This document shows, piece by piece, positions 1 through 64,000 of a DNA stretch of 64,000 nt (positions within the stretch are counted from its first letter, which is position 1; the number at the start of each line of letters is the position of its first letter). The stretch spans positions 575 through 64,574 of the forward strand of contig CAYOLW010000003.1 of the NCBI GenBank assembly GCA_964404925.1, given 5' to 3'. The notes below the pieces were generated by a model, which worked only from the letters and a program-made list of their open reading frames with translations, was not told the DNA's origin and did not search any database. The stretch comes from an uncultured Candidatus Saccharibacteria bacterium. GTDB lineage: Bacteria > Patescibacteriota > Minisyncoccia > Phycocordibacterales > UBA9973. The translations under genes were made by a program, and so were the position numbers.

Positions 1-304
1 GGTCACGATAATAATCAAGTCCACATTCACCAATACATACAACCTTTGGGTTTTTGCCCAGTTCTTTATATTTCTCTAAATCAAATTCTTCTTCAATATT
101 GTCCGCCGGATGCTGCCCAACACCAGCCCAAATAAAATCAAATTTTTCAGCGATTTCTACTGCTTCTTTTGAAGTCTCATAATCAACACCAATTGTAATT
201 GTACCAACCTCATTCTCTACCATGCGACGAATCACCCCTTCCCTGTCATCCTTGAGGGGGTTTAGATTTAAATGCGAATGTATATCTATGTATTTAATTT
301 CCAT
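1..304 (-). CDS. TatD-family metal-dependent hydrolase (N-terminal part; gene continues beyond window start)
   Basis: Reverse-complement of 1-304 translates MEIKYIDIHSHLNLNPL...WAGVGQHPADN...VVCIGECGLDYYRD. These are the TatD signature motifs (HxH, GxHP, GE.GLDY). Not in the ORF track because it is truncated by the window edge. ATG at 302-304 (complement) abuts the metG stop. Confidence 0.75.
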   Translation of the reverse strand, partial: MEIKYIDIHSHLNLNPLKDDREGVIRRMVENEVGTITIGVDYETSKEAVEIAEKFDFIWAGVGQHPADNIEEEFDLEKYKELGKNPKVVCIGECGLDYYRD

Positions 305-305
305 A

Positions 306-1796
306 TTAATCCTTGCGTGCGAAAAGCGGAGTTTCTGGTTTTTTGTTGGCACGAATTAATGCTTTTAATTTTTCGTTTGTTTCAGGTAAAACTGGATTTA
401 ATAATCGTGCTATCTGATAAAGATCAAGCATCATAGCAGAGATAAGTTCTTTACCTTTTACCTCATCAACTTTAACAACTTTAAATGGTTCGGTAGTTTG
501 AATCATTTTGTCTAAGTCTTCAATTTTGTTCCAGATATAATCCATTACCTTTTTTAAATCAAAGGACTCATATAAAGCAAAGTACCCTGTGAAATCTGAA
601 ACCTCAGGAATCTCAGGACATTTATCTAAATATTTTTCTGAAAGGGTTAATACGCGTGAAGCCAGGTTTCCTAGACCATTAGCTAGATTAGCATTGTATG
701 CTTCTTTAAATCTTTCTTTAGAAAAAGGACTGTCTTCAAATGAAGAAATTTCACGTAAAAGGAAATAACGCAATGCATCTGTACCATACTCATCTACGAT
801 TTCTTTTGGATTCACCACATTGCCAAGAGTTTTGGACATTTTTACCCCACCATCACCCATCACAAAACCATTCACTACTATTTGGTAAGAATTAGGCACA
901 CCAGCCGCCATGAGCATTGCCTGCCACATTGCAGACTGAAACCTAGTATTATCTTTACCACAATATTGTGTTGGGTTACCTTCTACCCAGTATTTCTGAA
1001 ACAAATCTTCTGTGTCTCCTTCGCCTTTAGCTTCGGCGGACCGAGGCCAGCCAAGGGTGTTTATATAATTTGTGAGTGCGTCAAACCATACGTACATCAC
1101 ATGCTCTGAATCACCTGGAACTTCTATGCCCCACGGCATTTTACTTTTCAAACGTGATATAGAAAAGTCTTGCAATCCTCTTTCAAGAAAAGCTTTTACT
1201 TCATTAAAGCGAAATTCTGGTATAACAAAATCTGGACGTTTAGCATAAAATGCTAAAAGCTTAGGTCCAAACTCACTATATTTAAAAAAGTAATTTTCTT
1301 CTTCAATTATTTGAATCGGTCTACCTGGGTGATCTGGACATTCGCCATTTACCAAATCAGAATCAGTCTTCTCGCTCTCGCAACCAACACAGTATTTCGA
1401 TGCATAATTCTTTTTGTAAATATATCCATTTTCCTGAACCTTATTCCAAAAAGCCTGGGCTGATTTAATATGATGTTCGTCTGTAGTGCGGATGAAATGT
1501 ATATCTTTAGTGACACCAAAAATATCGAGACTTTGCTTAAAATTTTCAAAACCTTGATCAACAAAAGCTTGCGGATCTAATCCAGATTCAGCTGCCTTCT
1601 CATAGATTTTAGTACCATGCTCATCTGTCCCTGTGTTAAAAAAAACATCAAAACCGGCAAGCTTTTTGTATCGGACAATAGCATCAGCTCGTACAAATTC
1701 TAAAGCATGACCCATATGCAGCTCAGCATTCACATACGGCAAAGTGGTGGTTATATAAAAACTCTTTTTTGTGTTTCCTTCCATGTTATTTAGCAT
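306..1796 (-). CDS. metG: methionyl-tRNA synthetase (short form without the C-terminal tRNA-binding extension)
   Basis: TTTLPYVNAELHMGHA (HIGH-type motif), FNTGTDEHGTKI, KMSKTLGN (KMSKS). The overall class-I MetRS pattern is present. Confidence 0.9.
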   Translation of the reverse strand: MLNNMEGNTKKSFYITTTLPYVNAELHMGHALEFVRADAIVRYKKLAGFDVFFNTGTDEHGTKIYEKAAESGLDPQAFVDQGFENFKQSLDIFGVTKDIHFIRTTDEHHIKSAQAFWNKVQENGYIYKKNYASKYCVGCESEKTDSDLVNGECPDHPGRPIQIIEEENYFFKYSEFGPKLLAFYAKRPDFVIPEFRFNEVKAFLERGLQDFSISRLKSKMPWGIEVPGDSEHVMYVWFDALTNYINTLGWPRSAEAKGEGDTEDLFQKYWVEGNPTQYCGKDNTRFQSAMWQAMLMAAGVPNSYQIVVNGFVMGDGGVKMSKTLGNVVNPKEIVDEYGTDALRYFLLREISSFEDSPFSKERFKEAYNANLANGLGNLASRVLTLSEKYLDKCPEIPEVSDFTGYFALYESFDLKKVMDYIWNKIEDLDKMIQTTEPFKVVKVDEVKGKELISAMMLDLYQIARLLNPVLPETNEKLKALIRANKKPETPLFARKD

Positions 1797-2895
1797 CTAC
1801 TCCGGCACGAACTATTGTCTTGCGTTTTTCGATATCATTCATAATCTCCATAATAATAACTGCAACAGGGATAGCTAAGAAAACTCCCCACACTCCAGCT
1901 AATTCAAATCCGACTAACACAGATAAAATCACAACTAAAGGAGAAAGTCCAACCACCCTCTTAACCACAAGTGGAGTAAACAAGAACACCTCAAATTGAT
2001 GGATAATCATATAAGCACCGGTTACCGATAATGCAGAACCAATGCCTCCAGAGAAATATGACAATGCTGCAGCTGGCACAAGGGCAATAATCATTCCGTA
2101 CGGCACCATCTCCATCACCCCAGCAATGATTGCAAGTAAAAGTGCATACTGAATGCCCAGAATAGAAAGTACTAGATACGTAAGTATCGCCACTAAAAGA
2201 CCCAAGAACATCTGGCCTTTAATCCAATAAGCAATCTTGCGTCTTGAGCGATCCCATAAATCAACTGCATAGTCCTCTACAGACATCGGCAAAATAATCC
2301 TAAGAAAAGCTTCAATACCCTTTTCTTGTATAGAAAGATAAAAAGACAAAACCAGTATTAAAATAAAGTTGAAAATACTACCAAAGGCAGCCGCCAGAGT
2401 GGAAAGGAATCCACTCGAGAGGTTATTAACGAAGGCCTTGGAAACATCAAGCAGTGAGGCAATAGATAAATTATTAGACAGACTAACTACTACGTCTTTA
2501 GCGCCAGAGAAAGCATCATTTTGAAAGTAATCCAGGAAATTAAAGTTCGGAACGTACTTAGAAATAAATGTAGCAAAGTTATATACCTCAGTAATCAAAA
2601 GCGGTGCAAAAAGATAGAAAAGCCCTGACAAAAACAAAAGGCTCACTACATAAAAAATAACAACTCCGAAAACCCGACCAATCTTTATTTTCTTGAAGTA
2701 AGGTATTGTTGATTCAACAAAAGAAGCCACGATAATAGAAGTCAAAATAACCATCATCAGGTCACGCAAAAACCAGAATAGGTATACCCCCAAACTAACC
2801 AAAACGGCCCGAATCATCGTACCGGTAGTTATAGAAATTTTTGTGGCCTTACTATTATCAAACATACAAACATAATAACACAAAAAAAGCAGCAA
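1786..2895 (-). CDS. AI-2E family transporter (PerM/YhhT-like polytopic membrane protein)
   Basis: 369 aa with about 8 hydrophobic helices. The conserved C-terminal block ...HQFEVFLFTPLVVKRVVGLSPLVVILSVLVGFELAGVWGVFLAIPV... is typical of UPF0118/AI-2E. Start codon is uncertain (several in-frame Met). Confidence 0.65.
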   Translation of the reverse strand: MLLFLCYYVCMFDNSKATKISITTGTMIRAVLVSLGVYLFWFLRDLMMVILTSIIVASFVESTIPYFKKIKIGRVFGVVIFYVVSLLFLSGLFYLFAPLLITEVYNFATFISKYVPNFNFLDYFQNDAFSGAKDVVVSLSNNLSIASLLDVSKAFVNNLSSGFLSTLAAAFGSIFNFILILVLSFYLSIQEKGIEAFLRIILPMSVEDYAVDLWDRSRRKIAYWIKGQMFLGLLVAILTYLVLSILGIQYALLLAIIAGVMEMVPYGMIIALVPAAALSYFSGGIGSALSVTGAYMIIHQFEVFLFTPLVVKRVVGLSPLVVILSVLVGFELAGVWGVFLAIPVAVIIMEIMNDIEKRKTIVRAGVDAK

Positions 2896-2896
2896 A

Positions 2897-4165
2897 CTAT
2901 AACTTTAGTATTTTGATTAGTTTGGTTTTATCTTTTATTGGACCAACAATTGCTAGGTTAATATTGGAAGTTCTAAATATCTCCCTGGCTACGTCCCTCA
3001 CCTGCTCGGCAGTCACACTGCCAATCTCTTTTGCTTTTTGGTCGGCGGTTTTTATTTCTTTTTTCAAGACTTCTTGCAATCCGTGGAAATGCGCAATACT
3101 ATCACTGGATTCAAGGTCCAGCTTCATATTACCCACCAAATAATCCTTTACTTTTTGCAACTCTTCTTTAGACACAATCTCTTCGGTTAGCTTTTTACAT
3201 TCAGCTAAAACAGCGACCAATACTTCAGACACACGCTTGTTGTCTACCCCAGCTGAAACCTGGAAATATCCATGGTCAGTATATCCATCATCATAGGCAC
3301 GCACGTAATAGCCCACACCCATTTCTTCACGTAATTTTTGGAAAAGCCGCGAGCTCATTCCCCCACCCAGCACACTAGCTAACACTGAAAGTGCGGCATT
3401 CTTTTTACTGAAAATATCAAAACTACGAAAGGCTAAAACGAAATGAGATTGATCGGTTTTTTTATACTGTGTTATCACGGCTGGCTTTTTTTGCTTTTCT
3501 ACAACCTTTACCTTGGTTCCTTTGTTGCCTTTAGGTATATGACCAAAAACACGAGTAACCTCTGCTAACACTTCAGACTCTTTGACCTGACCTGCTACAA
3601 CCAAAGTAGTCGCGTTCGGTACATAATGCGCACCGTGGTAATTAATAAAATCACTTCTTTTCATCGCGCGCACGTTCTCGCGAGTACCGGCAATGTTCCA
3701 CCCGGCCGGCTCTCTACTATACAAAAGCTCCATAATCATATCCTGCACATGACGATGAGGCATGTCTTCATACATATTTATTTCTTCTACAATCACACCC
3801 TTCTCTTTCTCGATTTCTAAAGCAGGAAAGGTCGAATTCAAATAAACATCGGAAACAACATCAAAAATTTGTTTGAAGTGCCGTGCCTCAGACTTAGCAT
3901 AATACCCGGTAAATTCTTGAGAAGTAAAAGCATTATATTGGCTACCCAATGCATCTAGTTCCCTAGATATATCTATAGCTTTCGGCCTCTTTTCTGTACC
4001 CTTGAAACACATGTGTTCCAAGAAGTGTGATATACCGTTTAATTTTTTAGTCTCATATTTTGAACCTGTTTCTACTAATACCAACACTGTGACTGTTGGA
4101 TTGTCTACCATTGGAATGGTTACCACTGTAAGCCCGTTTTTAAGTTTCTTTTTGGAAAATTTCAT
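2897..4165 (-). CDS. M16-family zinc peptidase (insulinase/pitrilysin-like)
   Basis: Inverted zinc motif HFLEH near the N-terminus (GISHFLEHMCFKGT). Length 422 aa is typical of M16B. Confidence 0.8.
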   Translation of the reverse strand: MKFSKKKLKNGLTVVTIPMVDNPTVTVLVLVETGSKYETKKLNGISHFLEHMCFKGTEKRPKAIDISRELDALGSQYNAFTSQEFTGYYAKSEARHFKQIFDVVSDVYLNSTFPALEIEKEKGVIVEEINMYEDMPHRHVQDMIMELLYSREPAGWNIAGTRENVRAMKRSDFINYHGAHYVPNATTLVVAGQVKESEVLAEVTRVFGHIPKGNKGTKVKVVEKQKKPAVITQYKKTDQSHFVLAFRSFDIFSKKNAALSVLASVLGGGMSSRLFQKLREEMGVGYYVRAYDDGYTDHGYFQVSAGVDNKRVSEVLVAVLAECKKLTEEIVSKEELQKVKDYLVGNMKLDLESSDSIAHFHGLQEVLKKEIKTADQKAKEIGSVTAEQVRDVAREIFRTSNINLAIVGPIKDKTKLIKILKL

Positions 4166-4411
4166 GCGGGTATTGTACCATATACTGGAGGTAAATTTGA
4201 CTTTGATTATTCAGAATGTATACTGTCTCTGTATGAAAATAAACGTTGCAAAGAAGACAAAGAAGATCGCCAAGTGTGGCGTGATGCTTTTGTCTTAGCA
4301 AGTTTATTGAATAATATTAAAAGCTAAGCAAGGCATCCTATAAAGGATGTTTTTTATTTCCGCCTCTACGGCGGATCGCCGATGAGGCGATTTATTTATT
4401 AATTAAACAAT

Positions 4412-5644
4412 ATGAAAATAAACAATGTGGAAGTAAGCGATTTAGCAGCACAATATGGCACGCCGATTTTTATCTATGACGAGAAGAAGATAAAAGAAAA
4501 CTTCCGCAAGGTAACAGATGCATTTACTAAATATTATCCAAATTTCAAAATATACTACGCCATCAAAGCCAACAACAACCCGAGTATAGCGCGCATATTG
4601 ATAAACGAAGGTGTGGGCATCGATGCATCGAGTGAGAATGAAATAAAATTAGCCCGATATTTGGGTGTGACTGGTGAAGACATAATTTTCTCTGGTAACT
4701 TTTTATCCGATACTGATATACAAACAGGGATTACTGAAAAGGTACTTTTCAACCTAGACGATGTGTCACTACTCCCCCGAGTGTTAGCCTTTGGCAAACC
4801 AGAAGTATTGTCATTCCGTATAAATCCAGGCATAGGAAAAAGTAATGTAGGATATTTTGATGTTACTGGCGGACCAGAAGCAAAATTCGGAATACATATA
4901 AACGATGCAATTAATGCTTATCGCAGTGCTCAAGAATCCGGCATTAAAAGATTCGGTATACACATGATGGGAGGTAGCTGCGTAACAGATCCAGCTTATT
5001 TTGCTGACATTACTACCAGACTGTTTGACCTCATTGGTCAGATAAAAAAAGAACTTAATATTAATTTTGAATTTGTAGATTTAGGCGGGGGTCTGGGTAT
5101 AGCCTATCGTCCAGATGAAGTAGACCTCGACCTTGAGAAAACTGTGGAAGGAATAGCCAATGCTATTAATACAAAATGTAAAGAATATGATTTGGAAACT
5201 CCGCGTATTGTGATGGAACCTGGCCGATACCTAGTCGCCAATGCAGGGTACCTCATCGGGAAAGTCCTAGCACAGAAAAATACCTATAAAGAAATATGGG
5301 GATCTGACATTGGTATGAACATCACCCCTCGGGTAATACTCTATGAAGCATTTCATGAACTAGTGGTAAATGGTAAAGAAAACGAGTCATCCGAACCCAC
5401 CAATCTATGCGGGCAGATCTGTGAACAAACTGACTTATGGTGGCAGGGGCTACCTCTGCCGAAACTAGCAATCGGAGATATAATCGTTATGAAAAATGTA
5501 GGTGCTTACTGCTATGGCATGAGCTATCGATACAACGGCCGCCTACTACCTGCCGAGATACTAGTGCAGGAAAACAGCAGCACAAAAATAATCCGCCAAG
5601 CGGAAACATTTGAGGATACATTGAGGGGAACAGAAAAATTTTAA
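4412..5644 (+). CDS. PLP-dependent fold-III decarboxylase, diaminopimelate-decarboxylase-like (could instead be carboxynorspermidine/ornithine decarboxylase family)
   Basis: N-terminal YGTPIFIYDE...YYAIKAN (PLP-binding Lys region of alanine racemase/ODC fold), GGGLGI, EPGRYLVANAG, C-terminal CG..CE..D motif. Exact substrate is not assignable from sequence alone. Confidence 0.7.
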   Translation: MKINNVEVSDLAAQYGTPIFIYDEKKIKENFRKVTDAFTKYYPNFKIYYAIKANNNPSIARILINEGVGIDASSENEIKLARYLGVTGEDIIFSGNFLSDTDIQTGITEKVLFNLDDVSLLPRVLAFGKPEVLSFRINPGIGKSNVGYFDVTGGPEAKFGIHINDAINAYRSAQESGIKRFGIHMMGGSCVTDPAYFADITTRLFDLIGQIKKELNINFEFVDLGGGLGIAYRPDEVDLDLEKTVEGIANAINTKCKEYDLETPRIVMEPGRYLVANAGYLIGKVLAQKNTYKEIWGSDIGMNITPRVILYEAFHELVVNGKENESSEPTNLCGQICEQTDLWWQGLPLPKLAIGDIIVMKNVGAYCYGMSYRYNGRLLPAEILVQENSSTKIIRQAETFEDTLRGTEKF

Positions 5645-5646
5645 AA

Positions 5647-5678
5647 TAAAAAGACCGGATTAAATCCGGTTTTTTTAT
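5647..5678. terminator. bidirectional rho-independent terminator between convergent lysA-like and glyQS
   Basis: aaaagaccggattaaatccggttttttt: 8-bp GC-containing stem (gaccggat/atccggtc-like) flanked by A-run and T-run. Confidence 0.6.
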
Positions 5679-5686
5679 TTATAGTT

Positions 5687-7105
5687 TTAATTCAATTTAC
5701 TTTTCAAAAAATTTACTAGCTCAGAAACCTTTACTCTCTCTTGTGCTCCAGTATCTCGGTCGCGCACGGTGACTGTATCTTTGAGTTCTGGTTTCTCCTC
5801 TCCTAAAGTATCAAAATCTATAACTATACAAAACGGGGTGCCAATTTCATCTTGACGGCGGTAGCGCTTACCCACATTACCATTATCATCCCAAGCGATC
5901 TGGGGTATTTCTTTCTTCAGAGTAGCATAAACTTCACGCGCTTTGGTTACTAACTCTGTTTTATTCTTTAATAGAGGTGCAACCATTGCTTTTATTGGTG
6001 CCAAGTGTGGTGATAATTTCAAAACAACTCGTGTTTCTCCACCCAAGTCATCTTCATGATAAGCATCACATAGCACAGCCAGAAAGACCCGAGCCATCCC
6101 CATCGAGGTTTCAAGTATCCATGGTATATATTTTTCTCCAGTTCCAGAGTCGACATAATTCAAATCAACACCAGAGAATTGCATATGTTGAGTTAAATCA
6201 TAATTTGTACGGTCGTGTATTCCTTCAACTTCATCAAAACCCCAAGGGAATTTATACTCAATATCCCACGCATCTGAAGCATAGAAGACTAGATTCTCGT
6301 GCTGTTTCCAGTTTAAACTTTCTGGTTTTATACCAAGTGATAAGTACCAGTTCCATCTATCTTTTTTTATCTCTTCATAAGCTGCTTTATTTTCATTTGG
6401 CTTTACAAAAAATTGTGTGTCTGCCTGTTCAAACTCACGCTGTCGGAAAAGAAAGTTGCGAGGCGCTATTTCATTACGAAAAGCTTTACCAATCTGTACA
6501 ACACCAAAAGGAATTTTTGGGTGCATTGAGTCAACAATACCTTTATAATCAAGATAAATTCCCTGACATGCTTCACCAGGCAGATATACAGGCTCTGTCT
6601 CTTCCCCAGTAAAATCCCCTAAGTTAGATTTAACTAAAAGATTAAATTTTTTAACTTTTGAAAATTCTTTTGAACCACATTTTTCACACTTTATTTGTTC
6701 TCTATGTATATCAAATAAATTATTAATCTCAGTTTCGCTCATTTTTTCGTCAGCCGTCACTCCAATAGACTCTAGTACCTTGTCTACTCTAATGCGAGCG
6801 TTACACTTTTTACATTCAGCTAATGGGTCGGAAAATCCTTTAGTGTGGCCACTTGCCTCCCAAACTTTTGGGTTTTTAAACATTCCGGAGTCTATACCAA
6901 AATAATTTTCTTTCTGATACACATTCGCATTCCACCAAGATTTTTTTATATTATTCAAAAGTTCTACACCATTTGGACCGAAATCATACACACCTGCTAT
7001 TCCCCCATATATCTCAGACCCCGGGAATATAAAACCACGGCGTTTGCAAAGCGAAACTATTTTCTCCATTTCGGAATTTTCTTTTTGATTTTTTTCTTTT
7101 TCCAT
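5687..7105 (-). CDS. glyQS: glycyl-tRNA synthetase, dimeric class-II type
   Basis: RRGFIFPGSEIYGG, class II motifs (FRNEIAPR, GIGxxR-like), C-terminal anticodon-binding domain. 472 aa. Confidence 0.9.
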   Translation of the reverse strand: MEKEKNQKENSEMEKIVSLCKRRGFIFPGSEIYGGIAGVYDFGPNGVELLNNIKKSWWNANVYQKENYFGIDSGMFKNPKVWEASGHTKGFSDPLAECKKCNARIRVDKVLESIGVTADEKMSETEINNLFDIHREQIKCEKCGSKEFSKVKKFNLLVKSNLGDFTGEETEPVYLPGEACQGIYLDYKGIVDSMHPKIPFGVVQIGKAFRNEIAPRNFLFRQREFEQADTQFFVKPNENKAAYEEIKKDRWNWYLSLGIKPESLNWKQHENLVFYASDAWDIEYKFPWGFDEVEGIHDRTNYDLTQHMQFSGVDLNYVDSGTGEKYIPWILETSMGMARVFLAVLCDAYHEDDLGGETRVVLKLSPHLAPIKAMVAPLLKNKTELVTKAREVYATLKKEIPQIAWDDNGNVGKRYRRQDEIGTPFCIVIDFDTLGEEKPELKDTVTVRDRDTGAQERVKVSELVNFLKSKLN

Positions 7106-7107
7106 AA

Positions 7108-9051
7108 TTATTCTTGTACTCGTCCGGTAGCTGCAGCAGCGTTCGGATCAGTCTGCTTACCGATATTAGTATTAAGTGATGCTCGGTTAATCTGCACATC
7201 CACATTAGCAAAATCATCATGCCCCGTCAAAACTGAGTCATTGGTCAAAAGTGGCAGCTCACCCACCTGCACAAGTGATGGAGTAAATGATATTTGGAAT
7301 TCTACTTCTTTCGGAGGGTTTCCTTCCATGCCGGTTCCGCGACTTACTGTACCAGCGTTCCATATTACCTCTCGGCTAGCCGAATTATATGATACATCTT
7401 CTTGAGTAGGAGAAATATTGCCAGTGTATTTCACCCAAGTAGGCAGGGTTGAACGTACTTTTACATTCCTTAAATTATTAGAACTATTAGTAATAGTCCA
7501 GACCACACTGTATGTCGTCTCCTGTTCAGCTTTAGGTGGCACCTGACCAGTATTCTTTAATGCTGAATTATAGTAGGCAATCTTTGGTGTAAAAGTGGCA
7601 TCAGAAATAACTCGGATTATTTTAGTCTCAGAATTTTCTAGCTTTTTGGTTGAATTACCTTCTAATGCCTGTTTACCGGCAATAGACACATTGATTTGTA
7701 CTTGTGGGCTTTTCATTAATCCATCAGCAGACAAAAGTGGATTTACTTTAAAACTAAAAGATACAGATCCACTCTCCCCGGGTTCAATAGAAGTGAACTT
7801 TTCATTAGAATTTTTATCCCAAATAATCGTATCAATCAGTGAATTATAGAACCCGTCACGACTAGCAATAGTTTTCCTATTTAACGCATTGCCGGATAAA
7901 GTTGCTTTAATTTCTAAATCATTAATTTTAGTGCTTAGATTATTGTTCCATCTTATTTCTCCAGAAACTACATTCTGTGAAATAACTCCATATTCCCTAG
8001 AGTATTCTCCGTTCACCAATAACTGAGCATTAATAAATGGTTTTTTAATCCTTAAAGTGTGTGCCTGAGAATTATACACTACTCCGATTTCAGATTTTTC
8101 ATTTGGAGACTGTGCTCCAATCCAGACTTTGAAAGTCTTCTCTTCACCATCAAATACTTCAACGAACCTACCAACTACTGTTATAGACTTCTCATCCCCC
8201 GGTTTCATATCAGACAACTCCCACACGTTGTTGCCTATGTCTGAACTCGGACTTGCTGAAGTGAATTCAAAACCTACTGGGTAGTCTACTTTGACCGCAA
8301 TATTCTTTGTTGATGATTCAGTAGTATTCAAAGAAGTTCTAATTTTTAATGTTACGTCTTGATTTGGGGTTATTTCGCTCGGTGCATCTACCAGCAGGTT
8401 AATCGGGGTCGCATTAATTGTGACTTCGTAATCTTTTTCTTTTTCATAGATAGCATTAGAATCTTTGAAACGATATTCGACAGAAACTTTAACTGGCTGA
8501 ATCGAGCCCTGCTCACCAAACAACACAATAGATATATTCTCACTATGAACACCTCCAGAAGGTATAGTACCGATAGACACCCTTTGACGCTCCATGGTAT
8601 CTAGTGCTGTACCACTGCTACCCTTTGGGTATTCAGCCACCAGATCTACTAACTCAAGCGGGGCACTGTTCCTGTTGGTCACCTCCACCACAATTGGCAA
8701 CGGCTTGCCGCCATCGGTAAAAGTGTTACCGAGTATAACTATATCTATGTTTTCATTTGAAACAGTGTTGGTACCTTTAAAAGTACTGTACCCAACATAT
8801 AGTACAGCCAATACAAAAAAGATTATTGAGAACATGAAGAATTTTTTAAAAACTGAACTTTTCATATTGCTTTTGTGTGCCTGGTTTTCTTGTTCCCAAT
8901 TATCTTTAATTTCAAATTCTTTTTTGTGCGGGAAAGTATCATAAAACTCAATCTTGGTTTTATAACTACGACTCCAAAGTTTACCTTTGAGAGACTCTAA
9001 TCTGTTGAGATCCTCTCCATTATCAATTGCCATTGTAAAATTATAACACAA
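7108..9051 (-). CDS. hypothetical membrane-anchored protein (short cytoplasmic N-terminus, one TM helix, large beta-rich extracytoplasmic domain)
   Basis: TM segment FKKFFMFSIIFFVLAVLYVGY followed by ~580 aa of Thr/Ser/Asn/Val-rich sequence. No recognisable catalytic motif. Sits between recO and glyQS in the same operon. Confidence 0.45.
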   Translation of the reverse strand: MCYNFTMAIDNGEDLNRLESLKGKLWSRSYKTKIEFYDTFPHKKEFEIKDNWEQENQAHKSNMKSSVFKKFFMFSIIFFVLAVLYVGYSTFKGTNTVSNENIDIVILGNTFTDGGKPLPIVVEVTNRNSAPLELVDLVAEYPKGSSGTALDTMERQRVSIGTIPSGGVHSENISIVLFGEQGSIQPVKVSVEYRFKDSNAIYEKEKDYEVTINATPINLLVDAPSEITPNQDVTLKIRTSLNTTESSTKNIAVKVDYPVGFEFTSASPSSDIGNNVWELSDMKPGDEKSITVVGRFVEVFDGEEKTFKVWIGAQSPNEKSEIGVVYNSQAHTLRIKKPFINAQLLVNGEYSREYGVISQNVVSGEIRWNNNLSTKINDLEIKATLSGNALNRKTIASRDGFYNSLIDTIIWDKNSNEKFTSIEPGESGSVSFSFKVNPLLSADGLMKSPQVQINVSIAGKQALEGNSTKKLENSETKIIRVISDATFTPKIAYYNSALKNTGQVPPKAEQETTYSVVWTITNSSNNLRNVKVRSTLPTWVKYTGNISPTQEDVSYNSASREVIWNAGTVSRGTGMEGNPPKEVEFQISFTPSLVQVGELPLLTNDSVLTGHDDFANVDVQINRASLNTNIGKQTDPNAAAATGRVQE

Positions 9052-9633
9052 CTAAAGCTGTGTTTCGCGCAAAGCTTGGTTAATAGCCCTTATGGCATGC
9101 ATTCTTTTGTCTGACATATCGTAAACCAACTCTTCGTGGAACGGAGATTCCACTAAATCACGGAGTGTGGCTTGGTCACCAATATAGCCTAGATTATTCA
9201 ATATTCGTAAAGCCATAACTATCTCGACACTATCTATGTCTTTTTTACTATCTTTTGATTCTAGGACCAAAAGCCCACGGATAAAATCATCAAATAATGC
9301 TTCGTTGGCATCTTCACCTCGCAAAAGCTTATATAACAGATTGCATAATTTAACCATCACCTGAAAAGCTACACGGTTGGTGCGGATAGATTCAAGTTTA
9401 TTTGTTTTAGATGCACTTGTTAGTCGCCACACATCTTTACCTCGAACTAAATCCACCTTCACGTGCGAATAATCAGCCAGCACATAGCGCAAACGCGAAG
9501 ACATTTTACGCACACCCTGAGTCCGCGCATATACCAAACCTAAATCCCGAGTAAAAAGATAATAGTACTTCCCTGTCTCGCCAAAGTTTCTACTACCCAA
9601 TATTATCGCTTCAGTGTGATAAATGTGGTGCAT
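9052..9633 (-). CDS. recO: DNA repair protein RecO (compact form)
   Basis: N-terminal OB-fold pattern EAIILGSRNFGETGKYYYLFTRDLGLVYARTQGVRK. Position upstream of glyQS as in the Bacillus era-recO-glyQS arrangement. 193 aa is short for RecO. Confidence 0.65.
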   Translation of the reverse strand: MHHIYHTEAIILGSRNFGETGKYYYLFTRDLGLVYARTQGVRKMSSRLRYVLADYSHVKVDLVRGKDVWRLTSASKTNKLESIRTNRVAFQVMVKLCNLLYKLLRGEDANEALFDDFIRGLLVLESKDSKKDIDSVEIVMALRILNNLGYIGDQATLRDLVESPFHEELVYDMSDKRMHAIRAINQALRETQL

Positions 9634-9640
9634 TATAAAT

Positions 9641-10186
9641 CTATTTTAAGTTTTCAAGAATCTTTTTAATTAGTTCGTGTTGTGGAGTAAGTTCTATTTT
9701 GACAACATTAAGGCTAATGGCATTCCATTTTTCTTCAACTTTAAAGTTCAACATTTTAACCAAGTCTACAAAATCCATCTCCCTGGTATACCTAACAGCA
9801 TTCATAAAACCCTGAACTGAAGTAAATCGATAGCAGTCAGCGTTACAACAAACCTCAGATTCAATTGAATAAAAATTATTTGAACCATGGTGTTCTAAAA
9901 TACAGTGTCTAATATTTTCTTTATCTTCTTTCTGTAAAGGAAATTTTTCCATTAGCTCATTAGCCTTTTCTAGTCCCATTTGCACATGTTCAGGCAATCT
10001 ATTCTCGGCAATAGCTTGTGTTATTGCACAGTCCATCAGCAATGTACCCGCTTCAACAATGTCTATGTTAGCACCTATTTCTAAGGCTAGTTTTTTACCT
10101 TTTTCTGTAGCTAAATCTATCTGCGCCTTTGGCGGCACACTTTGGCTATATGCCAATTCCCTTGCTGCAATTAAAAATTCTTTCAT
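9641..10186 (-). CDS. HD-domain protein (putative phosphohydrolase)
   Basis: ILEHHGSNNFYS-type His/Asp cluster; weak but consistent with HD superfamily. Confidence 0.45.
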   Translation of the reverse strand: MKEFLIAARELAYSQSVPPKAQIDLATEKGKKLALEIGANIDIVEAGTLLMDCAITQAIAENRLPEHVQMGLEKANELMEKFPLQKEDKENIRHCILEHHGSNNFYSIESEVCCNADCYRFTSVQGFMNAVRYTREMDFVDLVKMLNFKVEEKWNAISLNVVKIELTPQHELIKKILENLK

Positions 10187-10195
10187 TCCCTTATT

Positions 10196-10822
10196 TTAAC
10201 ACAAGATTTTTTCTATTGTTGGCACGAGTTCACGAGGATCTTCTATAATAACAGCAGGGTTACCTGACTGTAAAAGTTCACGATTGTGTAGTCCCCAGGT
10301 TTCAGCAATAACAGGCACACCACAAGAGTTACCTTCCTCTATGTCACCTAATGTATCAGTCACAAACACCGCCTCAGTGGGTAGTAAGTTGTATTTCTCA
10401 AACAGAGATTTAATCCTTACTACTTTGCTTTTGTGGAATTCATAGCCCAGAATTTCTGAGAAGCAACCTCCAAGATTTTCTTTGTTTATGAAATTTGTCA
10501 CGACTGGCCCACTGCTTGAAGTTACTATTACTAGTATATATTTATCAGATAAATGTAAAACGGCATCATGCAGTATGTCATGTATTGTATAGCGGAAAAT
10601 ACCCTCTTCGTATTGTTTAAAGAATTCTTCATGCCCTGTTTCTACTAGATTATGTTTCACTTTTGCTTCTTGCCATTTTTCATGGAAATTACCATTTGAT
10701 ATTTCACTATATTGCTCAAACGTGAAATGCGGATTAACCCTCTGGTGTATCTCAAAAGACAAATCAGCTGTATTGATAAATACCCCATCGAAATCAAAGA
10801 TTACTAATTTTTTCTTATCCAT
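10196..10822 (-). CDS. HAD-superfamily hydrolase
   Basis: N-terminal motif I VIFDFDGVFINT (DxDG), later VTSSS (motif II-like) and an acidic motif IV. Confidence 0.75.
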   Translation of the reverse strand: MDKKKLVIFDFDGVFINTADLSFEIHQRVNPHFTFEQYSEISNGNFHEKWQEAKVKHNLVETGHEEFFKQYEEGIFRYTIHDILHDAVLHLSDKYILVIVTSSSGPVVTNFINKENLGGCFSEILGYEFHKSKVVRIKSLFEKYNLLPTEAVFVTDTLGDIEEGNSCGVPVIAETWGLHNRELLQSGNPAVIIEDPRELVPTIEKILC

Positions 10823-10825
10823 AAT

Positions 10826-11470
10826 TTATATTTCAAAATTTTTAAGTTCCTCTATATACGGTGCGGCAGTAGCATCATTTATGTCTTCTGGTTTAATGTT
10901 ACATTTAGCAAATATTTGGTTTTCTATTTCTTTACCACAATCTACCAAATGCTGACGCTCCAAGTTGTCAAAGCCGCTTCTGCCAGCATACCGCCTGCGG
11001 GCTTCTTCCATACGTTCTTCATACGAAACAATTCCAAAAGGGTTCACTCGCATATCAGCATGATGCATTATTTTTAGCAGCACATCATCGGATGCTGCGT
11101 GTTCACATAAAAGAGTGAAATGATTCTGATCAGCTAATGCCCCAATTTCTTCTGCTAATCCTAACTCCCGGATTATTTGTATGGTTGCATTATGTTCATT
11201 TTCACCATATTTTTCTCTATATTCACCCTGTACAGCTTGCCAATACTCCACCCCTTCTGGTTCAAACATATCTGGAAAAACATCAAACTTGAATTTGAGT
11301 ATATTACCCATATCATGCAGTAGGCATACGGTGACTATTTTATTTTTATCAATCGTATCTCCCTGCCAATTATCACAAATCATCGCTGCTACTGCTGCAA
11401 CCCGCAGCATGTGCATTTGCAGTGTAGGTGGGATTTTATAATTTTTATATATTTCAGAAATCGTCCGCAT
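10826..11470 (-). CDS. HD-domain phosphohydrolase
   Basis: HMLRVAA...LLHDMGN (H...HD motif) and a later H..D pair. 214 aa. Confidence 0.6.
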   Translation of the reverse strand: MRTISEIYKNYKIPPTLQMHMLRVAAVAAMICDNWQGDTIDKNKIVTVCLLHDMGNILKFKFDVFPDMFEPEGVEYWQAVQGEYREKYGENEHNATIQIIRELGLAEEIGALADQNHFTLLCEHAASDDVLLKIMHHADMRVNPFGIVSYEERMEEARRRYAGRSGFDNLERQHLVDCGKEIENQIFAKCNIKPEDINDATAAPYIEELKNFEI

Positions 11471-14400
11471 TATTTTTCAATCTTAATTTTAAATACTAGA
11501 TTTTCTACTTTAATCTCAACACCATCATTAGGGACGAAGGACAGGTCTTTGGCACCAACTGTCTTTACAAAATCATCTTTGAATTTTTCTACTAATTCCT
11601 TTCCGGTGTTATCTGTTTCAATCAACAGACTAACCATATCACTTGGTAATAGATTCATTTGTTTACGGATGTCTTGCACAGCGCGAACCAATTCTCGATA
11701 GTCCCCTTCTTGTTTTAATTCAGGAGTTATTTCTGTATCTATTTTAATTTCTCCAGCCTTCACTTCTTTTACATTCAATTCATCTTTTATAATTTCTATA
11801 TATGAAGCAGCTGGTAACTCAGGCATAAAGAAAGCGGCCAGAGGTTGCCTAACTGGCAAGTTATTTACTTGTCTTTCTTTCATTCCAAGCGAAATGAACT
11901 CTCGAACTTTCTGCATTTCCGCTGTGTCAAAGGCACCCTTTGGTATTTGTGGCCAATTAGACAAATGCACACTCTCTGCGTCACCATCTACTTTCAACTT
12001 CTGCCACACATCTTCGGCGGCAAATGGTGCAAATGGTGCAAGTAGTTTTGCAATATTCTTTAGTACGAAATACAACGTTGCTTTAGCATTAACATCACCT
12101 TCCTTTATTCGATCTCGTGAACGACGCAGATACCAAGTAGACAAATCGCCCATGAATTCGCGCATGGCACGGACTGGCTCAAGCACCTTGTACTCATCCA
12201 TGTTCTTAGTGGTAAGTTCTGTTAGTTCAGCAAGTTTTGCCAATATCCACTGATCAAGCACATTCGCTTCCCCGAGATTGGACCTCAAAGACCCCAGAGG
12301 TCCAACCTCTGCATCCTTTTCTAAATTTTTATCTCTGTACAATTCATAGAAGGCCAGCACATTATAGTAGAGTCCAAAAACTTGGCGATTTAAATCAAGT
12401 ACAGTCTTCTCATCAAAATTCTTAGACTCACCTGGTTGATTAACTGAATACATCCACAGACGCAGAGTATCAACTCCGTATTTTTCAATCATACTCCATG
12501 GGTCAACGATGTTACCTAATGATTTAGACATTTTCTTACCCTTGGCATCGAGCAAGTGACCAAGGCAGATAACATTGCGGTATGCTTTTCCGCGACCCAT
12601 TAGTACACCCACAGCATGTAGCGTGTAGAACCACCCTCGGGTCTGATCGATAGCTTCAGAAATGTAATCAGCTGGGTAGCCAGGACCATCGACGAAATCC
12701 TTGTTTTCAAATGGATAATGATCCTGAGCAAAAGGCATCGCACCCGAGTCGAACCACACATCCATCACTTCTTTAGTGCGATGAAATTCTTCTCCATCTT
12801 TTTCCAAAACAACCTCATCGATATATGGTCGATGGAAATCAAGTTCATAATCTTCATTATGTGGTATTGGTGCAAAATCAAGATCTCGGCATTCTGCATT
12901 TTTAAATCTTTCAAAACCTTTGATAAACACACCCCTGTCTTGATCGGGTACATAGTCATGGCTATTCGGCGTATGTATACCAGAGGCAACAAAGAAAAGC
13001 CAAGCTGTGCCACCATGGGTCACAAATAATATATTTTTATTTTTATATTTTTCTTCTATTTCATACAGTGCTGCGCCTACTCGCTTTAACACATCAGCGA
13101 ATGATTCCCCGCCTGGTATTTTATGTGTAAACCAGTTCGCACCAACGCTCGAAACATAATCATGATAATCACGCCAACTTTTACCATCAAGTTCCCCTGG
13201 GTTAATCTCACCCAAACGCGGGTCTTCTACGACTTGGTCTTGAGACAATCCTAATCTATCACGTAATATTTCGGTTGTTTCTAAGGTGCGAGTAAATGGT
13301 GAAGTTATAATAAGGTCTATTTTTTTATCAGCTAGACTCTCCGCTGTCTTGGCTACATCTGCGCGTCCTGTTTCGGTGAGGTTGTCTTCTGCTTGTTTAC
13401 TGTAGCTCACGAGTCCGCTTTGATTACCCTCGGTGCCGCCGTGGCGCATGACGAAATATTTGTTTCCAGATTTCTTGGTATATTTTTTTAGAGTGTCGAG
13501 TGAATCAACCACAATCTTTTTACCATCACTGGCAAGCCACACCGGCAGGGGTGTTCCCCAATACCTTTCACGTGATATAGCCCAGTCCTTCACTCCATCA
13601 ATCCATTCACCAAATCTTCCCTCGCGAATATGAGACGGCTCCCAGTTAATGGTTTTATTTTCTTCGATAAGTTTCTTTTTTATTTCTGGATCGGTCATAC
13701 GCACATACCAAGAATCGCGTGCGTAGTATATAAGCGCAGTCTTGCAACGCCAACAGTGCGGATATGAGTGCTCATATAGTTCTTTATTGAAATACAGATT
13801 ATTCTCCTGCAAATATTTTATGATATCTACATCAAGAGTTGGTTTACCTTCTTCATTTTTTTCTTTTACAAATCTGCCTTCGAGGAATCCAGTACCCGGG
13901 ATAAATTTACCTTCAAGGTTCACAAGGTGGTGTTTAGGTAGTCCAACCTCGGTGCCGAGAACAAAGTCATCCTGACCGTACATCACCGCCGTATGCACTA
14001 TACCAGTACCATCTTCGGTGGTAACAAAATCAGCTGCATATACTTTGTACGCCCTGCTTTCTAACTTTTCTTTTTCAGTATCTGAAATAGTATCCGCCAT
14101 GTATGGAAAAAGTGGTTCGTATTCAAGACCAACAAGGTCTGAGCCTTTAAATTCAGATAATATTTCATAACCATCCCCTAATATAGACAGCCGAGCTTTT
14201 GCTAAAATTAAACTCTCCGGCTCTTTGAGGTCGGACCTCAAAGATTCCCCGAGGTCCGACCTCTGCCCGCCGGCAATCCTAACTTTTACATAATCAATAT
14301 CCTTTCCCAATGCTAATGCCACGTTGCCAGGCAATGTCCACGGAGTAGTAGTCCAGGCAAGAATATAAGTATTTTCTTGTCCTTTAACTTTAAACTTCAC

Positions 14401-15021
14401 ATACAAAGACAAATCTTTTACATCTTCATACCCTTGAGCAAGCTCGTGTGAAGAAAGCGCAGTCCCGCAGCGAGGACACCAGGGTACAACCTTATAATCC
14501 TTATACAGCAAATTCTGATCGTCTATTCTTTTAACCACACTCCAGAGTGATTCAATATAGCTATTATGATATGTCACATATGGATGCTTCTGGTCTACCC
14601 AGTATCCAATGCGTTCGGTAAATTTGTTCCACTGGTCGAGATACATCCATACGTTTTCTTTACACTCTTTGTTGAATTGAGCTACTCCGTACTCCTCGAT
14701 CATTTTCTTGGAGTTTAATCCGAGCTTTTTCTCTACTTGCAATTCCACCGGTAATCCGTGTGTATCCCATCCGCCTTTACGACGAACATGGAATCCCTGC
14801 ATAGTTTTGTAGCGAGGAATGACGTCTTTGAATGCACGCGCTTCGAGGTGGTGAATGCCAGGGTTACCGTTAGCTGTTGGTGGACCTTCATAAAAGACAA
14901 ACTCTTTACCAGAATTTGCTCGCTCGTCCATCGACTTTTGGAAAATATTATTTTCTTTCCAAAATTCTAATACCATCTCCTCGTTTTGTGCATATGCACT
15001 TTTTTTTATTTCCTCGCTCAT
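11470..15021 (-). CDS. ileS: isoleucyl-tRNA synthetase (type-2/eukaryote-like) carrying an internal histidine-phosphatase-like insertion
   Basis: PPTANGNPGIHH (HIGH), WTTTPWTLPGN (CP1 editing), WGTPLPVW, DVWFDSG, KMSKSLGN (KMSKS). 1183 aa. The insertion is described in the findings. Confidence 0.95.
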   Translation of the reverse strand: MSEEIKKSAYAQNEEMVLEFWKENNIFQKSMDERANSGKEFVFYEGPPTANGNPGIHHLEARAFKDVIPRYKTMQGFHVRRKGGWDTHGLPVELQVEKKLGLNSKKMIEEYGVAQFNKECKENVWMYLDQWNKFTERIGYWVDQKHPYVTYHNSYIESLWSVVKRIDDQNLLYKDYKVVPWCPRCGTALSSHELAQGYEDVKDLSLYVKFKVKGQENTYILAWTTTPWTLPGNVALALGKDIDYVKVRIAGGQRSDLGESLRSDLKEPESLILAKARLSILGDGYEILSEFKGSDLVGLEYEPLFPYMADTISDTEKEKLESRAYKVYAADFVTTEDGTGIVHTAVMYGQDDFVLGTEVGLPKHHLVNLEGKFIPGTGFLEGRFVKEKNEEGKPTLDVDIIKYLQENNLYFNKELYEHSYPHCWRCKTALIYYARDSWYVRMTDPEIKKKLIEENKTINWEPSHIREGRFGEWIDGVKDWAISRERYWGTPLPVWLASDGKKIVVDSLDTLKKYTKKSGNKYFVMRHGGTEGNQSGLVSYSKQAEDNLTETGRADVAKTAESLADKKIDLIITSPFTRTLETTEILRDRLGLSQDQVVEDPRLGEINPGELDGKSWRDYHDYVSSVGANWFTHKIPGGESFADVLKRVGAALYEIEEKYKNKNILFVTHGGTAWLFFVASGIHTPNSHDYVPDQDRGVFIKGFERFKNAECRDLDFAPIPHNEDYELDFHRPYIDEVVLEKDGEEFHRTKEVMDVWFDSGAMPFAQDHYPFENKDFVDGPGYPADYISEAIDQTRGWFYTLHAVGVLMGRGKAYRNVICLGHLLDAKGKKMSKSLGNIVDPWSMIEKYGVDTLRLWMYSVNQPGESKNFDEKTVLDLNRQVFGLYYNVLAFYELYRDKNLEKDAEVGPLGSLRSNLGEANVLDQWILAKLAELTELTTKNMDEYKVLEPVRAMREFMGDLSTWYLRRSRDRIKEGDVNAKATLYFVLKNIAKLLAPFAPFAAEDVWQKLKVDGDAESVHLSNWPQIPKGAFDTAEMQKVREFISLGMKERQVNNLPVRQPLAAFFMPELPAASYIEIIKDELNVKEVKAGEIKIDTEITPELKQEGDYRELVRAVQDIRKQMNLLPSDMVSLLIETDNTGKELVEKFKDDFVKTVGAKDLSFVPNDGVEIKVENLVFKIKIEK
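12273..12308. repeat. in-frame palindromic mini-element inside ileS (gagattggacctc-aaagacccca-gaggtccaacctc)
   Basis: 13-nt arms that are reverse complements with one mismatch around a 10-nt spacer. Reads through in-frame as ...GSLRSNLGEA.... Confidence 0.6.
14225..14261. repeat. in-frame palindromic mini-element inside ileS (gaggtcggacctc-aaagattcccc-gaggtccgacctc)
   Basis: Perfect 13-nt inverted repeat around an 11-nt spacer. Shares the ggacctcaaaga core with the 12273 copy. Encodes ...SDLGESLRSDLKEP.... Confidence 0.65.
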
Positions 15022-15039
15022 AGTTTTTAAAATTTAATT

Positions 15040-15250
15040 AATAATTAAAAAAGCTCGCCCTTGAAAAACATAAATGTTTTCCAAGGGCGAGCTTGCAAGT
15101 TCGTTTATGGTGAACTTGTGAACCGCGGTACCACCTTAGTTTGATCTTTTTTATAGCTATTACGGGCCACCCGTCGGGTTCTAGTCAGCTTTCGCCTTTC
15201 TTCCCAAAGCATCAGACATGATGTGTCTTCAAGCGCTTGTATCTTCACAA
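15040..15250 (-). promoter_or_regulatory. T-box riboswitch leader upstream of ileS (probable Ile specifier)
   Basis: On the minus strand, AAACTAAGGTGGTACCGCGG (plus 15123-15142) matches the conserved T-box sequence AAnnnGGGUGGnACCGCG. It is followed by the terminator helix gctcgcccttgg...caagggcgagc + UUUUUU, ~30 nt before the ileS ATG. An AUC-A is present in the 5' half (plus 15219-15222) as a candidate specifier. Confidence 0.7.
15046..15092 (-). terminator. intrinsic terminator of the ileS T-box leader (attenuator)
   Basis: 11-bp stem gctcgcccttg/caagggcgagc with T6 on the transcribed (minus) strand. Confidence 0.7.
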
Positions 15251-15252
15251 TA

Positions 15253-16935
15253 CTACATTTTCTCTGGAGTTTCAATGCCGAGTAGATATAGGCCGTTTTT
15301 GAGCGTGGTATTAAACGCTTTTACAATAGCGAGGTTGTACTGCATTTCTGGGTTAGCTTCATCTATCACTCGCACCCGTCCATACCAAGAATTAAAGGCC
15401 TGAGAAAGCTCGAGTAGATATGCTACCAAATGGTGTGGTTCCCAAAGCGAAATACATTTCTCGACAACCTCCGGGAAACGAACCAAATGCTTTTCTATAT
15501 CGGTAATATTTTCTTTTGGCCCAAATTCAAAAGAAGCATTTGGAACTTTTTCCAAAACAGAATTAGACCGCACAGCGCTATACTGCAAGTACGGACCAGA
15601 GTCTCCCTCAAAAGAAAGTGAAGTCTCAGGATCAAAGTTTATATTTTTACCAGCCATACTTTTCAATATGGCAAATTTCAAAGCAGCCACAGATATCATT
15701 TCTTTAGTCTGCTCTGATAGATCTTTAGCTTTTTCTGTTACTTCTTCTGTTACTGCATCAAGCAAAGTGCTGGCAATCGGTACGCCACCTAAACGAGAAG
15801 ACATTTTCTGCCCCTTGAAGCTCATGCGCCCATGGGTACGATGCACTGTCTTGTCCTGCCAAGTTTTGTTTATTTTACCGGCTGCGTGCACTACAACTTT
15901 AAAATATTCAGACTGTTCGTGGTCAGTGATGAAAATAGATATATCTGGGTTGTATCTTGAGAACTTTAGGAACATTAAACCCACATCTTTCGCCTCATAA
16001 GTCGGATAGCCCTCCTTGTTTATAAACACGCGTGTATGTAGTCCGTCCTGTTCACCTTTGTAAATAGTAGCCCCATCAGACTCTTCAAAAACCTTCCCAA
16101 CGTTTTCGACAACCAACCTCTTGCCTTCTTTGCCGGCTTCACTTTCAAAAATATAAGCGTCAAATTTAGAACCAAGTTTGTCAGACATTGTTTTGAAATA
16201 CGACAAATTTATTTCTTTACCTATTTCATAAGCATCAAGTTCAGGACCTTGGATATGGTCGTAAATCATTTTTGTTATTTCACGTATGCGTGGCTCAATA
16301 CTTGAGTCTTCTTCCATCGCTCGAGTACCCCGTGCGTAACACTCACCAATATAAGTCAGCTTCTCACCCAAGGTATCCAGTGAATTGAGTTTATCCATAC
16401 CATCGAGAAGCATAATATAAATAGCCTTTCCGATACCGAGCGAGACATCTGAGGGGTACGAAATAGCGGTAACCTCTGCACCAGAAAACCGTGCAAAGCG
16501 TGTTATGGATTCTCCTATTGCATTGTTCATCAAGTGACCAATGTGAAAAGGTTTGAATAGGTTGATACTTGTGTGTTCGGTCAAAATTTCCTTACCTTTG
16601 TGTGTGTCTACCCTACCCCAATTTTCGCCCTGGGATAAAATGTTTTTTAGTTCATTAAAAAAATATTCGGATGATAAATAAAAATTAATAAACCCAGGAC
16701 CAGCAACTTCCACTTTGTCTATTTCTGTAATTTTATTTTTATTTAATTCTGCAACAATCTTTTCTGACAACTCTTTTGGGTTCTGTCCAAGTTTCTTTGC
16801 TAAAACCATTGATACATTGCACGAATAATCGCCCATCTTTAAATCAGACGGGTGCTCTAAGGTAATATTATCTACTTCGATATTCAACACTTGAAGTGCA
16901 GAAATTATTATGCTTTTTATTTTATCTTGTATCAT
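15253..16935 (-). CDS. argS: arginyl-tRNA synthetase
   Basis: N-terminal Arg_tRNA_synt_N pattern, HIGH-region PFHIGHLMNNAIG, KMSSRLGG (KMSK-like), C-terminal anticodon-binding domain ending in M. 560 aa. Confidence 0.9.
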   Translation of the reverse strand: MIQDKIKSIIISALQVLNIEVDNITLEHPSDLKMGDYSCNVSMVLAKKLGQNPKELSEKIVAELNKNKITEIDKVEVAGPGFINFYLSSEYFFNELKNILSQGENWGRVDTHKGKEILTEHTSINLFKPFHIGHLMNNAIGESITRFARFSGAEVTAISYPSDVSLGIGKAIYIMLLDGMDKLNSLDTLGEKLTYIGECYARGTRAMEEDSSIEPRIREITKMIYDHIQGPELDAYEIGKEINLSYFKTMSDKLGSKFDAYIFESEAGKEGKRLVVENVGKVFEESDGATIYKGEQDGLHTRVFINKEGYPTYEAKDVGLMFLKFSRYNPDISIFITDHEQSEYFKVVVHAAGKINKTWQDKTVHRTHGRMSFKGQKMSSRLGGVPIASTLLDAVTEEVTEKAKDLSEQTKEMISVAALKFAILKSMAGKNINFDPETSLSFEGDSGPYLQYSAVRSNSVLEKVPNASFEFGPKENITDIEKHLVRFPEVVEKCISLWEPHHLVAYLLELSQAFNSWYGRVRVIDEANPEMQYNLAIVKAFNTTLKNGLYLLGIETPEKM

Positions 16936-17357
16936 TTGTGTCCCGTACTACCCTCCCGGCCTTCGCCGCGAACTGTCTCTGACAGTAGGGATACCTCTAC
17001 AATATCACAATGTTCAAATTTTTGTATCAGCATCTGGGCCACTTTATGACCTGCCTCCATTACTACTTCCTCATTTTTAGTATTGTATAAACTCATGATT
17101 ATTTCCCCACGGTAGCTGGCATCGATCACCCCACCCATCACCTTGAGCCCCATGTTAAAAGATATCCCTGATTTATCCCAAATCAGACCCACGTGCCCAT
17201 CAGGAATTTCTATGGCTACCCCAGTAAGCACCCGCATTTGTGTCTGCGGAGGAAAAACAACCCGCTCATGTGCATAAAAATCCATACCCGCATCCCCTGG
17301 GTGCCCGTGTGTCGGCAACTTCGAATCTTCGTATAATTTTTTAACTTTGAGTTGCAT
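16932..17357 (-). CDS. dut: dUTP diphosphatase
   Basis: GDAGMDFYA, GLIWDKSG, GVIDASYRGE: dUTPase motifs 2-4. 141 aa. Confidence 0.85.
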   Translation of the reverse strand: MQLKVKKLYEDSKLPTHGHPGDAGMDFYAHERVVFPPQTQMRVLTGVAIEIPDGHVGLIWDKSGISFNMGLKVMGGVIDASYRGEIIMSLYNTKNEEVVMEAGHKVAQMLIQKFEHCDIVEVSLLSETVRGEGREGSTGHK

Positions 17358-17877
17358 GTAAATTATTTTTTATAATAGCAGAAATTTCTTTCATGTTTTG
17401 AAGTGAACCATTCAAAAAACCAGGAGTGAAGTCTTCTGGTTTTTTGTTTACCTGTTCTTCTAATTCTACTAGATTTATCCATTTTACCTCTGCCACTGCG
17501 TCTTTTTCTAAAATAAAATTTGTCGTGGAATCAACAACTACGTAGTATACACTGGCGAAACGTCTTGCGTTTTTTGTTTCATAGAAGTACTTTTTTGAAA
17601 ATACTGGGGTAATATCTTTTAAGCCAATTTCCTCTTCGGCTTCTTTTACTACAGTATCGTCATATTCAAAACCCTCAGCCACGGTACCCGCTACAGATGG
17701 ACCCCATTTATCAGGATCGATTTTTTTGGTCGGTCCCCTTTTTGCAAGCAAAACCTCTCCTTTTTCATTAAATACACACAGTCCAACGATTCGCTGAATG
17801 TCTTCACGTGTTGTTTCGTAACGCTCTTTATATGCAATTATTTCATCTTGCTCATTAACTATTGGTATTTTTTCCAT
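17341..17877 (-). CDS. NUDIX hydrolase
   Basis: Nudix-box-like GTVAEGFEYDDTVVKEAEEEIGL (Gx5Ex7[K/R]ExxEExG). Confidence 0.65.
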   Translation of the reverse strand: MEKIPIVNEQDEIIAYKERYETTREDIQRIVGLCVFNEKGEVLLAKRGPTKKIDPDKWGPSVAGTVAEGFEYDDTVVKEAEEEIGLKDITPVFSKKYFYETKNARRFASVYYVVVDSTTNFILEKDAVAEVKWINLVELEEQVNKKPEDFTPGFLNGSLQNMKEISAIIKNNLHATQS

Positions 17878-17879
17878 AA

Positions 17880-18560
17880 TTATTCTGTAAAAATATCTAA
17901 TAAAAGCTTTTTTAACTCCGGTCTCGCTTCACTAGTAAAGTTATGGTCTGTATCTATATGCATCTGGTTTATTTCGCTGGAAAGACTTTCCGGGTTGTTA
18001 GCCACAACTTCATCCTGATCAGCAAAAATAATCGTGGTGTTGTATTTCTGAACGAGATCGTTATATAAACCTATCGGCTCATATCTTTGCTTGTCTTGCC
18101 AAAACTCTTTTGGAACTATGGTTTTGCTACCATCTTTGCGACCAAGCACTGACTCGCCTTCTAAGTCTATATGAGTTTCTGGGTATTGTGAGAAGTACTT
18201 TATTGCTTTATTTATATCCTTACTCATTGATGGTGCGAGCAAAACAATCTGGTCAATTTTACCCAGTGTTGCAAGAGCGACAGGTATGGCTCCTTGTGAG
18301 TGGGTTATTATAGAAATCTGAGCTTCAGGATTCTGATCAATCAAGTTTGAGAAAACTTCAGTAAATTTCTTGCCTTGATCTGTTAATGAACTAGCAATGA
18401 TTGTATTCTCATCGGGCAGTTGGTTGTAATCAAAAAAAACACACCTATAACCTGGTAACCAGTCAGCTATTTCAGTAAACATCCCACGCGAATCCTTGCG
18501 TACACCGAACCCGTGTGAAAATATAACAAATTTATCCGTTTGTTTGTTGTTTGATTCCAT
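17880..18560 (-). CDS. alpha/beta-hydrolase fold protein
   Basis: Nucleophile elbow ITHSQGA (GxSxG-like); FSHGFG oxyanion region. Confidence 0.55.
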   Translation of the reverse strand: MESNNKQTDKFVIFSHGFGVRKDSRGMFTEIADWLPGYRCVFFDYNQLPDENTIIASSLTDQGKKFTEVFSNLIDQNPEAQISIITHSQGAIPVALATLGKIDQIVLLAPSMSKDINKAIKYFSQYPETHIDLEGESVLGRKDGSKTIVPKEFWQDKQRYEPIGLYNDLVQKYNTTIIFADQDEVVANNPESLSSEINQMHIDTDHNFTSEARPELKKLLLDIFTE

Positions 18561-18561
18561 T

Positions 18562-19263
18562 CTATTTAATTATTTTCTTAACTTCTTTATAAACCATTTC
18601 ATGAATAGCCTCGCGGGATAGTATATCGCCTTTTTTGGAACACTCTACCTTTATAAAATTTTTCAAAATCTTTGGCAACCACATCGCACTTCGGCGAGAA
18701 TTAGTAAGGAACGAAACATCACTCTCATGCACGTCTTTGTTCTTCTTTAAATATTTACGCTTCATCTGACTGCTTTCACGCTTATCTATAAGTTTCAAAA
18801 TTATTTCAATCGGCAGAGAAAGGTACAACGTCAGATCTGGGCGTGGAATCTTGAATGTTTCGTATTCCATTTCATCGAGCCATTTGATAAAAGCTTTGCG
18901 TTTGGCCGGGCTCGCAATTTTACCACCTTGGTGAATTTGGTTAGAGGACACATAACGATTAGATATAACAATGTTCCCTCCCCTCAACCATTTTTCAATT
19001 TTTTCTTTTGATTCCCACCTGTCAGCAGCATAGACAACGGAAGCTATTTTAGGATGAACCCCAAGCCAATTGTAATACTGTTCTGTCAGGCAGTGCCCAA
19101 TGAATTTACCAAAAAAATTATCATAATATTCCGGGAAATCTGCTACCTTCACTTTATACCCTTCATTTTTAAGCCTCTCGGCTAAAAGGGCAACCTGGGT
19201 AGCCTTGCCCGAACCATCAGTACCGTCAATAACTATGAATTTACCTTTTTTATTTTTCACCAT
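18562..19263 (-). CDS. tmk: thymidylate kinase-like nucleoside monophosphate kinase
   Basis: P-loop FIVIDGTDGSGKATQ (the dTMP kinase IEGxDGxGKST pattern). DRW/lid-like region is present. Confidence 0.7.
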   Translation of the reverse strand: MVKNKKGKFIVIDGTDGSGKATQVALLAERLKNEGYKVKVADFPEYYDNFFGKFIGHCLTEQYYNWLGVHPKIASVVYAADRWESKEKIEKWLRGGNIVISNRYVSSNQIHQGGKIASPAKRKAFIKWLDEMEYETFKIPRPDLTLYLSLPIEIILKLIDKRESSQMKRKYLKKNKDVHESDVSFLTNSRRSAMWLPKILKNFIKVECSKKGDILSREAIHEMVYKEVKKIIK

Positions 19264-19266
19264 AGA

Positions 19267-19881
19267 TTAATGCAGTTTAAAACTAGCAGTTTTTTCACGA
19301 ATCTCTTCTTTCATTTTTAAATACTTTTCATACACATCTGGTCGAGTGACCCGCAAACACTCTGCCACCTTGCCTGGAATTTTATTTACAACGTCTAGCC
19401 CGTAATGTTTAGCAAATTTTATTATTTTTTGTTCAGCAGTATTTATCTTTTTTTCATTTTTTACCTTTAGCTCTATTTCACATACAGTGTGCCCAAAATC
19501 TGTTTCATCAATATCTATAATAAAACCTTTTTTATGGTACTTAAATCTTTTTGTTTTTATAATGCATAATTCTTTCATATATTCAGACACAAGAACCTCC
19601 AAATCAGCACCTTCTGGAAAATTTAAATGCTCCAATATCCTTGGCACATCTTCTATCTCTTCATAATATGAATTTTCTGTGTTTTCTGGATTTTGCTTCT
19701 TTATTTTAAGTTCCCATGTATCGTTGCGTTTTCGGAGACGGCAACCTTTTTTTGTAAAATCAAAATCTGGAGTATCATAATAATAGTCCGTATGCTCTTT
19801 AAAGCCATCAGAGCGAGCACCTTTTAAAAGCGCATTTAATTGTTCAGTTGTGGGCTTAAATTTCTTTTCTACTTCAATCAT
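19267..19881 (-). CDS. CYTH-domain protein (triphosphate tunnel metalloenzyme)
   Basis: N-terminal EVEKKF (ExExK) and later acidic E..E motifs typical of the CYTH/class IV adenylate cyclase fold. Confidence 0.65.
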   Translation of the reverse strand: MIEVEKKFKPTTEQLNALLKGARSDGFKEHTDYYYDTPDFDFTKKGCRLRKRNDTWELKIKKQNPENTENSYYEEIEDVPRILEHLNFPEGADLEVLVSEYMKELCIIKTKRFKYHKKGFIIDIDETDFGHTVCEIELKVKNEKKINTAEQKIIKFAKHYGLDVVNKIPGKVAECLRVTRPDVYEKYLKMKEEIREKTASFKLH

Positions 19882-20459
19882 ATTTTTTTATTTCTTCTTC
19901 TAAAAGAGATTATACTAATTTCTATAGAATTACCAACAATGAGATAGAAACCGAATCCGGCCGTCAAGAAAGTAAGTTCGGGTAGAACCAATAATCCTAA
20001 AATATAGTTAAATATACCAATACCGTACGGCCAAGGATTTTCGGTTTCTGGATTTTTCCAAGACTTAATATATGTAGGTACATATGCAATACCGTCAGCC
20101 AAAATAGCAAAAATTACTGCTAGCACTCCTTCGTGCCAAATAAACCAACACGCTAAGGCGCTTAGAGACAACGCAAGGCAAAGGTAATCAATTTTGGAAA
20201 GTTTCCAAAATGAGTTTTTATAAAACAGAGAAAATACAAGCACCAACAATGGGCCAAATCCAGCAAGAAAAACAGGTAAAATCGCTACCCCAGCCCCACT
20301 AACAAAACCGACCAACGAAGCCACCATCGGTGCCAAAAACCACATAAACCAAGAAGCCAGATTGGGTCTGGTGTTCCCTTTCACGATACTACGAATATAA
20401 GAAAATATTCCAATAAGAGATGTAAATAGGGTTATATAAATAACGTAGGTCGGTAGCAT
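19878..20459 (-). CDS. hypothetical polytopic membrane protein
   Basis: About 6 hydrophobic helices. No recognised motif. Confidence 0.4.
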   Translation of the reverse strand: MLPTYVIYITLFTSLIGIFSYIRSIVKGNTRPNLASWFMWFLAPMVASLVGFVSGAGVAILPVFLAGFGPLLVLVFSLFYKNSFWKLSKIDYLCLALSLSALACWFIWHEGVLAVIFAILADGIAYVPTYIKSWKNPETENPWPYGIGIFNYILGLLVLPELTFLTAGFGFYLIVGNSIEISIISFRRRNKKI

Positions 20460-21647
20460 TTATTTAGAACGCAAAACTTTATCAATCTTTTTGGCAATTG
20501 TGATCATATCTTTTTCCTTTTTATTTCGAGTTGTTTCTGCACAAGTACCTAATCGGATACCAGATGGGTCCATAGGCCCACGAGGGTCACCCGGAATAGT
20601 ATTCATATTTACTATTATCCCCGCCTTCTCAAGCTTCTCACTAGCAATTTTGCCTGGCACTCCAACACCGTTCATCCATGTGTCCATTAGTAAGAGGTGT
20701 GAATCTGTACCACCGGATACAATACGCCAACCAAGCTTTTGTAATTCACTGGATAAAGCTTTTGCATTTTTTACAACTTGTTTTGCATACTTTTTAAAAG
20801 CAGGGGTAGATGCTTCTTTAAGTGCCACAGCCACAGCAGCAATTGTGTTCTCGTGTGGTCCGCCAAACAGTCCGGGTATTACAGCTTTGTCTAATTTTTT
20901 ATCAAATTCTCTACTGTCTTTTTTTACAAAAAGTAGTGCATGCCGTGGACCACGGAGAGATTTGTGAGTAGTGGTCATAACAGAGTCTGCATACGGAAAT
21001 GGTGATGGATATTCTAGACCAGCTACCAACCCCGCAAAGTGTGACATGTCTACATGCAATATTGCCCCACATGCGTCTGCAATCTCGCGAAACTTTTTAA
21101 AATTAACAATACGAGGATATGCAGTAAACCCAGCAACGATTAACTTTGGTTTTTCGGCTATGGCCAATTGCTTCAATGCTTCGTAATCAATTTCTTCGTT
21201 CTCAACAGTTATTTCAAACTGGGCAGAATTCCATAGTTTACCAGTCAGTGATGCAGGGTATCCGTGAGTTAGATGTCCACCGGAAGAAAGCTTCATCCCC
21301 ATTATTTTCTCCCCAATTGGCACGAGCGCAGTATATAAAGCAAAGTTCGCCGGGGAGCCAGAAAGCAACTGTACATTCACATGCCAATCCCCCTCCTTCA
21401 ATTTAAAAAGTTTTAAAGCTCGATCAATACACAGAGTCTCTACCTGGTCTATTATTTTATTACCCCCATAGTATCTCCTACCTGGATAACCCTCGGCATA
21501 TTTGTTAGTAAGTTCACTACCTAATGCAGCTAGTACGTCTTTGGAAACATAGTTCTCTGAAGCTATTAAATTAATAACACTTTTCTGCCGTGTCGCCTCT
21601 CCTTTAATTAGTTTTTCTATTTGTTTATCTTTCATTTTTGCTTGCAT
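20460..21647 (-). CDS. glyA: serine hydroxymethyltransferase
   Basis: INLIASENY, YAEGYPGRRYYGG, TTTHKSLRGPR (PLP-Lys region). 395 aa. Confidence 0.9.
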   Translation of the reverse strand: MQAKMKDKQIEKLIKGEATRQKSVINLIASENYVSKDVLAALGSELTNKYAEGYPGRRYYGGNKIIDQVETLCIDRALKLFKLKEGDWHVNVQLLSGSPANFALYTALVPIGEKIMGMKLSSGGHLTHGYPASLTGKLWNSAQFEITVENEEIDYEALKQLAIAEKPKLIVAGFTAYPRIVNFKKFREIADACGAILHVDMSHFAGLVAGLEYPSPFPYADSVMTTTHKSLRGPRHALLFVKKDSREFDKKLDKAVIPGLFGGPHENTIAAVAVALKEASTPAFKKYAKQVVKNAKALSSELQKLGWRIVSGGTDSHLLLMDTWMNGVGVPGKIASEKLEKAGIIVNMNTIPGDPRGPMDPSGIRLGTCAETTRNKKEKDMITIAKKIDKVLRSK

Positions 21648-22495
21648 GCACCCATTGTATCACAGTTAAGTACTATGGTTCCAAGCAGGTCTGTACGGAA
21701 TATTTGAACACCCAATTTGGCTAATGTATCCAGTGTTTCCTTATGCGGATGTCCATATTTATTGGATTTACCACTAGAAATCAAAGAATATTTAGGCCTC
21801 ACAGCATTCACAAATTCTGGTGAAGTAGAAGTATTTGACCCATGGTGTCCAACTTTTAGAATCATACTTTGCAAATTGTTTGGATGGGTTTGAGACAATA
21901 CTAACCTCTCAGTGTACTTTGTCGCATCACCGGTGAGCATGATTTTGGTATCACCGTATACAAGTCTCGCCACCACTGAACCATCGTTCGGCGACCAGTC
22001 CGTAACATCCCGATCCGGAAACAAAAATTCTATATACGCCCCACCACCTATATCTACACTCATTCCCTTGCGAACGAGAATATCCGGAATGTTTTTATTT
22101 TTAATAAAAGATTCTAAGTTTTTATAAGTAGAAGAAGGATTAATTGTGCCTGATTCAAAAACAGTATTTATTTTGTACATTTTCAAGACATCTAAAAACC
22201 CAGAGATGTGGTCTGCATCGGGGTTGGTTATAACCACCGCATCAATAGTACGATCCCAAAACGGCATTACTTTAGGAAGTTCACGCAATATTGTATTTCC
22301 CGGACCTGCATCAAAAAGTATCTGAGTACCCGATGGGGATTCTATAAAAATCGCATCTCCCTGCCCTATATCAAGGGCAGCAATAGTGATTTCTTTATTT
22401 TGAGAATTGAAATCAACGTATATTAAGCAGGCAACCAGCATGAAGAGAAAAGCTGCAAAATAGAATAGCAAAAAGTCTTTATGCTTAAACTGCAT
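21632..22495 (-). CDS. metallo-beta-lactamase-fold protein, ComEC C-terminal (nuclease) domain homologue with one N-terminal TM helix
   Basis: LDIGQGDAIFIE...ITNPDADHISG (HxHxDH-like), later GDA and HHGS motifs of the MBL fold. TM anchor FLLFYFAAFLFMLVACLIYV. Confidence 0.7.
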   Translation of the reverse strand: MQFKHKDFLLFYFAAFLFMLVACLIYVDFNSQNKEITIAALDIGQGDAIFIESPSGTQILFDAGPGNTILRELPKVMPFWDRTIDAVVITNPDADHISGFLDVLKMYKINTVFESGTINPSSTYKNLESFIKNKNIPDILVRKGMSVDIGGGAYIEFLFPDRDVTDWSPNDGSVVARLVYGDTKIMLTGDATKYTERLVLSQTHPNNLQSMILKVGHHGSNTSTSPEFVNAVRPKYSLISSGKSNKYGHPHKETLDTLAKLGVQIFRTDLLGTIVLNCDTMGACKQK

Positions 22496-22497
22496 GA

Positions 22498-22503
22498 TAT
22501 AAT
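22498..22503 (+). promoter_or_regulatory. candidate -10 box (TATAAT) 9 nt upstream of the sodA start codon; implies a leaderless or very short-leader transcript
   Basis: A perfect TATAAT lies in the 17-bp divergent spacer between the MBL gene and sodA. No Shine-Dalgarno would fit. Confidence 0.3.
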
Positions 22504-22512
22504 GTTAGCATT

Positions 22513-23130
22513 ATGCAAAACTTCACACAAAAAACATTTAACCTGCCTACCGGACAGGCAGGCATTAATGAGCTTTCAGGTATATCAGCTCAAAACATTG
22601 AGGAACATTTAAAACTGTACGCTGGATATGTTAAAAACGCGAACTTTATTCAAGAAAAAGTAGCCGAACTCATGCACGATGCAGATAATAATGCATACAT
22701 ATTAGGAGAACTTGAGCGCCGGTTTTCTTTTGAATTCAATGGCATGCGCAATCATGAATACTACTTTACCTCACTCGAAGGCGGACCAAGCACTCTCGCA
22801 AACGACTCAAAATTAAAGCAAAAAATTGAAACACAGTTTGGAACATTTGATGCATGGCTCGACGGATATAAAAGGCTAGCCATGACTCGCGGAGTCGGCT
22901 GGGCAATGCTGTACTATGATAAACACACAGACAAATTAGTCCATGCATGGGTAGACGAGCAACATCTAGGCCAGCTCAATGGCTGCCAAGTAATCCTCGC
23001 CCTCGACATGTGGGAACACGCTTATGTGTACGACTACCCTACTAGTGAAAAAAAGAAGTATGTAGAAACTTTCTTTCAAAATTTGAATTGGAATATTATA
23101 GAAAATAACTTCCTAGAAGCCACAAAATAA
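22513..23130 (+). CDS. sodA: Fe/Mn superoxide dismutase
   Basis: HH.KHH-type N-terminal region, DMWEHAYY signature. 205 aa. Confidence 0.9.
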   Translation: MQNFTQKTFNLPTGQAGINELSGISAQNIEEHLKLYAGYVKNANFIQEKVAELMHDADNNAYILGELERRFSFEFNGMRNHEYYFTSLEGGPSTLANDSKLKQKIETQFGTFDAWLDGYKRLAMTRGVGWAMLYYDKHTDKLVHAWVDEQHLGQLNGCQVILALDMWEHAYVYDYPTSEKKKYVETFFQNLNWNIIENNFLEATK

Positions 23131-23133
23131 AAA

Positions 23134-23166
23134 ACGGGTTATGCTTGTATTGCAAAGCATAACCCG
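23134..23166. terminator. bidirectional terminator between convergent sodA and aconitase
   Basis: acgggttatgctt...aagcataacccgt: 13-bp stem flanked by A-run and T-rich run. Confidence 0.6.
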
Positions 23167-23193
23167 TGTGTCACTGTTTTAAACAAAAAATCC

Positions 23194-25458
23194 TTACTTT
23201 ACGTTGAGAGCAGAACCGGCACGTAGCCATTCAATTTGGCTTGCGTTATAGGTGTTTACTAATTTAATTATCTCGTACATACCATCTGCATGATCAAGGC
23301 GCAGATAAATCGGTATGTCTGGCATTAAAGTTTCAAAACCTATCAAACTCACTTTGTCATCCTGTCTAATTTCGTCATAGTCGCTAGGATCATCGAAAGT
23401 GAAAGCAAAAATACCTTGCTTCTTCAGGTTGGTCAGGTGTATGCGAGCAAATGATTTCGCAACTACCACCTTCACTCCCATATAGCGCGGCTCCATAGCA
23501 GCATGTTCACGACTACTTCCCTCACCCAGGTTTTCTTCGGCAAAAACAATTGTGCCGATACTATTATCTTGGTAAATTGAAGCACTTTCGTGAACTGTCC
23601 TATAATCCCCAGTGACAGCATTCCATACATTATTCTTTTCACCGTTGAAAAAGTTTTCCGCTCCCATATACAAGTTGCGGGAAATATTTGCAAGGTGTCC
23701 CCGGTATTTTAACCATGGACCGGCCATAGAAATGTGGTCTGTGGTGCATTTACCTTTGGCTTTAATCAATACATGCATGTCTGTGAGATCAGCAGCCGTA
23801 ATAGGCTTGAACGGTTCAAGTAACTGCAATCTTTCTGAAGCCAAATCAACAAACACATCAACCTTTGAACCATCTTTTGCAGGTGCAATGTAACCACGTT
23901 CACCCACATCAAATCCATCATCAGGTAATTCAATTCCTTCTGGTGCACTAAAGCAACGCCAATTGCCATCAATGAAAAATTCAAGAGTTCCCTGCTGGTG
24001 ATCATACTTGAATTTAGACAAATCACCCGCTAAAGCAAAGGCTGTCACTATTTCAGGGCTGGCTACAAATGCATGTGTCTTTGGATTACCATCATTACGC
24101 GAAGTAAAGTTTCGATTGAAACTTGTCATTATTGAATTTGGACGTTCTTTATCATCAATATGCCGCGACCATTGTCCAATACACGGGCCGCAAGCATTGG
24201 ACAGCACTACGCCGCCAATTTTTTCAAAATCACGCAATATGCCATCTCGTTCGGCCGTATACCGAATCTGTTCAGAACCCGGGGTAACAGTGAACTCAGA
24301 GATAAAACTCAATCCTTTTTCATGCGCCTGCCAGACTACATCTACCGCTCGGGTCAAATCTTCGTATGAAGAGTTGGTGCATGATCCGATAAGCCCCACT
24401 TCCAATTTTACTGGCCAGTTATTTTCTTCAACTGCAGCGGCAAATTTCGAAAGTGGCCAAGCCAAATCTGGTGTGAACGGACCATTAATGTGAGGCTCAA
24501 GTTCAGAAAGATTTATTTCAATTACCTGATCAAAGTATTGTTCTGGGTTTGCATAACATTCGGAATCTCCATTTAGGTACGGAACTAAACCTTTGCATAT
24601 ATTGGCAACTTTCTCACGACCAGTGGCTCGCAGATAACGGTCCATACTTTTGTCATACCCAAAGGTAGATGTTGTGGCACCAATCTCTGCACCCATATTG
24701 CATATTGTGGCTTTACCAGTTGCACTGATATTGTGTACGCCAGATCCGAAATATTCCACAATACAATCCGTGCCACCTTTGACGGTCAGAATGCCTGCCA
24801 AATGCAAAATTACATCTTTCGGCGAAGTCCAACCATGAAGTTTACCGGTAAGTTTTACCCCAATCAATTTAGGCATTTGTAATTCCCATGGCATTGCAGT
24901 CATGACATCCACCGCGTCAGCACCACCAACACCAATAGCAATCATGCCAAGGCCGCCAGCGTTAACTGTGTGCGAGTCTGTTCCGATCATCATACCACCA
25001 GGGAAGGCGTAATTTTCTAATACAATCTGGTGAATAATACCAGATCCAGGTTTCCAGAATCCGATGCCATATTTTTGTGATACAGATTGCAAGAAATCAA
25101 ATACTTCCTTGTTTTTGTTCAAAGCATTTGGTAAATCTTCAGTGGCTCCTTTTTCTGCCTGAATCAGGTGATCGCAGTGAACCGTGCTGGGCACAGCCAC
25201 CTTTTTACGGCCGCAGGTCATGAATTGCAATAGCGCCATTTGCGCTGTTGCATCTTGCATGGCCACACGGTCAGGTGAAAAAAACACGTAATCCCTTCCA
25301 CGCTGGTAATCAGTGACCGAGTTATCGGGATGCAAATGGGCGTAGAGGATTTTTTCAGTAAGGGTCAGAGGTCGCTTGAGTTGTTTTTTTGCGGCATCTA
25401 CACGAGTCTGAAAAGTCGAATAGAATCCTTTGATCATTTTAATGTCGAACATAATCAA
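23194..25458 (-). CDS. acn: aconitate hydratase, mitochondrial-type (Aco2/AcnA-like monomeric)
   Basis: [14 protein letters not shown]...[18 protein letters not shown]...[13 protein letters not shown], Fe-S ligating Cys regions ([22 protein letters not shown]), C-terminal swivel domain. 754 aa matches the mitochondrial-type size. Confidence 0.85.
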
Positions 25459-25538
25459 TGAGTTGAAATTAGAAATGAAAAGAAAGCGTTATGCGTCCAG
25501 GCCACGCCGCTTTCTAGGGTCAATGCCTGTTAATCTTT

Positions 25539-26711
25539 TTATACTTCAATCAAGTATTCTGAGCGTTCTGCTACATACTGAATCATTCTTTCTGTGTCAC
25601 GCTCTGCTGAATCTGTATCATTAAGATAGTCCAGGGTTGCAGCACGAACAAAACCAAAAAAGTCTTTTTGTTCAGGATTAACTTGCTCAAAAGCACTACA
25701 CATAGCAAAGATGATTCCTGCAGGATTCAAAAACTTGTCACCGTAAAGAGGCCCTACTGTTTTACCGTCGGCAGTACCACCTGGCAACTCCTCATAGGTA
25801 AACCAACCTTCGTCCGACATGCAGTACACAGTGCTTCCCATTACACGATTTCCGTGTTGAATATCAACAATGTCGGAAGCAGTGTCGCCATTCGGGTTGT
25901 CGCAGACCATAAGGAATCCACCTTTTGCATAAACACTTTCTCCATCACCATTTTGAATAGGTAATGAAGCCAAAGCGATATCAGTAAGTTCGTGATGCCA
26001 CGTGTCATCACTCCATAAATCTTTGGCAGTGATTTCCGTTAAACCAAGTTCACGCCAAACATTTTCGATCGTTTCGCGAAAGGTAAGTTCAGACTTAGCA
26101 ATTGTGCTTTTACTAGCCAATACAAGGTGTAAACCTTTTTCCTGAGCAATTTTATAAGCAAGCCGGGCAAATTCTTCGAGCTTAGTCAGGTTCATTCTCT
26201 GGGTAATAATCAAGTTTTTCTCATTACCAGATTGAACATCTGCACTAAGTTCCTCATAAAATCCTCCGCTAGCGAAACGCAAGACACCGCAAGGGTTTTG
26301 ATAACGCCCAGGGCCCTGCAAAAAACGCAGCATTGCAAAAGCATTCGCCAGAGGCCTCATTGCGATATTTGCACTTTTCCAACCTTTGGCTTTGATTAGC
26401 GGGTCATTTGAAGCGGTCGAATTTTTGAAACCTGCGCCACATTTACGGAGGGCAGCAACGGCTGAGGTAATGCAATCATCGTTGGTTTCGAGTCGAGCGG
26501 CAACAGACATAGGCACATCTACAGTCGGAAAACTTTTAAAAATAATTTCCCGAACCATCTGTGCACCACGTGCAACGCCACCGTCACCGTTGAGGAATGC
26601 GATTGGTTTGAGTTCTTTTTTCATAATCGTTAAAGTTGAGTGAATGAAAAATGAGTTTCGTAAGGATTTCAAAGAGCAAAGGAGTCTTTTAAAAATCCTT
26701 AATCTGGACAT
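25539..26711 (-). CDS. icd: NADP-dependent isocitrate dehydrogenase, eukaryote-like subfamily II (possibly with a shortened clasp region); likely true start at 26624 (MKKELKP...)
   Basis: Collinear similarity to IDH1/2: NGDGGVARGAQMVREIIF (cf. [20 protein letters not shown]), TNDDCITSAVAALRK, WKSANIAMRP, EEFARLAYKIAQEKGLHLVLASKSTIAK, GGFLMVCDNPNGDTASD (cf. GGFIWACKNYDGDVQSD). Confidence 0.6.
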   Translation of the reverse strand: MSRLRIFKRLLCSLKSLRNSFFIHSTLTIMKKELKPIAFLNGDGGVARGAQMVREIIFKSFPTVDVPMSVAARLETNDDCITSAVAALRKCGAGFKNSTASNDPLIKAKGWKSANIAMRPLANAFAMLRFLQGPGRYQNPCGVLRFASGGFYEELSADVQSGNEKNLIITQRMNLTKLEEFARLAYKIAQEKGLHLVLASKSTIAKSELTFRETIENVWRELGLTEITAKDLWSDDTWHHELTDIALASLPIQNGDGESVYAKGGFLMVCDNPNGDTASDIVDIQHGNRVMGSTVYCMSDEGWFTYEELPGGTADGKTVGPLYGDKFLNPAGIIFAMCSAFEQVNPEQKDFFGFVRAATLDYLNDTDSAERDTERMIQYVAERSEYLIEV

Positions 26712-26747
26712 GATATTACAATAAAATCACAGAAAAACAAGGGACGT

Positions 26748-28082
26748 CTACCAAACTATTTCTTCTTCTTTTTTAAAAGAATTTTGAATATCTCTATAGA
26801 AAAGCCTATAAGCAAACCAGGTATAAATTAATATAACCAAAACAAGTGGAAACCGAGATATGGCAATAGAGGCAAATGGTAAAATCGCAAATTTTTCGAT
26901 AATAAAAAGCTCATAGGCAAGCAGCTGACCAGTAACATACCCAGGCACGACAGAAATAATTGGATAGATTATCCCAGCAAATCCAGTTATGAATCCAAGC
27001 AGCATAGTAATCGGTATTAAAGGCAGAACAAGGAAATTCGCCGGCAAGGCAACGAGTGACAGGTTCCCCATTTTATACAATATAAATGGTAGCATGAATA
27101 CATAGACAGTGGTGGTAACATTGATAATATCCCTAAGGCCGAATTTAGTTGGCACCCAGTAGAAATATTTGATAGTTTTTGGAGTTATATAAATCACGGC
27201 AAAGGTTGCAAGGAACGAAAACTGAAAAGATACATCGTATAGTAGTATCATTGGATTCCAAATAATCATTATTACTCCAGCGAGGACCAACCCTCGCCCG
27301 GCTTCATACATACGGCCTGTTTTACGTGCAACAAGTGCGAGCACTGCCATAATGCCCGCGCGTATACCAGTGGATGCACCACCAGTCATAATGATAAAAA
27401 ATAAAATTCCAAATATGCCGAAGTAAATACTAGACGCTCCAGTAAATGCAAATAAACTCATAATCCACTCTGCTACGATGGTGACGTTGTACCCAGAAAG
27501 TGCCACTATGTGTATTGTACCCGTACGAATAAAAGCATCATTTAATTCCTGTGAGAAATTAGACTTCTCCCCTAGTATGAGGCCAGCTAATAAATATGAT
27601 TCTGGAGGATTAATGGCGAAATTAATTTTATCTAAGAAAAAATTTTTAACTTTAAATAAATACTTCTTAATCCAGAATCCATGATTTTTAGAAATCACTT
27701 CTACTTTGGCGAAGCTTACAGTATAGAGGACGTTGTCTTTCTTTAAATAATTTATATAATCAAATTCTTTTCCCTGATCGGTGATGAAGTTTTCTGCTTT
27801 TTTGAGAGTACCTATAACCTCAACTTCATCCCCATATTCTATTCCGTTATTTACTGTAGTAACTAAAATATTAAATTCTTTTTCTGCTTTGATACTAACT
27901 AAAAACCGATTATTAGTGTTCCTAATACTCGGTGCGTCAGTAACTATACCAGATAATTTTACCTTTTCATCTACATGTGATTCAAAGGCTTGAGGCGGGG
28001 TGAGATCTAAAAAATAAAATCTAATCCCCCATACAGCAAGGCCAGCAACAAGAATAAATAATGTGCTATTGCGAAATTTCAT
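26748..28082 (-). CDS. comEC: ComEC/Rec2 N-terminal portion (DUF4131 + competence membrane-channel domain), no MBL domain
   Basis: N-terminal TM, OB-like soluble region (VKLSGIVTDAP...), LAGLILGEKSNFSQELNDAFIRTGTIHIVALSGYNVTIVA (competence domain signature), then multiple TM helices. Ends without the beta-lactamase domain. Confidence 0.7.
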   Translation of the reverse strand: MKFRNSTLFILVAGLAVWGIRFYFLDLTPPQAFESHVDEKVKLSGIVTDAPSIRNTNNRFLVSIKAEKEFNILVTTVNNGIEYGDEVEVIGTLKKAENFITDQGKEFDYINYLKKDNVLYTVSFAKVEVISKNHGFWIKKYLFKVKNFFLDKINFAINPPESYLLAGLILGEKSNFSQELNDAFIRTGTIHIVALSGYNVTIVAEWIMSLFAFTGASSIYFGIFGILFFIIMTGGASTGIRAGIMAVLALVARKTGRMYEAGRGLVLAGVIMIIWNPMILLYDVSFQFSFLATFAVIYITPKTIKYFYWVPTKFGLRDIINVTTTVYVFMLPFILYKMGNLSLVALPANFLVLPLIPITMLLGFITGFAGIIYPIISVVPGYVTGQLLAYELFIIEKFAILPFASIAISRFPLVLVILIYTWFAYRLFYRDIQNSFKKEEEIVW

Positions 28083-28542
28083 TCCTTAAATCTACTGGAT
28101 CTTGGTCGGCAAAGCTGGTAGCAATAAGGTCAACTCTGTCATTCCATTCGTGCCCGCTGTGTCCGGCAACGTAGAACCATTTTGGTTTTAATTCTTGATT
28201 AAGTTTATGTAATTCCTGCCAAAGTTCTTGATTAAGTACCGGCTTTTTAGCAGCAGTCCGCCAGCCATTTTTAATCCAATTATGAATCCATTCATTCACA
28301 CCATTAATCACGTACTTAGAATCAGAATGAATTTCTATCTCTCCTATAATCTTATTTTTTATCAAAAATTCCATCGCTTTAATCGGCGCCGTAAGCTCCA
28401 TGATGTTGTTTGTCGAATGGTCCGCTCGTCCACCAAGCTCAGTACATTTACCGCCTAAACAAATAGCCACCCCCCAACCCGAAGGGCCAGGATTCCCCCT
28501 CGCTGCACCGTCTGTATATATTATTATCTTATTCTGATTCAT
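28066..28542 (-). CDS. rnhA: ribonuclease HI
   Basis: IYTDGAARGNPGPSGWGV, NNIMEL, HSDSKYVI, AGHSGHEWNDRVD: canonical DEDD RNase H1 motifs. Confidence 0.85.
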   Translation of the reverse strand: MNQNKIIIYTDGAARGNPGPSGWGVAICLGGKCTELGGRADHSTNNIMELTAPIKAMEFLIKNKIIGEIEIHSDSKYVINGVNEWIHNWIKNGWRTAAKKPVLNQELWQELHKLNQELKPKWFYVAGHSGHEWNDRVDLIATSFADQDPVDLRNEISQ

Positions 28543-28550
28543 TTCAATTA

Positions 28551-30224
28551 TTATACTATATCAACAATTCTAAGACGTAACTCTTCTCTACCTCGGAAAC
28601 GAGACAAATCAAAAGTCGCGTATAAATCCACATGCGCACCTTGAGAAATATCTGCTTTAAATGATTCAGGATTAGAGAAAAATGATATTGCTTCGACTTC
28701 TTTGCCTTGTTCATTAACCACAGTAATAGATAAATGTTCCCCGCTGTTATTTTTCCCGAACTGTCGAGCTTTTGTTATTTTTACCTTTTCAAATAAAAAA
28801 ACAGGCTTTGGATTACCCAGACCAAACGGTGCCATTTTACCTATTTCTTTCCAATTCTTCATTGTTACCATGTTTAAATCAAGTTTCAAATCAAAATTTA
28901 TTTCACTTCCTTCAGATGGCTTTTTGACTTTATGAAAGCTTTCGTTTAATGATTCTTCCAGAAAATGAATCTTGTTTGTATGCACACTAAATCCACCTGC
29001 CAGTTCATGCCCACCATAATTAATAAAATATTCAGTACTCTGAGACATCAACTCGACTACAGACACAGACCCAGGAGAACGGCATGAACCCTTAATGACA
29101 TCATTTTCATCTTTGGCCCAAACAAAGACTGGCTTATCGTATTCATCCATAACCTTCCCTGCCACAAGCCCAAGCACCCCCACCTTCCACTTGGGATTAC
29201 CTATTACCACCACATCACCCAACTCACGCTTCTCAAAGCTGTGTTTAACTTCTTTCATGATTGAAAGTACAGTATGCTTACGCTCGTCATTAATTTTTGT
29301 CAGGTGCTCTGCCAAACCTACCGCCTTTTTGTCATCCTTTGATGCCAGTAATTCATACGCCCGCATCGGGTCGTCCATGCGTGAAGCTGCATTGATTCGT
29401 GGAGTCAGCATAAATCCAACATCATCTTCGTTCAAATATTTCTGATCTATCTTCATAATACTCAGCAGTTTTTGCAATCCTGGACGGGGAGATTTACGCA
29501 GAACCATCAATCCAAAATATGCTATAGCCCGATTTTCACCAGTGAGCGGAACCATATCAGAAAGAGTTGCAAGTCCAGCCATATCAAGCAACCACTTTTC
29601 CCAACCTTCTGGAGTTCCCGGACGTTGGACGTCGAGACTCCCAGACGTCCAACGTCCGGGAACCAACCCTTGTACAAGTTTAAACACTACCCCTGCACCA
29701 CACAGCATGGACTCAGGATATTCATCTGTTTTTGGATTTAAAATAGCGAAAGCTTTCGGCAATTTTTCGTGAGGTAAATGGTGATCGGTTACGATGACAT
29801 CTATGCCATACGAATTAGCCAAATCAATTTCTTCTATGGCAGTGGTGCCTAGGTCGATGGTGATTATTAAATTTACATCTTTATCTTTGAACTCCTCTAT
29901 GGCCTCTATGTTTAACCCGTAGCCTTCAGCGTTGCGGCTCGGTATATATATTTCAAAGTTTTTAAAACCAATTTTTTCAAAAAAATCATGTATAATTACC
30001 GCCCCTGGTATACCGTCCGCATCATAATCGGCGTACACCACCACTTTTTCATTAGCATTTATGGCGTGCATTATTCGGGTACAAGCTTTTTCCATATCAC
30101 GCATTAAAAAAGGATCGTGCATATCGCGTTCATAATCTGGGTTTAAAAAAATATCTGCTTCCGCTTCAGTCTTTATCCCTCTCTTTATCAAAAGTTCCCG
30201 TAGTAGTTCATGAAATTTACCCAT
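28551..30224 (-). CDS. recJ: single-stranded-DNA-specific exonuclease RecJ
   Basis: DHH motifs: VVYADYDADGIPG, DVIVTDHH, DHH-associated DHHA1 C-terminal region (GGHELAGGFS). 557 aa. Confidence 0.85.
   Translation of the reverse strand: MGKFHELLRELLIKRGIKTEAEADIFLNPDYERDMHDPFLMRDMEKACTRIMHAINANEKVVVYADYDADGIPGAVIIHDFFEKIGFKNFEIYIPSRNAEGYGLNIEAIEEFKDKDVNLIITIDLGTTAIEEIDLANSYGIDVIVTDHHLPHEKLPKAFAILNPKTDEYPESMLCGAGVVFKLVQGLVPGRWTSGSLDVQRPGTPEGWEKWLLDMAGLATLSDMVPLTGENRAIAYFGLMVLRKSPRPGLQKLLSIMKIDQKYLNEDDVGFMLTPRINAASRMDDPMRAYELLASKDDKKAVGLAEHLTKINDERKHTVLSIMKEVKHSFEKRELGDVVVIGNPKWKVGVLGLVAGKVMDEYDKPVFVWAKDENDVIKGSCRSPGSVSVVELMSQSTEYFINYGGHELAGGFSVHTNKIHFLEESLNESFHKVKKPSEGSEINFDLKLDLNMVTMKNWKEIGKMAPFGLGNPKPVFLFEKVKITKARQFGKNNSGEHLSITVVNEQGKEVEAISFFSNPESFKADISQGAHVDLYATFDLSRFRGREELRLRIVDIV
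29615..29662. repeat. in-frame palindromic mini-element inside recJ (ttcccggacgttggacgtc-gagactccca-gacgtccaacgtccgggaa)
   Basis: Perfect 19-nt inverted repeat around a 10-nt spacer. Translated in-frame as ...PGRWTSGSLDVQRPGTPEG.... Same arm-spacer-arm architecture as the two ileS elements. Confidence 0.65.
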
Positions 30225-30260
30225 GAACCCAATTTTAACACATTTTGGTATAATAAAATT

Positions 30261-30668
30261 ATGGACAATAATACATGCGTTTTTTGTAAAATAGTTGCTG
30301 GTGAGATTCCAAGTTATAAAATATATGAAGATGAAAAATTCTTGGCCTTTCTGGATATTTTCCCCGCTACTGAAGGATATACGTTAGTAATACCTAAAGA
30401 CCATTTCCGCTGGGTATGGGACGTAACAAATATTGGTGAATATTTTGAAGTATGCAAAAAAGTGGCTAAACATTTGGGTGAAGTTGCTGGCACACCAGTG
30501 TACTCGATGACCCTCGGCGAAGAAGTACCTCATGCGCATGTACGCCTCTTCCCCGCTAATCAGAATATCAAAGATGCACTAGTAAAGTTCGTCGCTGACA
30601 CCAAAACACCTGCCCCCCTTGATAACGAAAGTCTCCAAAAGATTCAAGAAAAATATAAAATAATATAA
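30261..30668 (+). CDS. HIT-family (histidine triad) nucleotide hydrolase
   Basis: CVFCKIVAGEIP...LVIPKDHF...EVPHAHVRLFP (HxHxHxx). I prefer the start at MDNN (30261) rather than track start 30210, which would overlap the divergent recJ start. Confidence 0.8.
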   Translation: MDNNTCVFCKIVAGEIPSYKIYEDEKFLAFLDIFPATEGYTLVIPKDHFRWVWDVTNIGEYFEVCKKVAKHLGEVAGTPVYSMTLGEEVPHAHVRLFPANQNIKDALVKFVADTKTPAPLDNESLQKIQEKYKII

Positions 30669-30670
30669 AA

Positions 30671-31735
30671 TTATTTCAATGCTTTTATCCCAGGCAAAGT
30701 GCCTTTGGCCAAGAAGTCGAGAGTGGCACCGCCGCCGGTGGAGACAAAGGTAAATTTTTTCTCCATTTTCATTTCAGAAATCATTTCTACGGTGTCACCT
30801 CCGCCGATGATACTTTTAGCATTACCTTTAGCAATTAATTTCAATATTTGTTTAGTACCATCACCTCCCCCAACCTCATATTTACCAAGTGGTCCGTTCC
30901 ATAGTATCATCTTGGACTTTTTTATATATTTAGAAAGTTCGTCTATTGATACCGGTCCCAAGTCTAATATATTTTCACCATTTTGAATTTCATTAATATT
31001 TCGAAGAATCTTTTTGTCTTTTGATATAACAAAAGAATCCTTGGGTAAAATTATCTTTTTATTTTTTAAAATATTCTTTGGAACAGATATTGTGTTATCA
31101 ACGAGAGATGAACCCACATTAATACCCAATGTCTCAAGGAAGTCATTAGCTAGCGCCCCACCGACGTATACATAGTCAGCGATGCTCAAGTATTTTTTAA
31201 TAAGTGGTAATTTAGTAGAAAACTTAGCACCACCCAAGATAAACAAAAATGGATGTTTCGGATTTTTAAATACACTGGAAAGGTGTTTTATTTCTTCCTC
31301 TAGTTGTAATCCTGCGTAACTTGGCAAATATTTAGGAATACCAACAACTGATGTGTGGAAACGGTGTGATACAGAAAAAGCATCATTCACGTATATATCA
31401 CAATCTTTAGCAAATTGTTTAGCCAGATTTTTATCATTCTCTTCTTCACCTTTAAAGCTACGTACATTCGGCATAAATTCTACTGAAGATTTTGGCAGTT
31501 TAGATAACCGGAAAAATTCTCGAGCCACCGGTGCGATATCTGCACTACCATCTTTACCTAAGTGTATTAGAATTTTTACCTTAGCACCTTTTTTAACCAA
31601 ATATTCTATGGTAGGTATACCCTTTTTTATTCTAAAGTTATCTATAATTTTATTATCCTTAATGGGTACATTAAAATCCGCACGTAATAAAACTATCTTA
31701 CCCTTTAAGCTCTTTAATGATTTAACGTTCTGCAT
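30671..31735 (-). CDS. pgk: phosphoglycerate kinase (compact)
   Basis: VLLRADFNVP, NDAFSVSHR, FILGGAKFSTKL, GGGDT..., STGGGA. 354 aa. Confidence 0.9.
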   Translation of the reverse strand: MQNVKSLKSLKGKIVLLRADFNVPIKDNKIIDNFRIKKGIPTIEYLVKKGAKVKILIHLGKDGSADIAPVAREFFRLSKLPKSSVEFMPNVRSFKGEEENDKNLAKQFAKDCDIYVNDAFSVSHRFHTSVVGIPKYLPSYAGLQLEEEIKHLSSVFKNPKHPFLFILGGAKFSTKLPLIKKYLSIADYVYVGGALANDFLETLGINVGSSLVDNTISVPKNILKNKKIILPKDSFVISKDKKILRNINEIQNGENILDLGPVSIDELSKYIKKSKMILWNGPLGKYEVGGGDGTKQILKLIAKGNAKSIIGGGDTVEMISEMKMEKKFTFVSTGGGATLDFLAKGTLPGIKALK

Positions 31736-32489
31736 TTTCTGTTAGTTCAATAATTTTAATTAATTTTTTCGAATCCAAGCTTGCCCTTCCTACCAAAAAT
31801 CCATCGGCTTTACCGTCTAATAAAAACGGCAGAGTGTCTTCGGGTGTAACTGAGCCACCGTATATAATCCTAATTCCTTCAACATTCTTACCCCCAAATT
31901 TATCGTTCAAAACTTTTCGTATAAAAATACTCATTTCAAAGAACTCTGCTGGTGTGGCAGGTCTTGGTGCATTATTGCCTATTGCCCAAATAGGTTCATA
32001 AGCTATAACAACACTGTTTAGCGCACTCTTTGAAACACCCTCTAAGCATTCTTCAATCTGAGTTTTAACAAAACCTAAATAGGTATGCTCTGGGTCACGC
32101 TCTTTCTCACCGAGACAAAGCACGGGTACTATTCCATTTGAAAGTAATGATTTAATCTTTTTATTTATATCTTCGTTTTTCTCACCCATAGCCCTGCGCT
32201 CTGAGTGTCCGACTATTGTGTACTTAACTTTCAAATTAATTAGCATAGCTGTCGATACCTCCCCTGTCTCTGCACCCACATCTCCTGGATACACATTTTG
32301 TGACCCTAATTTTAGTTTACCCATACTGTCTTTCTTTAACCCATCCAGAAAAACAAACGGGGCACAAGCTACCGTATCAATCTTTTTTATTTTAGATAGA
32401 CCATCTTTAATTTCTTTAAAGAGTTTAGTAGCCTCCTTGCTACTAACTGGATTCATTTTCCAATTACCAATGACAATTCTTTTTTGCAT
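31722..32489 (-). CDS. tpiA: triose-phosphate isomerase
   Basis: IVIGNWKMN, VGHSERR, AYEPIWAIG, IIYGGSV. Confidence 0.9.
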   Translation of the reverse strand: MQKRIVIGNWKMNPVSSKEATKLFKEIKDGLSKIKKIDTVACAPFVFLDGLKKDSMGKLKLGSQNVYPGDVGAETGEVSTAMLINLKVKYTIVGHSERRAMGEKNEDINKKIKSLLSNGIVPVLCLGEKERDPEHTYLGFVKTQIEECLEGVSKSALNSVVIAYEPIWAIGNNAPRPATPAEFFEMSIFIRKVLNDKFGGKNVEGIRIIYGGSVTPEDTLPFLLDGKADGFLVGRASLDSKKLIKIIELTENAER

Positions 32490-32510
32490 GGGTAAATTAT
32501 ACCATAGTCC

Positions 32511-34289
32511 CTATTCAGTCTCTTTCCAATCGGACAAATTTATCACAGGTACATTAGTAGTAGGTCCAGAAGTAAATGAAACATGTGCTAATCCAGAATC
32601 ATATCTGACCGTAGAATTCCCAGAAACAACCAACCTATAAGCTGTAGCCTCCTGCACATCTGCTCCACCTGAAATATTCATTGTTCCGTTTGGCGCGTAT
32701 AATATTACAGCCCCGGAACCTCCAGAGAGACTAACAGCTGATCCAGAAGAACTAGTAGTTAAAAGCATGATATAACTTTCAGGGTCTCCTGATCCAGTTG
32801 CATCAGATCCACCACCGATAGTTATAGTTCCGTCAGATACAATAACTCCATCAGAAGATCCATAGCTAGAGGAAAGTCTAATCTGACTGCCTCCAGTCAG
32901 GCTAATATTACCAGCTACCCATAAAGTACCAGCTACAGTTAATATTGCACCTCCCCCTACTGTCAGATTACCTGTAATTTTAGTGGGTCCAATAGTTGCA
33001 CTACCACTTGGTAAATTATAATTACCAGCCACTATTCCTCCGGCTTCTGCCTCTGTCTTCCATCCGGTTATTGTTGCATCTGAAATTGGGTAATCTATGT
33101 ATTGTGGATCTGATTGTGAGGTACAAGATTTATTATTTCCTGTACCTGATTGGCAATATATAAGCCCAGTCGCATTAGTATAATTAACAGTATTTGCCTG
33201 AGCTGTTCCTAAGGTTGTACCAACACGTAAAGGATTCCATTGACTACCCGAAGACCCTGCAATACGACCTGTTAACCCTCCTAAATATAACTTAAAGAAA
33301 TAATCATAACCAAGGTTAGCCCAAGGACCGTTAAATTGACCAGTTAGACCAATACCAGCAGAATAAGAAGTCATACCATCATCACTCGCTCCAATCACAT
33401 AGTATCTACTAGCATTGGTTGTAGAAGAATCAATTACCAACCAATAAGGTGTACCTATGCTTAAAATCGGGTTAGAATTAAACGAAACTTCAACCCAACT
33501 ATATGCAGTAGATACAGAAGAAGCAGGTAATGTACCACTAGCATAAATAGTAGTACCTGGAACTCCAGCAGAGTTGTTAACTATCTTAACAGTCAAATTA
33601 CTAGGGGAATTAACTTTTTTTATATAAAATTGGACTTTGCTTAAAGGAGCAGAGGTATTAACCATAAAACCCTGAGCTATGTCTTGTGTGCTATTAGTGT
33701 TACCAAAAGCCCTGTCATAAATCTGGATACCTGTACCATTAGACTGATCTATATAAGAAACAGCACTACTAGCTGAAACAGCTGTTCCTGTAATAGAAGA
33801 GGAGCTGTCTCCAGTTATTGGACCATTAGCATAAACATTACCAACAATAGTACTACTAGTTAAATCAACTCCACCTAAACCAACTTGCACACCATAATAA
33901 AATGGCACATCTACCGACCAACTAAATTGAGTTGCTATCTTTCTTTGATAACTATTAACACTACTTAATGAAACTATATCTATAGGTGTGGTTGGTGTAA
34001 TAATATCTGGTATTATTGTTGTAACTGTATTATCCCCAATTGTAATAACCTCACTAGTGCCTATTGTAATATGATTTTTAAATCGATAGAGAGCATCCTC
34101 ACTACCAGATTCAGCTAAAAAATATGCATCCTTAGAGTCTAAATTCAAACGTCCAGTAGCATAATCACGCACTGTTGGAGAAACTAACCCAGCTATTGTT
34201 GTAAGTGATATAAATAAAAATACAACCACTGATAACATCATTGCTTGACCCCCGTTTGTTTTTATTTTTTTTATTGTGTTTCTTTCCAT
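32511..34289 (-). CDS. PilX-N-like pilus-associated giant protein (paralog 3 of 3), glycine-rich beta-solenoid-like C-terminal region
   Basis: N-terminus NGGQAMMLSVVVFLFISLTTIAGLVSP (PilX_N-type hydrophobic segment, no E5). Shares motif blocks with the next two ORFs: GPITGDSSSSITG.AVSA, AGVPGTT, YWLVID, LWVAGNISL.GG, AVILYAPNGTMNISGGAD, C-terminal W-K-E. Confidence 0.6.
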   Translation of the reverse strand: MERNTIKKIKTNGGQAMMLSVVVFLFISLTTIAGLVSPTVRDYATGRLNLDSKDAYFLAESGSEDALYRFKNHITIGTSEVITIGDNTVTTIIPDIITPTTPIDIVSLSSVNSYQRKIATQFSWSVDVPFYYGVQVGLGGVDLTSSTIVGNVYANGPITGDSSSSITGTAVSASSAVSYIDQSNGTGIQIYDRAFGNTNSTQDIAQGFMVNTSAPLSKVQFYIKKVNSPSNLTVKIVNNSAGVPGTTIYASGTLPASSVSTAYSWVEVSFNSNPILSIGTPYWLVIDSSTTNASRYYVIGASDDGMTSYSAGIGLTGQFNGPWANLGYDYFFKLYLGGLTGRIAGSSGSQWNPLRVGTTLGTAQANTVNYTNATGLIYCQSGTGNNKSCTSQSDPQYIDYPISDATITGWKTEAEAGGIVAGNYNLPSGSATIGPTKITGNLTVGGGAILTVAGTLWVAGNISLTGGSQIRLSSSYGSSDGVIVSDGTITIGGGSDATGSGDPESYIMLLTTSSSGSAVSLSGGSGAVILYAPNGTMNISGGADVQEATAYRLVVSGNSTVRYDSGLAHVSFTSGPTTNVPVINLSDWKETE

Positions 34290-36058
34290 TTTCCTACTGA
34301 AAAACCAGCCTCACTTCCAGAGGCAAAATGCATATCAGCTAAACCAGATTCATAAGTCACATCCGAACCTCCCGATACCACTATGCGCTTTGCGGTACCT
34401 CCTTTCAAATCAGCTCCACCAGAAATATTCAATGTACCTTCTGCTGCATATAATATAACGGCCCCCGAACCCCCAGAAACAGAAGCGGCACTACCGGATG
34501 TGCTTTCACTTAAAAGTAAAAGATAACTACCAGCTTCTCCTGACCCAGTTGCATCAGCACCACCAGAAATACTTATGTTTCCACCCGCAACTGCTACGCC
34601 ATCATCTTCACCATAATCAGCAGAAAGCTTCATTAATGCGCCTCCGGAGATACTTATGTTTCCAGTAACCCACAGCGTACCAGTTACAGTTAGAGTTCCA
34701 CCTCCAGAAATACTTAAATTACCTTCAATTTTTTTAGGGCCCAAAGTTGCACCGGCCCAACCAACAGAGTAATTACCACTATGTATGCCGCCGGCTTCTG
34801 CCTCACTTTTCCAAGCACCGATAGTAGCATCATCTATTGGCATATCAGCATAAGTTGGGTCAGTTCCCGGAGAACAGCTTTTGTTATTACCCGTACCTTC
34901 TTGGCAGTTTAGAGTACCTGTTACGTTTACATAATTTACTGTATGCGCTGCTGCATTACCAGACACAGTACCTATATGTAATTGATTCCATTGACTCTCC
35001 CCTTGGATAGACCCAGCCGCACCACCTGTATAAATTCTAAAGAAATAATCTATTCCCGATGGAGCTGTATCCGTCCAAGCACCAGAATACTGTCCAGTTT
35101 TACCAACACCGCTAGCATAGCCATTAGCATTTCCACCAATCATATAGTATTTGGTATTACTTACACTTGCATCTAGCACCAGCCAATATGTTGTTCCAGC
35201 TGTGAGTGTTGGGCTTGTGCCAAAGCTAACTGTTACCCAAGTATAAGAACTAGACACCGAGACAGCAGTCAGTGTTGTACTAGCAATAGTCGTGGTCCCA
35301 GGAACACCGCTTGAATCATTAACCAAACGGACCGTTATGTTGTTTGGAGTACTTACTTTTTTTAAGTAAAACTGTGCTTGATTTAAAGTAGTATTAGTAG
35401 GTACTGAAAAACTCTCCGCAACATCCTGATTGGCACTAGTCTTACCAAAAATTACATTATAAGTTGGCGTACCTGTTCCGTTAAACTGATTAAGTCCAAA
35501 ATCAGGGCTATTAGCTGAAACAGCTGAACCTGTAATAGAAGAAGAGCTGTCTCCAGTTATTGGACCATTAGCAAATACGCTACCTATTACATTACTTCCT
35601 CCGGTAACATCAAATCCACCTGTTCCGGACTGCAAACTATAATCAAAAGAAGCTGTTGTGCCTTCCTCAAGGGTCAAATCAATTTCTCGGTTAATATTAT
35701 TTTTATCACCAAAAGAACTAATATGCATAACACCATCAATACGCCCAGCATTAGTAGTAACCTCACCATTATTTAAAGCTAGGATTTCTGTCTCATCAAC
35801 CTCTATATTGTTTAGCAATCTATACAAAACATCTTCTGTGCCTGATTCACTTAAATAATAAGTTTGTTTTGATTCTGTATCCAGACTCACAATCTTATAT
35901 CCACGGGCAACTGGCGATACTAAACCAGAAATAACAACCAAGGACAACAAAATAAAAAACAAAACAGAAAACAACATGGCTTGTCCACTGTTTTTAGATA
36001 ATTGATTGTATTTCTTAATGTACATTTTTATATTTCTTTCCACTCTTTTATATCCCAA
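34271..36058 (-). CDS. PilX-N-like pilus-associated giant protein (paralog 2 of 3)
   Basis: KNSGQAMLFSVLFFILLSLVVISGLVSP N-terminus. Same repeat blocks as 32511..34289. Ends ...KWKETQ. Confidence 0.6.
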   Translation of the reverse strand: MGYKRVERNIKMYIKKYNQLSKNSGQAMLFSVLFFILLSLVVISGLVSPVARGYKIVSLDTESKQTYYLSESGTEDVLYRLLNNIEVDETEILALNNGEVTTNAGRIDGVMHISSFGDKNNINREIDLTLEEGTTASFDYSLQSGTGGFDVTGGSNVIGSVFANGPITGDSSSSITGSAVSANSPDFGLNQFNGTGTPTYNVIFGKTSANQDVAESFSVPTNTTLNQAQFYLKKVSTPNNITVRLVNDSSGVPGTTTIASTTLTAVSVSSSYTWVTVSFGTSPTLTAGTTYWLVLDASVSNTKYYMIGGNANGYASGVGKTGQYSGAWTDTAPSGIDYFFRIYTGGAAGSIQGESQWNQLHIGTVSGNAAAHTVNYVNVTGTLNCQEGTGNNKSCSPGTDPTYADMPIDDATIGAWKSEAEAGGIHSGNYSVGWAGATLGPKKIEGNLSISGGGTLTVTGTLWVTGNISISGGALMKLSADYGEDDGVAVAGGNISISGGADATGSGEAGSYLLLLSESTSGSAASVSGGSGAVILYAAEGTLNISGGADLKGGTAKRIVVSGGSDVTYESGLADMHFASGSEAGFSVGKWKETQ

Positions 36059-37407
36059 GTATATAATATTGGTGAAAAAGAAACAGTAGTAGTGGTGGAT
36101 CTACTAGATAATATTGTATTCATACTAGTTAGTGTTGCTTTATAACCAGAAGTTATCCGAGTAAATCCTTCTTCATCGTTCGACTGAACATCTATATGAC
36201 CGTGTGGTGCATAAACTATTAAAGCAGAAGCAGAAGAACCCGTACTAATCAAATCTACAGCATCCATTGCGCCCCCATTTTCCGCATCATTATTCTGCGA
36301 TACTAATACAACAAAAGAGTCAGGTCCAATACCCGTCGAAGCAGAACGCGTATTAATTGAAATCTGACTGCTAGTTGTTCGATTGGTTGGCTTATCAGCT
36401 ATAACCATAACACTGCTGCCAACTGGAATACTAGGACCCACTAACAATCGCGAAGAACCAGTCATATTAATATTACCTTTTACCCAAACAGGACCATTAA
36501 TAGTCACTTGAGCTGTATCCGAAATATTCACAGAATCGCAGTTAATCATAATGGGACCCAAGACTGTATTAGTATTTAGATTGTAAGGACAAACACCTTT
36601 GTAAATTCCACCAGCTAAAGCTGCTTGTTCCATAAATTCTATTGCCGAGTCGGTAATTGGTAATGGATATTCTTGAGTATCTGGTGAGTTATCAAAACAC
36701 CTTGGATTAGGACACAATGCCCCAGAAACAAGAGATGTACCATCAATGCTTTGGTAATAAGCAGAGCCAGCGATGACAGAATTTATTATTGTGTGGGCTA
36801 CCGCATTGTATGAACTATTTATAATTCTTAAATTACTAATAAGTCCACTAGATCCACTAGAAGTGATTCCACCACTATTTACTATATTAGAATTTGAACC
36901 AGTCACTGGGCCTTGTGAAGTAATGGTACCGAATACTGAAGAATTTCCTCCTTGTGCCAACAATCCTCCTTTTCCAAACTGGAGGCCTGACTGGAACACT
37001 ATTCCAAATGGAACTTGAATTTCAAAAACAATCTTTCTATTTCGGTTAGATATATTAGCGGAAGAAATTACATTTATCTGACCATCAACCATTGAGTCAA
37101 TTTCTACATTGGCACTATCATACCCAAGAGATAAATTGTAACTACCAGTATTTATTAAAGGTAAATTTTGTAAAAGACGGTAATAAACATCTTCAACACC
37201 AGATTCAGCCAAATAATAACTACGCCCAGATAGCCAGGAATCTCTAACTATTCGGTAATCACGCACAGTAGGAGAAACAAGCCCAGCCATTGTAGTAAGT
37301 GTTATGAAAATAAAAAGCACCACAGAAAACAACATGGCTTGTCCACTGTTTTTAGATATATTATTTGTTTTTTCTTTCAGCTTATTTATTAAAAAAAAGT
37401 TAGACAT
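36028..37407 (-). CDS. PilX-N-like pilus-associated protein (paralog 1 of 3)
   Basis: KNSGQAMLFSVVLFIFITLTTMAGLVSP N-terminus, encoded by DNA identical to paralog 2 over 36 nt. Ends ...KEWKEI. Confidence 0.6.
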   Translation of the reverse strand: MSNFFLINKLKEKTNNISKNSGQAMLFSVVLFIFITLTTMAGLVSPTVRDYRIVRDSWLSGRSYYLAESGVEDVYYRLLQNLPLINTGSYNLSLGYDSANVEIDSMVDGQINVISSANISNRNRKIVFEIQVPFGIVFQSGLQFGKGGLLAQGGNSSVFGTITSQGPVTGSNSNIVNSGGITSSGSSGLISNLRIINSSYNAVAHTIINSVIAGSAYYQSIDGTSLVSGALCPNPRCFDNSPDTQEYPLPITDSAIEFMEQAALAGGIYKGVCPYNLNTNTVLGPIMINCDSVNISDTAQVTINGPVWVKGNINMTGSSRLLVGPSIPVGSSVMVIADKPTNRTTSSQISINTRSASTGIGPDSFVVLVSQNNDAENGGAMDAVDLISTGSSASALIVYAPHGHIDVQSNDEEGFTRITSGYKATLTSMNTILSSRSTTTTVSFSPILYTWDIKEWKEI

Positions 37408-37904
37408 TAATAACTTCCCCTCAGAACCAAAGTATTGTTAAAGTCCTCGGTACGAGTTGAACCATAACGATTAGACTTAACAGTCATAGTAATCCTAATG
37501 GCTATGCTGTTAGTTGTAGTGATTTGGGTAAAATTAAGAGCTGAAATAGCTAAATTAGTAGAATTTAAATTACCAGTCAACACATCATTTTCACGTAACT
37601 CTAAATTAGTGCCATTTAAAGTAAATGTTATAGTTTTTGGGTTATCACTAGAATCTTCGGTATTTAATTTTAAACTACTTGAGCTAATAGTATTAACACT
37701 ATTAGCTAGTCGTATTTCTCTTGATATACGTTCAAGCACTTGATTAGTTTGATTAATATCAGCAGTAACTTGAGTGTCCCTGAACGCAGAGATCATTGTT
37801 AATGTTGCTCTAACAAGAATTAATGATACAATCGCGAAAAGTGAAATATAAAAAAGCGTTTCTATTAAAGAAAAACCTTTATTTTTTTTATTTAAATTAA
37901 TCAT
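37407..37904 (-). CDS. type IV (pre)pilin
   Basis: Class III signal: MINLNKKNKG|FSLIETLFYISLFAIV (Gly-1, Glu+5). 165 aa. Confidence 0.8.
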   Translation of the reverse strand: MINLNKKNKGFSLIETLFYISLFAIVSLILVRATLTMISAFRDTQVTADINQTNQVLERISREIRLANSVNTISSSSLKLNTEDSSDNPKTITFTLNGTNLELRENDVLTGNLNSTNLAISALNFTQITTTNSIAIRITMTVKSNRYGSTRTEDFNNTLVLRGSY

Positions 37905-38407
37905 TCAAATAAATCAGTTAAATATAATGACAGCGTCTTGGTTTTAATATTACCGCCTTCGGGCCAAGAAACAGACACAGTAACAAGTCTCGTACCAGCA
38001 TCTTCTGTTCCACCAGAAGAAACTATATCACCTGTAGTACTATCGCGATTTACATACGCAAAATTTATTGTTCGAGTAAAAATACCATTTGAAGTGGCTT
38101 CATTTTTATCAGTTGTGTATAACCACTCTGTTCCATTAAATTTTAAATAATGAGTAGTCCCTACTGTAGCATCGGATAATGTTGTCCAATTTTTATCTCT
38201 AATAACTCTAACAACTTCAGCTCCTTCTTCTAAAAGAAAAGAGGCTTGTGCGTAGTGAGTGGACTGTCTAGCAACAAAAACAGATTTATTGGCGACAGCC
38301 ATAGCCGATAAAACAGCAATAGTAACAATAGTCACAGCCACTAGAATTTCTATAGAAAGAGAGCCTTTTTTATTTTTTAAAAAAAAATTCATTATTTTAA
38401 TTAACAC
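37901..38407 (-). CDS. type IV (pre)pilin / minor pilin
   Basis: ...KNKKG|SLSIEILVAVTIVTIAVL (Gly-1, Glu+5). 168 aa. Confidence 0.75.
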   Translation of the reverse strand: MLIKIMNFFLKNKKGSLSIEILVAVTIVTIAVLSAMAVANKSVFVARQSTHYAQASFLLEEGAEVVRVIRDKNWTTLSDATVGTTHYLKFNGTEWLYTTDKNEATSNGIFTRTINFAYVNRDSTTGDIVSSGGTEDAGTRLVTVSVSWPEGGNIKTKTLSLYLTDLFE

Positions 38408-38891
38408 TAATTATCCCAGTGGCACCTATTGTTATTGTTTTAGTTGCGTTTGGTACAGCCACAGTTATTGTACCAGTCTTGTTGGGCACACCAGTCAGCC
38501 TAGAAAAATACACGTCATTACCTCCACCAGATAAACTTATATTTGAAATATATGCAGGTAAAGCAATATTTATAGTTTCATCAGTACCAGATGGATAACT
38601 AGAGCCTTTAAATATTATAAGGGCATTGGTACTAAAATGCACGCCATAAGTCGAAGAATCTATTGAAGCAAGTGTTTGAGAGTTTGCTTTTTTTAATACA
38701 GAAATTATTTCAGTAGTTGCTGATTGAAGAGATTGACGATTGCGTAAGGTAGAAAAACTTGTCAAAACGACGGCCAGTATAACTAACAAAATTACTACAG
38801 CAACAAGAATCTCAATTAGAGAGACACCCTGTAGTTTTGACTTATTAATCATGGTCAAATTATAACTTGATTTAACTTTTTTACCAAGCAA
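38397..38891 (-). CDS. type IV (pre)pilin
   Basis: ...KSKLQG|VSLIEILVAVVILLVILAVV (Gly-1, Glu+5). 164 aa. Confidence 0.8.
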   Translation of the reverse strand: MLGKKVKSSYNLTMINKSKLQGVSLIEILVAVVILLVILAVVLTSFSTLRNRQSLQSATTEIISVLKKANSQTLASIDSSTYGVHFSTNALIIFKGSSYPSGTDETINIALPAYISNISLSGGGNDVYFSRLTGVPNKTGTITVAVPNATKTITIGATGIISVN

Positions 38892-40109
38892 TTAAATACT
38901 GTCTAGAACACTGTAAAGTGGTGTAATCATTGAGATAGCAAAAAAACCAACAGCTGCACCAATAAAAACCATGAGTATTGGTTCAATGACAGTCGATAGA
39001 TTTTTTGTTTTGTTTTCTATTTCAGTTTCATAATATGTAGCTATTTGAACAAGCATCTCAGATAATTTACCTGTTTCTTCACCAACTTGAATCATTTCAG
39101 ACATCATTATCGGGTACAGTTTAACATTTTCTTCAAAAACTTTAGAAAAAGGTGCACCTTTTTCTACCTGGTCACGAGATTCAGTAAGGACCCTTTTATA
39201 GTATATATTTTGTACCACGTCTCGGGTTATTTCTATAGCTCTAGTGATAGCCACACCTGATACTAAAAGCGAGGCTAATGTTCGGGCTGTTCGAGCGGTA
39301 TTTAATTCTTTAGCAATATTGCCAACTATAGGGATTCTAATAACGATATAATCTAAATAAGGCTTCATGAATGAAGCACGCAATAAAAAAACGACACTTA
39401 CGATTAAAAAAACAACAACCCCAAATGCCAGAATTGGACTCTGTGAAACAAAATTAGCTATATTGATTACAAATTGAGTTGAAGCGGGTAATTTGGCATT
39501 AAGTTCATCGAAGGTTTTAGCTAAAGTTGGTACAACAAAAATAAACATAAGGACACCAATAATCAACATAGCAGACATAATAACACCAGGATAAATCAAT
39601 GCTCCTTTTACTTTTTTTGTTAGAGCATTTGCCTTGTCTAAATTTTGACCAACTTCATTTAGAGACTCAGCCAAATTACCAGATTCCTCCCCTGCTCTAG
39701 CCATGGATATAAACAAAGGTGAAAAAACTTTTGGATATTTAGCAAGACCAGATGATAGAGTGCCTCCAGCATTTATTTCAGCCGACAAAGAAACTAATAT
39801 GTCATTTAACTTTTTATTTTTTGTTTGTTTTTGAAGAACAGAGAGGGCCCGAGACAAAGACAGTCCAGCCTTGATCATCCCACTTAAGTTCTTGGTCATA
39901 AGAACCAAATCTCCTGTTTTTACACTACCGAATATATTACCAAAGTTAGCCAAAAACTTATCCATACCTGCCTTGTGTTTTATTTCTATAGAAATAGGAA
40001 TATTACCACGAGAATGGAGTTCTCTGGAAACAGAAAATTTATCAAGTGATTCGATCTCGCCTGAAATTATTTCCCCTGTTTTTAGTTTTGCTTTATATGT
40101 AAATAACAT
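38892..40109 (-). CDS. pilC: type IV pilus platform protein PilC (GspF family)
   Basis: 405 aa, two T2SSF-type repeats with 3 TM segments. Directly downstream of the PilB ATPase. Confidence 0.85.
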   Translation of the reverse strand: MLFTYKAKLKTGEIISGEIESLDKFSVSRELHSRGNIPISIEIKHKAGMDKFLANFGNIFGSVKTGDLVLMTKNLSGMIKAGLSLSRALSVLQKQTKNKKLNDILVSLSAEINAGGTLSSGLAKYPKVFSPLFISMARAGEESGNLAESLNEVGQNLDKANALTKKVKGALIYPGVIMSAMLIIGVLMFIFVVPTLAKTFDELNAKLPASTQFVINIANFVSQSPILAFGVVVFLIVSVVFLLRASFMKPYLDYIVIRIPIVGNIAKELNTARTARTLASLLVSGVAITRAIEITRDVVQNIYYKRVLTESRDQVEKGAPFSKVFEENVKLYPIMMSEMIQVGEETGKLSEMLVQIATYYETEIENKTKNLSTVIEPILMVFIGAAVGFFAISMITPLYSVLDSI

Positions 40110-40118
40110 TTTATTCTT

Positions 40119-41867
40119 TTATTCTGAAACAACTCTGAATACTTCCTCTATAGTAGTATTACCTAAAACACATTGAAATATACCATCCTCAATCATAGTC
40201 ATCATTCCTTCTTTTTTAGCTTGCACTTCTATATCATCCTGAGAAGCACCTTTACTGATAAGTTCACGAATAGTCGTGCTGACTTTTAACACTTCATGAA
40301 TACCAACACGACTATGATAACCATCTTCTGATTCATCATTCTTTACTGCTTTAAAGAAAGGAACTTTTTCCCAAGTAGTTTTTTCATCAATAAGTTTTTC
40401 TTTTTTCAAAAAAGACATCATACGGTCTAAATCTACTAGTTTGCTCAGATTTTTTATCTCAGCTGGAGATAAAAAATACTGTTCTTTAATTTTTGTTAAT
40501 CGACGAACCAATCGCTGCGCAATAATCGTCTTTACAGTCGAAACAATCAAAAAAGGTAGTACACCCATATCTATCATTCTAGGTATTGCGCCTGCAGCAG
40601 AATTAGTGTGGATAGTGGACAAAACTAAGTGTCCAGTCAAAGATGCATTCACTGCTAAACTAGCCGTCTCTGTGTCTCGTATTTCACCAACCATGATTAT
40701 GTCGGGATCTTGACGTAGTAGACTACGCAGACCATTAGCAAAAGTTAATCCAATTTCAGGCTTTACTTGAGTTTGATTGACGCGTGGCATTTGATATTCA
40801 ACAGGGTCTTCAACTGTTGAAATATTTACGTCTGGTTTATTAAGGATCTCAAGCATAGTATATAAAGTCGTAGTTTTACCACTACCAGTAGGTCCAGTTG
40901 CCAAAATCATTCCTGTTTTTTGTCGCATGGATTCATATATCCTTTCTAGACCTTCACCATGAAAACCAAGCCCTTCAAGTGAAAAACCTCCCCCTCCCTC
41001 ATGCAAAATACGCATTACGGTCTTCTCTCCAAAAAAGGTTGGCAACGTTGAAACACGGAATGAAACCTTATCACCGTTTTGATCAATTTTGAAACGACCA
41101 TCTTGTGGTAAACGCTTCTCATCAAGTTTAAGGTTAGAAAGTACTTTAATACGGGCAGTAATACCTGAGGAAGCAGATTTATCTAGTATCATTGCTTCAT
41201 GTAACAAACCATCAATACGGTATCTAACAATTAGATCATGTTCTCCCGGTTCAATGTGAATGTCAGAAGCATTTTGCAAAATTGCGTGAAAAATAAGAGA
41301 ATCAACTATTTTGACCACCGGCAAATCTTCAGCCATTTTTTTTAACTCTTCTTCAGATTTTTCTCCCACATCCTCTTTTGAGATAGATAGCGATGCAACT
41401 TCTTTTTGTATTAAATTATCGAATTCTGCCTGTAGGCTACGCTTGTATTGCAAAAGGGAAGATTTTATTGAAGCAACATCAGTTAACCTTGGTAATATCC
41501 TAAGCTCAGATTTCTTTTTCACGAAATCTATAACAGACAAATTATCAACGTCGAGCATTGCAACTTCTAGTCCTTTGTCACTTTTTTTATAAGCAATAAT
41601 ATTGTATTTACGAGCTAATGGTTCCGGAATTAGAGACAGTATATTGAAATCAATTTTTTCGTTTACTAAGCTAACATATGGAATACCCAACACAAAAGCC
41701 TCCATTCTTTTTAAATCGTTTTCAGAAATTTTACCTTCAGACAAAAGAAGGTCAGTGAACTTTTCTTTTTTCTCGGCAGCTTTTTTACCAAGCTGGTCTA
41801 AAACATCACCATTTACCAAACCAGCATCGAGTATATATTTTTTTAGTTGTTCTTCGTTAACTTGCAC
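40119..41867 (-). CDS. pilB: type IV pilus assembly ATPase PilB (GspE family)
   Basis: N-terminal GSPII_E_N-like domain, Walker A GPTGSGKTTTLY, Asp box, Walker B/His box (VGEIRD...), no tetracysteine at the end. 582 aa. Confidence 0.9.
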   Translation of the reverse strand: MQVNEEQLKKYILDAGLVNGDVLDQLGKKAAEKKEKFTDLLLSEGKISENDLKRMEAFVLGIPYVSLVNEKIDFNILSLIPEPLARKYNIIAYKKSDKGLEVAMLDVDNLSVIDFVKKKSELRILPRLTDVASIKSSLLQYKRSLQAEFDNLIQKEVASLSISKEDVGEKSEEELKKMAEDLPVVKIVDSLIFHAILQNASDIHIEPGEHDLIVRYRIDGLLHEAMILDKSASSGITARIKVLSNLKLDEKRLPQDGRFKIDQNGDKVSFRVSTLPTFFGEKTVMRILHEGGGGFSLEGLGFHGEGLERIYESMRQKTGMILATGPTGSGKTTTLYTMLEILNKPDVNISTVEDPVEYQMPRVNQTQVKPEIGLTFANGLRSLLRQDPDIIMVGEIRDTETASLAVNASLTGHLVLSTIHTNSAAGAIPRMIDMGVLPFLIVSTVKTIIAQRLVRRLTKIKEQYFLSPAEIKNLSKLVDLDRMMSFLKKEKLIDEKTTWEKVPFFKAVKNDESEDGYHSRVGIHEVLKVSTTIRELISKGASQDDIEVQAKKEGMMTMIEDGIFQCVLGNTTIEEVFRVVSE

Positions 41868-41904
41868 ATAGTAATTATAACAAAATAATACACACTCTCA
41901 AAAC

Positions 41905-41938
41905 AAAAACATCCCGACATAACGTCGGGATGTTTTTA
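41905..41938 (-). terminator. rho-independent terminator after the 815-aa secreted-protein gene (also separates it from the pil operon promoter region)
   Basis: aaaaacatcccgacataacgtcgggatgttttt: 9-bp stem, symmetric A/T runs. Confidence 0.6.
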
Positions 41939-41951
41939 AAAATTCTAAATT

Positions 41952-44399
41952 TTATTGCCACTGACCTGTTAAGTCTGCATGCACTGATGGATTGGCTGCA
42001 TCAACAACTGTAGTTCCAGTAGGAAGTGGTAAATTAAACTTAAATGCACCTGGGTCAGCGGATAAGTTACCAAAAACATAGAATATGTCAGTTCCGGTAT
42101 AAGGCGTACTTTCATTACTGTAACCAGTAGCACCAGTAGATACAATCTTGAATACAGGAAGAACGTTTTGAGGGCTTTGAATTGTTATCGGTTTACTGAA
42201 GTTCACAGTGACTATCATTGATTTAGGGAAATTACCACTATCCCAAACCTTAGTAATTGATAAAACCTTTGGTGCATCAGCATTTTGCACAGTTACAAAA
42301 ACACTGTTTAATGTAAATTGCCCAACCGTGTTAGTGCAACTTAGTTGAAAAATTGTATCCTGTGTTAAGTTATTTATAACAATAGAACCACTTGCAACCT
42401 TCTGCCCCGTCCAAGTAGAAACAGGTGAGCTAGTAGCAGTACAAGGGTTTGAGCCGTTCATATTAGTAGTACTCCAAGTTAATGTAGTGCTACCATTCGT
42501 AACCGGATTAGGGTCTGCAGATAGTGTAATTACTGGATCTGGACCTTGTTGGACTGTTACAATTACAGATTCTGAGATTGAACCTCCTGGACCACTGCAA
42601 TCTATGCTAAATGTTGTATCTGAAGTTAGTGCAGCTTGCGTGTCCCAATTACCACTTGCTGGTCTAGAATAACCTGTAGTTGCCCATCCAGATGAACCAC
42701 CGGTAGATTTACAAGCAGTTACATTTGTAGTTATCCACGTTATTTTTGTTGTACCGTTTGCGTTAGTACTTGAAGTAAGCGACAATGTTGGTTTTATACT
42801 TACAACCACAGAATCAGAAACCATAATACCGTTTGCATTTGTACAATTAATAGTGAAGGTTGTTTGAACATTTAAACCATTAATTGTAGCTGAACCAGCG
42901 GCAACTTCGTGTGCAGTATTCCAAGAAGCTTTGTTTGGCGAACTAGTTCCGAAGCAAGTACTAACATTATTGTTAGTCCAGTACAAACTAAAACTTTCTC
43001 CAGCATCTATAGATAGAGTGTCCACACCCTCTGCTTTTAAATCAACCTCTGACATAATATTTGGAATTGCTACTCCACCATTCTGAAGTGTGTAAATAGC
43101 AATTTTTTTTAGCCCAGGTTCTACTGCTTTTATCCATGCAGCTTCATCAAAACTATGATCATTTTCATCTTCTATAAATACTCCCCATGGATCTGTACCG
43201 TAAAATCCAATGACCTCTGTAGGCCTAAACGTTCCAGTATTTATTTCATTAGAAATTTGTGTAGTAGAAAAATCCTTCGTATTTGGTGTAATGGTAGAAT
43301 TGCTTACCACATAACGCCAAGCGTAATCTTGAGAATAATATTTATTACCTATAATTTCAATTGTACCAATCCAGGCACCTGCCGTTACACCATTATCCCC
43401 TACAGCCAGGGCTAAATTATAATCTTGCGGCAAAGTAAACTTAGTACATTTTTTGTAGTTTTTCCAAGTTGGAATACCATATATTGCTACATTCATGTTT
43501 TTGCAGATAGGTTGTAAATCTGCCACCTTACCATTAGCACCAATTTTATAAGAATATAAAGTAAATACAGCATCAGCAGAAATTTTAAACTCAAAAGGAT
43601 ATCCTGAAAGTGGAATACTCGCATTTGGATTGTTGTAATTAGTCGTTATAGTATTTGACTGCCACCAAGGAGTTGTAGTTGTAGCTAAAATGTTATTGCC
43701 ATTAAGGTAGTAAACAGGCGAAGAAGTAGCAGCTCCAGTGTTAGTAAAATTTTGTGTAAGGTTCTGAGTAAGACCTGAGGTTAGTTGTGATGTGTTTTGT
43801 CCAAAGCTTAAATTCTGACTTTGTGTACTAATGTTTATAGATGAATTTGTGTTTATAGAATTATTAACCAACTGACTGGCGCCTGTTGAATTAACATCGA
43901 TACCAGTATTAGTACTCTGAGTTTGGTTAGTGCTAGACAAAGCTAGTATTGTTGGTTTACTTGCTACGGTCAAAACACTATTTAAGACTTGTTGAGCTGT
44001 TGGATTTAAAGAAGCCTTCCTTAAATTCTGATTTTGGGTTTGATATAAGGAACGCAAATAGGTAAGCGTTTTATTATTTGCAGTACTCAACTTAATACCT
44101 GGATAAATGTTCATGAATTTGAACGTATGTGGTCCAGCAGAACCATCGGGGACCAAACCAGCAAGTTTCTGATAAGCAATAACTGCAGATTTAGTTCCAG
44201 GTCCAAATTTACCATCAACTTTTTTATTATAAAGACCTTGGTTTACTAGATAAGCTTGAAGTGCAGATACTGCTGGACCAAAACTACCAACCTTTAAAAA
44301 CTTTACCCCGGAGTCATTATTCAAAAAAGATGAATCTGTAGCTGCACTGGCAGATATTGAGAGCAAAGAAATAATTAAAATAAAAAGATATTTTTTCAT
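41952..44399 (-). CDS. secreted protein: signal peptide + peptidoglycan-binding domain (PG_binding_1-like) + S/T/N/Q-rich linker + three tandem ~70-aa Cys-pair Ig-like repeats
   Basis: MKKYLFILIISLLSISASA. PGBD: LKVGSFGPAVSALQAYLVNQGLY..DGKFGPGTKSAVIAYQKLAGLVPDG. Ig-like repeats LYWTNNN..C...INCTN, KITWITTNVTAC...IDCSG, TLTWSTTN..C...LSCTN. Confidence 0.6.
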   Translation of the reverse strand: MKKYLFILIISLLSISASAATDSSFLNNDSGVKFLKVGSFGPAVSALQAYLVNQGLYNKKVDGKFGPGTKSAVIAYQKLAGLVPDGSAGPHTFKFMNIYPGIKLSTANNKTLTYLRSLYQTQNQNLRKASLNPTAQQVLNSVLTVASKPTILALSSTNQTQSTNTGIDVNSTGASQLVNNSINTNSSINISTQSQNLSFGQNTSQLTSGLTQNLTQNFTNTGAATSSPVYYLNGNNILATTTTPWWQSNTITTNYNNPNASIPLSGYPFEFKISADAVFTLYSYKIGANGKVADLQPICKNMNVAIYGIPTWKNYKKCTKFTLPQDYNLALAVGDNGVTAGAWIGTIEIIGNKYYSQDYAWRYVVSNSTITPNTKDFSTTQISNEINTGTFRPTEVIGFYGTDPWGVFIEDENDHSFDEAAWIKAVEPGLKKIAIYTLQNGGVAIPNIMSEVDLKAEGVDTLSIDAGESFSLYWTNNNVSTCFGTSSPNKASWNTAHEVAAGSATINGLNVQTTFTINCTNANGIMVSDSVVVSIKPTLSLTSSTNANGTTKITWITTNVTACKSTGGSSGWATTGYSRPASGNWDTQAALTSDTTFSIDCSGPGGSISESVIVTVQQGPDPVITLSADPNPVTNGSTTLTWSTTNMNGSNPCTATSSPVSTWTGQKVASGSIVINNLTQDTIFQLSCTNTVGQFTLNSVFVTVQNADAPKVLSITKVWDSGNFPKSMIVTVNFSKPITIQSPQNVLPVFKIVSTGATGYSNESTPYTGTDIFYVFGNLSADPGAFKFNLPLPTGTTVVDAANPSVHADLTGQWQ

Positions 44400-44426
44400 T
44401 GTCTAATGATTAATGCTAATAATAAA

Positions 44427-47400
44427 TTAGTGAGTATGCTGGTATAAAGAATTAATAGCAGCTATATCAATAGAACTTGGGTGCAAATTGTCTAATGTAC
44501 CAAAATTCGTATTTGGGTGACTTGGAAAACTATGAGTACCTCCGCCTGGAGCTCTTGAATAATCAGAACATGTGCCAAGGTTCATATTATAGTTATTTAC
44601 ATCTGCATGACCCATACCGATCGAGTGTCCTAATTCATGACACACTAAAAACTGTATATAATCTGGGGTGTTTAAATTAAGTTCGTCCATTTTCTTTTTA
44701 TTAAAACCAACTTCTGTTTGGTATTGATGTCCGCCACTTGCTGGATACCACCAAGCTGCACCTATCCATTGAGCTGGGCTTACACCATCGTCATCCTTAA
44801 AATCATCTCTATAATGTATAGGTACAGTATAACCTGGCCCACCTAAAGATATTTTTAACTTGCGCGCAAGGTTCCAGTCCTTCTTAGTTTGAATCAAATA
44901 TTCTTCCCAAGAAGCAGGTACACTCACGTTTTGCCAATTTACTAGAACTGGTTTACCTGAACCTGGCACATGATCTATAACTGGTTGTTGATGGTTTGTA
45001 CCAGGAGATAAAATACCGCCTTCACAGCTTCCACCGGTATCTACTGAATCTTCATTGCCATTTTTTATACCGTCACTACAAGTACCGTCTGATACAGGAG
45101 GTGTGCCACTACCCCCTCCCCCATTAGAGTTTTCTGAATCATCACTTGATGATGAACATCCAGGATCTACTGGGTAGTCTGTTTTTCCATCAGCATCGTT
45201 ATCTATTCCATCTGAACACTGTTTAGGAAGGATTATTCCACCAGGATTTACACCAGTCGATCCATTAACACTTTTTACTGTACCATCTGGACCGATTACA
45301 CCAATAAATCCATTACCGTAAGAAGGCATAGTACATTTTGGTAGGTTCGGATCATTTAATTTAGACCAGTCAAAAGAATAGTATTTCTTGCCATCAGGAG
45401 ACAAAGTAAATATTTTGTCTTTATTTAGAATCTCTAATGATAAATTTATATTTTCATCAATAAGAACGGACGGTATTGCGTTAGCAGGTATACCATCATT
45501 GTCCTTTTGTACATAAGAGAAATAAAGTCCGCTTTTTCCAGCTCCATCTAAAATTTTCATAGTTGGGTATGGCCCAGCTATATTAGGAATTTGATATTTT
45601 AAAGTAGGAGTGACATCCTTTACCCAAAATATTTTGTCTGTGCCTATTATTACCCTAACACTAGAAAGTGTAGGTGAAACTTTTGTACTTGTAATTCTTT
45701 TACAATAAACCTGACCGATGTCAGAGGCCGTGCCTACACCACCATCAGTTGGAGTTAGCGCTTGTGAAGCTTGAGCTACTTGAGATGATCCTACTTGGGC
45801 TAATGATTGAAACGCACTACTCAGTGTATCACTGAAACTATTGTTACTTGTACTAGTAACAGATGCGGATTCTGGCATGGTATGTGTATGCACAACAAAT
45901 GATCTTGGTTTTCCACGTGAATCCGTACCATAATTCTTGACATACCATTGGCTTGTAGGTGAATCTATAACCGCCTGACCCCAAGTTTTTGGCTTATTTA
46001 TATCGAACTGTTTTTTAATTACAGTTGTAATAAAACTTTGATTTTCTTGCTCATAAGCAGTATTTCGAATGTTAATAACATTATTCAATAAAGAAACATT
46101 GCTTGATTTCTTGTCTAATTCTTTCTGCAAAGCTTCGAAAGTTGCCCGGCCAATAACTCCATCTGGGGTTAGATTTTTATCTTTCTGGAAATCAATGATT
46201 TCATTTTTTGTTTGAGTGCCGAATACACCATCAGCTGAAACAGCATAATTGAGTGTAACTAAAGCCTTTTGTACTTCTTTTACTAAGCTACGATCTGTTT
46301 CTTGTGGTTTTATTACACCTAAATATTTGTTGGAATCTTCTTCGTTGAATGAAAGACCGTTAGGGCAAAGTGCTCCTGTGGCTTTAGCCGTCTTCAAATT
46401 CACAACCTTACCTTCCAGGCAAACTTCATCACTCAATGTAGCTGCAATTTGACTTTGATTATTAGAACTAGCACCCCCACAAGCATTTGTTCTATTCCAC
46501 CAGGACTGATCTGTTACGCTTGTGTTACCGTTCTCATCAACATACACAGACGGGCAATTCCCTACTTGCGTAGTGCCACCAGCACGAGCAGCTAATACAC
46601 CTTCTAAATCAAGAGTACCTGAATCTATTTGTGCAACCTCATCTAAGCTAAGTAAATAACATTGGTTCACTCCGTCTTTTACGCCACACACATATTTAGT
46701 ATTAACTGTACTAATAGGAGAACTAAAATTAGTGTTAAAATTAGACCCATTGGTTCCAGACTGAGCACCTGAAGCGGCAACGTTATATATACCCACATTT
46801 GAAAAGACTGAAAAATTAGATTTTGGTTTGGATGTTATTTTTTTAGCAGCAGTTGAGGTGTCTAGCACCAAACCAGACTGTGGTTTGAGTGCCCGGGTTA
46901 ACACATTTTTTGGTAGAGATGGTATAGATATTTTATTTGTACTACCAGAAACATTGTTAGTATTAGTACCTGTTGTAACCACAGCCTCTCCCTTAGACAA
47001 AGATTCAATGTAACTCATTGTCCTTGGCCCAGCTACACCGTCGGCTGTTAACTGTCCATTAGTTGTAGACTGAAATGCCTTCACAGCTTCCTTGGTTTTT
47101 GGACCATATACACCATCAATAGATCCATTATAAATTCTCTGGTTGTATAAGAAAGCTTGCAGGAGTACAACTTCTTGTTTAGCTACCGCCCCTGGTTTTA
47201 ATACAGAGTCAGTACTAACAGATGTATTCTGATCAGAAATTTCTGTATTGATTTTTATCTTTGGGACCACCACCTTTTGCACAGTAGAAGCAGTTGTTAA
47301 TTGAGCTGTTTCTGTTGAATGTGCACCCACTATATACGGTGCCAAAACCAACACAAGGACGACAATAAAAATTAAATATCTTTGCATGGATTGATAATAA

Positions 47401-47438
47401 ATGTTTAATAATAATACTTTACAGGTATTATACCCCAC
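44427..47438 (-). CDS. secreted multi-domain protein: 2x peptidoglycan-binding domain + Asp-rich Cys-bracketed (TSP3/calcium-binding-like) repeats + C-terminal metzincin zinc protease domain
   Basis: PGBDs (LLQAFLYNQRIY.GSIDGVYGPKTKEAVKAFQ; VQKALVTLNYAVSADGVFGTQTKNEIIDFQ). CSDGIDNDADGKTDYPVDPGC and GTCSDGIKNGNEDSVDTGGSC. HELGHSIGMGH = HExxHxxGxxH. True start probably at 47387 (MQRYLIFIVV signal peptide). Confidence 0.65.
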   Translation of the reverse strand: MGYNTCKVLLLNIYYQSMQRYLIFIVVLVLVLAPYIVGAHSTETAQLTTASTVQKVVVPKIKINTEISDQNTSVSTDSVLKPGAVAKQEVVLLQAFLYNQRIYNGSIDGVYGPKTKEAVKAFQSTTNGQLTADGVAGPRTMSYIESLSKGEAVVTTGTNTNNVSGSTNKISIPSLPKNVLTRALKPQSGLVLDTSTAAKKITSKPKSNFSVFSNVGIYNVAASGAQSGTNGSNFNTNFSSPISTVNTKYVCGVKDGVNQCYLLSLDEVAQIDSGTLDLEGVLAARAGGTTQVGNCPSVYVDENGNTSVTDQSWWNRTNACGGASSNNQSQIAATLSDEVCLEGKVVNLKTAKATGALCPNGLSFNEEDSNKYLGVIKPQETDRSLVKEVQKALVTLNYAVSADGVFGTQTKNEIIDFQKDKNLTPDGVIGRATFEALQKELDKKSSNVSLLNNVINIRNTAYEQENQSFITTVIKKQFDINKPKTWGQAVIDSPTSQWYVKNYGTDSRGKPRSFVVHTHTMPESASVTSTSNNSFSDTLSSAFQSLAQVGSSQVAQASQALTPTDGGVGTASDIGQVYCKRITSTKVSPTLSSVRVIIGTDKIFWVKDVTPTLKYQIPNIAGPYPTMKILDGAGKSGLYFSYVQKDNDGIPANAIPSVLIDENINLSLEILNKDKIFTLSPDGKKYYSFDWSKLNDPNLPKCTMPSYGNGFIGVIGPDGTVKSVNGSTGVNPGGIILPKQCSDGIDNDADGKTDYPVDPGCSSSSDDSENSNGGGGSGTPPVSDGTCSDGIKNGNEDSVDTGGSCEGGILSPGTNHQQPVIDHVPGSGKPVLVNWQNVSVPASWEEYLIQTKKDWNLARKLKISLGGPGYTVPIHYRDDFKDDDGVSPAQWIGAAWWYPASGGHQYQTEVGFNKKKMDELNLNTPDYIQFLVCHELGHSIGMGHADVNNYNMNLGTCSDYSRAPGGGTHSFPSHPNTNFGTLDNLHPSSIDIAAINSLYQHTH

Positions 47439-47505
47439 TACCCAAAGAAAAACACCCTGAGGAGAGTCCAGAGTGTTTCCTTGTGTGTCCTTATATATTT
47501 ATATT

Positions 47506-50337
47506 TTAATTTAAAAGCGGGTTGTCAAACACAACACTTGCTGGAATCGTTGTGTCTGCGTTTATACCAAAAGCATCTACAATGCTACCGCCATTTAAAT
47601 CAAAAATACCAGTACCCTCATAATCAATATCCCAGGCCGTTGTTCCAGATGAGCTACTTTCACTTGCATGGAATTGCAATGTTGTAGTACCAGAACCAGA
47701 TACATAATTCGCGCTAACCTTTTGTTGACCGTTAAAATCGTTAATAATCTTTAATTTAGGTGTACCAATAACTAGAACAGGAGTATCAAAAGTTAAGTTA
47801 TAGTCAACTCTAAAATCTCCAACAACTTCGCCCTGCATTGGAAGTGGCCTATAATTAGCTGTACCAGACAATATTTTAGATGAAGAATTTATAGTTGTAC
47901 ACACATCAGAGAAAGAGAATGCACCGGCAACTGTTGGCACATTTTGTCCAGCAACATTTTTAATTGAAGAACCATTAATAAAAGATAAGTTTGCAACACC
48001 TTCATAATATTGGCCCCCTATTCCAGTATTTAAACCAGAACCAGTCTCTGCAATAAATTTTAGGGTTGTGAGGTCTGTTCCATCATATCCATTATAGGTA
48101 GCAGTTACTATTGGTGAACTAGAGTTTTTCTGAATTTTTAATTCCGGTACCCCAACAACAGTCACTGGCTCACTAAATTTTAGAAGATAAACATATGATT
48201 TTCCGCTTGATATCATACACAAATCAGAGACAGTTGTTTCATTTCCACCATTAGAAGAACAAGTGTCGCTAGAAACTCCCATATCAGGATCTGCGTCACC
48301 TCCACCAGAGCTACCAACAGACCCTAAAGCTGAATTGATAGTAAACACTCGAGAGGGAGGATCTACTTGAAGCCAATAATGACCAGTATAATCACTTATT
48401 AAATTAGTTGCTGCTGGTGCACTAAAATAAAGGTGATGTTCGTCATAATTTGTAAGGTTTGCTATTACATCTGGTGCAGAAGGGTTAAGTGGTTCAATTT
48501 TTAATCTAATTGAATTGTTATTTGCATTAGTTACATCAAGTTTTCTTGTATAATAGACAGTATATTTTGCTTCACTACCCACTAAATCAAGACATGGCTG
48601 ACCAATATATTTCATAGCACAAGTTCCACCAGTTGAATCAGCTCCTGATAGCATGTTAAGCAACATATTTTTACCAGAAGAGCCTTTCACACTACCACTG
48701 TTTGGATCAAAACTAAAGTTACCTAATATATTACTCCAACTAGAACCAGTAGTTAAATTAAAATGAAATGTAAGGGTGTCGCTAGGTACAGTACCAGATA
48801 CCAGTTTTCCAATAGCGGTTCCACCAGAATCTGATGGGTTCATTACAAGATTTAAAGCAGCTGTAGGAATAACAGGTTCTTTAAATTTAAGATTTACATT
48901 AAGACGAGGGCTGTCAAAACTTTCTCCACTGTATAGTTGGCTTGGTAATAAATCCACACTTGTATCAATAATATCATAAGAGCTACCTGAATTACTGCAC
49001 GTGTTTGAAAACCGGAATATATCAGTAAGTAAATTTAAGTCGACAGCCTCACCGGTACCGGATACTACTATTTTTGCTCCTCCAGTAGATTTCAAGGTAG
49101 CCTCTCCTTCATAATATATAGAACTCATTTGTCCAGCTGGGGCATGAAAACGAATTGTCTTACCAGACAAAGTACCATCTGGAGCACCAACATAAGTTGC
49201 TACAATCTTTTTGCTTGGTGCGTTATAATAACGAATAATTTCTAGCTTAAGACCAGAAGAGTACATAACATTAATTGGTTTATCAAAAGTTATTTCGTAA
49301 GCTACATTTCCTGTGCCACGGGCCGGGTAATCTACACACATATTCACTATGTTAGCGGCGTTCACTACAGTCGGTCCGGTCGGTATTATAGGACCACTGC
49401 TTTCACCTCCTGAAATAACACCCAGGTCTCCATTTTCATCCAAAAAACATTGGATACAGATATCTCCATTAGCTGATTTGGAGGCTAAATATTGTTCGAG
49501 AGTTAAAACCCCACTATTAATAGCATCAGCTACTTCAAATGACACTGGTACACAAATAGAGGTGTTTTTTACATTACCACACACATATACATTAGTAGCT
49601 TCAGAATTAGTACTTGAAAAATTTGTCCTAAAAGAGTTATTACCAGCAAGACTACTAACACCACTTGGTGAAATTGTGTAAAGTGCAACCCTTGCACCAT
49701 TCTTGGTTATTTTTGGTTTTGCTGTAACTTTTTTACCAGAAACTAATCCTTCTGAAACCTGAGTTAGCCCAACAGATGCTAAACTCTTCGAGAGAACCTG
49801 ATTAATTCCTTTTGGAGTAAATGGTATAGTAGCTAGCTTTGTTGTCTTAGTTGAGACATTAGTATTGTTTGCAGTGGTGGAAGATCCAACTAATTGAGAA
49901 GCAGTGTATTTTCTGAGAGCAATACGTATTACCGGATTTGCTTCACGTATGGAACTGTTTATAGGTAAAACTGCAAAAAGATTTTGAGATTCTTTTCCAT
50001 AAACACCGTCAGCTTTTATACCAAAAAATCGCTGTACTTCTTGAAGTGCTTTTTTGGTCTTTATACCACTAACTCCATCAACAGGACCTGGGTCTGTGCC
50101 TAGGTTTGTTAATTTTGCCTGTAGCAAAGCTATTAATGGATCATACCCTTTCTTTTTACCTAAAGAAGTTGCTGGTGCATCATCTTGTGCCATCACAGGA
50201 GTTGGGGTGTATTTTTTTACAACAGGATTAACTATCTTTGATACAGTAGAAGAATAAAGCTGACCATAAGAAATAAATGGAACAAACAAGCAAAACAAAA
50301 ATATAATTAGGTATTTTTTCACAAAATTAATATTCAC
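47506..50337 (-). CDS. secreted PGBD-family protein (paralog of 50892..53258)
   Basis: Signal peptide, PGBD (LIALLQAKLTNLG.DPGPVDGVSGIKTKKALQEVQ...DGVYG), shared linker ...KPKITKN...FRTNFSS...YVCG. C-terminal ...IFDNPLLN matches ...IFDNLLLN of 50892. Confidence 0.55.
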   Translation of the reverse strand: MNINFVKKYLIIFLFCLFVPFISYGQLYSSTVSKIVNPVVKKYTPTPVMAQDDAPATSLGKKKGYDPLIALLQAKLTNLGTDPGPVDGVSGIKTKKALQEVQRFFGIKADGVYGKESQNLFAVLPINSSIREANPVIRIALRKYTASQLVGSSTTANNTNVSTKTTKLATIPFTPKGINQVLSKSLASVGLTQVSEGLVSGKKVTAKPKITKNGARVALYTISPSGVSSLAGNNSFRTNFSSTNSEATNVYVCGNVKNTSICVPVSFEVADAINSGVLTLEQYLASKSANGDICIQCFLDENGDLGVISGGESSGPIIPTGPTVVNAANIVNMCVDYPARGTGNVAYEITFDKPINVMYSSGLKLEIIRYYNAPSKKIVATYVGAPDGTLSGKTIRFHAPAGQMSSIYYEGEATLKSTGGAKIVVSGTGEAVDLNLLTDIFRFSNTCSNSGSSYDIIDTSVDLLPSQLYSGESFDSPRLNVNLKFKEPVIPTAALNLVMNPSDSGGTAIGKLVSGTVPSDTLTFHFNLTTGSSWSNILGNFSFDPNSGSVKGSSGKNMLLNMLSGADSTGGTCAMKYIGQPCLDLVGSEAKYTVYYTRKLDVTNANNNSIRLKIEPLNPSAPDVIANLTNYDEHHLYFSAPAATNLISDYTGHYWLQVDPPSRVFTINSALGSVGSSGGGDADPDMGVSSDTCSSNGGNETTVSDLCMISSGKSYVYLLKFSEPVTVVGVPELKIQKNSSSPIVTATYNGYDGTDLTTLKFIAETGSGLNTGIGGQYYEGVANLSFINGSSIKNVAGQNVPTVAGAFSFSDVCTTINSSSKILSGTANYRPLPMQGEVVGDFRVDYNLTFDTPVLVIGTPKLKIINDFNGQQKVSANYVSGSGTTTLQFHASESSSSGTTAWDIDYEGTGIFDLNGGSIVDAFGINADTTIPASVVFDNPLLN

Positions 50338-50386
50338 TAATAATTAATACTAATATATCAAATTCACCCACAATAAAAATCTACCT

Positions 50387-50860
50387 TCATTTTCTTGACA
50401 GAATTACATAATCATTTGGAGAAAAAGTCGCTTTATCAGGATATGAGTAAAGTTTCCAAGCATTGTCTTTCAAAACACACCTAAACAATGAGTTAATTTC
50501 TGTGCCAGAATTAATAGGAGTAGTTATAACTACAAAACTTTTTACAGGTTCTTTTGGTGGTTTTCTTTTAATTTGAAGAAAAAGTGCTGGGCCGACTTGA
50601 TGAGGACAAGGAACGTATCCTTTATCTTTAGCCAAATTAATAATTTTTTCTAAATTCATGTCTTCTTTTAAGCCTAATTCACTACAAGTGAGTAAGATTA
50701 CTCTATCTTCAAAAGATCTTTTTTCTTTAACCATATTCTGTAGCATTGAATAAGCTGCTTCAGAACAAAAAGGTTTTATCTCTTCTTCTACTTGAGTATT
50801 AGATATATTAGGATCAACCTTGAATTCAGGTTGATGAATGTTGTTTTTAAGTTTTTCCAT
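50387..50860 (-). CDS. hypothetical small cytoplasmic protein embedded in the secreted-protein array
   Basis: 157 aa, no signal peptide or TM segment. Conserved Cys pairs (FCSEAA..., YVPCPH). No recognised motif. Confidence 0.4.
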   Translation of the reverse strand: MEKLKNNIHQPEFKVDPNISNTQVEEEIKPFCSEAAYSMLQNMVKEKRSFEDRVILLTCSELGLKEDMNLEKIINLAKDKGYVPCPHQVGPALFLQIKRKPPKEPVKSFVVITTPINSGTEINSLFRCVLKDNAWKLYSYPDKATFSPNDYVILSRK

Positions 50861-50891
50861 TACTACCTACAACTCTCTAAGAGTTTTTAAA

Positions 50892-53258
50892 TTAATTAAG
50901 AAGCAAATTATCAAATATAATTTGCGGAGGTAATGTAGTGTCAACGACAGCACTGTTTAAGTCTGTAATAGCACCACCATTCAACTCAATCTCACCAACC
51001 CCCTCATAGTCGACCTCCCATGATGTACCGGTTATATCTGGATCATCCCAGGCACGAAAAACAATAGCATTTGTACCAGAACCTCGATTATAAGGAGCTA
51101 CAACTTTACTTTCTCCAGTAGTATCGTTAGTAATTCTAATCCTTGGTTGCCCTGTTATAAACACTGGTTCACTAAATTGAATAGTGTACTCAGCACGATA
51201 CTCGACATCTGTTCCACTTACTGTATAGAGGCGATAGGATGCATAACCAGAAATAGGTTTAACATGGTTACCTGATGGTAAACAATTTTGTACTAAAGAA
51301 AATGTTCCTACACTTAGACTTACATCTTTACCGCTAACAGCTTTTATATTAGAACCATTAACTAAGCTTAGAGTTCCTGAACCGTAGTATTCAAGACCAT
51401 CTTCAATTTCTGTTCGGAATTTTAAAGAAGTATGTTCTGCGTCATCATAACCTAAAAATACAGCTGTTATAGGTTGAGATGCTGGGGAAGGTTTAATCAA
51501 TAAATTAGGCACACCAGTAACAACAACTGGCTCAGCAAACACAACCCTATAAGTAACACCTCCATTCATAGGATTACCATACTCATCATTTCTGTAATTC
51601 ATGCATATTCCAGAAACATTAACTGGAGGGTTGACTATTTCGTCACAAATTTTTAATCGATATATTTCGTAATTAGCCATTTTACCTTCTGGATCCCAGT
51701 CACTGCCTTCAAAAATCCATTTAGCAGTTGATGAAATACCAGGTATATCACCCCAAGGATATACACCGTGATCACCGATTGCAAATGTCTGTGCCCAAAC
51801 TGCACTTTTAATTTGGTTTAATACATCACTTAGGTTGAAATCAGCTGGATGTACAGGAACTGGTGTTGTTGTTTTTGTAACTTCAAAAACAGGAGTTCCA
51901 GTTTCATAGCTTTCTTCTCCAACTTTCAAACTGGCTAGAAATCCGTGTGTTACCCACCCATCATGAGCAGCCGCGAAATAAATATTTTTTGCATTAGTTG
52001 GTGCAGTTCCAGTATATTTTTCTGAACTTTTCCAACCTGGTTGAGTTCCGTTAGAGTTAGGGGTTGCTTCATCCCAATTCATATCAGAGCCTATTGATAA
52101 TAAACTTTCATTACCGCTTGAATCCCTTAGCCCCCAATAAGCATGAAATACATTATCACTTGTTACATTAAGATCATAAGATTTACCAAGAATATCACTT
52201 GCTGGAATACATGCCTCTGGATCAATTCCAACCGGAGTACCAGGAGGAGTTATAAATTCACCACTACCTGGACCACCTCCACCTCCACAACCACCGCCAG
52301 AAGTAATTGTTATGTTTCCATCATCATCCTTAGTACAAAAAGGGCAAGTTCCACCATCATCTGAACCTAATATTTCTGCAATAACAGCAGCTGCATCCAA
52401 CTGCCCCGCCTTAATTGCTTCAGCAATAGCCAAAGAAACAGCAACACAAGTATTGTCACCTTGATATTCAGCACATATGTTATATAAAGAAACTTCATCA
52501 ATAGCTTGATTGTAGTTTGAACCAAATCCATTAAAAGCTACGGTATTTACACCACTAGCTGTTACTAGTTTTACATTAGCCTTAGCTAATAAATCAGCTA
52601 TGGCCGCTTTGGGTTTTTTGGTAACAGTTTTTGGGTTAGTTGTTTTACTTACCACCTGCACTGTAGTAAATTTTGGAGCTTGAGGTAATGCCTTTGATAA
52701 AACAGAACTTACATCTTTGGGTAATTTTGCCAAAACTATTTTTGGTGTTGATACACTAGTTGCTGGATTTTTGGTTGGACTAGATGTTGTTATTTTATTA
52801 TTGTTTTTTCCAGAAAGAATGGTGAGTTGTTGTTGTTTTAAATACTGAACAACACCGTTATCGAGATTTTTAAGAGCAATACCTGTTGGTGCGTTCGCTA
52901 CATATAAGGCTGTTTTAGGACCAAATACTCCGTCAGCTGTTAGCACTTGTGTTTTTTTCTGAAAGTCTATCAAAGCTTTTTTCGTCTGAGGTCCAAAAGA
53001 TCCATCAATACCAATATTATATCCTTGGTTAAAAAGCCAGGCTTGAAGATATCGCACATCTTCTCCTTTCATTCCGACCTTCAAAACAGAACGTGCCGCA
53101 GCAGGCTTAGAAGACTCTCCTTGCTTAATGGCTTGGGAGTAAGATTTCTTTAGAACCGGGACAACCTGATGTGATACGGTCGAGCTAAACTGTGCTTTAG
53201 AGATTGCCGGGACCAGCAGTATTCCGAACAATATAAGAATGCTTAAATATTTTTTCAT
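50892..53258 (-). CDS. secreted PGBD-family protein: signal peptide + 2 PGBD-like segments + Gly-rich hinge + beta-rich C-terminal domains
   Basis: LKVGMKGEDVRYLQAWLFNQGYNIGIDGSFGPQTKKALIDFQKK..DGVFGPKT. CGGGGGPGSG hinge. C-terminal blocks paralogous to 47506..50337. Confidence 0.55.
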   Translation of the reverse strand: MKKYLSILILFGILLVPAISKAQFSSTVSHQVVPVLKKSYSQAIKQGESSKPAAARSVLKVGMKGEDVRYLQAWLFNQGYNIGIDGSFGPQTKKALIDFQKKTQVLTADGVFGPKTALYVANAPTGIALKNLDNGVVQYLKQQQLTILSGKNNNKITTSSPTKNPATSVSTPKIVLAKLPKDVSSVLSKALPQAPKFTTVQVVSKTTNPKTVTKKPKAAIADLLAKANVKLVTASGVNTVAFNGFGSNYNQAIDEVSLYNICAEYQGDNTCVAVSLAIAEAIKAGQLDAAAVIAEILGSDDGGTCPFCTKDDDGNITITSGGGCGGGGGPGSGEFITPPGTPVGIDPEACIPASDILGKSYDLNVTSDNVFHAYWGLRDSSGNESLLSIGSDMNWDEATPNSNGTQPGWKSSEKYTGTAPTNAKNIYFAAAHDGWVTHGFLASLKVGEESYETGTPVFEVTKTTTPVPVHPADFNLSDVLNQIKSAVWAQTFAIGDHGVYPWGDIPGISSTAKWIFEGSDWDPEGKMANYEIYRLKICDEIVNPPVNVSGICMNYRNDEYGNPMNGGVTYRVVFAEPVVVTGVPNLLIKPSPASQPITAVFLGYDDAEHTSLKFRTEIEDGLEYYGSGTLSLVNGSNIKAVSGKDVSLSVGTFSLVQNCLPSGNHVKPISGYASYRLYTVSGTDVEYRAEYTIQFSEPVFITGQPRIRITNDTTGESKVVAPYNRGSGTNAIVFRAWDDPDITGTSWEVDYEGVGEIELNGGAITDLNSAVVDTTLPPQIIFDNLLLN

Positions 53259-53290
53259 ATAACTTGTAAATAATTAATAATACCTAAAAA

Positions 53291-54640
53291 TTACTGTCCC
53301 ATACCCGGTAGAATAACAGTGAAATATACTTCATCATCTGGTTCAAGCGGAGTGCTTCCGCCGGGTGCAACACCCATTGTATAAACATTAAATTCAATTC
53401 GATCTGCTGTATTAGTATTTGAAAGAAGAATATATTTACCAGTAACTCCCTTACGTATAAACTGTGTTGATAATATATTATTTGAATCAATATTCAACCC
53501 TGTGCTTGCATTACAACCTGCACCAATACTATCAAAATGGGCTTTAAATTCAAAATTAGCGAGTGAACCATTAAAATTACATATGGTAACTTCTTTGTTA
53601 ATATCCGCTGGATTATTAGAAGAAAGTACCTTCGTTTTTACAATTTCCAAATTACTACCATTTAATCTAACAGAAAAAGCAAGCAAGCGATCTATACCAG
53701 TAAACACATTATCTGGTGAAGTAAACTGAACCCACCTTGCTCCACCAGGGAAACCTTCGTTATATATAAGAGTTATAGTTTGATTAGGTCTGAGTTTTAG
53801 ATCTTCGCCACCTGATAATTTAATTCGATTAGTTAAATTACATAATGAACTATTATTTTTTATGGTGAAAGTATTGCTTTGATTATTGTTGGTTATGTAT
53901 ACAATCCTCCCGTTAATATGTGAACCACCGGATGGTGGGGCAAATCCTTCAATCGTCATGGAGTTAGATCCATCCAGCTTAAAATAAGTCGCATTACCAA
54001 GTTCAAGGTTTGTTGTGTTACCAGTATTTACAGTAATTGCAAGAGTTGAGAGTAATAATTTTTTACCTATTTTAAAATCACTATCAGCTAAAATCAAATT
54101 ACCATTATCGCTAATACTAGAATTACCTAGAGTGTTCAATCCTGTAAATTTAGAAAGAAAATTAGCTTGTCCTGTACCATCATTGACTAAACCTCCTCCC
54201 CCTCCACCACCTCCACCAGTTCCAACTGGAACCCAGAATGATCCATCAAAGAAATAAAAACCTGGAGTATTGTCTGTTTGATATATTAAAAGTCCGATAG
54301 CAGGTGTTGCAATAAGGTCTCTCTGTGCTTTGTTCATACGTGGAGGTAAGAAACCTTTGGTAGTTGAACGAAGTTCTAATACAGATGAAGCGTTAGGAAC
54401 ATCTAATGCACCGAATATTCCATTCTCAACACCAACAATACTTGTATCAGAACGTAGTGCTCCAGCGATTAGTGCTCCTGATTTACGTTGAGCTGTTAGA
54501 CTTACATTTACTGGTGGTTCTGGATTAGCTCCTGGTGGAGTTGCAGTTGGATCTGTCCACACAGCCAATGCATGGAATGACAAAGCTAGTAGTGCTAGTA
54601 CTAGGGTGGACCTTAGGATTGTTTTAATATTTTGATACAT
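53291..54640 (-). CDS. hypothetical secreted protein with poly-Gly (G9) hinge
   Basis: Signal peptide MYQNIKTILRSTLVLALLALSFHALA. Motif region IGLLIYQTDNTPGFYFFDGSFWVPVGTGGGGGGGGG followed by beta-rich domain. No catalytic motif recognised. Confidence 0.4.
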   Translation of the reverse strand: MYQNIKTILRSTLVLALLALSFHALAVWTDPTATPPGANPEPPVNVSLTAQRKSGALIAGALRSDTSIVGVENGIFGALDVPNASSVLELRSTTKGFLPPRMNKAQRDLIATPAIGLLIYQTDNTPGFYFFDGSFWVPVGTGGGGGGGGGLVNDGTGQANFLSKFTGLNTLGNSSISDNGNLILADSDFKIGKKLLLSTLAITVNTGNTTNLELGNATYFKLDGSNSMTIEGFAPPSGGSHINGRIVYITNNNQSNTFTIKNNSSLCNLTNRIKLSGGEDLKLRPNQTITLIYNEGFPGGARWVQFTSPDNVFTGIDRLLAFSVRLNGSNLEIVKTKVLSSNNPADINKEVTICNFNGSLANFEFKAHFDSIGAGCNASTGLNIDSNNILSTQFIRKGVTGKYILLSNTNTADRIEFNVYTMGVAPGGSTPLEPDDEVYFTVILPGMGQ

Positions 54641-54705
54641 TGAATAATTATACTCTCTATTATTTTAATAATAAATACAAAACTGCTTTATTGTTGATTA
54701 TACCC

Positions 54706-55776
54706 TTATTTTTTTAAATCAACAAAGATAACTGATAAATTCCTTTTTCCATTCTTTGGGTCATCTCCGTAGTCTTTCAAGAAAATAATTGGTTGTCCTG
54801 TTTTTTTATCAAAAGCTACTGGCTCACCAAAGGTAGCCATTTCGTTAAAGTCTATACTTCGATCAATTTCAGTTGGAGCCATATACTCTTCAGTTGATTC
54901 GCCAGGTTTATTGGTTAAACCAAGTACCTCGCAGTTTGGACCTCTACAATAGTAACTATTTGAACTTCCTCCAGACAATGAAGTATTGGTACATTCCTCT
55001 GTGTGCTCACTGGTTGTGACACAAGTATACTTAGAGTTTGCAGGATCGGAAGATCCTTCAAAATTAGTATTAAATTCAGAAGATCCTGTGATAGTGTTGC
55101 CACCTGCAGTTATATTTATTGTATTAGACTGACTAGTGCCAAAATTCGTTTTTGGTTTTTTTGTTAAACTTGCTACCAGCGAACCAACGAAAGAAGAAGA
55201 ATTATTATTAGACCCTTCAGCGCCAGGTTGGTTCTTAGATAAAACATAAGTCAGAACACCCTTTGGAGTTGTTGGTAACTGAAAATTAGTGATTCCAATG
55301 AAACTATTCTTATTGGATGCTACTTGTTTACTGTTTTGCTTTAACTTATTTTTAAAGTCAGCAAATTCATCTGGTAGCACACTTTTAACATCAGATACTT
55401 TTTGATTAGTAAAACGATCAGAGAACATTCTGAGTGCACTGGCAGTAGCTGGTCCAAATACTCCATCAGATTTTATACCCAAATCTTTTTGTAGTTTTTT
55501 AATTGCTTGAATTGTTTTAGGTCCCACAACACCATCTGGTTCTCCAGGATTATATCCAGCATTTATGAGACCTACCTGAAGAAGCACATTCAGAGAATTA
55601 CTGTCGGAACTTTTCTTTATTACCTTACTGTCGCTCACATTATCTACCCCTCTATAAGAAGTTATAGTTTTACTAACGGTTGATTCTGTCTGACCAAAAA
55701 CAATCGTGGGTAACAGGAACAATCCTAATATAATTGTGCTTAAATATTTTTTCATATATTTTCTAAGATTTAACAT
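54706..55776 (-). CDS. secreted PGBD-family protein (short member)
   Basis: Signal peptide ...LLPTIVFGQ. PGBD LLQVGLINAGYNPGEPDGVVGPKTIQAIKKLQKDLGIKSDGVFGPAT. Shared linker KPKTNFG...FNTNFEGSS...YTC. Confidence 0.55.
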   Translation of the reverse strand: MLNLRKYMKKYLSTIILGLFLLPTIVFGQTESTVSKTITSYRGVDNVSDSKVIKKSSDSNSLNVLLQVGLINAGYNPGEPDGVVGPKTIQAIKKLQKDLGIKSDGVFGPATASALRMFSDRFTNQKVSDVKSVLPDEFADFKNKLKQNSKQVASNKNSFIGITNFQLPTTPKGVLTYVLSKNQPGAEGSNNNSSSFVGSLVASLTKKPKTNFGTSQSNTINITAGGNTITGSSEFNTNFEGSSDPANSKYTCVTTSEHTEECTNTSLSGGSSNSYYCRGPNCEVLGLTNKPGESTEEYMAPTEIDRSIDFNEMATFGEPVAFDKKTGQPIIFLKDYGDDPKNGKRNLSVIFVDLKK

Positions 55777-55781
55777 AAAAT

Positions 55782-57068
55782 TTAAGGTATATTTGCATAA
55801 GCGTCGGTAAGAGCTTTAATGTCGTTTGGGTTTGGGTGTTCGTTGCTTATACCAAAATTAACTGACTGTCCGTCACAATTTTGAGTACCGCCAACTATTG
55901 AATACGCGTAGTCCATTACACTACCCGTGTTTGGATTACAAAATTCAACGTCTTGATGATCTAATCCAAAAGAATGACCTAATTCATGACTAACGACGTA
56001 TTGTTGCTGAATGTGATTATTGTAAGAAGCAGTTTTCATCCAATGATCATTAATATAAACAGGCGCACTTATTATCTTATTACCATTCAAATTAACTTGA
56101 GTAACACCTACCCAGCCAGTTTCTCCGAAGTCACAGTTTTGAATTGATACTTTAATTGAATCACTACCATCTTGAGTGACAACTATTGGAGCTGCCTGAT
56201 TCCAGTCACGAAGAGCACGAGGTATAAATTGTGAATACACGGGTGACAACTGGTCATCTATACTTATCTTTACAGGTCTGGTCTGTGATGGCCAGTGACC
56301 AAAAAAGGCAACATTACTACCAGGACCCACGCCACCAAGCATTGCAGGGCTACATCTACCACCAGAATCAACACCAGTTTCATTACTATTTTTTATACCA
56401 TCAGAACACGTGCCTAATTCCTGCGCGGTAGGACCCCATGTTCCACAAGCTGCACCACCAGAACTACCCCCACCGCTTGTACCACCACCACTGGTACCAC
56501 CGCTACTACTGGTCGATGGTTTAACGCATTCTGGTAATTTTTCATTCAAATTTGAAAAATCTACTGGATAGTATTTCCTTGGATCTTCTGTCCCTGAACC
56601 CAAGGTATGTATTAATCCAGATTTTAATATAATTAAATCTGCGTTTGAATCAGTAAAATAATCTTTTGCACTTCTAGTACCGTTATGTTTATCGTAATAT
56701 ACAAAAGTAATTGGATTAGCAATCATACCATTACTTGGGCCAGAGAATTTTAACTCTGGGTGAACTAGCTTACCGTCGTAATTAGAATCTTTGGCATATA
56801 GAGATGGTAAATTGTTCTCAACGTAAAAATATCTTCCGTATGAAGTACCAATTTCATAAGTTATCATTATTGAGTCTGATTTAGAATCAACTTTTTTAGT
56901 TAAACAAGTTATCTGAGCATTCTTTTGTGCATCACCAGGACCACCATTTATTGGTTTATTTTTTAAACCAACAAAATTGACAGGCCCCAATGCATTGACA
57001 CTAGATTTTCCCAATGCAAAAAACATTACTATAACAACCAGACTTATCACAAAAAATAATTTTTTCAT
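55782..57068 (-). CDS. secreted metzincin-type zinc metalloprotease (paralogous catalytic domain to the C-terminus of 44427..47438)
   Basis: Signal peptide. Gly/Ser linker GGTSGGGTSGGGSSGG. GTCSDGIKNSNETGVDSGGRC. HELGHSFGLDH (HExxHxxGxxH) followed by SVMDY (Met-turn candidate). Confidence 0.65.
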   Translation of the reverse strand: MKKLFFVISLVVIVMFFALGKSSVNALGPVNFVGLKNKPINGGPGDAQKNAQITCLTKKVDSKSDSIMITYEIGTSYGRYFYVENNLPSLYAKDSNYDGKLVHPELKFSGPSNGMIANPITFVYYDKHNGTRSAKDYFTDSNADLIILKSGLIHTLGSGTEDPRKYYPVDFSNLNEKLPECVKPSTSSSGGTSGGGTSGGGSSGGAACGTWGPTAQELGTCSDGIKNSNETGVDSGGRCSPAMLGGVGPGSNVAFFGHWPSQTRPVKISIDDQLSPVYSQFIPRALRDWNQAAPIVVTQDGSDSIKVSIQNCDFGETGWVGVTQVNLNGNKIISAPVYINDHWMKTASYNNHIQQQYVVSHELGHSFGLDHQDVEFCNPNTGSVMDYAYSIVGGTQNCDGQSVNFGISNEHPNPNDIKALTDAYANIP

Positions 57069-57095
57069 ATTTTTATTAAAAATACATTCTATTTA

Positions 57096-58778
57096 CTAAT
57101 TCTCAGTATATTTTGGTCTAACAGTACTAAATGTCCCCCCACTTCCTTCATTCATTTGAATTTCGGCTATGTACTGCTCGCCTGAGTATTTACCAGTACA
57201 TGTTAATCTATATATTGTGTAATCTGGTGCAGTAACAGGCACAATAACTCCAATCTGTTCCCCGGGAGGGCCAGATTTTTGTCCAGGCCAGTTTGGCCCA
57301 CCATCAGTTGCAACACATGATCCAGTCTCCATATTTACAGCAGACCAAGAGAAATCACTGGTGTACTCACTGGTTGGTCCGAGCACCACTTCTGTTGCTT
57401 TCAAAGTTAAAGATTCAAGCAAACTACCCCGAATAACTGAAATTTGAGAAGTTATAGAATTACCCGCCACGTCTTTGCATGTAAGTTTAAAATTTGTTGG
57501 GTTGTAATCTGCATGAATTGGTGACTGCCAGGTGATTTGCGGTGCAACAGGTGCATCGTCTACTGGACCATCCCAGCCAACAACCGGCGCAGCGTTCAAC
57601 GGTGGAGCACTTTCTGCTACACAATTTGTAAGTGGATCATCAGAATTTAATGCTTGCCATTTAAGGGTAGTTGTAAAATCTGGAGGATATACCGTTGCTG
57701 GGTCAGCAAAGAAATTTAGCGATGAGGCTGCCCCAACTATAACTTTAGCAGTTGCTACGTTTGAAAGAGTTACACCATCTGATCCAAGGCATTGGATTGA
57801 ATAGTTATATACTCCATCAGCCAAAACACCTGTAGTAAAGGCACCAAGCGGAGAAGCTTTAGAAGTTCCTTGTCCATTGGTTCCATACCAATCTGCTCCA
57901 GTATTTGAAGATCCAGATGTCTGACATCCAGTCGGGCTGGTCAAAAGATTTTCACCAAGCCAACTAATAACTGTACTACCACCGGTTGGAACATATTTAG
58001 GATTAGCAGATATTGTCACAGATGGAGCTGAAAGGTAATTTACATTAGTGAATTTTATCCATCCAACTGAGTTTCTACCCGAATCATTACCGCCCCACGC
58101 CCATCCAGTTAATTGACCCGGTGTACCAAAAGAACCATCTGCTGTTGTAAAAGATAAGCCATAATTATTGCCCTGGTTTGGTGCACCACCCCCAGGAATA
58201 ACAGTACCTTTTAGGCTTACCCATCCATCCCATCCACCTTTTTTATTATCATCAGGGATAGCTGTTCCTAAACAAGTAACAGGATTAAGGGCTGCGGAAC
58301 AAAATCTTGCCCAGCCTGTTACAGATCCAGTTTTTGGATCAATTTTTGCATTAGACTCAATATTACCAGTACCTTTTGGAAAATCAGCTAAGCCGCCAAA
58401 TTTAAGCCATCCATAGTTAGATGACCAGGCATAGCCAACCATGTCGCCTGTAGCAACGTCTATATCAACACCATAATCATTATTTGCGCAAGTACCATTG
58501 TTTGTACAGTTAAAAGAAATCCAGCCTACTCCCCCTAATTTATCGGTTATTTCAACGGAAGACTCACCTGGATCTTGTTTCAAATTTCCATTCAAGTCCA
58601 CCCAAGAGTTTTGTGTGCCATTTTTATCTAAATCACTCCAGTTATCAGCTTCCCAAGCCCAACCTACAAAGTTTTGTGTAGCATTCGAGCTTACCTGCTT
58701 AAAAGAAAATACATACAGTATGGAAATTGCCACTAAAGCAATTATTCCAAAATGTTTTTTATAATTAAGCTTTTTCAT
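57096..58778 (-). CDS. secreted protein with N-terminal Trp-rich repeats (GWAW...GW[IL]KF) and two C-terminal Cys-pair Ig-like domains
   Basis: Repeats: VGWAWEADNW, GVGWISF, GYAWSSNYGWLKFGG, TGWARF, GWDGWVSL, TGWAWGGNDSGRNSVGWIKF. Ig-like: TVISWLGE..C...IQCLG and FSWSAVN..C...LTCTG. Confidence 0.45.
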   Translation of the reverse strand: MKKLNYKKHFGIIALVAISILYVFSFKQVSSNATQNFVGWAWEADNWSDLDKNGTQNSWVDLNGNLKQDPGESSVEITDKLGGVGWISFNCTNNGTCANNDYGVDIDVATGDMVGYAWSSNYGWLKFGGLADFPKGTGNIESNAKIDPKTGSVTGWARFCSAALNPVTCLGTAIPDDNKKGGWDGWVSLKGTVIPGGGAPNQGNNYGLSFTTADGSFGTPGQLTGWAWGGNDSGRNSVGWIKFTNVNYLSAPSVTISANPKYVPTGGSTVISWLGENLLTSPTGCQTSGSSNTGADWYGTNGQGTSKASPLGAFTTGVLADGVYNYSIQCLGSDGVTLSNVATAKVIVGAASSLNFFADPATVYPPDFTTTLKWQALNSDDPLTNCVAESAPPLNAAPVVGWDGPVDDAPVAPQITWQSPIHADYNPTNFKLTCKDVAGNSITSQISVIRGSLLESLTLKATEVVLGPTSEYTSDFSWSAVNMETGSCVATDGGPNWPGQKSGPPGEQIGVIVPVTAPDYTIYRLTCTGKYSGEQYIAEIQMNEGSGGTFSTVRPKYTEN

Positions 58779-58782
58779 TAAA

Positions 58783-59109
58783 TTATTCCTGGCTAGCTGC
58801 AGAATTATCTTTTAAAAGACCGTCTAGTATTGTCTGTCTATCAGTTGGAGATAGCTGTGGTGCATCTTTACTGTTGTAAATTAACTCACTTTTCATTTTC
58901 TTAAGCTCAGCCTGTGTATACACAGGATTAGGCTCAGTCTCAATCAGGTCTTTGATTAAAGCATCGTGAGCAGCTTTTTTATTAGCTTCATCAATTTCTC
59001 TTTGACGCTTTTGATAGAATAAATACATAGTAGCTCCAGCTACAACTAGCAAAAGTAGAATCCATAAAATTAGATTTCGTTTCCAATGTCCCATTTCTAA
59101 ATTATACAT
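58783..59109 (-). CDS. hypothetical small single-pass membrane protein
   Basis: 108 aa, one TM helix (LILWILLLLVVAGATMYLFY) then charged coiled region. First minus-strand gene at the strand switch. Confidence 0.4.
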   Translation of the reverse strand: MYNLEMGHWKRNLILWILLLLVVAGATMYLFYQKRQREIDEANKKAAHDALIKDLIETEPNPVYTQAELKKMKSELIYNSKDAPQLSPTDRQTILDGLLKDNSAASQE

Positions 59110-59139
59110 TATATATGTATATCAAAATAATTATTGAGC

Positions 59140-59148
59140 TGTGGATAA
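59140..59148 (-). promoter_or_regulatory. perfect DnaA-box consensus (TTATCCACA on minus strand) in the AT-rich divergent intergenic region
   Basis: Plus-strand ctgtggataac. Lies in the 128-bp spacer where gene orientation flips from minus to plus. I saw only a single box. Confidence 0.3.
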
Positions 59149-59237
59149 CCTTGCTTTTCTGTGAATTCGTGATATACTTTGGTACGTAAGAGTCTGGTCG
59201 CAAACCGGACTTTTTTTATTAAATAAAATTAAATATT

Positions 59238-60395
59238 ATGTTAGACATAAAAGCTTTCAAAACTGCACTCGAGCAATTAGAAACCGAGCGCAAAATACCA
59301 AAAGAGAAAATTCTAGACGCAATCGAACAAGCCATGGCGGCCGCTTATAAAAAAGACTACGGAAAGAAAGGCCAGATAGTTAGGGCTAAGTTTGATATTG
59401 AAACAGGTAAAACTGATTTTTATCAGGTTAAAATTGTTGTTGATGAAACTATTGCAAAAATAGTTGACGAAGAAGAGGCAGAAGAGGCTGAACACGATGA
59501 AGGAGACGAGAGGGTTCGATTTAATTCTGAACACCACATTCTGCTCGAAGACGCTCAAAAAATTAAAAAAGACGCTGAATTAAACGATGAAATCGTATTT
59601 CCATTAGAAGAGAAAGACGATTACGGACGTATTGCTGCTCAAACAGCTAAGCAGGTTATCATTCAACGCATTCGTGAAGCAGAAAGAACTTCTGTTATGG
59701 ATGAATATGGTGGCAAAGAAGGAGAAATAATCACAGGATTAGTTCAGAAAGTTGAACGCGGTAATGTATACATTGATTTCAATCGAGCCACAGGTATTCT
59801 GCCAGTTGAAGAACAAATTCCTGGAGAGTACTTTACCCGAGGTGGTAGAATCCGTGCATATTTGTACTCAGTCGAAGATACACCTCGAGGTATTAATCTA
59901 CGACTGTCTCGAACTCATCCAAAATTTGTTGAGAAATTGTTTTCTATCGAAGCACCTGAAATAGAAAGTGGAGTTGTTGAAATAAAATCTATTGCTCGAG
60001 AAGCCGGTGCTCGCACAAAAATTGCCGTACACTCCAACGACGAACACATTGATCCCGTTGGTTCTTGTGTGGGACAAAAAGGAACTCGTGTAAACACTAT
60101 TACCCAAGAATTGGGTGGAGAGAAAATTGATATTATCCCATGGAGTGAAGATCCCAAGGTTTATGTTTCCAATGCCCTTTCACCAGCAAAAGTAAATTCA
60201 ATAGAAGTTATTGAAAATGAACACAAAGCAGTAATTGAAGTTTCTGATGATCAGCTGTCACTCGCTATTGGTAAAGGTGGTCAAAACGTCCGCCTTGCTG
60301 CTAAATTAACCGGCTGGAGAATTGACATAAAAGGCGGTGCCGAAGGTTCTGCTTCAGAAGAAATTCCTACAGATGTTGAAGCAACCGAAGAATAA
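59238..60395 (+). CDS. nusA: transcription termination/antitermination factor NusA (N-terminal domain + S1 + KH1 + KH2, no AR repeats)
   Basis: EKILDAIEQAMAAAYKK, S1 region GEIITGLVQKVERGNVYIDF, KH GxxG motifs (CVGQKGTRV; IGKGGQNVRLA). 385 aa. Confidence 0.9.
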   Translation: MLDIKAFKTALEQLETERKIPKEKILDAIEQAMAAAYKKDYGKKGQIVRAKFDIETGKTDFYQVKIVVDETIAKIVDEEEAEEAEHDEGDERVRFNSEHHILLEDAQKIKKDAELNDEIVFPLEEKDDYGRIAAQTAKQVIIQRIREAERTSVMDEYGGKEGEIITGLVQKVERGNVYIDFNRATGILPVEEQIPGEYFTRGGRIRAYLYSVEDTPRGINLRLSRTHPKFVEKLFSIEAPEIESGVVEIKSIAREAGARTKIAVHSNDEHIDPVGSCVGQKGTRVNTITQELGGEKIDIIPWSEDPKVYVSNALSPAKVNSIEVIENEHKAVIEVSDDQLSLAIGKGGQNVRLAAKLTGWRIDIKGGAEGSASEEIPTDVEATEE

Positions 60396-60413
60396 GCATA
60401 TAATTTATAAATT

Positions 60414-61001
60414 ATGGCAAACATAAATCACAAACCTTCGAAATACATGTTAAATTTACAGCATGTACTGCCGGCTTTCGCAGATGTAGAAAAGAATGTT
60501 TTAAATTGTTTAGTTGAAATTAATGCAAATTCTATAAACAAATACGAATTTATTACTGAGACTGGTCAATTAAAACTCGACAGAGTTGGTTACTCTTCAT
60601 TGGCCTACCCGGTTTCTTATGGACTAGTGCCTCAAACTTGGGATCAAGATAATGACCTATTAGACGTGGTTATAGCAAATGTTACAGAAGACCTGGTGCC
60701 TGGTTCACTAGCTGAAGTACGAATAATAGGTGTAATGCTTTTTGAAGACGGAGGAGAAAGGGATGACAAAATCATAACTGTTTTATCCGATGACAAAAGG
60801 ATGAACCACATAAATTCATTCAAAGACCTTGGCGAACACTGGCAAAAAGAAACAGAACACTATTTTGAACATTATAAAGACCTAAAAAAACCTGGTACAT
60901 GTAAGGTGCTAGGTTTCTATGAAATAGACAAAGCGCTCGAAATAATCAAAGAGTGTATGGACAGATACGAAAAAGAATACAAGCCTAAACTAGAAGAATA
61001 A
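60414..61001 (+). CDS. ppa: inorganic pyrophosphatase, family I
   Basis: EINANSINKYEF...LKLDR, YPVSYGLVPQTWDQDNDLLDVVIA (the DGDPLD-like metal site), ...KIITVLSDD. Confidence 0.85.
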   Translation: MANINHKPSKYMLNLQHVLPAFADVEKNVLNCLVEINANSINKYEFITETGQLKLDRVGYSSLAYPVSYGLVPQTWDQDNDLLDVVIANVTEDLVPGSLAEVRIIGVMLFEDGGERDDKIITVLSDDKRMNHINSFKDLGEHWQKETEHYFEHYKDLKKPGTCKVLGFYEIDKALEIIKECMDRYEKEYKPKLEE

Positions 61002-61010
61002 TCCAAAATA

Positions 61011-61046
61011 AAATCACCTACTCACCAGTAGGTGATTTTATTTTTA
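61011..61046 (+). terminator. rho-independent terminator after ppa
   Basis: aaatcacctactcaccagtaggtgattttatttttag: 10-bp stem + T-run. Confidence 0.6.
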
Positions 61047-61097
61047 GTAGTATAATAGAGGGTATAAGTATTATCAGCATAATTTATATATAAAAAT

Positions 61098-61910
61098 ATG
61101 AAAAAGAATTTAAGTTTATTAATAATGGTAGCGTTCTTAGCATCTTCTGGATTTGCCTTTGCTGAAGAAACAATGCCTATGCCGGGAAACGGCCTGCCTA
61201 AAGGAGTGCGTCCAGCCAAAGAAGCAGTTGAAAAACTGCGAACAGAGAAAAAAGAAGCTGTACAAACACGAATAGAAGAACGTAAGGGGTTAATGGAAGA
61301 ACGTAAAGAACTGATGGATCAGAGGAAGGCCAGCATAACAGAACGCATGGAGGCAAGATCTGAGATGAAAAATATGACAGAAGAAGAAAAATCTGAAATG
61401 AAAGCCAAATTTGAGGAAGCTCGGGAAGCCCTAAAAGAAAAGCGTGAGGCCCTAAAAGAAAAAGCTGAAACACTACGAGAATCAGCCAAGACTAAGATGG
61501 AAGCATTAAAAGGAAAAATCAAAGATGCTGCTAGCATGAAACGCTACGAGAGTAGAGAAAATGCTTTACACCGTTTTGATAATCAAGTTGAAAAAGTAAC
61601 CAAACTTCGAGATCGTGTAAACGCAAAAATAACTGAAGTAGAAGCAAAGGGTACAGATGTGTCTGTTGCTAAAACACATATAGCAACAGCAGATGTAAAA
61701 TTCGAAGAAGCAAAAACCAAAATTGCCGAAATGAATACTATTTTCGCAAGTGGCACTAACGAAATTTCAGCTGAAAACAAAACTAAACTACAGACTCTAG
61801 CTAAAGAAGCTGGATCTCTTTTGAAAGAAGCTTACAGCGAACTTAAACTAGCTGTTAAAGCACTCAAGGATGCTTTATTAGCAAGTAGCACAACAACGAC
61901 AACTCAATAA
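61098..61910 (+). CDS. secreted Lys/Glu-rich coiled-coil protein (hypothetical)
   Basis: Signal peptide MKKNLSLLIMVAFLASSGFAFA. Heptad-like charged repeats (ERKGLMEERKELMDQRK; REALKEKREALKEKAETLRE). C-terminal TTTTTQ. Confidence 0.5.
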   Translation: MKKNLSLLIMVAFLASSGFAFAEETMPMPGNGLPKGVRPAKEAVEKLRTEKKEAVQTRIEERKGLMEERKELMDQRKASITERMEARSEMKNMTEEEKSEMKAKFEEAREALKEKREALKEKAETLRESAKTKMEALKGKIKDAASMKRYESRENALHRFDNQVEKVTKLRDRVNAKITEVEAKGTDVSVAKTHIATADVKFEEAKTKIAEMNTIFASGTNEISAENKTKLQTLAKEAGSLLKEAYSELKLAVKALKDALLASSTTTTTQ

Positions 61911-61936
61911 ATATTATTAATTAAGTAAAAATTTAA

Positions 61937-62191
61937 ATGGAACCAAATCAAGACAAAAAATCATATGGCGCATTAATAGGGTCAGCTGTAGTAATAATTA
62001 TATTGGTATTAGGTGGTATATACTTCTGGATGTCTAAGCAAGCAAAACCTGAAGTACAAGCACCAGCACAAGAAAACACCCAATTACAGACTGAAAATAA
62101 TACAACTACAATCGAGCTAAATACTCTTGAAGCAGAAATAGAATCAGGATCATCTGCTGACACGGCGTTTGATATTAGCACAGTAGAATAG
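61937..62191 (+). CDS. hypothetical small membrane protein
   Basis: 84 aa, one TM helix (ALIGSAVVIIILVLGGIYFW). Confidence 0.4.
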   Translation: MEPNQDKKSYGALIGSAVVIIILVLGGIYFWMSKQAKPEVQAPAQENTQLQTENNTTTIELNTLEAEIESGSSADTAFDISTVE

Positions 62192-62208
62192 AGCCTTCTA
62201 TTCTTTAA

Positions 62209-62240
62209 AAACCTCCCAATAAAACTGGGAGGTTTTTTAT
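62209..62240 (+). terminator. rho-independent terminator
   Basis: aaacctcccaataaaactgggaggtttttt: 7-bp GC-rich stem + T6. Confidence 0.65.
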
Positions 62241-62275
62241 TTGAAAAATATGATTAATTAGTATAATATAGCGGC

Positions 62276-63349
62276 ATGCAAATAAAAATAAACAAACTAC
62301 CGAAAAGTGAGATAGAAATTGAGGGAGAACTCGCAGCAGAGATACTAGAACAGTTTTTTACCCAAGCTTTAAAGAAAATAGCTGAAACAGCCGAAATTGA
62401 TGGATTTCGTAAGGGTAAAGTTCCAGAAAGTATCCTTTTATCAAAAATACCAGAAATCCAGATCTTAGAAGAAGCAGCTGAGATGGCTCTCGGTGAGCAT
62501 TATCCAAAAATAATTGCAGAACAGAACCTAGATGTGATTAGTCGCCCGGCTATCACAATAACTAAACTAGCTCGTAACAACCCCCTGGGATTTAAAATCC
62601 TAACCACAACATTGCCTGAAGTAAAACTTCCTGATTACAAGGACAGAGCCAAGAATATTAAAAGCGGACTGACTGAAAAAGATTTAGACACAGCAGTGAC
62701 CTCAGAGGAAATTGAAAATACAATAATGGATATTCGTAAATCTCGCGCACCGAAAAAAACAATGCCCGAGGTTGCAGCAGAGCAAGATGAAAATAATGAA
62801 AATCCACAAATACCAGAAGCATCAGAAGAAAACCTACCACCATGGAATGATGAATTTGTACAAACCTTAGGTGACTTTAAAGACATTGCAGAATTCCGTA
62901 CCAAGCTAGAGGCAAATCTCCAAGTTGAAAAACAAAATCTAGTAAGAGAAAAAACACGACTAAAAATTATTGAAGACATCATAGAAAAATCAGAGATTGA
63001 TGTTCCAGAAGTTTTAATTGATCTAGAAGTTGATAAAATCCTTTATCGCATGGAATCTGACATCGCACAAATGGGACTTCAGTTTGAAGACTATTTAAAA
63101 CACCTAAACAAAAGCGTAGAAGATTTACGAAATGATTTTAGAAACGATGGTGAAAAAAGAGCCAAGCTTGCTTTGGTATTAAACGAAATCAGCAAAGCTG
63201 AAAAAATCCTAGCTGACGAAGAAGAGGTAGCCAAAGAAGTCGCACACATTCTAGAACACTACAAAGACGCAGATCCTGAGAGAGCTCGCATCCATGCCGA
63301 GAACATGCTAACCAACGAAAAGATTTTCCAATTTTTGGAGAATTTGTAA
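62276..63349 (+). CDS. tig: trigger factor lacking the central FKBP-type PPIase domain
   Basis: N-terminal ribosome-binding signature IDGFRKGKVP. C-terminal helical arm domain. Only 357 aa and no FKBP motifs. Conserved tig-clpP order. Confidence 0.8.
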   Translation: MQIKINKLPKSEIEIEGELAAEILEQFFTQALKKIAETAEIDGFRKGKVPESILLSKIPEIQILEEAAEMALGEHYPKIIAEQNLDVISRPAITITKLARNNPLGFKILTTTLPEVKLPDYKDRAKNIKSGLTEKDLDTAVTSEEIENTIMDIRKSRAPKKTMPEVAAEQDENNENPQIPEASEENLPPWNDEFVQTLGDFKDIAEFRTKLEANLQVEKQNLVREKTRLKIIEDIIEKSEIDVPEVLIDLEVDKILYRMESDIAQMGLQFEDYLKHLNKSVEDLRNDFRNDGEKRAKLALVLNEISKAEKILADEEEVAKEVAHILEHYKDADPERARIHAENMLTNEKIFQFLENL

Positions 63350-63378
63350 AATACATAATTAAGTTATAAAATTGACTT

Positions 63379-63984
63379 ATGTTAATTCCAACCGTTATTG
63401 AAAAATCACAATTTGGTGAGCGTGCTTATGATATATATTCACGCCTTTTAAGAGATCGTATTATATTCCTAGGTGGCCCAATCGATGATCATGTGGCAAA
63501 CATTGTAATTGCCCAAATACTTTTCCTTGCCAACGAAGATGCAAAGAAAGATATTTATCTGTATATCAATTCCCCTGGTGGTTCAGTATCTGCTGGACTT
63601 GCAATCTATGACACAATGCAGTTTGTAAAACCAGATATATCAACAATCTGTGTTGGTATGGCAGCTTCAATGGGTGCATTCTTGCTCGCAGGTGGTACCA
63701 AAGGTAAAAGGTTTACTCTCCCTAATTCCGAAGTTATGATTCACCAGCCTCATGGTGGCGCAGATGGTCAAGCAACAGACATAGAAATTTCCGCTAAACA
63801 TATTTTGAAACTCCGAGCCCAATTAAATGATATTTTAGCTAAAAATACTGGACAGAAATTAGCTACAATTGAAAAAGATGTTGAACGAGATAATTGGATG
63901 GATGCGTCTGAAGCAAAAAAATACGGCATAGTAGATGACATAGTAACAAAAGACAAAACACCCAACATTAAAACTGATAAATAG
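63379..63984 (+). CDS. clpP: ATP-dependent Clp protease proteolytic subunit
   Basis: [11 protein letters not shown], catalytic triad context [11 protein letters not shown] (Ser), MIHQPHGG (His), ...RDNWM (Asp). 201 aa. Confidence 0.9.
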
Positions 63985-64000
63985 AAAATCTAAAATTTAA

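Follow-up and report, generated by a model that had tools for sequence, protein, structure and literature searches.

What is a complete phosphatase doing in the middle of an isoleucyl-tRNA synthetase (IleRS), and how did it get there? This question is raised by the ileS gene in the window, i.e., the 64,000-nucleotide stretch of DNA analysed here. Bacterial aminoacyl-tRNA synthetases (aaRSs) are usually regarded as fixed in architecture, and for class Ia synthetases the CP1 editing domain is, to our knowledge, the only nested hydrolytic domain on record. The window protein points to a second, unrelated hydrolase, catalytically intact by its sequence, which resides inside IleRS in a large part of the Paceibacteria. 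Since a complete phosphomonoesterase domain (~205 aa) is nested in the synthetase, we read the protein as a probable bifunctional IleRS-phosphatase, with a PhoE/PspA/CobC-like domain placed at the tip of a zinc knuckle and captured from an operon partner.

The host gene looks like an intact type-2 IleRS, as judged from its profile score, signature motifs, editing motifs and C-terminus.

11470..15021, minus strand: ileS, type-2 isoleucyl-tRNA synthetase of 1183 aa with nested phosphatase (single continuous ORF)
14848..14859, minus strand: class I signature in the non-canonical G-X-H-H form (GIHH, aa 55-58; sequence reading)
12520..12534, minus strand: KMSKS motif (aa 830-834), intact (sequence reading)

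The curated ileS equivalog model TIGR00392 matches the window protein with 845.1 bits (cut-off 621.4 bits), in two stretches parted by the insert, and the Pfam families tRNA-synt_1, Anticodon_1 (PF08264) and DUF5915 (PF19302) are present. The best PDB matches are the IleRS2 structures 8c8w (P. megaterium, E=2e-222) and 8c8u; 8c8w and T. thermophilus 1ile rank above the IleRS1 structure 1ffy. Also the C-terminus is of type 2, composed of Anticodon_1 and DUF5915/ARD2-3 without a C-terminal zinc-binding domain, and the CP1 editing domain is recognizable by its TTTPWTLP and GTGIVHTA motifs. The GIHH form of the signature is shared by 105 of 120 homologues; G/AXHH is the form of mupirocin hyper-resistance and has been described only in IleRS2 (PMC10485003). 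Among the homologues, the type of signature (HXGH vs GXHH) shows no correlation with the presence of the insert. No second IleRS was found within the 64-kb window, and the gene probably encodes the housekeeping type-2 IleRS in a bacterium of the Paceibacteria (Patescibacteria/CPR). NCBI names proteins of this kind only 'class I tRNA ligase family protein'.

The insert interrupts this synthetase between two conserved elements that flank a hairpin.

13537..13560, minus strand: WGTPLPVW (aa 488-495), conserved strand preceding the hairpin (sequence reading)
13483..13536, minus strand: N-terminal half of the former zinc-knuckle hairpin (aa 496-513, LASDGKKIVVDSLDTLKK; alignment to 8c8w and relatives)
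12862..13482, minus strand: inserted segment, aa 514-720 (207 aa; 8c8w alignment break at aa 513/721)
12763..12861, minus strand: C-terminal hairpin half (aa 721-753, ...LDFHRPYIDEVVLEKDGEEFHRTKEVM; alignment from 8c8w residue 480 onward)
12742..12762, minus strand: DVWFDSG (aa 754-760), restart of the catalytic core (sequence, 8c8w alignment and core definition of PMC10485003)

WGTPLPVW and DVWFDSG are separated by 258 aa, the spacing that the earlier note had estimated, compared with 50-89 aa in related IleRS without the insert. The in-frame interval runs from 12763 to 13536; the end at 13537 given before lies one base too far, and the accompanying motif coordinates were a few bases off. In the alignment with P. 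megaterium IleRS2 (8c8w) the break falls at query aa 513/721, equivalent to chain residues 476/480, so that the true extra segment comprises ~207 aa and not all 258. It consists of a conserved linker, (T)KKSGNKY, the histidine-phosphatase domain and the C-terminal strands of that domain. The N-terminal half of the hairpin aligns with the CxxC knuckle half of 8c8w and of relatives with or without insert, and has lost its cysteines in the window IleRS; in the C-terminal half, EKDGEE stands in place of the CxC cysteines, where relatives keep a CxC/CxxC motif. On this alignment, the insertion site is the tip of a peripheral CxxC...CxC zinc-knuckle hairpin, which leads from the connective-peptide region into the second half of the Rossmann (HUP) core. 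In P. megaterium IleRS2, residues 40-168 and 513-632 make up the HUP catalytic core (PMC10485003). Because the insert sits between residues 476 and 480, outside of this core, it belongs to the connective-peptide region and not to the catalytic core or 'synthetic site', to which it had initially been assigned. The junctions read ...LKK|YTKKSGN and ...APIP|HNEDY, the GC content of the insert (0.37-0.48) is the same as that of the flanks, and no repeats or mobile-element traces were found flanking it. An intein was rejected, as it had been before: no Hint, splicing or homing-endonuclease family was matched in Pfam at E<=0.01, and the junction residues are not intein-like.

The inserted domain itself is a histidine phosphatase of branch 1, nested in frame in a continuous ORF as first proposed. 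It matches Pfam PF00300 with E=3.4e-34 and 118.6 bits (gathering cut-off 21.7 bits) over profile positions 2-154 of 194, and all four motifs quoted at the outset, FVMRHGGTEGNQSG, LTETGR..., DLIITSPFTRTLETTEIL and ILFVTHGGTAW, are present.

12994..13455, minus strand: Pfam His_Phos_1 (PF00300) envelope, aa 523-676 (profile match)
13438..13446, minus strand: RHG motif (R526, nucleophile H527, G528; aligns to PhoE RHG)
13423..13425, minus strand: N533, phosphate-pocket Asn (119/120 close homologues; 75/90 diverse embedded domains)
13288..13290, minus strand: R578, second phosphate-binding Arg (120/120 close homologues; 88/90 diverse embedded domains)
13207..13209, minus strand: E605, general acid/base Glu (120/120 close homologues; 87 E and 3 D among 90 diverse embedded domains)
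13015..13017, minus strand: H669, second catalytic His in VTHGG (120/120 close homologues; 89/90 diverse embedded domains)

R526, H527, N533, R578, E605 and H669 align with the catalytic residues of PhoE. The RHG motif is kept in 120/120 close homologues, with R in 89/90 and H in 90/90 of the diverse embedded domains; across the six residues, conservation amounts to 119-120/120 in the close homologues and to ~83-100% in the 90 divergent domains. Mean pairwise identity is 48% for the phosphatase domain vs 78-80% for the Rossmann core. Near-invariance of the catalytic residues, while the rest of the domain (~30-48% identical) drifts faster, argues for selection on catalysis, and the embedded domain is apparently a complete and catalytically active phosphatase. 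It has the PGAM-type alpha/beta fold, and the insert was modelled with a pLDDT of 87-96 in the full-length protein and of 88 as domain only; the full-length AF2 model has a pTM of 0.55 and a pLDDT of <50 in parts of the Rossmann core.

The domain has a signature of its own, SGNKY-F-x-MRHG and EEKYKNKNIL-x-V-[TS]-HG. Every NCBIfam equivalog cut-off is missed by the window phosphatase domain, and identity as dPGM (TIGR01258, 24.2 vs cut-off 81.7; NF038349, 58.7 vs 225) as well as orthology to CobC or PspA (TIGR03162, 94.6 vs 162.9; NF045917, 53.8 vs 350) were rejected. The PhoE/PspA/CobC small-molecule group provides the closest structures only. Substrates of the nearest characterised relatives are phosphoserine, glucosyl-3-phosphoglycerate, a riboflavin precursor and alpha-ribazole-5'-phosphate, none of which is RNA. 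An extended RNA-binding surface is disfavoured because the domain is not consistently basic (insert pI 5.7; homologues mean 6.8, range 5.2-9.5).

This architecture is widespread among relatives. PF00300 occurs in all of the best 120 homologues (90%-identity clusters), the best 80 GTDB species-representative genomes all encode the domain within an ORF that is 700 aa or longer, and 84 of the best 150 50%-identity representatives have it at the site seen in the window protein, down to 36% overall identity. The carriers are uncultured lineages such as Paceibacteria, Nomurabacteria and similar, and the insert junctions are the same in more than 200 independent homologues from metagenomes. The window protein is present in identical form in two sources, NCBI and Logan. 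The earlier note had raised the possibility of a chimeric assembly, a worry that is settled by the conservation in the best 120 homologues and 80 species genomes rather than by reads. Three close relatives, P0123, P0129 and P0263, have neither the insert nor a phosphatase gene adjoining ileS, so the phosphatase module would be dispensable for aminoacylation; P0123, which is 60% identical to the window protein, looks like a clean secondary deletion in the alignment, with a KNKSGEPD linker in place of aa 514-720. Insert-bearing and insert-less IleRS cores interleave in a crude neighbour-joining tree. One candidate for a free-standing phosphatase, P0343, proved to be a piece of a frameshifted ileS.

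Histidine-phosphatase domains were also found in two further loops of IleRS.

12676..12711, minus strand: site B loop, aa 771-782 (BLAST mapping and Pfam; the window protein has no insert here)
12259..12336, minus strand: site C loop, aa 896-921 (mapping in P0153 and P0211)

Site B is occupied in P0239 and P0251, which are Peregrinibacteria-type IleRS, and site C in P0153 and P0211. The domain is present at two sites of one protein in P0211 and in tandem in P0249. In a single sequence, P0256, which also has a His_Phos insert, site B holds a P-loop kinase-like domain with generic P-loop kinase matches only (E ~0.0004-0.05). In loop C, the window protein instead has a palindromic mini-insertion of 13 codons (nt 12271-12309). 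When 90 embedded domains were joined with PhoE and 9mmh in a neighbour-joining tree, the result was star-like, with 26-40% identity in all directions, a topology that does not separate independent capture from a within-gene move for the domains at sites B and C.

The origin of the insert is suggested by the gene order around ileS.

15253..16935, minus strand: argS (ArgRS, 560 aa), conserved upstream neighbour of ileS (Pfam)

Synteny of argS and ileS is seen in 63/80 loci, and in three relatives (L081, L086 and L104) a free-standing phosphatase gene lies between the two. A search of a large protein database with the 207-aa insert as query recovered P0346, a free-standing phosphatase of 194 aa with 41% identity to the insert; the insert HMM gives it 174 bits, vs 78 for PhoE. 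Its gene lies 2 bp after argS, and another 4 bp separate it from an ileS that lacks the insert and has its zinc knuckle intact. Conversely, the free-standing protein used as a metagenome query retrieved mainly IleRS-embedded domains. Such P0346-type genes between argS and ileS provide a link of the phosphatase to IleRS of the Rosetta-stone kind. Two other free-standing proteins, P0347 and P0348, were set aside as uninformative; they adjoin a gene for a P-loop kinase-like protein, with no IleRS in the surroundings. Clustering of neighbouring genes in the 80 loci revealed general Paceibacteria synteny only (argS, dUTPase, Tmk, RecO, GlyS).

Capture from an operon partner is the most likely route, because a few relatives still have the separate gene there. 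A separate phosphatase gene in argS-hp-ileS order would represent the ancestral state, from which the gene was taken into ileS, followed by loss, duplication and placement at other IleRS loops in different lineages. The domain is predicted to hydrolyse a phosphomonoester via a phospho-H527 intermediate, and its activity may be functionally tied to IleRS beyond mere co-expression.

A possible, if clearly less probable, alternative is that the domain is a metabolic phosphatase, acting for example on phosphoserine, a sugar phosphate, phosphoglycerate or a cofactor precursor, which recombined from the adjoining gene into permissive loops of IleRS and has been carried along since. For a minimal genome the fusion would bring co-expression and one gene start fewer, and the phosphatase would not be coupled mechanistically to aminoacylation. 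This fits with the closest structures, all of which are metabolite phosphatases, and with an ancestral-looking state in which the phosphatase is a neighbouring gene. Such a neighbour offers the opportunity for recombination into ileS, and adjacency alone could explain why this happened repeatedly. The insert was also lost without adjacent replacement in P0123, P0129 and P0263. Furthermore, the insertion points are variable loops, of which loop C in the window protein accepted its unrelated palindromic mini-insert as well, and aaRSs are known as preferred hosts of domain insertion (PMC13114784). However, accidental fusion of neighbours is expected end to end, whereas the phosphatase is internal in 87/87 domain-bearing representatives, in three distinct loops and sometimes doubled, and is N- or C-terminal in none. 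It also speaks against this alternative that genomes as different as 27-31% and 51% GC have the argS-hp-ileS order in common, and that the architecture persists to ~36% IleRS identity.

If a bifunctional IleRS-phosphatase is assumed, its substrate could be nucleotide-like or the phosphorylated 3' end of a tRNA, with a blocked or spent phospho-compound being cleared beside the aminoacylation site, which we regard as unlikely. More specifically, and with even greater reservation, the domain might remove phosphate or pyrophosphate from the 2'/3' end of tRNA(Ile), or act on a phosphorylated nucleotide at the synthetic site. End blocks of this kind would, for example, be left by nucleases or added by tRNA-end-modifying toxins. 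Healing of the tRNA, a second and so far undescribed activity of a class I synthetase, would then be combined with charging in IleRS, and recurrence in three loops would be explained by selection that keeps the domain near the route taken by the tRNA 3' end.

HipA-type kinases phosphorylate aaRSs, and the domain might instead be a protein phosphatase that protects IleRS, by stripping an inhibitory phosphate set by a toxin kinase off IleRS or a partner, or that serves as a phospho-dependent switch. This is very doubtful, as its best matches are to the small-molecule group of PhoE, PspA and CobC and not to SixA or PGAM5, no conserved kinase or toxin gene was found among the neighbours across 80 loci, and the kinase-like insert occurs in one sequence only. 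It is highly improbable that the PGAM fold persists as a non-catalytic pseudo-enzyme with a structural, tRNA-binding or interaction role. The domain does evolve faster than the IleRS core, and the catalytic set is altered in a few distant representatives (e.g., P0204, LHHKE-; P0202, R578W), but all 90 embedded domains have the nucleophile His as well as Glu or Asp at the acid/base position, the two Arg are each kept in 88-89 of them, and the second His in 89. An artefact or mobile element, be it misassembly into a chimera, a separate gene with a frameshift, an intein or a mobile insertion of recent date, has practically no standing, given that a broken ileS in four ORFs at another locus (L082) is all that was found in its favour, against the continuous ORF, the identical protein in two sources, the shared junctions of the homologues and the absence of intein-related Pfam matches, flanking repeats or a composition break.

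The reading as a bifunctional IleRS-phosphatase has partial parallels among known proteins. The CP1 editing domain of IleRS, ValRS and LeuRS is likewise a hydrolytic domain nested in the connective-peptide region, where large insertions are tolerated. In contrast to CP1, which is universal, has another fold and hydrolyses aminoacyl esters or adenylates, the window insert is a lineage-specific and dispensable phosphomonoesterase of PGAM fold, and it occupies a later zinc-knuckle hairpin (CP2 or CP3, depending on nomenclature). PhoE, PspA, CobC and Rv2419c belong to the same branch 1 of PF00300, but are independent proteins of ~200 aa with known metabolite substrates, whereas the window domain is embedded in IleRS. 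Joining of a branch-1 phosphatase to a nucleic-acid enzyme is also seen in the mycobacterial Rv2228c-type RNase HI/CobC-like acid phosphatase (NF005567, the second-best NCBIfam match of the insert with 83 bits vs cut-off 326), yet as an end-to-end fusion to a different partner. MutT1 (Nudix and histidine phosphatase; PDB 9cxx, 3fjy) similarly differs in its partner, its linear domain order and the absence of a tRNA synthetase. Other aaRSs carry an extra domain, such as IleRS with GNAT (NF040702 'ileS_w_GNAT', on which the window protein scores 322 bits vs cut-off 1999) and M. penetrans MetRS with an ancillary domain (PDB 9os7), but in neither is it a phosphatase. 6-phosphofructo-2-kinase/fructose-2,6-bisphosphatase combines a P-loop kinase and His_Phos_1 in one chain like P0256, with no sequence-specific relationship and a likeness that does not apply to the window protein. 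In line with the earlier note, which knew of no such synthetase, our literature search turned up no aaRS reported to contain a phosphatase.

A phosphatase that was placed, duplicated and deleted in different CPR lineages is of interest under either functional reading. If tRNA or IleRS-bound nucleotides are its substrates, charging would be coupled to a new kind of repair or quality control; a metabolic role would instead make it an unusual enzyme hidden inside an essential gene and missed by CPR pathway reconstructions. Natural pairs with and without insert, e.g., the window protein and P0123, lend themselves to experiments, and the free-standing operon form represents an evolutionary intermediate for studying insertion of one domain into another.

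A second hydrolase gene is attached to the other end of ileS.

10826..11470, minus strand: HD-domain hydrolase, 214 aa (Pfam HD, E=5e-8)

Its ATG overlaps the ileS stop (TAATG), and this arrangement indicates that the two genes are translationally coupled. The protein has a weak match to HDDC2/YfbR-like proteins, and its gene is followed by one for a HAD phosphatase in the window. Such further phosphohydrolases close to ileS are in favour of the bifunctional reading. The HD hydrolase is found downstream of ileS in 11/80 loci, and it is fused to the C-terminus of IleRS, at 50-55% identity over its full length, in four relatives (P0052, P0078, P0080 and P0100).

A histidine phosphatase domain is nested in the isoleucyl-tRNA synthetase (IleRS) encoded in the window, whose gene has the following features (aa numbers refer to the window protein).

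11470..15021, minus strand: ileS open reading frame, 1183 aa, one continuous frame
14848-14859, in ileS: class I signature GIHH, aa 55-58 (non-canonical G-X-H-H, not HXGH)
13537-13560, minus strand: WGTPLPVW motif of ileS, aa 488-495
12742-12762, minus strand: DVWFDSG motif of ileS, aa 754-760

The spacing between WGTPLPVW and DVWFDSG is 258 aa (nt 12763-13536). The earlier note, which had described a PGAM-like domain there, set the upper end of the interval one base too far and the motifs a few bases off; its remaining description (quoted motifs, continuous frame) is present in the window sequence. The protein scores 845 bits against the curated ileS model TIGR00392 (cut-off 621) and also contains Pfam domains tRNA-synt_1, Anticodon_1 and DUF5915, all of these matches being far above chance. 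The closest solved structures are type-2 IleRS, i.e., P. megaterium 8c8w (E=2e-222) and T. thermophilus 1ile. As GIHH, KMSKS, the CP1 editing motifs and the type-2 C-terminus are all retained, the synthetase part looks intact. A G-X-H-H swap in IleRS2 leads to mupirocin hyper-resistance (PMC10485003). GIHH is common to 105 of 120 close homologues, and the type of signature motif did not correlate with the phosphatase insert across 150 representatives.

The alignment with 8c8w breaks at aa 513 (chain residue 476) and restarts at aa 721 (chain residue 480), which delimits a truly extra segment of about 207 aa (aa 514-720). In 8c8w and insert-less relatives, the 50-89 residues between both motifs form a CxxC...CxC zinc knuckle. 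These cysteines were retained in all insert-less relatives inspected, and some insert-bearing homologues keep them on both flanks of the phosphatase. In the window IleRS all four are gone, with LASDGKK... and ...LEKDGEE in their place (nt 13483-13536 and 12763-12861). In P. megaterium IleRS2, residues 40-168 and 513-632 make up the HUP catalytic core (PMC10485003). This puts the point of insertion in the connective-peptide region, just ahead of the core's resumption and outside the synthetic site in which the domain had initially been placed.

The suspected histidine phosphatase was recovered by Pfam as His_Phos_1 (PF00300) at aa 523-676 (E=3.4e-34). The insert aligns with PhoE (1ebb/1h2e, E=2e-11), and R526, H527, N533, R578, E605 and H669 correspond to PhoE catalytic residues in this alignment. 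AlphaFold modeled the domain alone with confidence (pLDDT 88, pTM 0.87), and the top Foldseek ranks were PspA phosphoserine phosphatase, Rv2419c glucosyl-3-phosphoglycerate phosphatase, the riboflavin-pathway phosphatase 9mmh, PhoE and CobC. None of the NCBIfam equivalog cut-offs for dPGM, CobC, PspA and SixA was attained. Residue match, fold neighbours and unattained cut-offs together identify the insert, as judged from sequence and model, as a phosphatase-type superfamily member without assignable orthologue. Each of the six catalytic residues is conserved in 119-120 of 120 close homologues and in ~83-100% of 90 divergent embedded domains, whereas mean pairwise identity is 48% for the whole domain versus 78-80% for the Rossmann halves. 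Constancy of the catalytic residues in a drifting domain indicates that selection acts on catalysis.

The insert is real, not an artefact, and widespread. An identical protein was found in two sources. Among clusters built at 90% identity, the best 120 (61-71% identity, 1130-1348 aa) all combine PF00300 with PF00133, which answers the earlier question of spread; their named sources are Paceibacteria, Nomurabacteria, Minisyncoccia or Patescibacteria. Scanning GTDB species-representative genomes with a 349-aa junction query yielded 559 confirmed candidates, the best 80 of which matched the full query with the domain within a frame of at least 700 aa. The domain occupies the window's site in 84 of the best 150 50%-identity representatives, down to ~36% overall identity. 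Other arrangements were as follows, with site A at the tip of the zinc-knuckle hairpin, site B in the loop after DVWFDSG (aa 771-782) and site C in the loop at aa 896-921.

Site B: His_Phos in P0239 and in P0251, the Peregrinibacteria protein PCI25629.1
Site C, between catalytic and anticodon-binding domains: His_Phos in P0153 (268-kb NCBI contig)
Sites A and C both occupied by His_Phos: P0211
Tandem pair, His_Phos twice: P0249
Site A with His_Phos, site B with a P-loop kinase-like domain: P0256, 1395 aa (11.6-kb ENA contig; kinase-like domain at aa 737-880 of P0256 itself)

The kinase-like domain of P0256 matches AAA_18 and AAA_33, with weaker similarity to APS kinase, shikimate kinase and Pnkp1; this kinase and phosphatase pair within one IleRS is known from a single sequence. 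Insert-less and insert-bearing IleRS interleave in a crude core tree. One insert-less homologue, P0123 (60% identity; argS-ileS-recO), looks like a secondary deletion because a 'KNKSGE' linker remnant persists at the domain's expected place. No adjoining phosphatase gene was found at the loci of P0123, P0129 and P0263.

The insert-only query also retrieved a free-standing 194-aa phosphatase, P0346 (41% identical to the insert), whose gene is separated by 2 bp from the preceding argS and by 4 bp from the insert-less ileS that follows, with recO downstream (contigs of 356-580 kb). The adjacent ileS product has 954 aa, a canonical HYGH and an intact zinc knuckle; the synteny is that of the window, but with the phosphatase as its own gene. 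The divergent locus L086 (48% identical to P0346) has the order argS, phosphatase, ileS start, and in L104 (51% GC) a free-standing His_Phos is flanked by argS and ileS. An insert-built HMM scored 174 bits for P0346 and 156 bits for the L086 protein versus 78 for PhoE, and a metagenome scan with P0346 retrieved mostly IleRS-embedded domains; by these comparisons, embedded and free-standing phosphatases are one subfamily.

Downstream of ileS, the window encodes further putative hydrolases.

10826-11470, minus strand: HD-domain hydrolase, 214 aa, its ATG overlapping the ileS stop (TAATG)
9641-10186 and 10196-10822, minus strand: 181-aa protein and HAD-family phosphatase, downstream of the HD gene

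The HD protein weakly resembles HDDC2/YfbR-type proteins (E=0.012), the HAD protein is phosphoglycolate phosphatase/PpaX-like (under cut-offs), and the 181-aa protein faintly matches the RNase Y HD region and nothing else; three or four putative phosphohydrolases thus trail ileS on the same strand. HD and HAD genes each occur downstream of ileS in 11/80 loci. In four relatives (P0052, P0078, P0080, P0100; 1306-1348 aa) the HD hydrolase is joined to the IleRS C-terminus, creating a three-enzyme polypeptide (IleRS, His_Phos and HD). General synteny accounts for the remaining conserved neighbours, namely argS, dUTPase, Tmk, recO and glyS.

We propose that the insert is probably an active phosphomonoesterase that would operate through a phospho-H527 intermediate. 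A function tied to IleRS seems somewhat the better bet, given the conserved adjacency, the exclusively internal, repeated and multi-site insertion, and persistence over deep divergence. The main rival, a metabolic phosphatase that hitch-hikes in IleRS uncoupled from it, appears rather unlikely against these observations. Less likely again are a protein-phosphatase role, which we consider very improbable, and a pseudo-enzyme, still more so given the near-constant catalytic residues; an artefact has a negligible chance. For the active enzyme, structural relatives favour a small phospho-metabolite as candidate substrate. A nucleotide or tRNA 3'-end phosphate would be an improbable guess, for which the MutT1 precedent and the domain's association with both IleRS and the HD and HAD hydrolases leave room.

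The closest analogies, none of them the same thing, are the CP1 editing hydrolase nested in class Ia synthetases, Rv2228c (RNase H and CobC-like phosphatase), MutT1 (Nudix and histidine-phosphatase domain), a GNAT-bearing IleRS (NF040702) and M. penetrans MetRS with its ancillary domain. The earlier note knew of no comparable synthetase, and a full-text literature search likewise found no published phosphatase-bearing IleRS and no mention of one in a 2026 survey of ~96,000 IleRS sequences.

The window also carries a palindromic element with arms GAGGTCGGACCTC/GAGGTCCGACCTC, all three copies lying in frame within protein-coding genes.

14227-14263, inside ileS: copy 1, adds GGQRSDLGESLRSDLKEP, aa 251-268
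12274-12309, inside ileS: copy 2, adds 'GPLGSLRSNLG', ~aa 905-917
29614-29663, inside the RecJ ORF (28551..30224, minus strand): copy 3

Each of the two ileS segments is missing from at least 90% of close homologues (120-sequence alignment), and no copies were found in 106 loci. As RNA, copy 1 folds at -41.8 kcal/mol (z=-7.2); copy 2 lies exactly in loop C, where other lineages bear His_Phos; and the RecJ copy has mirrored G<->C swaps that preserve the stem. The element resembles the palindromic elements of Rickettsia, which likewise insert in frame.

No tRNA genes (ARAGORN) and no Rfam families at gathering score were detected in the whole 64 kb. A full-length aconitase (Aconitase and Aconitase_C, E=1e-145) is encoded at 23194-25458 (minus strand) in an otherwise reduced-looking Patescibacteria genome. 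Four successive large paralogous ORFs (815, 1003, 943 and 788 aa) occupy 41952-53258 (minus strand), a 157-aa ORF separating the third and fourth; an N-terminal PG_binding_1 (peptidoglycan-binding) is the sole recognisable domain of each, and the array adjoins a type IV pilus/T2SS ATPase gene (40119-41867).

What the first reader, a model, noticed from the sequence alone, without database searches (positions are those of the whole stretch)
12273..14261. Two related palindromic mini-elements inserted in-frame within ileS (RPE-like behaviour)
At 14225-14261 (gaggtcggacctc-aaagattcccc-gaggtccgacctc) and 12273-12308 (gagattggacctc-aaagacccca-gaggtccaacctc) the ileS coding strand contains near-perfect 13-nt inverted repeats around a 10-11 nt spacer. 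Both share the core ggacctcaaaga. Both are multiples of 3 in length and read through as short hydrophilic peptides (..DLGESLRSDLKEP.. and ..GSLRSNLGEA..) in regions that are variable loops of IleRS. GC-rich perfect palindromes inside an AT-rich coding sequence are not expected by chance. They resemble Rickettsia palindromic elements, which are known to insert in-frame into ORFs, or other selfish hairpin repeats.
Basis: seen in the sequence. Interest (0 to 1): 0.6.

Follow-up and report, generated by a model that had tools for sequence, protein, structure and literature searches.

The report
Mobile hairpin repeats inside essential genes
The two GC-rich palindromes in the isoleucyl-tRNA synthetase gene are real copies of a small hairpin-forming repeat that sits in-frame inside housekeeping genes of ultra-small (CPR) bacteria. 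In related genomes the same repeat flanks a hairpin-specific transposase gene, which makes this a gene-dwelling version of the classical "extragenic" REP/RAYT system.

Summary
ileS (11470-15021, minus strand) carries hairpin palindromes at 14227-14263 (13/13 pairs, 11-nt loop) and 12274-12309 (12/13 pairs, 10-nt loop). A third copy lies in recJ (29614-29663, 20-nt arms). Shuffled sequence yields none.

The organism is a Patescibacteria (CPR) bacterium. Both ileS sites are lineage-specific insertions of about 17 and 10 aa, absent from 59 aligned orthologues.

The same element (arms GASGTYSRACSTC, loop 9-12 nt) occurs in 8 loci of CPR genomes and about 50 low-GC metagenome contigs. About 78% of copies lie inside conserved genes such as RNase J, UvrC, GatB, ATP synthase, MnmA and RecJ. 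They occur in either orientation and always read through.

Seven IS200-like Y1 transposase genes from CPR contigs were examined. Six have hairpins with this 13-mer core beside them. The predicted fold's best PDB match is E. coli RayT bound to a REP hairpin.

Best reading: these are REP doublets (REPIN-like) mobilised by a CPR clade of RAYT-like transposases, tolerated in surface loops and translated. Transposition and translation are inferred. No RAYT gene lies in the 64-kb window.

This is a new variant of a known kind. Unexplained features are insertion hot spots and within-genome concerted turnover.

The parts
14227..14263 (-). ileS element 1, core: 13-nt arm, 11-nt loop, 13-nt arm. The coding strand reads GAGGTCGGACCTC-GGGGAATCTTT-GAGGTCCGACCTC and encodes RSDLGESLRSDL.
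   Evidence: The RNA fold is -41.8 kcal/mol, z -7.2.
14217..14273 (-). ileS element 1, extended: outer 5-bp stem CCGGC/GCCGG, an internal loop, then the core. The flanks GGCGGGCA...AAAGAGCC (14219-14271) recur around G-type copies in other genes and genomes.
   Evidence: The structure shows the outer stem. The same flanks occur in L006 (uvrC), L039 and L091 (recJ).
12274..12309 (-). ileS element 2: 13-nt arm, 10-nt loop, 13-nt arm, with one G.U position in the mRNA. The coding strand reads GAGGTTGGACCTC-TGGGGTCTTT-GAGGTCCAATCTC and encodes EVGPLGSLRSNL.
29614..29663 (-). Third family member, in recJ: 20-nt perfect arms and a 10-nt loop. The coding strand reads GTTCCCGGACGTTGGACGTC-TGGGAGTCTC-GACGTCCAACGTCCGGGAAC and encodes VPGRWTSGSLDVQRPGT.
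   Evidence: It lies just after the DHH domain. A RecJ orthologue with 78% identity keeps a remnant of it.
11470..15021 (-). Host gene ileS (1183 aa). Elements 1 and 2 are insertions of about 17 and 10 aa relative to orthologues.
28551..30224 (-). Host gene recJ (557 aa; DHH, DHHA1 and RecJ_OB domains).

Best explanation
The two ileS palindromes and the one in recJ are copies of a dispersed hairpin repeat family of Patescibacteria (CPR).

Anatomy. Each copy is a doublet of a 13-nt unit, GASGTYSRACSTC, which is itself nearly palindromic. The two units lie in inverted orientation around a 9-12 nt spacer, so one strand folds into a 13-22 bp hairpin. This is the anatomy of a REPIN (REP doublet forming a hairpin).

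Likely mechanism. A CPR clade of RAYT-like (IS200-like, Y1/HUH) transposases recognises the unit as a hairpin in single-stranded DNA and copies or moves doublets to new sites. CPR genomes have almost no intergenic space. The surviving copies are therefore those that landed in-frame, without stop codons, in permissive surface loops of proteins, where they are translated as short hydrophilic peptides. They then persist vertically, decay, or are replaced.

Shown here:
- the palindromes and their non-chance status;
- the family relationship;
- the insertion status in IleRS;
- the spread of the family across CPR;
- the predominantly intragenic location;
- the physical association of the same 13-mer core with Y1 transposase genes in related CPR contigs;
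- the RayT-like fold of that protein.

Inferred:
- that the enzyme mobilises these copies;
- that recognition occurs on single-stranded DNA;
- that the inserts are translated;
- that this genome encodes such an enzyme, since none lies in the window.
For: Reality and chance.

Family:
- The three window copies align arm for arm and loop for loop.
- A scan of species-representative genomes gave 12 hits. Eight are in CPR MAGs and extend to full palindromes. The four in high-GC non-CPR genomes do not.
- A metagenome scan gave 50 low-GC contigs with full palindromes.
- At the arm position not fixed by the search pattern, pairing is perfect: T:A in 35 copies, C:G in 25, and no mismatch.

Insertion: both ileS sites are +17 aa and +10 aa relative to 59 orthologues of 62-71% identity. 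Among 120 IleRS orthologues, only one other (P0062) carries a family copy, at site 2.

Location:
- 47 of 60 unique copies lie well inside large ORFs.
- 22 are in the same orientation as the gene and 25 are opposite.
- Host genes include RNase J, UvrC, GatB, ATP synthase, MnmA and RecJ.

Within-genome subfamilies: the loops are similar among the 3 window copies and among the 7 copies of one Saccharibacteria MAG, but differ between organisms.

Transposase link:
- L100 holds a Y1_Tnp gene (Pfam 24 bits against a cutoff of 23; NCBIfam REP_Tyr_transpos 27 bits, below its cutoff of 80). It is flanked on both sides by CCAGACGTTGGACGTCTG palindromes, whose core is identical to the window recJ arm. It also carries one copy in-frame.
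- Homologues occur in L034, L056 and L004.
- Three further homologues were fetched by protein identity alone (L145, L146, L147). All are flanked on both sides by hairpins with core GAGGTT[CG][AG]ACCTC or GAAGTTSAACTTC, which matches the window ileS arms at 12 of 13 positions.
- 7860 homologues have E<=1e-10. Every source name among the listed hits except one is a CPR lineage.
- The HUH and Tyr motifs are invariant in 30 aligned sequences.
- The predicted structure (pLDDT 81) has as best PDB match 4ER8, RayT bound to a REP hairpin, at E 3.4e-6. IS608 and ISDra2 TnpA come next.
Against: - No RAYT homologue lies in the 64-kb window. The rest of this genome could not be fetched, so the link is by homology to other CPR genomes.
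- The Pfam score is marginal and the NCBIfam score is far below its cutoff.
- Classical REPs are extragenic and carry an unpaired GTAG or CGTC tag at the foot of the hairpin. Here the conserved bases form the apex of each unit, and most copies are intragenic.
- One RAYT-like gene (L004) is flanked by unrelated palindromes.
- Copies at orthologous sites stay perfectly palindromic in species whose host proteins are only about 75% identical, and they carry compensatory changes. Simple selfish decay does not predict this.
- The strong reading-frame bias (DVGR/DVQR frame in 30 of 35 C-type copies) is unexplained.
- No direct evidence of transposition or translation was available.
Confidence: 0.75

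Rival explanations
1. The hairpins are host-beneficial cis-elements. They would be either a paired binding site for a dimeric or tetrameric DNA-binding protein (four GASGTC half-sites) or an mRNA hairpin that tunes translation or stability. Selection would maintain them; mobility would not be needed.
For: - All four hexamer half-sites co-vary: GACGTC, GAGGTC/GACCTC and GGTGTY/ACACC types.
- Arms remain perfect at orthologous sites in species whose host proteins are 56-89% identical.
- The two variant copies in L144 gatB share the same derived core.
Against: - Distribution is sporadic. 117 of 120 IleRS orthologues and 62 of 120 GatB orthologues lack any insert at these sites.
- Copies decay (P0062/L014; the L091 remnant).
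- Positions coincide with indel-tolerant loops of unrelated genes rather than with regulatory positions.
- There is no orientation bias relative to transcription (22 against 25).
- The absence of G.T pairs argues against RNA-structure selection.
- The same core flanks transposase genes.
Confidence: 0.1
2. The palindromes arose in place by replication template switching (quasi-palindrome extension or correction) in repair-poor CPR genomes, without any mobile element.
For: - Complementarity is perfect.
- Stems often extend beyond the conserved core, outward into variable flanks and inward into the loop (37 of 60 copies have 3 or more extra outward pairs).
- Compensatory double changes are seen.
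Against: - The same 13-mer arms, and for the G-type the same 8-nt non-palindromic flanks, recur in unrelated genes and in different classes of CPR. Local events cannot produce this.
- The association with Y1 transposase genes is not explained.

Template switching may still be what keeps the copies perfect.
Confidence: 0.05
3. The conserved entity is a peptide motif (for example DVGRPxxGRPTS or RSDLxxxLRSDL) selected at the protein level, and the DNA palindrome is incidental.
For: There is a strong frame bias among C-type copies (30 of 35 in the DVGR/DVQR frame). The same peptide is kept at orthologous sites.
Against: - The same DNA is read in three frames and on both strands, giving unrelated peptides: RSDL.., EVGP.., GRWTS.., DVGR...
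- Codon third positions within the arms are invariant in AT-rich genomes.
- Intergenic copies exist, including those flanking the transposase genes.
Confidence: 0.03
4. They are members of the Rickettsia palindromic element family, or MITEs derived from a DDE-type insertion sequence.
For: The behaviour is the same: in-frame insertion into essential genes.
Against: - The host is CPR, not Rickettsiales.
- The size is 36-57 nt, against roughly 100-150 bp for RPE-1 (from my own knowledge).
- The flanks are inverted complements, not direct target-site duplications.
- The associated gene is a Y1/HUH transposase.
Confidence: 0.03
5. They are an assembly or amplification artefact, such as a fold-back chimera.
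For: None specific. Perfect palindromes can arise in MDA or chimeric assemblies.
Against: - The ileS copies are identical in a second assembly (L001).
- The reading frames are preserved.
- The same family appears in dozens of independent metagenomes and at orthologous sites.
Confidence: 0.01

Closest known systems
REPIN/RAYT systems of Pseudomonas and Enterobacteria (Bertels & Rainey 2011, PMC3116915 and PMC3337134; Bertels et al. 2017, PMC5581495; E. coli RayT structure 4ER8)
   Same: - A short palindromic unit arranged as inverted doublets that form a hairpin.
- Dispersed at unlinked loci, with genome-specific subfamilies.
- A Y1/HUH transposase gene flanked by the same units.
- The best structural match of that protein is RayT bound to a REP hairpin.
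   Different: - About 78% of copies are inside protein-coding genes and read through in-frame. Classical REPINs are extragenic.
- Doublets are much shorter: 35-57 nt, against the roughly 70-110 nt I recall for Pseudomonas REPINs (from memory).
- The conserved bases form the apex of each unit, not a GTAG tag at the foot.
- The transposase is only distantly related: 27 bits against the NCBIfam cutoff of 80, and no PDB hit by sequence.
- The host phylum is Patescibacteria, for which I found no report.
Intragenic GTAG/CGTC-tagged REPs, including R. conorii RPE-4 and RPE-6 (Di Nocera et al. 2013, PMC3733652)
   Same: - Small REP-type palindromes found inside ORFs, often as dimers, encoding 20-30 aa.
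- Enriched in replication/repair genes and tRNA synthetases.
- A CGTC motif that varies to CCTC. The window arms end in CGTC (recJ copy) or CCTC (ileS copies).
   Different: - Those REPs have 8-9 bp stems, 4-5 nt loops, an unpaired tag and a CCA tail. Here each unit has a 5-6 bp self-stem, and the doublet forms the stable hairpin.
- In those genomes intragenic copies are a minority. Here they are the majority.
- CGTC REPs were reported to lack a dedicated transposase.
Rickettsia palindromic elements (RPE-1)
   Same: A selfish palindromic repeat inserted in-frame into essential genes of a reduced genome and tolerated in surface loops.
   Different: The host lineage differs. RPE-1 is roughly three times longer (from memory). 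No transposase is known for RPE-1. Sequence relatedness was not tested.
Coding palindromes of Nematomorpha mitochondrial genes (Mikhailov et al. 2019, PMC6649704) and mobile GC clusters of yeast mitochondria
   Same: Perfect inverted repeats embedded in protein-coding sequence and translated, GC-rich in an AT-rich genome.
   Different: Those are organellar, up to 284 bp long, and not a dispersed family tied to a Y1 transposase. The yeast GC-cluster comparison rests on my own knowledge.

Membership tests
REP/REPIN-RAYT system | A short palindromic unit repeated at unlinked loci of one genome | tested here: met
   There are 3 copies in two genes within 64 kb, with 0 expected by chance. One Saccharibacteria MAG has 7 copies in about 39 kb held. 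Whole-genome copy number for this organism could not be obtained.
REP/REPIN-RAYT system | Units arranged as inverted doublets that fold into one hairpin (REPIN) | tested here: met
   All three window copies are arm-loop-arm with 13-20 bp stems. The same holds for 60 unique copies elsewhere. Single units also exist, for example in L008/L125 and flanking the transposase genes.
REP/REPIN-RAYT system | Located in extragenic space | tested here: not met
   47 of 60 unique copies lie well inside large ORFs, and 50 of 60 lie within stop-to-stop frames of at least 100 aa. All three window copies are intragenic.
REP/REPIN-RAYT system | A RAYT gene flanked by the same REP units | tested here: inconclusive
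   Met in related CPR contigs. Six of 7 Y1 genes examined have family-core hairpins beside them: L100, L056, L145, L146 and L147 on both sides, and L034 on one side plus one copy inside the gene. Not met in the window, which holds no homologue. The rest of the genome could not be reached.
REP/REPIN-RAYT system | The associated protein is a Y1/HUH transposase of the RayT type | tested here: met
   Pfam Y1_Tnp scores 24 bits against a cutoff of 23, and all 120 listed homologues carry a precomputed PF01797 hit. HUH and Tyr motifs are invariant. The best fold match is 4ER8 RayT at E 3.4e-6, ahead of IS608 and ISDra2 TnpA. Caveat: the NCBIfam REP_Tyr_transpos score is 27 bits against a cutoff of 80.
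REP/REPIN-RAYT system | A conserved unpaired GTAG or CGTC tetranucleotide at the foot of the REP hairpin | tested here: not met
   CGTC (or CCTC) is present, but it is part of the paired arm and apex of each unit. The flanks at the foot vary between copies. The published geometry is quoted.
REP/REPIN-RAYT system | RAYT-dependent cleavage and mobility of the repeat | not testable with these tools
   This needs biochemistry or strain-resolved population data.
Rickettsia palindromic elements (RPE) | Host in Rickettsia/Rickettsiales | tested here: not met
   Among the 120 listed IleRS homologues, all source names but one are Paceibacteria, Nomurabacteria, Minisyncoccia, Patescibacteria or plain 'bacterium'. 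One MAG is labelled Burkholderiales.
Rickettsia palindromic elements (RPE) | In-frame insertion into ORFs at permissive sites | tested here: met
   Translation itself was not tested.
Rickettsia palindromic elements (RPE) | Sequence and length match to the RPE consensus (about 100-150 bp for RPE-1) | not tested
   No RPE sequences were compared. The lengths here are 36-57 nt.
MITE (non-autonomous derivative of a DDE insertion sequence) | Terminal inverted repeats bounded by a direct target-site duplication | tested here: not met
   The flanks next to the arms are inverted complements (CA..TG, CG..CG, up to 8 extra pairs), not direct repeats.

The most novel reading that the evidence does not exclude
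In CPR bacteria a REPIN-RAYT-type replicator has moved from intergenic DNA into the coding sequence of essential genes. It occupies a small set of hot-spot protein loops for long evolutionary times. Copies at those fixed sites are overwritten in concert with the genome's current master sequence. This would imply that the Y1 enzyme inserts into, or replaces, pre-existing hairpins. It would then act as a natural generator of in-frame peptide insertions that shapes protein evolution in streamlined genomes.
Probability: 0.3. Interest if true: 0.75.

Novelty: new variant of a known kind. Interest (0 to 1): 0.62.

Why it matters
REP elements are defined as extragenic, and their RAYT partners have been described in the groups covered by the papers read here. 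This evidence points to a large, undescribed REP/RAYT-like system in the Candidate Phyla Radiation whose copies live mainly inside essential genes and are read through.

If confirmed, four things follow:
- It explains a class of odd hydrophilic insertions and length variation in CPR proteins.
- It offers an explanation for the many short contigs on which these "transposase" genes are found, although this was not tested.
- It gives a tractable case of a selfish replicator coexisting with a minimal genome.
- It provides natural examples of where essential enzymes such as IleRS, GatB, RecJ, RNase J and ATP synthase tolerate 10-17 residue insertions.

The concerted turnover at fixed sites could reveal a hairpin-targeted insertion mechanism of Y1 transposases.

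Tried and rejected
- Rfam. No family reached its gathering score in the whole window. In the ileS region the only match with E up to 1 was a chance rli40 hit at 15.7 bits.
- Viral contigs. The arm pattern gave 6 hits, all on contigs of 62-69% GC, and none was recovered as a full palindrome.
- PDB by sequence. A single RAYT-like protein gave nothing relevant. A 30-sequence profile gave only E about 0.3 to ISDra2 TnpA around the HUH motif. The fold search was needed.
- Extending the window. Looking up the window-edge proteins (306-1796 and ClpP 63379-63984) found no record. The genome's other contigs and any RAYT gene could not be examined. The window's genome is apparently not in the species-representative collection, since none of the 12 hits corresponds to the window copies.
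- The single arm-like 13-mer at 42574 has no partner and is taken as chance.
- Literature. Searches for palindromic or in-frame repeats in CPR, Patescibacteria or Saccharibacteria, and for RAYT/REPIN together with CPR terms, surfaced no paper describing this among the top-ranked results.

Ideas considered and set aside:
- Archaeal-type bulge-helix-bulge introns or translational bypass. The ORFs read through in-frame and the organism is bacterial.
- DNA uptake sequences. The density of about 1 per 20 kb is too low, and units occur almost only as pairs.
- parS, matS or operator-like sites. The copies are insertions at permissive loops of unrelated genes.
- Integron attC and protelomerase sites. 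There is no sequence or context match; this was judged from memory only.
- Strict membership of Di Nocera's CGTC REP families. The geometry differs.
Full report
**1. The observation**

The window's largest ORF (11470-15021, minus strand, 1183 aa) is an isoleucyl-tRNA synthetase. Pfam finds tRNA-synt_1, Anticodon_1 and DUF5915.

Both reported palindromes are present, 1-2 nt from the stated coordinates:
- 14227-14263: GAGGTCGGACCTC / AAAGATTCCCC / GAGGTCCGACCTC, 13 of 13 positions complementary.
- 12274-12309: GAGATTGGACCTC / AAAGACCCCA / GAGGTCCAACCTC, 12 of 13.

They are 37 and 36 nt long, so the statement that both are multiples of three is wrong for the first.

Chance is excluded by three tests:
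- The arm motif gives 8 matches against 0.29 expected.
- An arm-loop-arm pattern gives 3 matches against 0.00.
- A relaxed paired-arm scan gives 3 hits against none in 30 shuffles.

As RNA the three copies fold at -41.8, -23.1 and -45.2 kcal/mol, with z-scores of -7.2, -3.0 and -6.5. Both ileS copies also occur in an independent assembly (L001).

**2. A third copy and the anatomy of the element**

An inverted-repeat scan found a perfect palindrome with 20-nt arms and a 10-nt loop at 29614-29663, inside recJ. On the coding strand the three copies align as follows:

| Copy | 5' arm | Loop | 3' arm |
|---|---|---|---|
| ileS-1 | GAGGTCGGACCTC | GGGGAATCTTT | GAGGTCCGACCTC |
| ileS-2 | GAGGTTGGACCTC | TGGGGTCTTT | GAGGTCCAATCTC |
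| recJ | GACGTTGGACGTC | TGGGAGTCTC | GACGTCCAACGTC |

Each 13-nt arm is itself nearly palindromic (GASGTC-n-GACSTC), so an element consists of four related hexamers.

The ileS-1 copy also has an outer 5-bp stem and non-palindromic flanks (GGCGGGCA...AAAGAGCC). These flanks recur around G-type copies in other genes and genomes. No further copies or degenerate relics were detected in the window.

**3. Organism and insertion status**

The 120 best IleRS homologues are 61-71% identical. All source names among them but one are Paceibacteria, Nomurabacteria, Minisyncoccia, Patescibacteria or plain "bacterium". The genome is therefore a CPR bacterium, not a Rickettsia.

In an alignment with 59 of these orthologues, the window protein has 23 residues where most have 6 (site 1, +17 aa). 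At site 2 it has 18 where most have 8 (+10 aa). Both sites are indel-variable in other lineages.

A scan of all 120 for arm-encoded tetrapeptide pairs found only the window protein (two sites) and P0062. P0062 carries an AT-decayed copy, AAGGTCTGACCTT-AAATCTTTAAA-AAGGTCTGACCTT, at site 2.

**4. The family outside the window**

*Species-representative genomes.* The arm-loop-arm pattern matched 12 loci. Eight are in CPR MAGs: five contigs of one Saccharibacteria MAG, one contig of another Saccharibacteria MAG, and two Paceibacterota. All eight extend to full palindromes beyond the pattern. The four hits in high-GC non-CPR genomes do not.

Fifty loci of 28-48% GC carry full palindromes. Nearly all the rest are from high-GC contigs and do not extend.

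*Statistics on 60 unique copies:*
- 47 lie well inside large ORFs.
- Orientation relative to the gene is 22 same and 25 opposite.
- Loops are 9-12 nt.
- Stems frequently extend outward, with 3 or more extra pairs in 37 of 60 copies, and also inward.
- At the arm position the search pattern left free, pairing is T:A in 35 copies, C:G in 25, and never a mismatch or G.T.

*Host genes checked by Pfam.* These are conserved housekeeping genes: RNase J, UvrC (two copies), GatB, ATP synthase alpha/beta, MnmA (two copies, in opposite orientations), a glycerate-kinase-like protein and RecJ.

*Frames.* The same DNA is read in different frames and on both strands, giving unrelated peptides such as RSDL.., EVGP.., GRWTS.. 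and DVGR..RPTS. The conserved entity is therefore the DNA.

*Subfamilies.* Loops resemble each other within a genome. The window copies share GGGnnTCT and the Saccharibacteria MAG shares GGGrwTCT. Loops differ between organisms. This is what within-genome amplification of a master copy predicts.

**5. Hot spots, persistence and turnover**

Clustering the host proteins showed many cases in which orthologues of 56-89% identity from different organisms carry a copy at the same position and in the same frame. Examples are GatB, ATP synthase, RNase J and several others.

For an unbiased view I collected 120 GatB orthologues by protein homology:
- 62 have no insert at the loop after HLEEDTxxNKH.
- 53 have inserts of 6 or more extra residues.
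- 17 of those have family-type peptides.
- The rest look like products of other palindromes.

The DNA of three of them, chosen by protein only, showed the following:
- A perfect 20-bp stem (L142).
- A perfect 14-bp palindrome with a compensated double change, GACGTCGGACAAC / GTTGTCCGACGTC (L143).
- A perfect 18-bp palindrome with all four hexamers changed, GGTGTTGGACACC / GGTGTCCAACACC (L144).

L144 carries the same derived core at a second site 750 nt downstream in gatB. L008/L125 has the standard GACGT core at both of those sites.

A RecJ orthologue of 78% identity (L091) keeps the 5' half of the window's recJ element. It has a G-type element where the 3' half should be.

These data show long persistence at a few permissive or preferred sites. 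They also show concerted change of copies within a genome and nesting of new copies in old ones. I do not have a tested explanation for these three features.

**6. The transposase link**

Locus L100 came from the DNA scan. It holds an ORF with YHIYNRG, PNHFHF (HUH) and LFQGRFK motifs. The ORF matches Pfam Y1_Tnp (24 bits, cutoff 23). It also matches NCBIfam "REP-associated tyrosine transposase" at 27 bits, below the cutoff of 80. The ORF is flanked on both sides by CCAGACGTTGGACGTCTG palindromes, whose core is identical to the window recJ arm. It also carries one copy in-frame.

Homologues occur in three other element-bearing loci:
- In L034 a copy sits inside the gene and a degenerate one lies upstream.
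- In L056 the gene is flanked on both sides by GAGGTTGAACCTT...AAGGTTCAACCTC units, whose spacer resembles that of the intragenic copy 2 kb away.
- In L004 the gene is flanked by unrelated palindromes.

The family has 7860 members at E<=1e-10. Every source name among the listed hits except one is a CPR lineage, and many members sit on very short contigs.

Three members were fetched purely by protein identity (L145, L146, L147). All are flanked on both sides by hairpins whose apex is GAGGTT[CG][AG]ACCTC or GAAGTTSAACTTC. This matches the window ileS arms at 12 of 13 positions.

HUH and the YIHxN tyrosine motif are invariant in 30 aligned members. The AlphaFold model (pLDDT 81, pTM 0.81) has as best PDB match 4ER8, "REP associated tyrosine transposase bound to a REP hairpin". 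The scores are E 3.4e-6 and a target-normalised TM-score of 0.69. IS608, ISDra2 and IS200 TnpA follow.

**7. Interpretation**

The anatomy is that of REPINs, and the genetic association is that of REP/RAYT systems. Three papers define these features:
- REPINs are two REPs in inverted orientation around a spacer (PMC3337134 abstract).
- Intragenic REPs, including R. conorii RPE-4 and RPE-6, are known but form a minority (PMC3733652).

The most likely mechanism is recognition of the unit as a hairpin in single-stranded DNA by the Y1 enzyme. Doublets would then be spread to new sites. Selection would keep only in-frame, stop-free insertions in tolerant loops. That part is inference. No RAYT homologue lies in this window, and I could not reach the rest of the genome.

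The perfect Watson-Crick symmetry without G.T pairs, and the lack of orientation bias, argue for a DNA-level constraint rather than selection on mRNA structure. That constraint could be recognition of both arms, or intra-palindrome correction.

**8. Membership and novelty**

As a REP/RAYT system:
- Four features are met: repetition, doublet hairpins, flanking of a Y1 gene (in relatives), and a RayT-like fold.
- Two features are not met: extragenic location and an unpaired GTAG or CGTC tag at the hairpin foot.

It is not an RPE by host or size, and not a MITE, since the flanks are inverted rather than direct. I found no paper linking RAYT or REPIN to CPR, nor one describing coding palindromes in CPR. 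Rfam has nothing.

I rate it a new variant of a known kind. It is real and widespread in an understudied phylum. Three features would interest specialists in mobile DNA: predominantly intragenic copies, hot-spot recurrence and concerted turnover.

Noticed in passing
window 12994-13455 (minus strand; IleRS aa 523-676): A complete histidine-phosphatase (PGAM-like, PF00300, E 5e-33) domain is inserted inside the catalytic domain of IleRS. All 120 closest CPR IleRS homologues carry it. A literature search for IleRS plus histidine phosphatase found nothing relevant.
   Followed up: partly
window 10826-11470 (minus strand), directly downstream of ileS: An HD-domain gene (PF01966) starts at the ileS stop codon. 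In several orthologues (P0052, P0078, P0080, P0100; 1306-1348 aa) the HD domain is fused to IleRS.
   Followed up: no
window 15051-15094: An intergenic palindrome with 21-nt arms (AAGCTCGCCCTTGAAAAACAT / ATGTTTTCCAAGGGCGAGCTT, 2-nt spacer) lies between argS and the ileS start. It is unrelated to the family. Similar CTCGCCC...GGGCGAG hairpins occur in L142 and L146. It could be a terminator or an operator.
   Followed up: no
L014:5691-5715 and 1392-1418; L015:12842-12866; L142:14532-14554 and 16539-16561: A second, unrelated palindrome family (CCCCTCTCCTT-AAT-AAGGAGAGGGG) also sits in CPR genes. In P0058 IleRS it occupies the same site 2 as the window's element, and another palindrome occupies site 1.
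   Followed up: partly
GatB orthologues P0121-P0240; loci L008, L078, L085, L089, L142-L144: One GatB loop (after HLEEDTxxNKH) carries inserts in 53 of 120 orthologues. The inserts derive from several palindrome families, so this is an insertion hot spot.
   Followed up: yes
L144:10388-10423 and 11159-11171; L008:340-375 and 1072-1084: Two copies in the same gatB gene share the same derived core within a genome: GGTGT..ACACC in L144 and GACGT..ACGTC in L008. This is concerted change at fixed sites.
   Followed up: partly
L091:12900-13000 (recJ orthologue): The 5' half of the C-type element seen in the window's recJ is retained here. A G-type element with the GGCGGgaA...GAGGAGCC flanks replaces the 3' half.
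   Followed up: partly
60 unique copies in loci L002-L135: 30 of 35 intragenic C-type copies are read in the frame GAC GTY GGA CGT (DVGR/DVQR), regardless of strand. The cause, whether peptide tolerance or targeting, is unknown.
   Followed up: no
L126:2936-2948 and 4085-4097: Two palindromes built on the family core (AATATTGGGACGTCGGACGTCCCAATATT) bracket a 1.1-kb segment with two small ORFs of 130 and 210 aa, of unknown relation to the element.
   Followed up: no
window 306-59109: Nearly all genes over 59 kb are on the minus strand, and GC skew is negative throughout. The common orientation of the three window copies therefore cannot distinguish a transcription bias from a replication bias.
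   Followed up: no

Follow-up and report, generated by a model that had tools for sequence, protein, structure and literature searches.

A gene for an aconitase (acn) and a gene for an isocitrate dehydrogenase-like (IDH-like) protein lie next to a superoxide dismutase gene (sod) in the 64,000 nucleotides of DNA analysed here (the window), and the locus raises the question of whether the three genes arrived together, where they came from and what purpose they might serve. The answer that we consider probable is that the first two constitute an accessory operon for the conversion of citrate to 2-oxoglutarate, of mosaic origin, inserted between comEC and sod in a Paceibacteria (CPR) genome. All three open reading frames (ORFs) were recovered where the preliminary description had placed them (sod, 22513-23130, plus strand; acn, 23194-25458, minus strand; idh-like, 25539-26711, minus strand). 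The most likely start of acn is the ATG at 25452, giving the 752 aa of P0047, and that of the idh-like gene is 26624, giving the 361 aa of the public protein P0001; the ATG at 26711 falls within the leader, which is conserved in L022, the closest relative. The features of the locus are collected in Table 1.

Table 1. Features of the comEC-sod region, with positions counted from the first letter of the window.
Feature	Position	Strand	Basis or remark
Separate ComEC-type MBL-fold protein, 287 aa; backbone gene	21632..22495	-	Domain matches
Fe/Mn-family superoxide dismutase; native backbone gene flanking the insert	22513..23130	+	Sod_Fe_C, 1coj, synteny
13-bp hairpin terminator in the convergent acn/sod gap; right end of the insert	23134..23167		Fold and identity to L022
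Mitochondrial-type aconitate hydratase, 752 aa; operon gene 2	23194..25452	-	TIGR01340
Conserved intercistronic element with hairpin (25482-25514)	25478..25538	-	54 nt identical in L022
Type II-like isocitrate dehydrogenase, short (361 aa) and divergent; operon gene 1	25539..26624	-	Pfam Iso_dh, AF2, Foldseek, residues
Promoter-like sequence and ~80-nt 5' leader of the cassette	26625..26747	-	Starts directly after the comEC stop codon
Gene for the ComEC channel (444 aa; DUF4131 + Competence), adjoining the insert on the left	26748..28082	-	Domain matches

The extent of the acquired DNA is defined by comparison with relatives. Three close relatives, with ComEC proteins 78-83% identical, carry the order RecJ-RNaseH-ComEC-sod-MBL-SHMT and have nothing between comEC and sod, and therefore sod is native and only the idh-like gene and acn are inserted (23131-26747, 3.6 kb). 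L021-L024 each have a sod orthologue (63-84% identity) at this place, three of the four being devoid of acn and idh, and the order sod-MBL-SHMT is common to L021, L022 and L024. The comEC gene directly abuts sod in L021, L023 and L024, the 3' ends overlapping by 11 bp in the latter two, and the breakpoints found by blastn coincide with the stop codons of comEC and sod. In L022, the same slot is filled by a canonical NADP-IDH (670 bits) and an unknown gene. The SOD itself is an ordinary member of its family (Sod_Fe_C, 79 bits against 20.9; Sod_Fe_N, 24.6 bits, slightly below the cut-off of 27), with the Aquifex Fe-SOD (1coj) as best PDB match and four metal ligands aligned (H32, H81, D165, and H169); its gene is divergent from that of the MBL-fold protein, with start codons 17 bp apart. 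The suggestions that sod belongs to the acquired block and protects the aconitase are thus not upheld, since the gene is conserved at this position in relatives without aconitase and its linkage to acn is incidental.

It had also been claimed that the block sits between two halves of comEC, which is literally true. The two parts match the full-length ComEC/Rec2 model (TIGR00361, cut-off 190 bits) with 71.6 and 123.4 bits. However, the block did not split comEC, because the homologues lack an MBL domain and because sod lies between the two genes in relatives without acn and idh. The best 120 homologues in the lineage are all 434-503 aa long and contain only DUF4131 and Competence, and separate channel and MBL genes are therefore the lineage norm; matches of 78-80% identity are named Paceibacterota or Paceibacteria. 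These observations bear on the possibility that the whole sod-acn-idh block was acquired at once, as an acn-icd pair in the style of Bacteroides whose IDH was a eukaryote-type NADP enzyme, together with a SOD for protection, and split comEC upon landing. The three genes are indeed contiguous between the ComEC channel and MBL genes, all show a slight rise in GC, and the aconitase is of the Bacteroidota/mitochondrial type, but such a one-step acquisition is contradicted by synteny, by the uniform absence of the MBL domain from the nearest ComEC homologues and by the separate affinity of the IDH-like protein described below, and we hold it to be very improbable.

No repeat was found at the breakpoints of the insert, and no integrase or tRNA was seen at its borders, where the adjoining genes are RecJ, RNase H, ComEC, SOD, MBL, and SHMT; neither was any remnant of the leader or terminator seen in the empty slot of L021. 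An integron-type or integrase-borne cassette was considered and rejected, as no integrase-like ORF adjoins, the leader and hairpin are single-copy in the window and the breakpoints lie at stop codons.

The non-coding elements of the cassette (promoter-leader, intercistronic hairpin, and terminator) are 95-100% identical in L022 around unrelated coding sequences, whereas the backbone DNA of the two genomes is only 75-85% identical. The leader, which contains a hairpin (AAGGATTT..AAATCCTT) whose fold is weak (z -1.75), is ~96% identical to L022 1615-1721 despite the different downstream coding sequence. The intercistronic hairpin (GAAAGCG..CGCTTTC) encloses an inner stem, GCGT/ACGC, and precedes a TTTT run. 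A diverged version occurs between the idh-like gene and acn of an independent JGI contig (L008), where the inner stem shows compensatory changes; the element is absent downstream of stand-alone idh-like genes. Leader and intercistronic hairpin each occur once in the window, and neither has a match in Rfam. The terminator (-21.8 kcal/mol, z -4.7) is 100% identical to L022 3713-3745 and was not found in L021. The promoter of the cassette was read by eye only, and a consensus promoter scan did not find it.

The aconitase was described beforehand as mitochondrial in type, and this is borne out in full. It scores 1056.4 bits on TIGR01340 (equivalog cut-off 825.35; model positions 1-744 of 745) and 919 bits with 58% identity to bovine mitochondrial aconitase, carries the Aconitase and Aconitase_C domains on a single chain, and aligns its three [4Fe-4S] Cys ligands and catalytic His, Asp, Ser, and Arg with bovine 1ACO (motifs including NRNFTxRND and GEGSSREH). 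Its best non-self matches, at 74% identity, are from Saprospiraceae/Chitinophagales, and every named one is from Bacteroidota. In neighbour-joining trees, the only kind built and rooted on the bovine enzyme, it is the sister of the L008 aconitase in 87 of 100 bootstraps, and either CPR sequence attaches at the same node once the other is removed. That node adjoins a clade of 112 sequences containing all named Bacteroidota, within which the median identity is 87%; the terminal branches of the two CPR enzymes are ~0.18 long against well below 0.1 for most others. Since six sequences without named taxonomy branch below the CPR aconitases, their position is to be read as beside the Bacteroidota clade and not strictly as nested within it. 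Judged by sequence, tree position and its absence at this site from three close relatives, the aconitase is very probably of horizontal origin, as had been proposed.

The block had been described as GC-rich, and GC is mildly raised (sod 40.3%, acn 43.2% and idh 42.7%, where ORFs average 37.7%, sd 3.0; in round figures 43% against 38%), but the 45-48% given for it is not reached and GC3 (0.36-0.40) does not exceed that of the housekeeping genes nearby. In tetranucleotide usage, however, the insert deviates more than any other of 101 sliding windows (z 3.5); its host-like GC3 indicates that the transfer was not recent. The same GC3 could be cited for a cassette that is ancestral in this group of Paceibacteria and was deleted in L021, L023, and L024, with the similarity to Bacteroidota reflecting reverse transfer or slow evolution. 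Gene loss is frequent in reduced genomes, and the slot is filled in the two closest genomes, the window and L022, with a common leader, spacer and terminator. We nonetheless regard ancestry followed by deletion as unlikely, given that the branches of the two CPR aconitases are long and lie next to a large and compact clade of named Bacteroidota and not the reverse, that the 3' overlap of comEC and sod in L023 and L024 is a compact arrangement and no deletion scar, and that the insert is so strong a compositional outlier. That a Bacteroidota aconitase fragment was misjoined into a CPR contig during assembly or binning would also account for nearest named relatives that are all Bacteroidota, and is hardly credible: the enzyme differs by 26% from all Bacteroidota sequences in a database of 5.8 billion proteins, CPR genes flank it on both sides in one contig collinear with the DNA of relatives, and the idh-like/acn pair recurs with a homologous spacer on the independent L008 contig.

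The IDH-like protein has a different history. It barely passes the gathering threshold of Pfam Iso_dh (PF00180; 35.0 bits against 27), and both NADP-IDH equivalog models are missed widely (TIGR00127 / PRK08299; 35.1 bits against 397 and 39.3 against 335); the same two models give 618 and 670 bits for the canonical IDH from L022. Profile searches thus retrieve it as an IDH relative and not as the IDH1/2-like, eukaryote/Bacteroides-type NADP-IDH of the preliminary description; it shares ~20% of its residues with type II IDHs and 22% with the canonical L022 enzyme. The AF2 model (pLDDT 95.5) has only IDH structures among its top 50 Foldseek matches, the top hits all being type II IDHs (TM 0.73-0.80, identity 17-21%). 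The protein belongs to a discrete and rare clade of ~46 sequences, set apart by a score gap (at least 337 bits inside, at most 115 outside), from CPR, one DPANN MAG, Micavibrio, Bdellovibrionales, and Rickettsiales-like MAGs. The phylogenetic expectation for the two enzymes is approximately borne out for the aconitase, which branches beside Bacteroidota, and is not supported for the IDH, which lies in a clade that is neither of Bacteroidota nor of eukaryote type.

Whether this protein is an IDH at all must be considered, as its IDH model scores are very low, its clasp is shortened and its cofactor loop altered, and no aconitase lies within 6-10 kb at ~25 of ~28 distinct idh-like loci. It could instead be another beta-decarboxylating dehydrogenase (homoisocitrate, isopropylmalate, or tartrate/D-malate) or a non-catalytic relative, with the adjacent aconitase incidental. 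Against this, positions equivalent to T77, S94, N96, R100, R109, R132, Y139, K212, D252, D275, and D279 of IDH1 are invariant in 45 of 45 family members (Ser in 44 and Thr in one at the T77 equivalent); among them are S94 and N96 of the WKSxN motif, which recognize the isocitrate gamma-carboxylate, three Arg, the Tyr/Lys catalytic pair and three metal-binding Asp. Moreover, idh-like genes from separate lineages accompany two kinds of aconitase, namely the present type in L008 (same gene order, 80-bp spacer) and an AcnA-type enzyme at a Wolfebacteria locus, and a canonical NADP-IDH occupies the same expression scaffold in L022. These three cases also speak for a functional linkage of the inserted genes, and a non-IDH function seems decidedly unlikely. 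Most idh-like loci being without a nearby aconitase, the IDH-like enzyme would often work without an adjacent partner.

Two features distinguish the IDH-like protein from its characterized relatives. In PtIDH1, the clasp is ~44 residues long and comprises two two-stranded antiparallel sheets per subunit (PMC7460673), whereas the predicted structure of the IDH-like protein lacks the two-sheet type II clasp and appears to have one beta-hairpin of ~18-20 residues (strands 125-132 and 136-142, between a small-domain strand and helix 146-163); the profile alignment likewise places ~18 residues where type II IDHs have ~40. The NADP 2'-phosphate determinants of IDH1, R314 and H315 (PMC7460673), are absent, with T-A-D-G-K at those positions, as 'ELPGGTAD-G-K' replaces 'EAAHGTVTRH'. 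The loop reads AD[GK][KM] in the CPR subclade and APGR[KR] in the other. Because the subclade of the window has Asp in this loop and no R314/H315, the cofactor is more likely to be NAD+; this assignment depends on aligning the loop, which may be one residue out of register. NADPH as the product, which had been assumed, is unsupported.

In the mechanism that we favour, a promoter and leader, the IDH-like gene, the intercistronic hairpin, acn and a terminator would form one operon in the convergent comEC/sod gap. Aconitase is predicted to convert citrate to isocitrate, and the IDH-like enzyme to convert isocitrate to 2-oxoglutarate by oxidative decarboxylation, reducing NAD(P)+; the two-step module put forward earlier is thus supported as a prediction from the genes. 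The aconitase would descend from a Saprospiraceae/Chitinophagales-like Bacteroidota gene that evolved fast after transfer, and the idh-like gene would have been drawn from a rare clade circulating in CPR and in other lineages with small genomes that depend on hosts or are predatory. Horizontal acquisition as proposed earlier is supported for the Bacteroidota-like aconitase, but not for sod, nor for the IDH as a Bacteroides-style operon partner. The operon may supply 2-oxoglutarate/glutamate and reducing power from host-derived citrate. The ORFs scanned in the window, which omit several large ones at 32.5-58.8 kb, include no citrate transporter, GDH/GOGAT, citrate synthase or 2-oxoglutarate-consuming enzyme.

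More tentatively, the clade could represent an uncharacterised 'mini-clasp' IDH subfamily, spanning NAD- and NADP-type cofactor-loop variants and spread by cross-domain transfer among small-genome organisms (CPR, DPANN, Micavibrio, Bdellovibrionales, and Rickettsiales-like), all host-dependent or predatory. If so, such organisms would obtain both 2-oxoglutarate and reducing power from the (iso)citrate of their hosts, the Paceibacteria promoter-leader, structured intercistronic RNA and terminator would be an expression scaffold in which coding sequences are swapped as modules, and the descent of the aconitase from Bacteroidota would suggest that Saprospiraceae/Chitinophagales-like bacteria are physical partners.

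Several known systems resemble parts of this locus. A 'mitochondrial-like aconitase' has reportedly been described in Bacteroides fragilis, and the window enzyme shares with the Bacteroidota type and with eukaryotic Aco2 a single chain of ~754 aa, an above-cut-off equivalog score, and the cluster ligands and catalytic residues. Unlike the Bacteroidota enzyme, it is accessory in a CPR genome, has a branch ~3 times longer, and is encoded downstream of, and presumably co-transcribed with, a non-Bacteroidota IDH. Compared with the type II homodimeric IDHs (human IDH1/IDH2, Thermotoga maritima 1ZOR, Desulfotalea psychrophila 2UXQ, and the NAD-dependent enzymes of Ostreococcus tauri and Phaeodactylum), the IDH-like protein has the same fold, the same substrate, metal and catalytic residues and a full-length collinear alignment, but is shorter (361 aa against ~400-415), and differs in its low identity, half-size clasp, missing R314/H315 and discrete clade. 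The oxidative TCA branch operon of the Bacteroides type comprises aconitase and isocitrate dehydrogenase, with citrate synthase. In the pair described here, too, genes for successive steps between citrate and 2-oxoglutarate lie side by side in one orientation, and the aconitase is of mitochondrial type, but the order is idh then acn, the IDH is from another clade, citrate synthase is missing from the ORFs scanned, and the pair is an insertion polymorphic among close relatives. The comEC-sod slot, empty in three relatives and filled with different genes in the window and L022, is in this respect like a site of gene displacement or an accessory hotspot; it differs in having no integrase, tRNA or repeat at the borders of the insert and in the near-identity of non-coding elements around unrelated coding sequences. 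No published mechanism known to us would explain why such elements are retained around exchanged coding sequences.

The two minus-strand genes that separate comEC from sod probably form an accessory operon of mosaic origin. Its predicted route runs from citrate to isocitrate, through an aconitase, and from isocitrate to 2-oxoglutarate, through a short isocitrate dehydrogenase-like (IDH-like) protein that would reduce NAD(P)+. The operon would have been put together within the CPR from a Bacteroidota-derived aconitase and a short IDH circulating among CPR bacteria, and then inserted into a neutral gap between convergent genes. The sod, aconitase and Iso_dh-family reading frames lie where the preliminary description had placed them, and both minus-strand frames are probably slightly shorter than it gave; the ATG at 26711 falls within a leader that is non-coding and, in a relative, 96% conserved. 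RNase HI and RecJ are encoded further upstream, beyond the ComEC channel gene.

Features of the insert and its flanks, with the matching non-coding elements of the related contig L022
Feature	Window	Strand	L022	Remarks
SHMT	20460-21647	-		flank
ComEC-type MBL-fold gene	21632-22495	-		flank
sod	22513-23130	+		
Terminator hairpin	23135-23167		3713-3745	common to window and L022
Aconitase ORF	23194-25458	-		likely start 25452, 752 aa (public protein P0047)
Intercistronic element, 62 nt	25478-25539		2952-3013	54 nt identical
Iso_dh-family ORF	25539-26711	-		likely start 26624, 361 aa (public protein P0001)
Promoter-like element and leader, ~105 nt	26641-26747		1615-1721	ends ~17 nt before each start codon
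ComEC channel gene	26748-28082	-		flank of insert

The block had been described as sitting between the two halves of comEC. It does lie between the channel and MBL-fold genes, but the split itself is the norm of the lineage, since with both ComEC parts fused into one query the best 120 homologues (those named being Paceibacterota, Paceibacteria or Nomurabacteria) were all 434-503 aa long and carried the DUF4131 and Competence domains only. The four closest homologues (78-86% identity) are encoded on contigs that share the backbone of the window. On three of these (L021, L023, and L024) the order is RecJ - RNase H - ComEC - sod (convergent) - MBL - SHMT - CYTH and the gap between comEC and sod is empty, to the point that the 3' ends of the two genes overlap by 11 bp in L023 (4483-4493) and L024 (2534-2544). 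With blastn, one breakpoint in the window is precisely at the sod stop (23130-23133) and the other immediately past the comEC stop (26748); these, together with the empty slots, define a variable segment of 3617 bp (23131-26747) comprising leader, idh-like gene, spacer, acn, and terminator. Because these relatives keep sod beside an empty gap, sod, aconitase and IDH cannot be treated as one unit, as had been proposed; sod, whose product is 63-84% identical to those of the relatives and retains its metal ligands, is a native backbone gene, and its adjacency to the aconitase gene thus follows from the site at which the cassette was inserted. The window SOD has a C-terminus ~7 residues longer than those of L023 and L024 (205 vs 198 aa), and DNA homology starts ~18 bp inside the 3' end of sod. 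At the other end of the gene, the start codons of sod (+) and the MBL-fold gene (-) stand back to back, 17 bp apart (22495-22513), so each promoter must lie in the coding sequence of the other gene, and a similarly tight arrangement (14-17 bp) is found in L021-L024.

The base composition of the block bears out its proposed foreign origin in part. GC content is mildly raised in sod (40.3%), acn (43.2%), and idh-like (42.7%) relative to the mean of the window's reading frames (37.7%, sd 3.0), and the tetranucleotide usage of the insert is the most deviant among 101 stretches of 3.6 kb in the window (z 3.5); GC3 of the three genes (0.36-0.40), however, is that of the neighbouring housekeeping genes, the excess GC residing in codon positions 1 and 2. 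A host-like GC3 in a tetranucleotide outlier points to a foreign segment that has been largely ameliorated.

By homology, the aconitase is unambiguously of the mitochondrial type, as first described, scoring 1056 bits against the TIGR01340 cut-off of 825 and matching bovine mitochondrial aconitase with 919 bits at 58% identity; the three cysteines that hold the cluster line up, as do all the catalytic motifs. Its best non-self matches among 5.8 billion proteins reach 74% identity, and every named match belongs to the Bacteroidota (Chitinophagales, Saprospiraceae, and Lewinellaceae). A further aconitase (P0102, 71% identity) is encoded on L008, a 4.2-kb JGI contig, directly downstream of an idh-like homologue, where gene order and spacing (80 bp) match those of the window; the third reading frame of that contig, checked for SOD, is not one. 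An assembly artefact is very unlikely as the source of the arrangement. With the bovine enzyme as root, a neighbour-joining tree pairs the aconitases of the window and L008 as sisters (87/100 bootstraps) on terminal branches of ~0.18, the median identity of the Bacteroidota enzymes among themselves being 87%. Their node is sister to a 112-sequence clade containing all named Bacteroidota, and when either of the two is removed, the other joins the same node. The expected affinity with Bacteroidota stands; whether there is strict nesting within the phylum depends on the taxonomy of six unnamed sequences, P0154 and P0162-P0166, that branch earlier than the CPR aconitases. The tree fits a single acquisition of a Bacteroidota-type aconitase followed by accelerated evolution. 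That the cassette was instead ancestral and has been lost from the relatives is less likely, being at odds with the aconitase tree, the compactness of the empty slots, and the tetranucleotide signal.

The upstream gene of the pair does not encode the eukaryote-type NADP-IDH that had been proposed. Its product barely passes Pfam Iso_dh (35 bits vs 27), scores 35 and 39 bits on NADP-IDH equivalog models with cut-offs of 397 and 335, and has Desulfotalea IDH (52 bits) as the closest solved structure by sequence. When an AlphaFold model built from the family alignment (pLDDT 95.5) was compared with the PDB using Foldseek, the top 50 hits were all type II IDHs (TM 0.73-0.80), at only 17-21% identity. 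In a profile alignment the protein is collinear with IDH1 and with bacterial type II IDHs; the equivalents of S94, N96, R100, R109, R132, Y139, K212, D252, D275, and D279 are conserved in 45/45 aligned members, and the T77 position is occupied by Ser in 44/45 and Thr in 1/45. The 'EAAHGTVTRH' of type II IDHs is replaced by 'ELPGGTA...', and the cofactor loop reads A-D-[GK]-[KM] in the CPR subclade of the window and A-P-G-R-[KR] in the other subclade. The NADP determinants of type II IDHs are R314 and H315, with Asp/Met or Asp/Leu in NAD-dependent members (PMC7460673), and the window protein, whose loop reads D286-G-K and has neither determinant, looks more like an NAD user by this alignment.

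The genomic company of the idh-like gene also bears on its substrate. An aconitase gene adjoins it in three loci: the window, L008, and a Wolfebacteria contig (L020, NVRX02000004.1, 7295-11050) in which it is divergently adjacent to a gene for an AcnA-type aconitase (833 aa, 760 bits), an independent pairing with a different aconitase family. Association with two aconitase types argues for isocitrate as the substrate. Some function other than that of an IDH is unlikely for the protein, given that its isocitrate-binding residues are invariant and that its gene is repeatedly paired with one for an aconitase.

Relatives of the IDH-like protein are few. A word-indexed search of 5.8 billion proteins recovered only 46 (38-62% identity; full-length members 325-408 aa), and of 1.84 billion cluster representatives, searched exhaustively with a profile, 19 had E below 1e-30, full-length members scoring at least 337 bits and all else at most 115 (canonical IDHs ~80 bits). 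Scanning one genome per species gave 12 loci, with taxon labels as deposited for the MAGs: five CPR (Nomurabacteria, two Paceibacterota, Saccharibacteria, and Wolfebacteria), a Nanoarchaeia MAG, two Micavibrio and two other alphaproteobacterial MAGs, a 'Rickettsiales' MAG (1.04-Mb contig), and a Bdellovibrionales MAG. The carriers are all small-genome, host-dependent or predatory lineages. In a neighbour-joining tree the window protein falls within a CPR subclade, and a long stem leads to the family as a whole, whose sister group is a handful of other short IDH-like sequences. The single block proposed in the preliminary description, a Bacteroides-type operon acquired whole, is contradicted by these affinities and by synteny.

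At most loci idh-like stands alone amid unrelated housekeeping genes and is followed by an ordinary terminator; across 26 loci, no recurrent neighbour was shared between lineages. The only within-group synteny is that of the Micavibrio-like loci (L013 5762-9605, L014, and L026-L028), where idh-like lies directly downstream of NhaA, itself preceded by genes for a 3-TM GTA-type holin, a cell-wall hydrolase, and a terminase-like protein, a gene-transfer-agent-like neighbourhood. In the 'Rickettsiales' MAG (L001/L012, 3301-15291), it follows nadA-nadB-nadC and a NifU-like gene and precedes a Na+/H+ exchanger and then an island with a phage-type integrase and primase/D5 helicase. The profile found no relatives among IMG/VR viral contigs, and there is thus no evidence for phage carriage. 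In the Nanoarchaeia (DPANN) MAG (L018, JANQND010000021.1, 9989-14712), purK/purE lie upstream, and a Glu_synthase-domain gene (500 aa) ~2 kb downstream hints at a link from 2-oxoglutarate to glutamate.

The fourth backbone contig, L022, whose ComEC is closest to that of the window (86% identical), carries other genes in the slot. The first encodes a type II NADP-IDH of the canonical kind (404 aa, 670 bits to PRK08299), which shares only 22% identity with the window IDH-like protein; next comes a gene for a 212-aa signal-peptide protein without a family match. The non-coding elements of the two inserts are 95-100% identical, whereas backbone coding DNA is only 75-85% identical and the enclosed coding sequences are unrelated. 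In L022, a k=31 Logan assembly, chimerism is possible in principle at the outer joins, those with comEC and sod, but the inner junctions of scaffold and cargo must exist in reads. The intercistronic hairpin recurs between idh-like and acn in L008, diverged and with compensatory changes in the inner stem, and is not present after stand-alone idh-like genes. This marks it as part of the idh-like-acn operon, yet in L022 the genes on either side of it are unrelated ones. The pattern looks as if coding modules had been swapped within an expression scaffold that stays fixed. An Rfam search of 22000-27200 (E up to 1) gave two sub-threshold chance matches only and no family for leader or hairpin, an exact 27-mer of the hairpin had no match in JGI metagenomes, and a consensus promoter scan missed the putative promoter read by eye upstream of idh-like. 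Integron-like attC hairpins were dropped as a reading, the two elements sharing only the 7-mer GCATAAC and no integrase being present, as was an IRE-like aconitase-binding hairpin, whose loop is not CAGUGN-like; we know of no RNA binding by mitochondrial-type aconitases.

Elsewhere in the window, the other scanned reading frames include housekeeping genes (aminoacyl-tRNA synthetases, PGK, TIM, NusA, trigger factor, and ClpP) and a type IV pilus cluster with large unannotated frames; none encoded a citrate transporter, citrate synthase, GDH, or GOGAT. An isoleucyl/class-I tRNA synthetase (1183 aa, 11470-15021, -) carries an unusual insertion, a His_Phos_1 (histidine-phosphatase) domain at residues 523-676 in the middle of its catalytic domain. 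A run of ~17 co-oriented reading frames (32511-58778, -), of which many are large (450-990 aa), combines very low GC3 (0.18-0.26) with mostly high GC2 (0.39-0.51), forming a compositional domain apart from the first 31 kb (GC3 0.28-0.45); it encloses PilB (T2SSE) and PilC (T2SSF) at 38892-41705, and the three large frames searched against Pfam had no match.

CPR bacteria are thought to lack a TCA cycle and to live off a host. The locus would add to such a genome a minimal citrate-to-2-oxoglutarate shunt made from parts of different origin and polymorphic among near relatives. To our knowledge, the hosts of Paceibacteria are still unknown, and the probable donor lineage of the aconitase, Saprospiraceae/Chitinophagales-like Bacteroidota, is a testable clue to them. 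Full-text searches found no literature describing an aconitase/IDH module in CPR/Patescibacteria or the IDH-like clade, although absence there is no proof that the clade is undescribed. As standard models miss this clade of about 46 sequences in 5.8 billion proteins, IDH would be under-called when the metabolism of CPR, DPANN, and predatory bacteria is reconstructed automatically.

Set against known systems, the aconitase adds a member to a known family, in a host where it was not expected; its mitochondrial-like counterpart in Bacteroides fragilis is well known, with citations in 21 papers. The IDH-like protein appears to be a new variant of type II IDH with a putative function. Near-identical non-coding scaffolding kept around unrelated coding sequences deserves a look in more genomes, and this conserved expression scaffold with differing cargos is, together with the cross-domain 'mini-clasp' IDH clade, the newest element of the locus. 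The short clasp and altered cofactor loop make the clade attractive as a minimal IDH for biochemistry: unlike in type II IDHs, the modelled clasp is one beta-hairpin of about 18-20 residues, whereas that of PtIDH1 comprises about 44 residues in two two-stranded sheets (PMC7460673).
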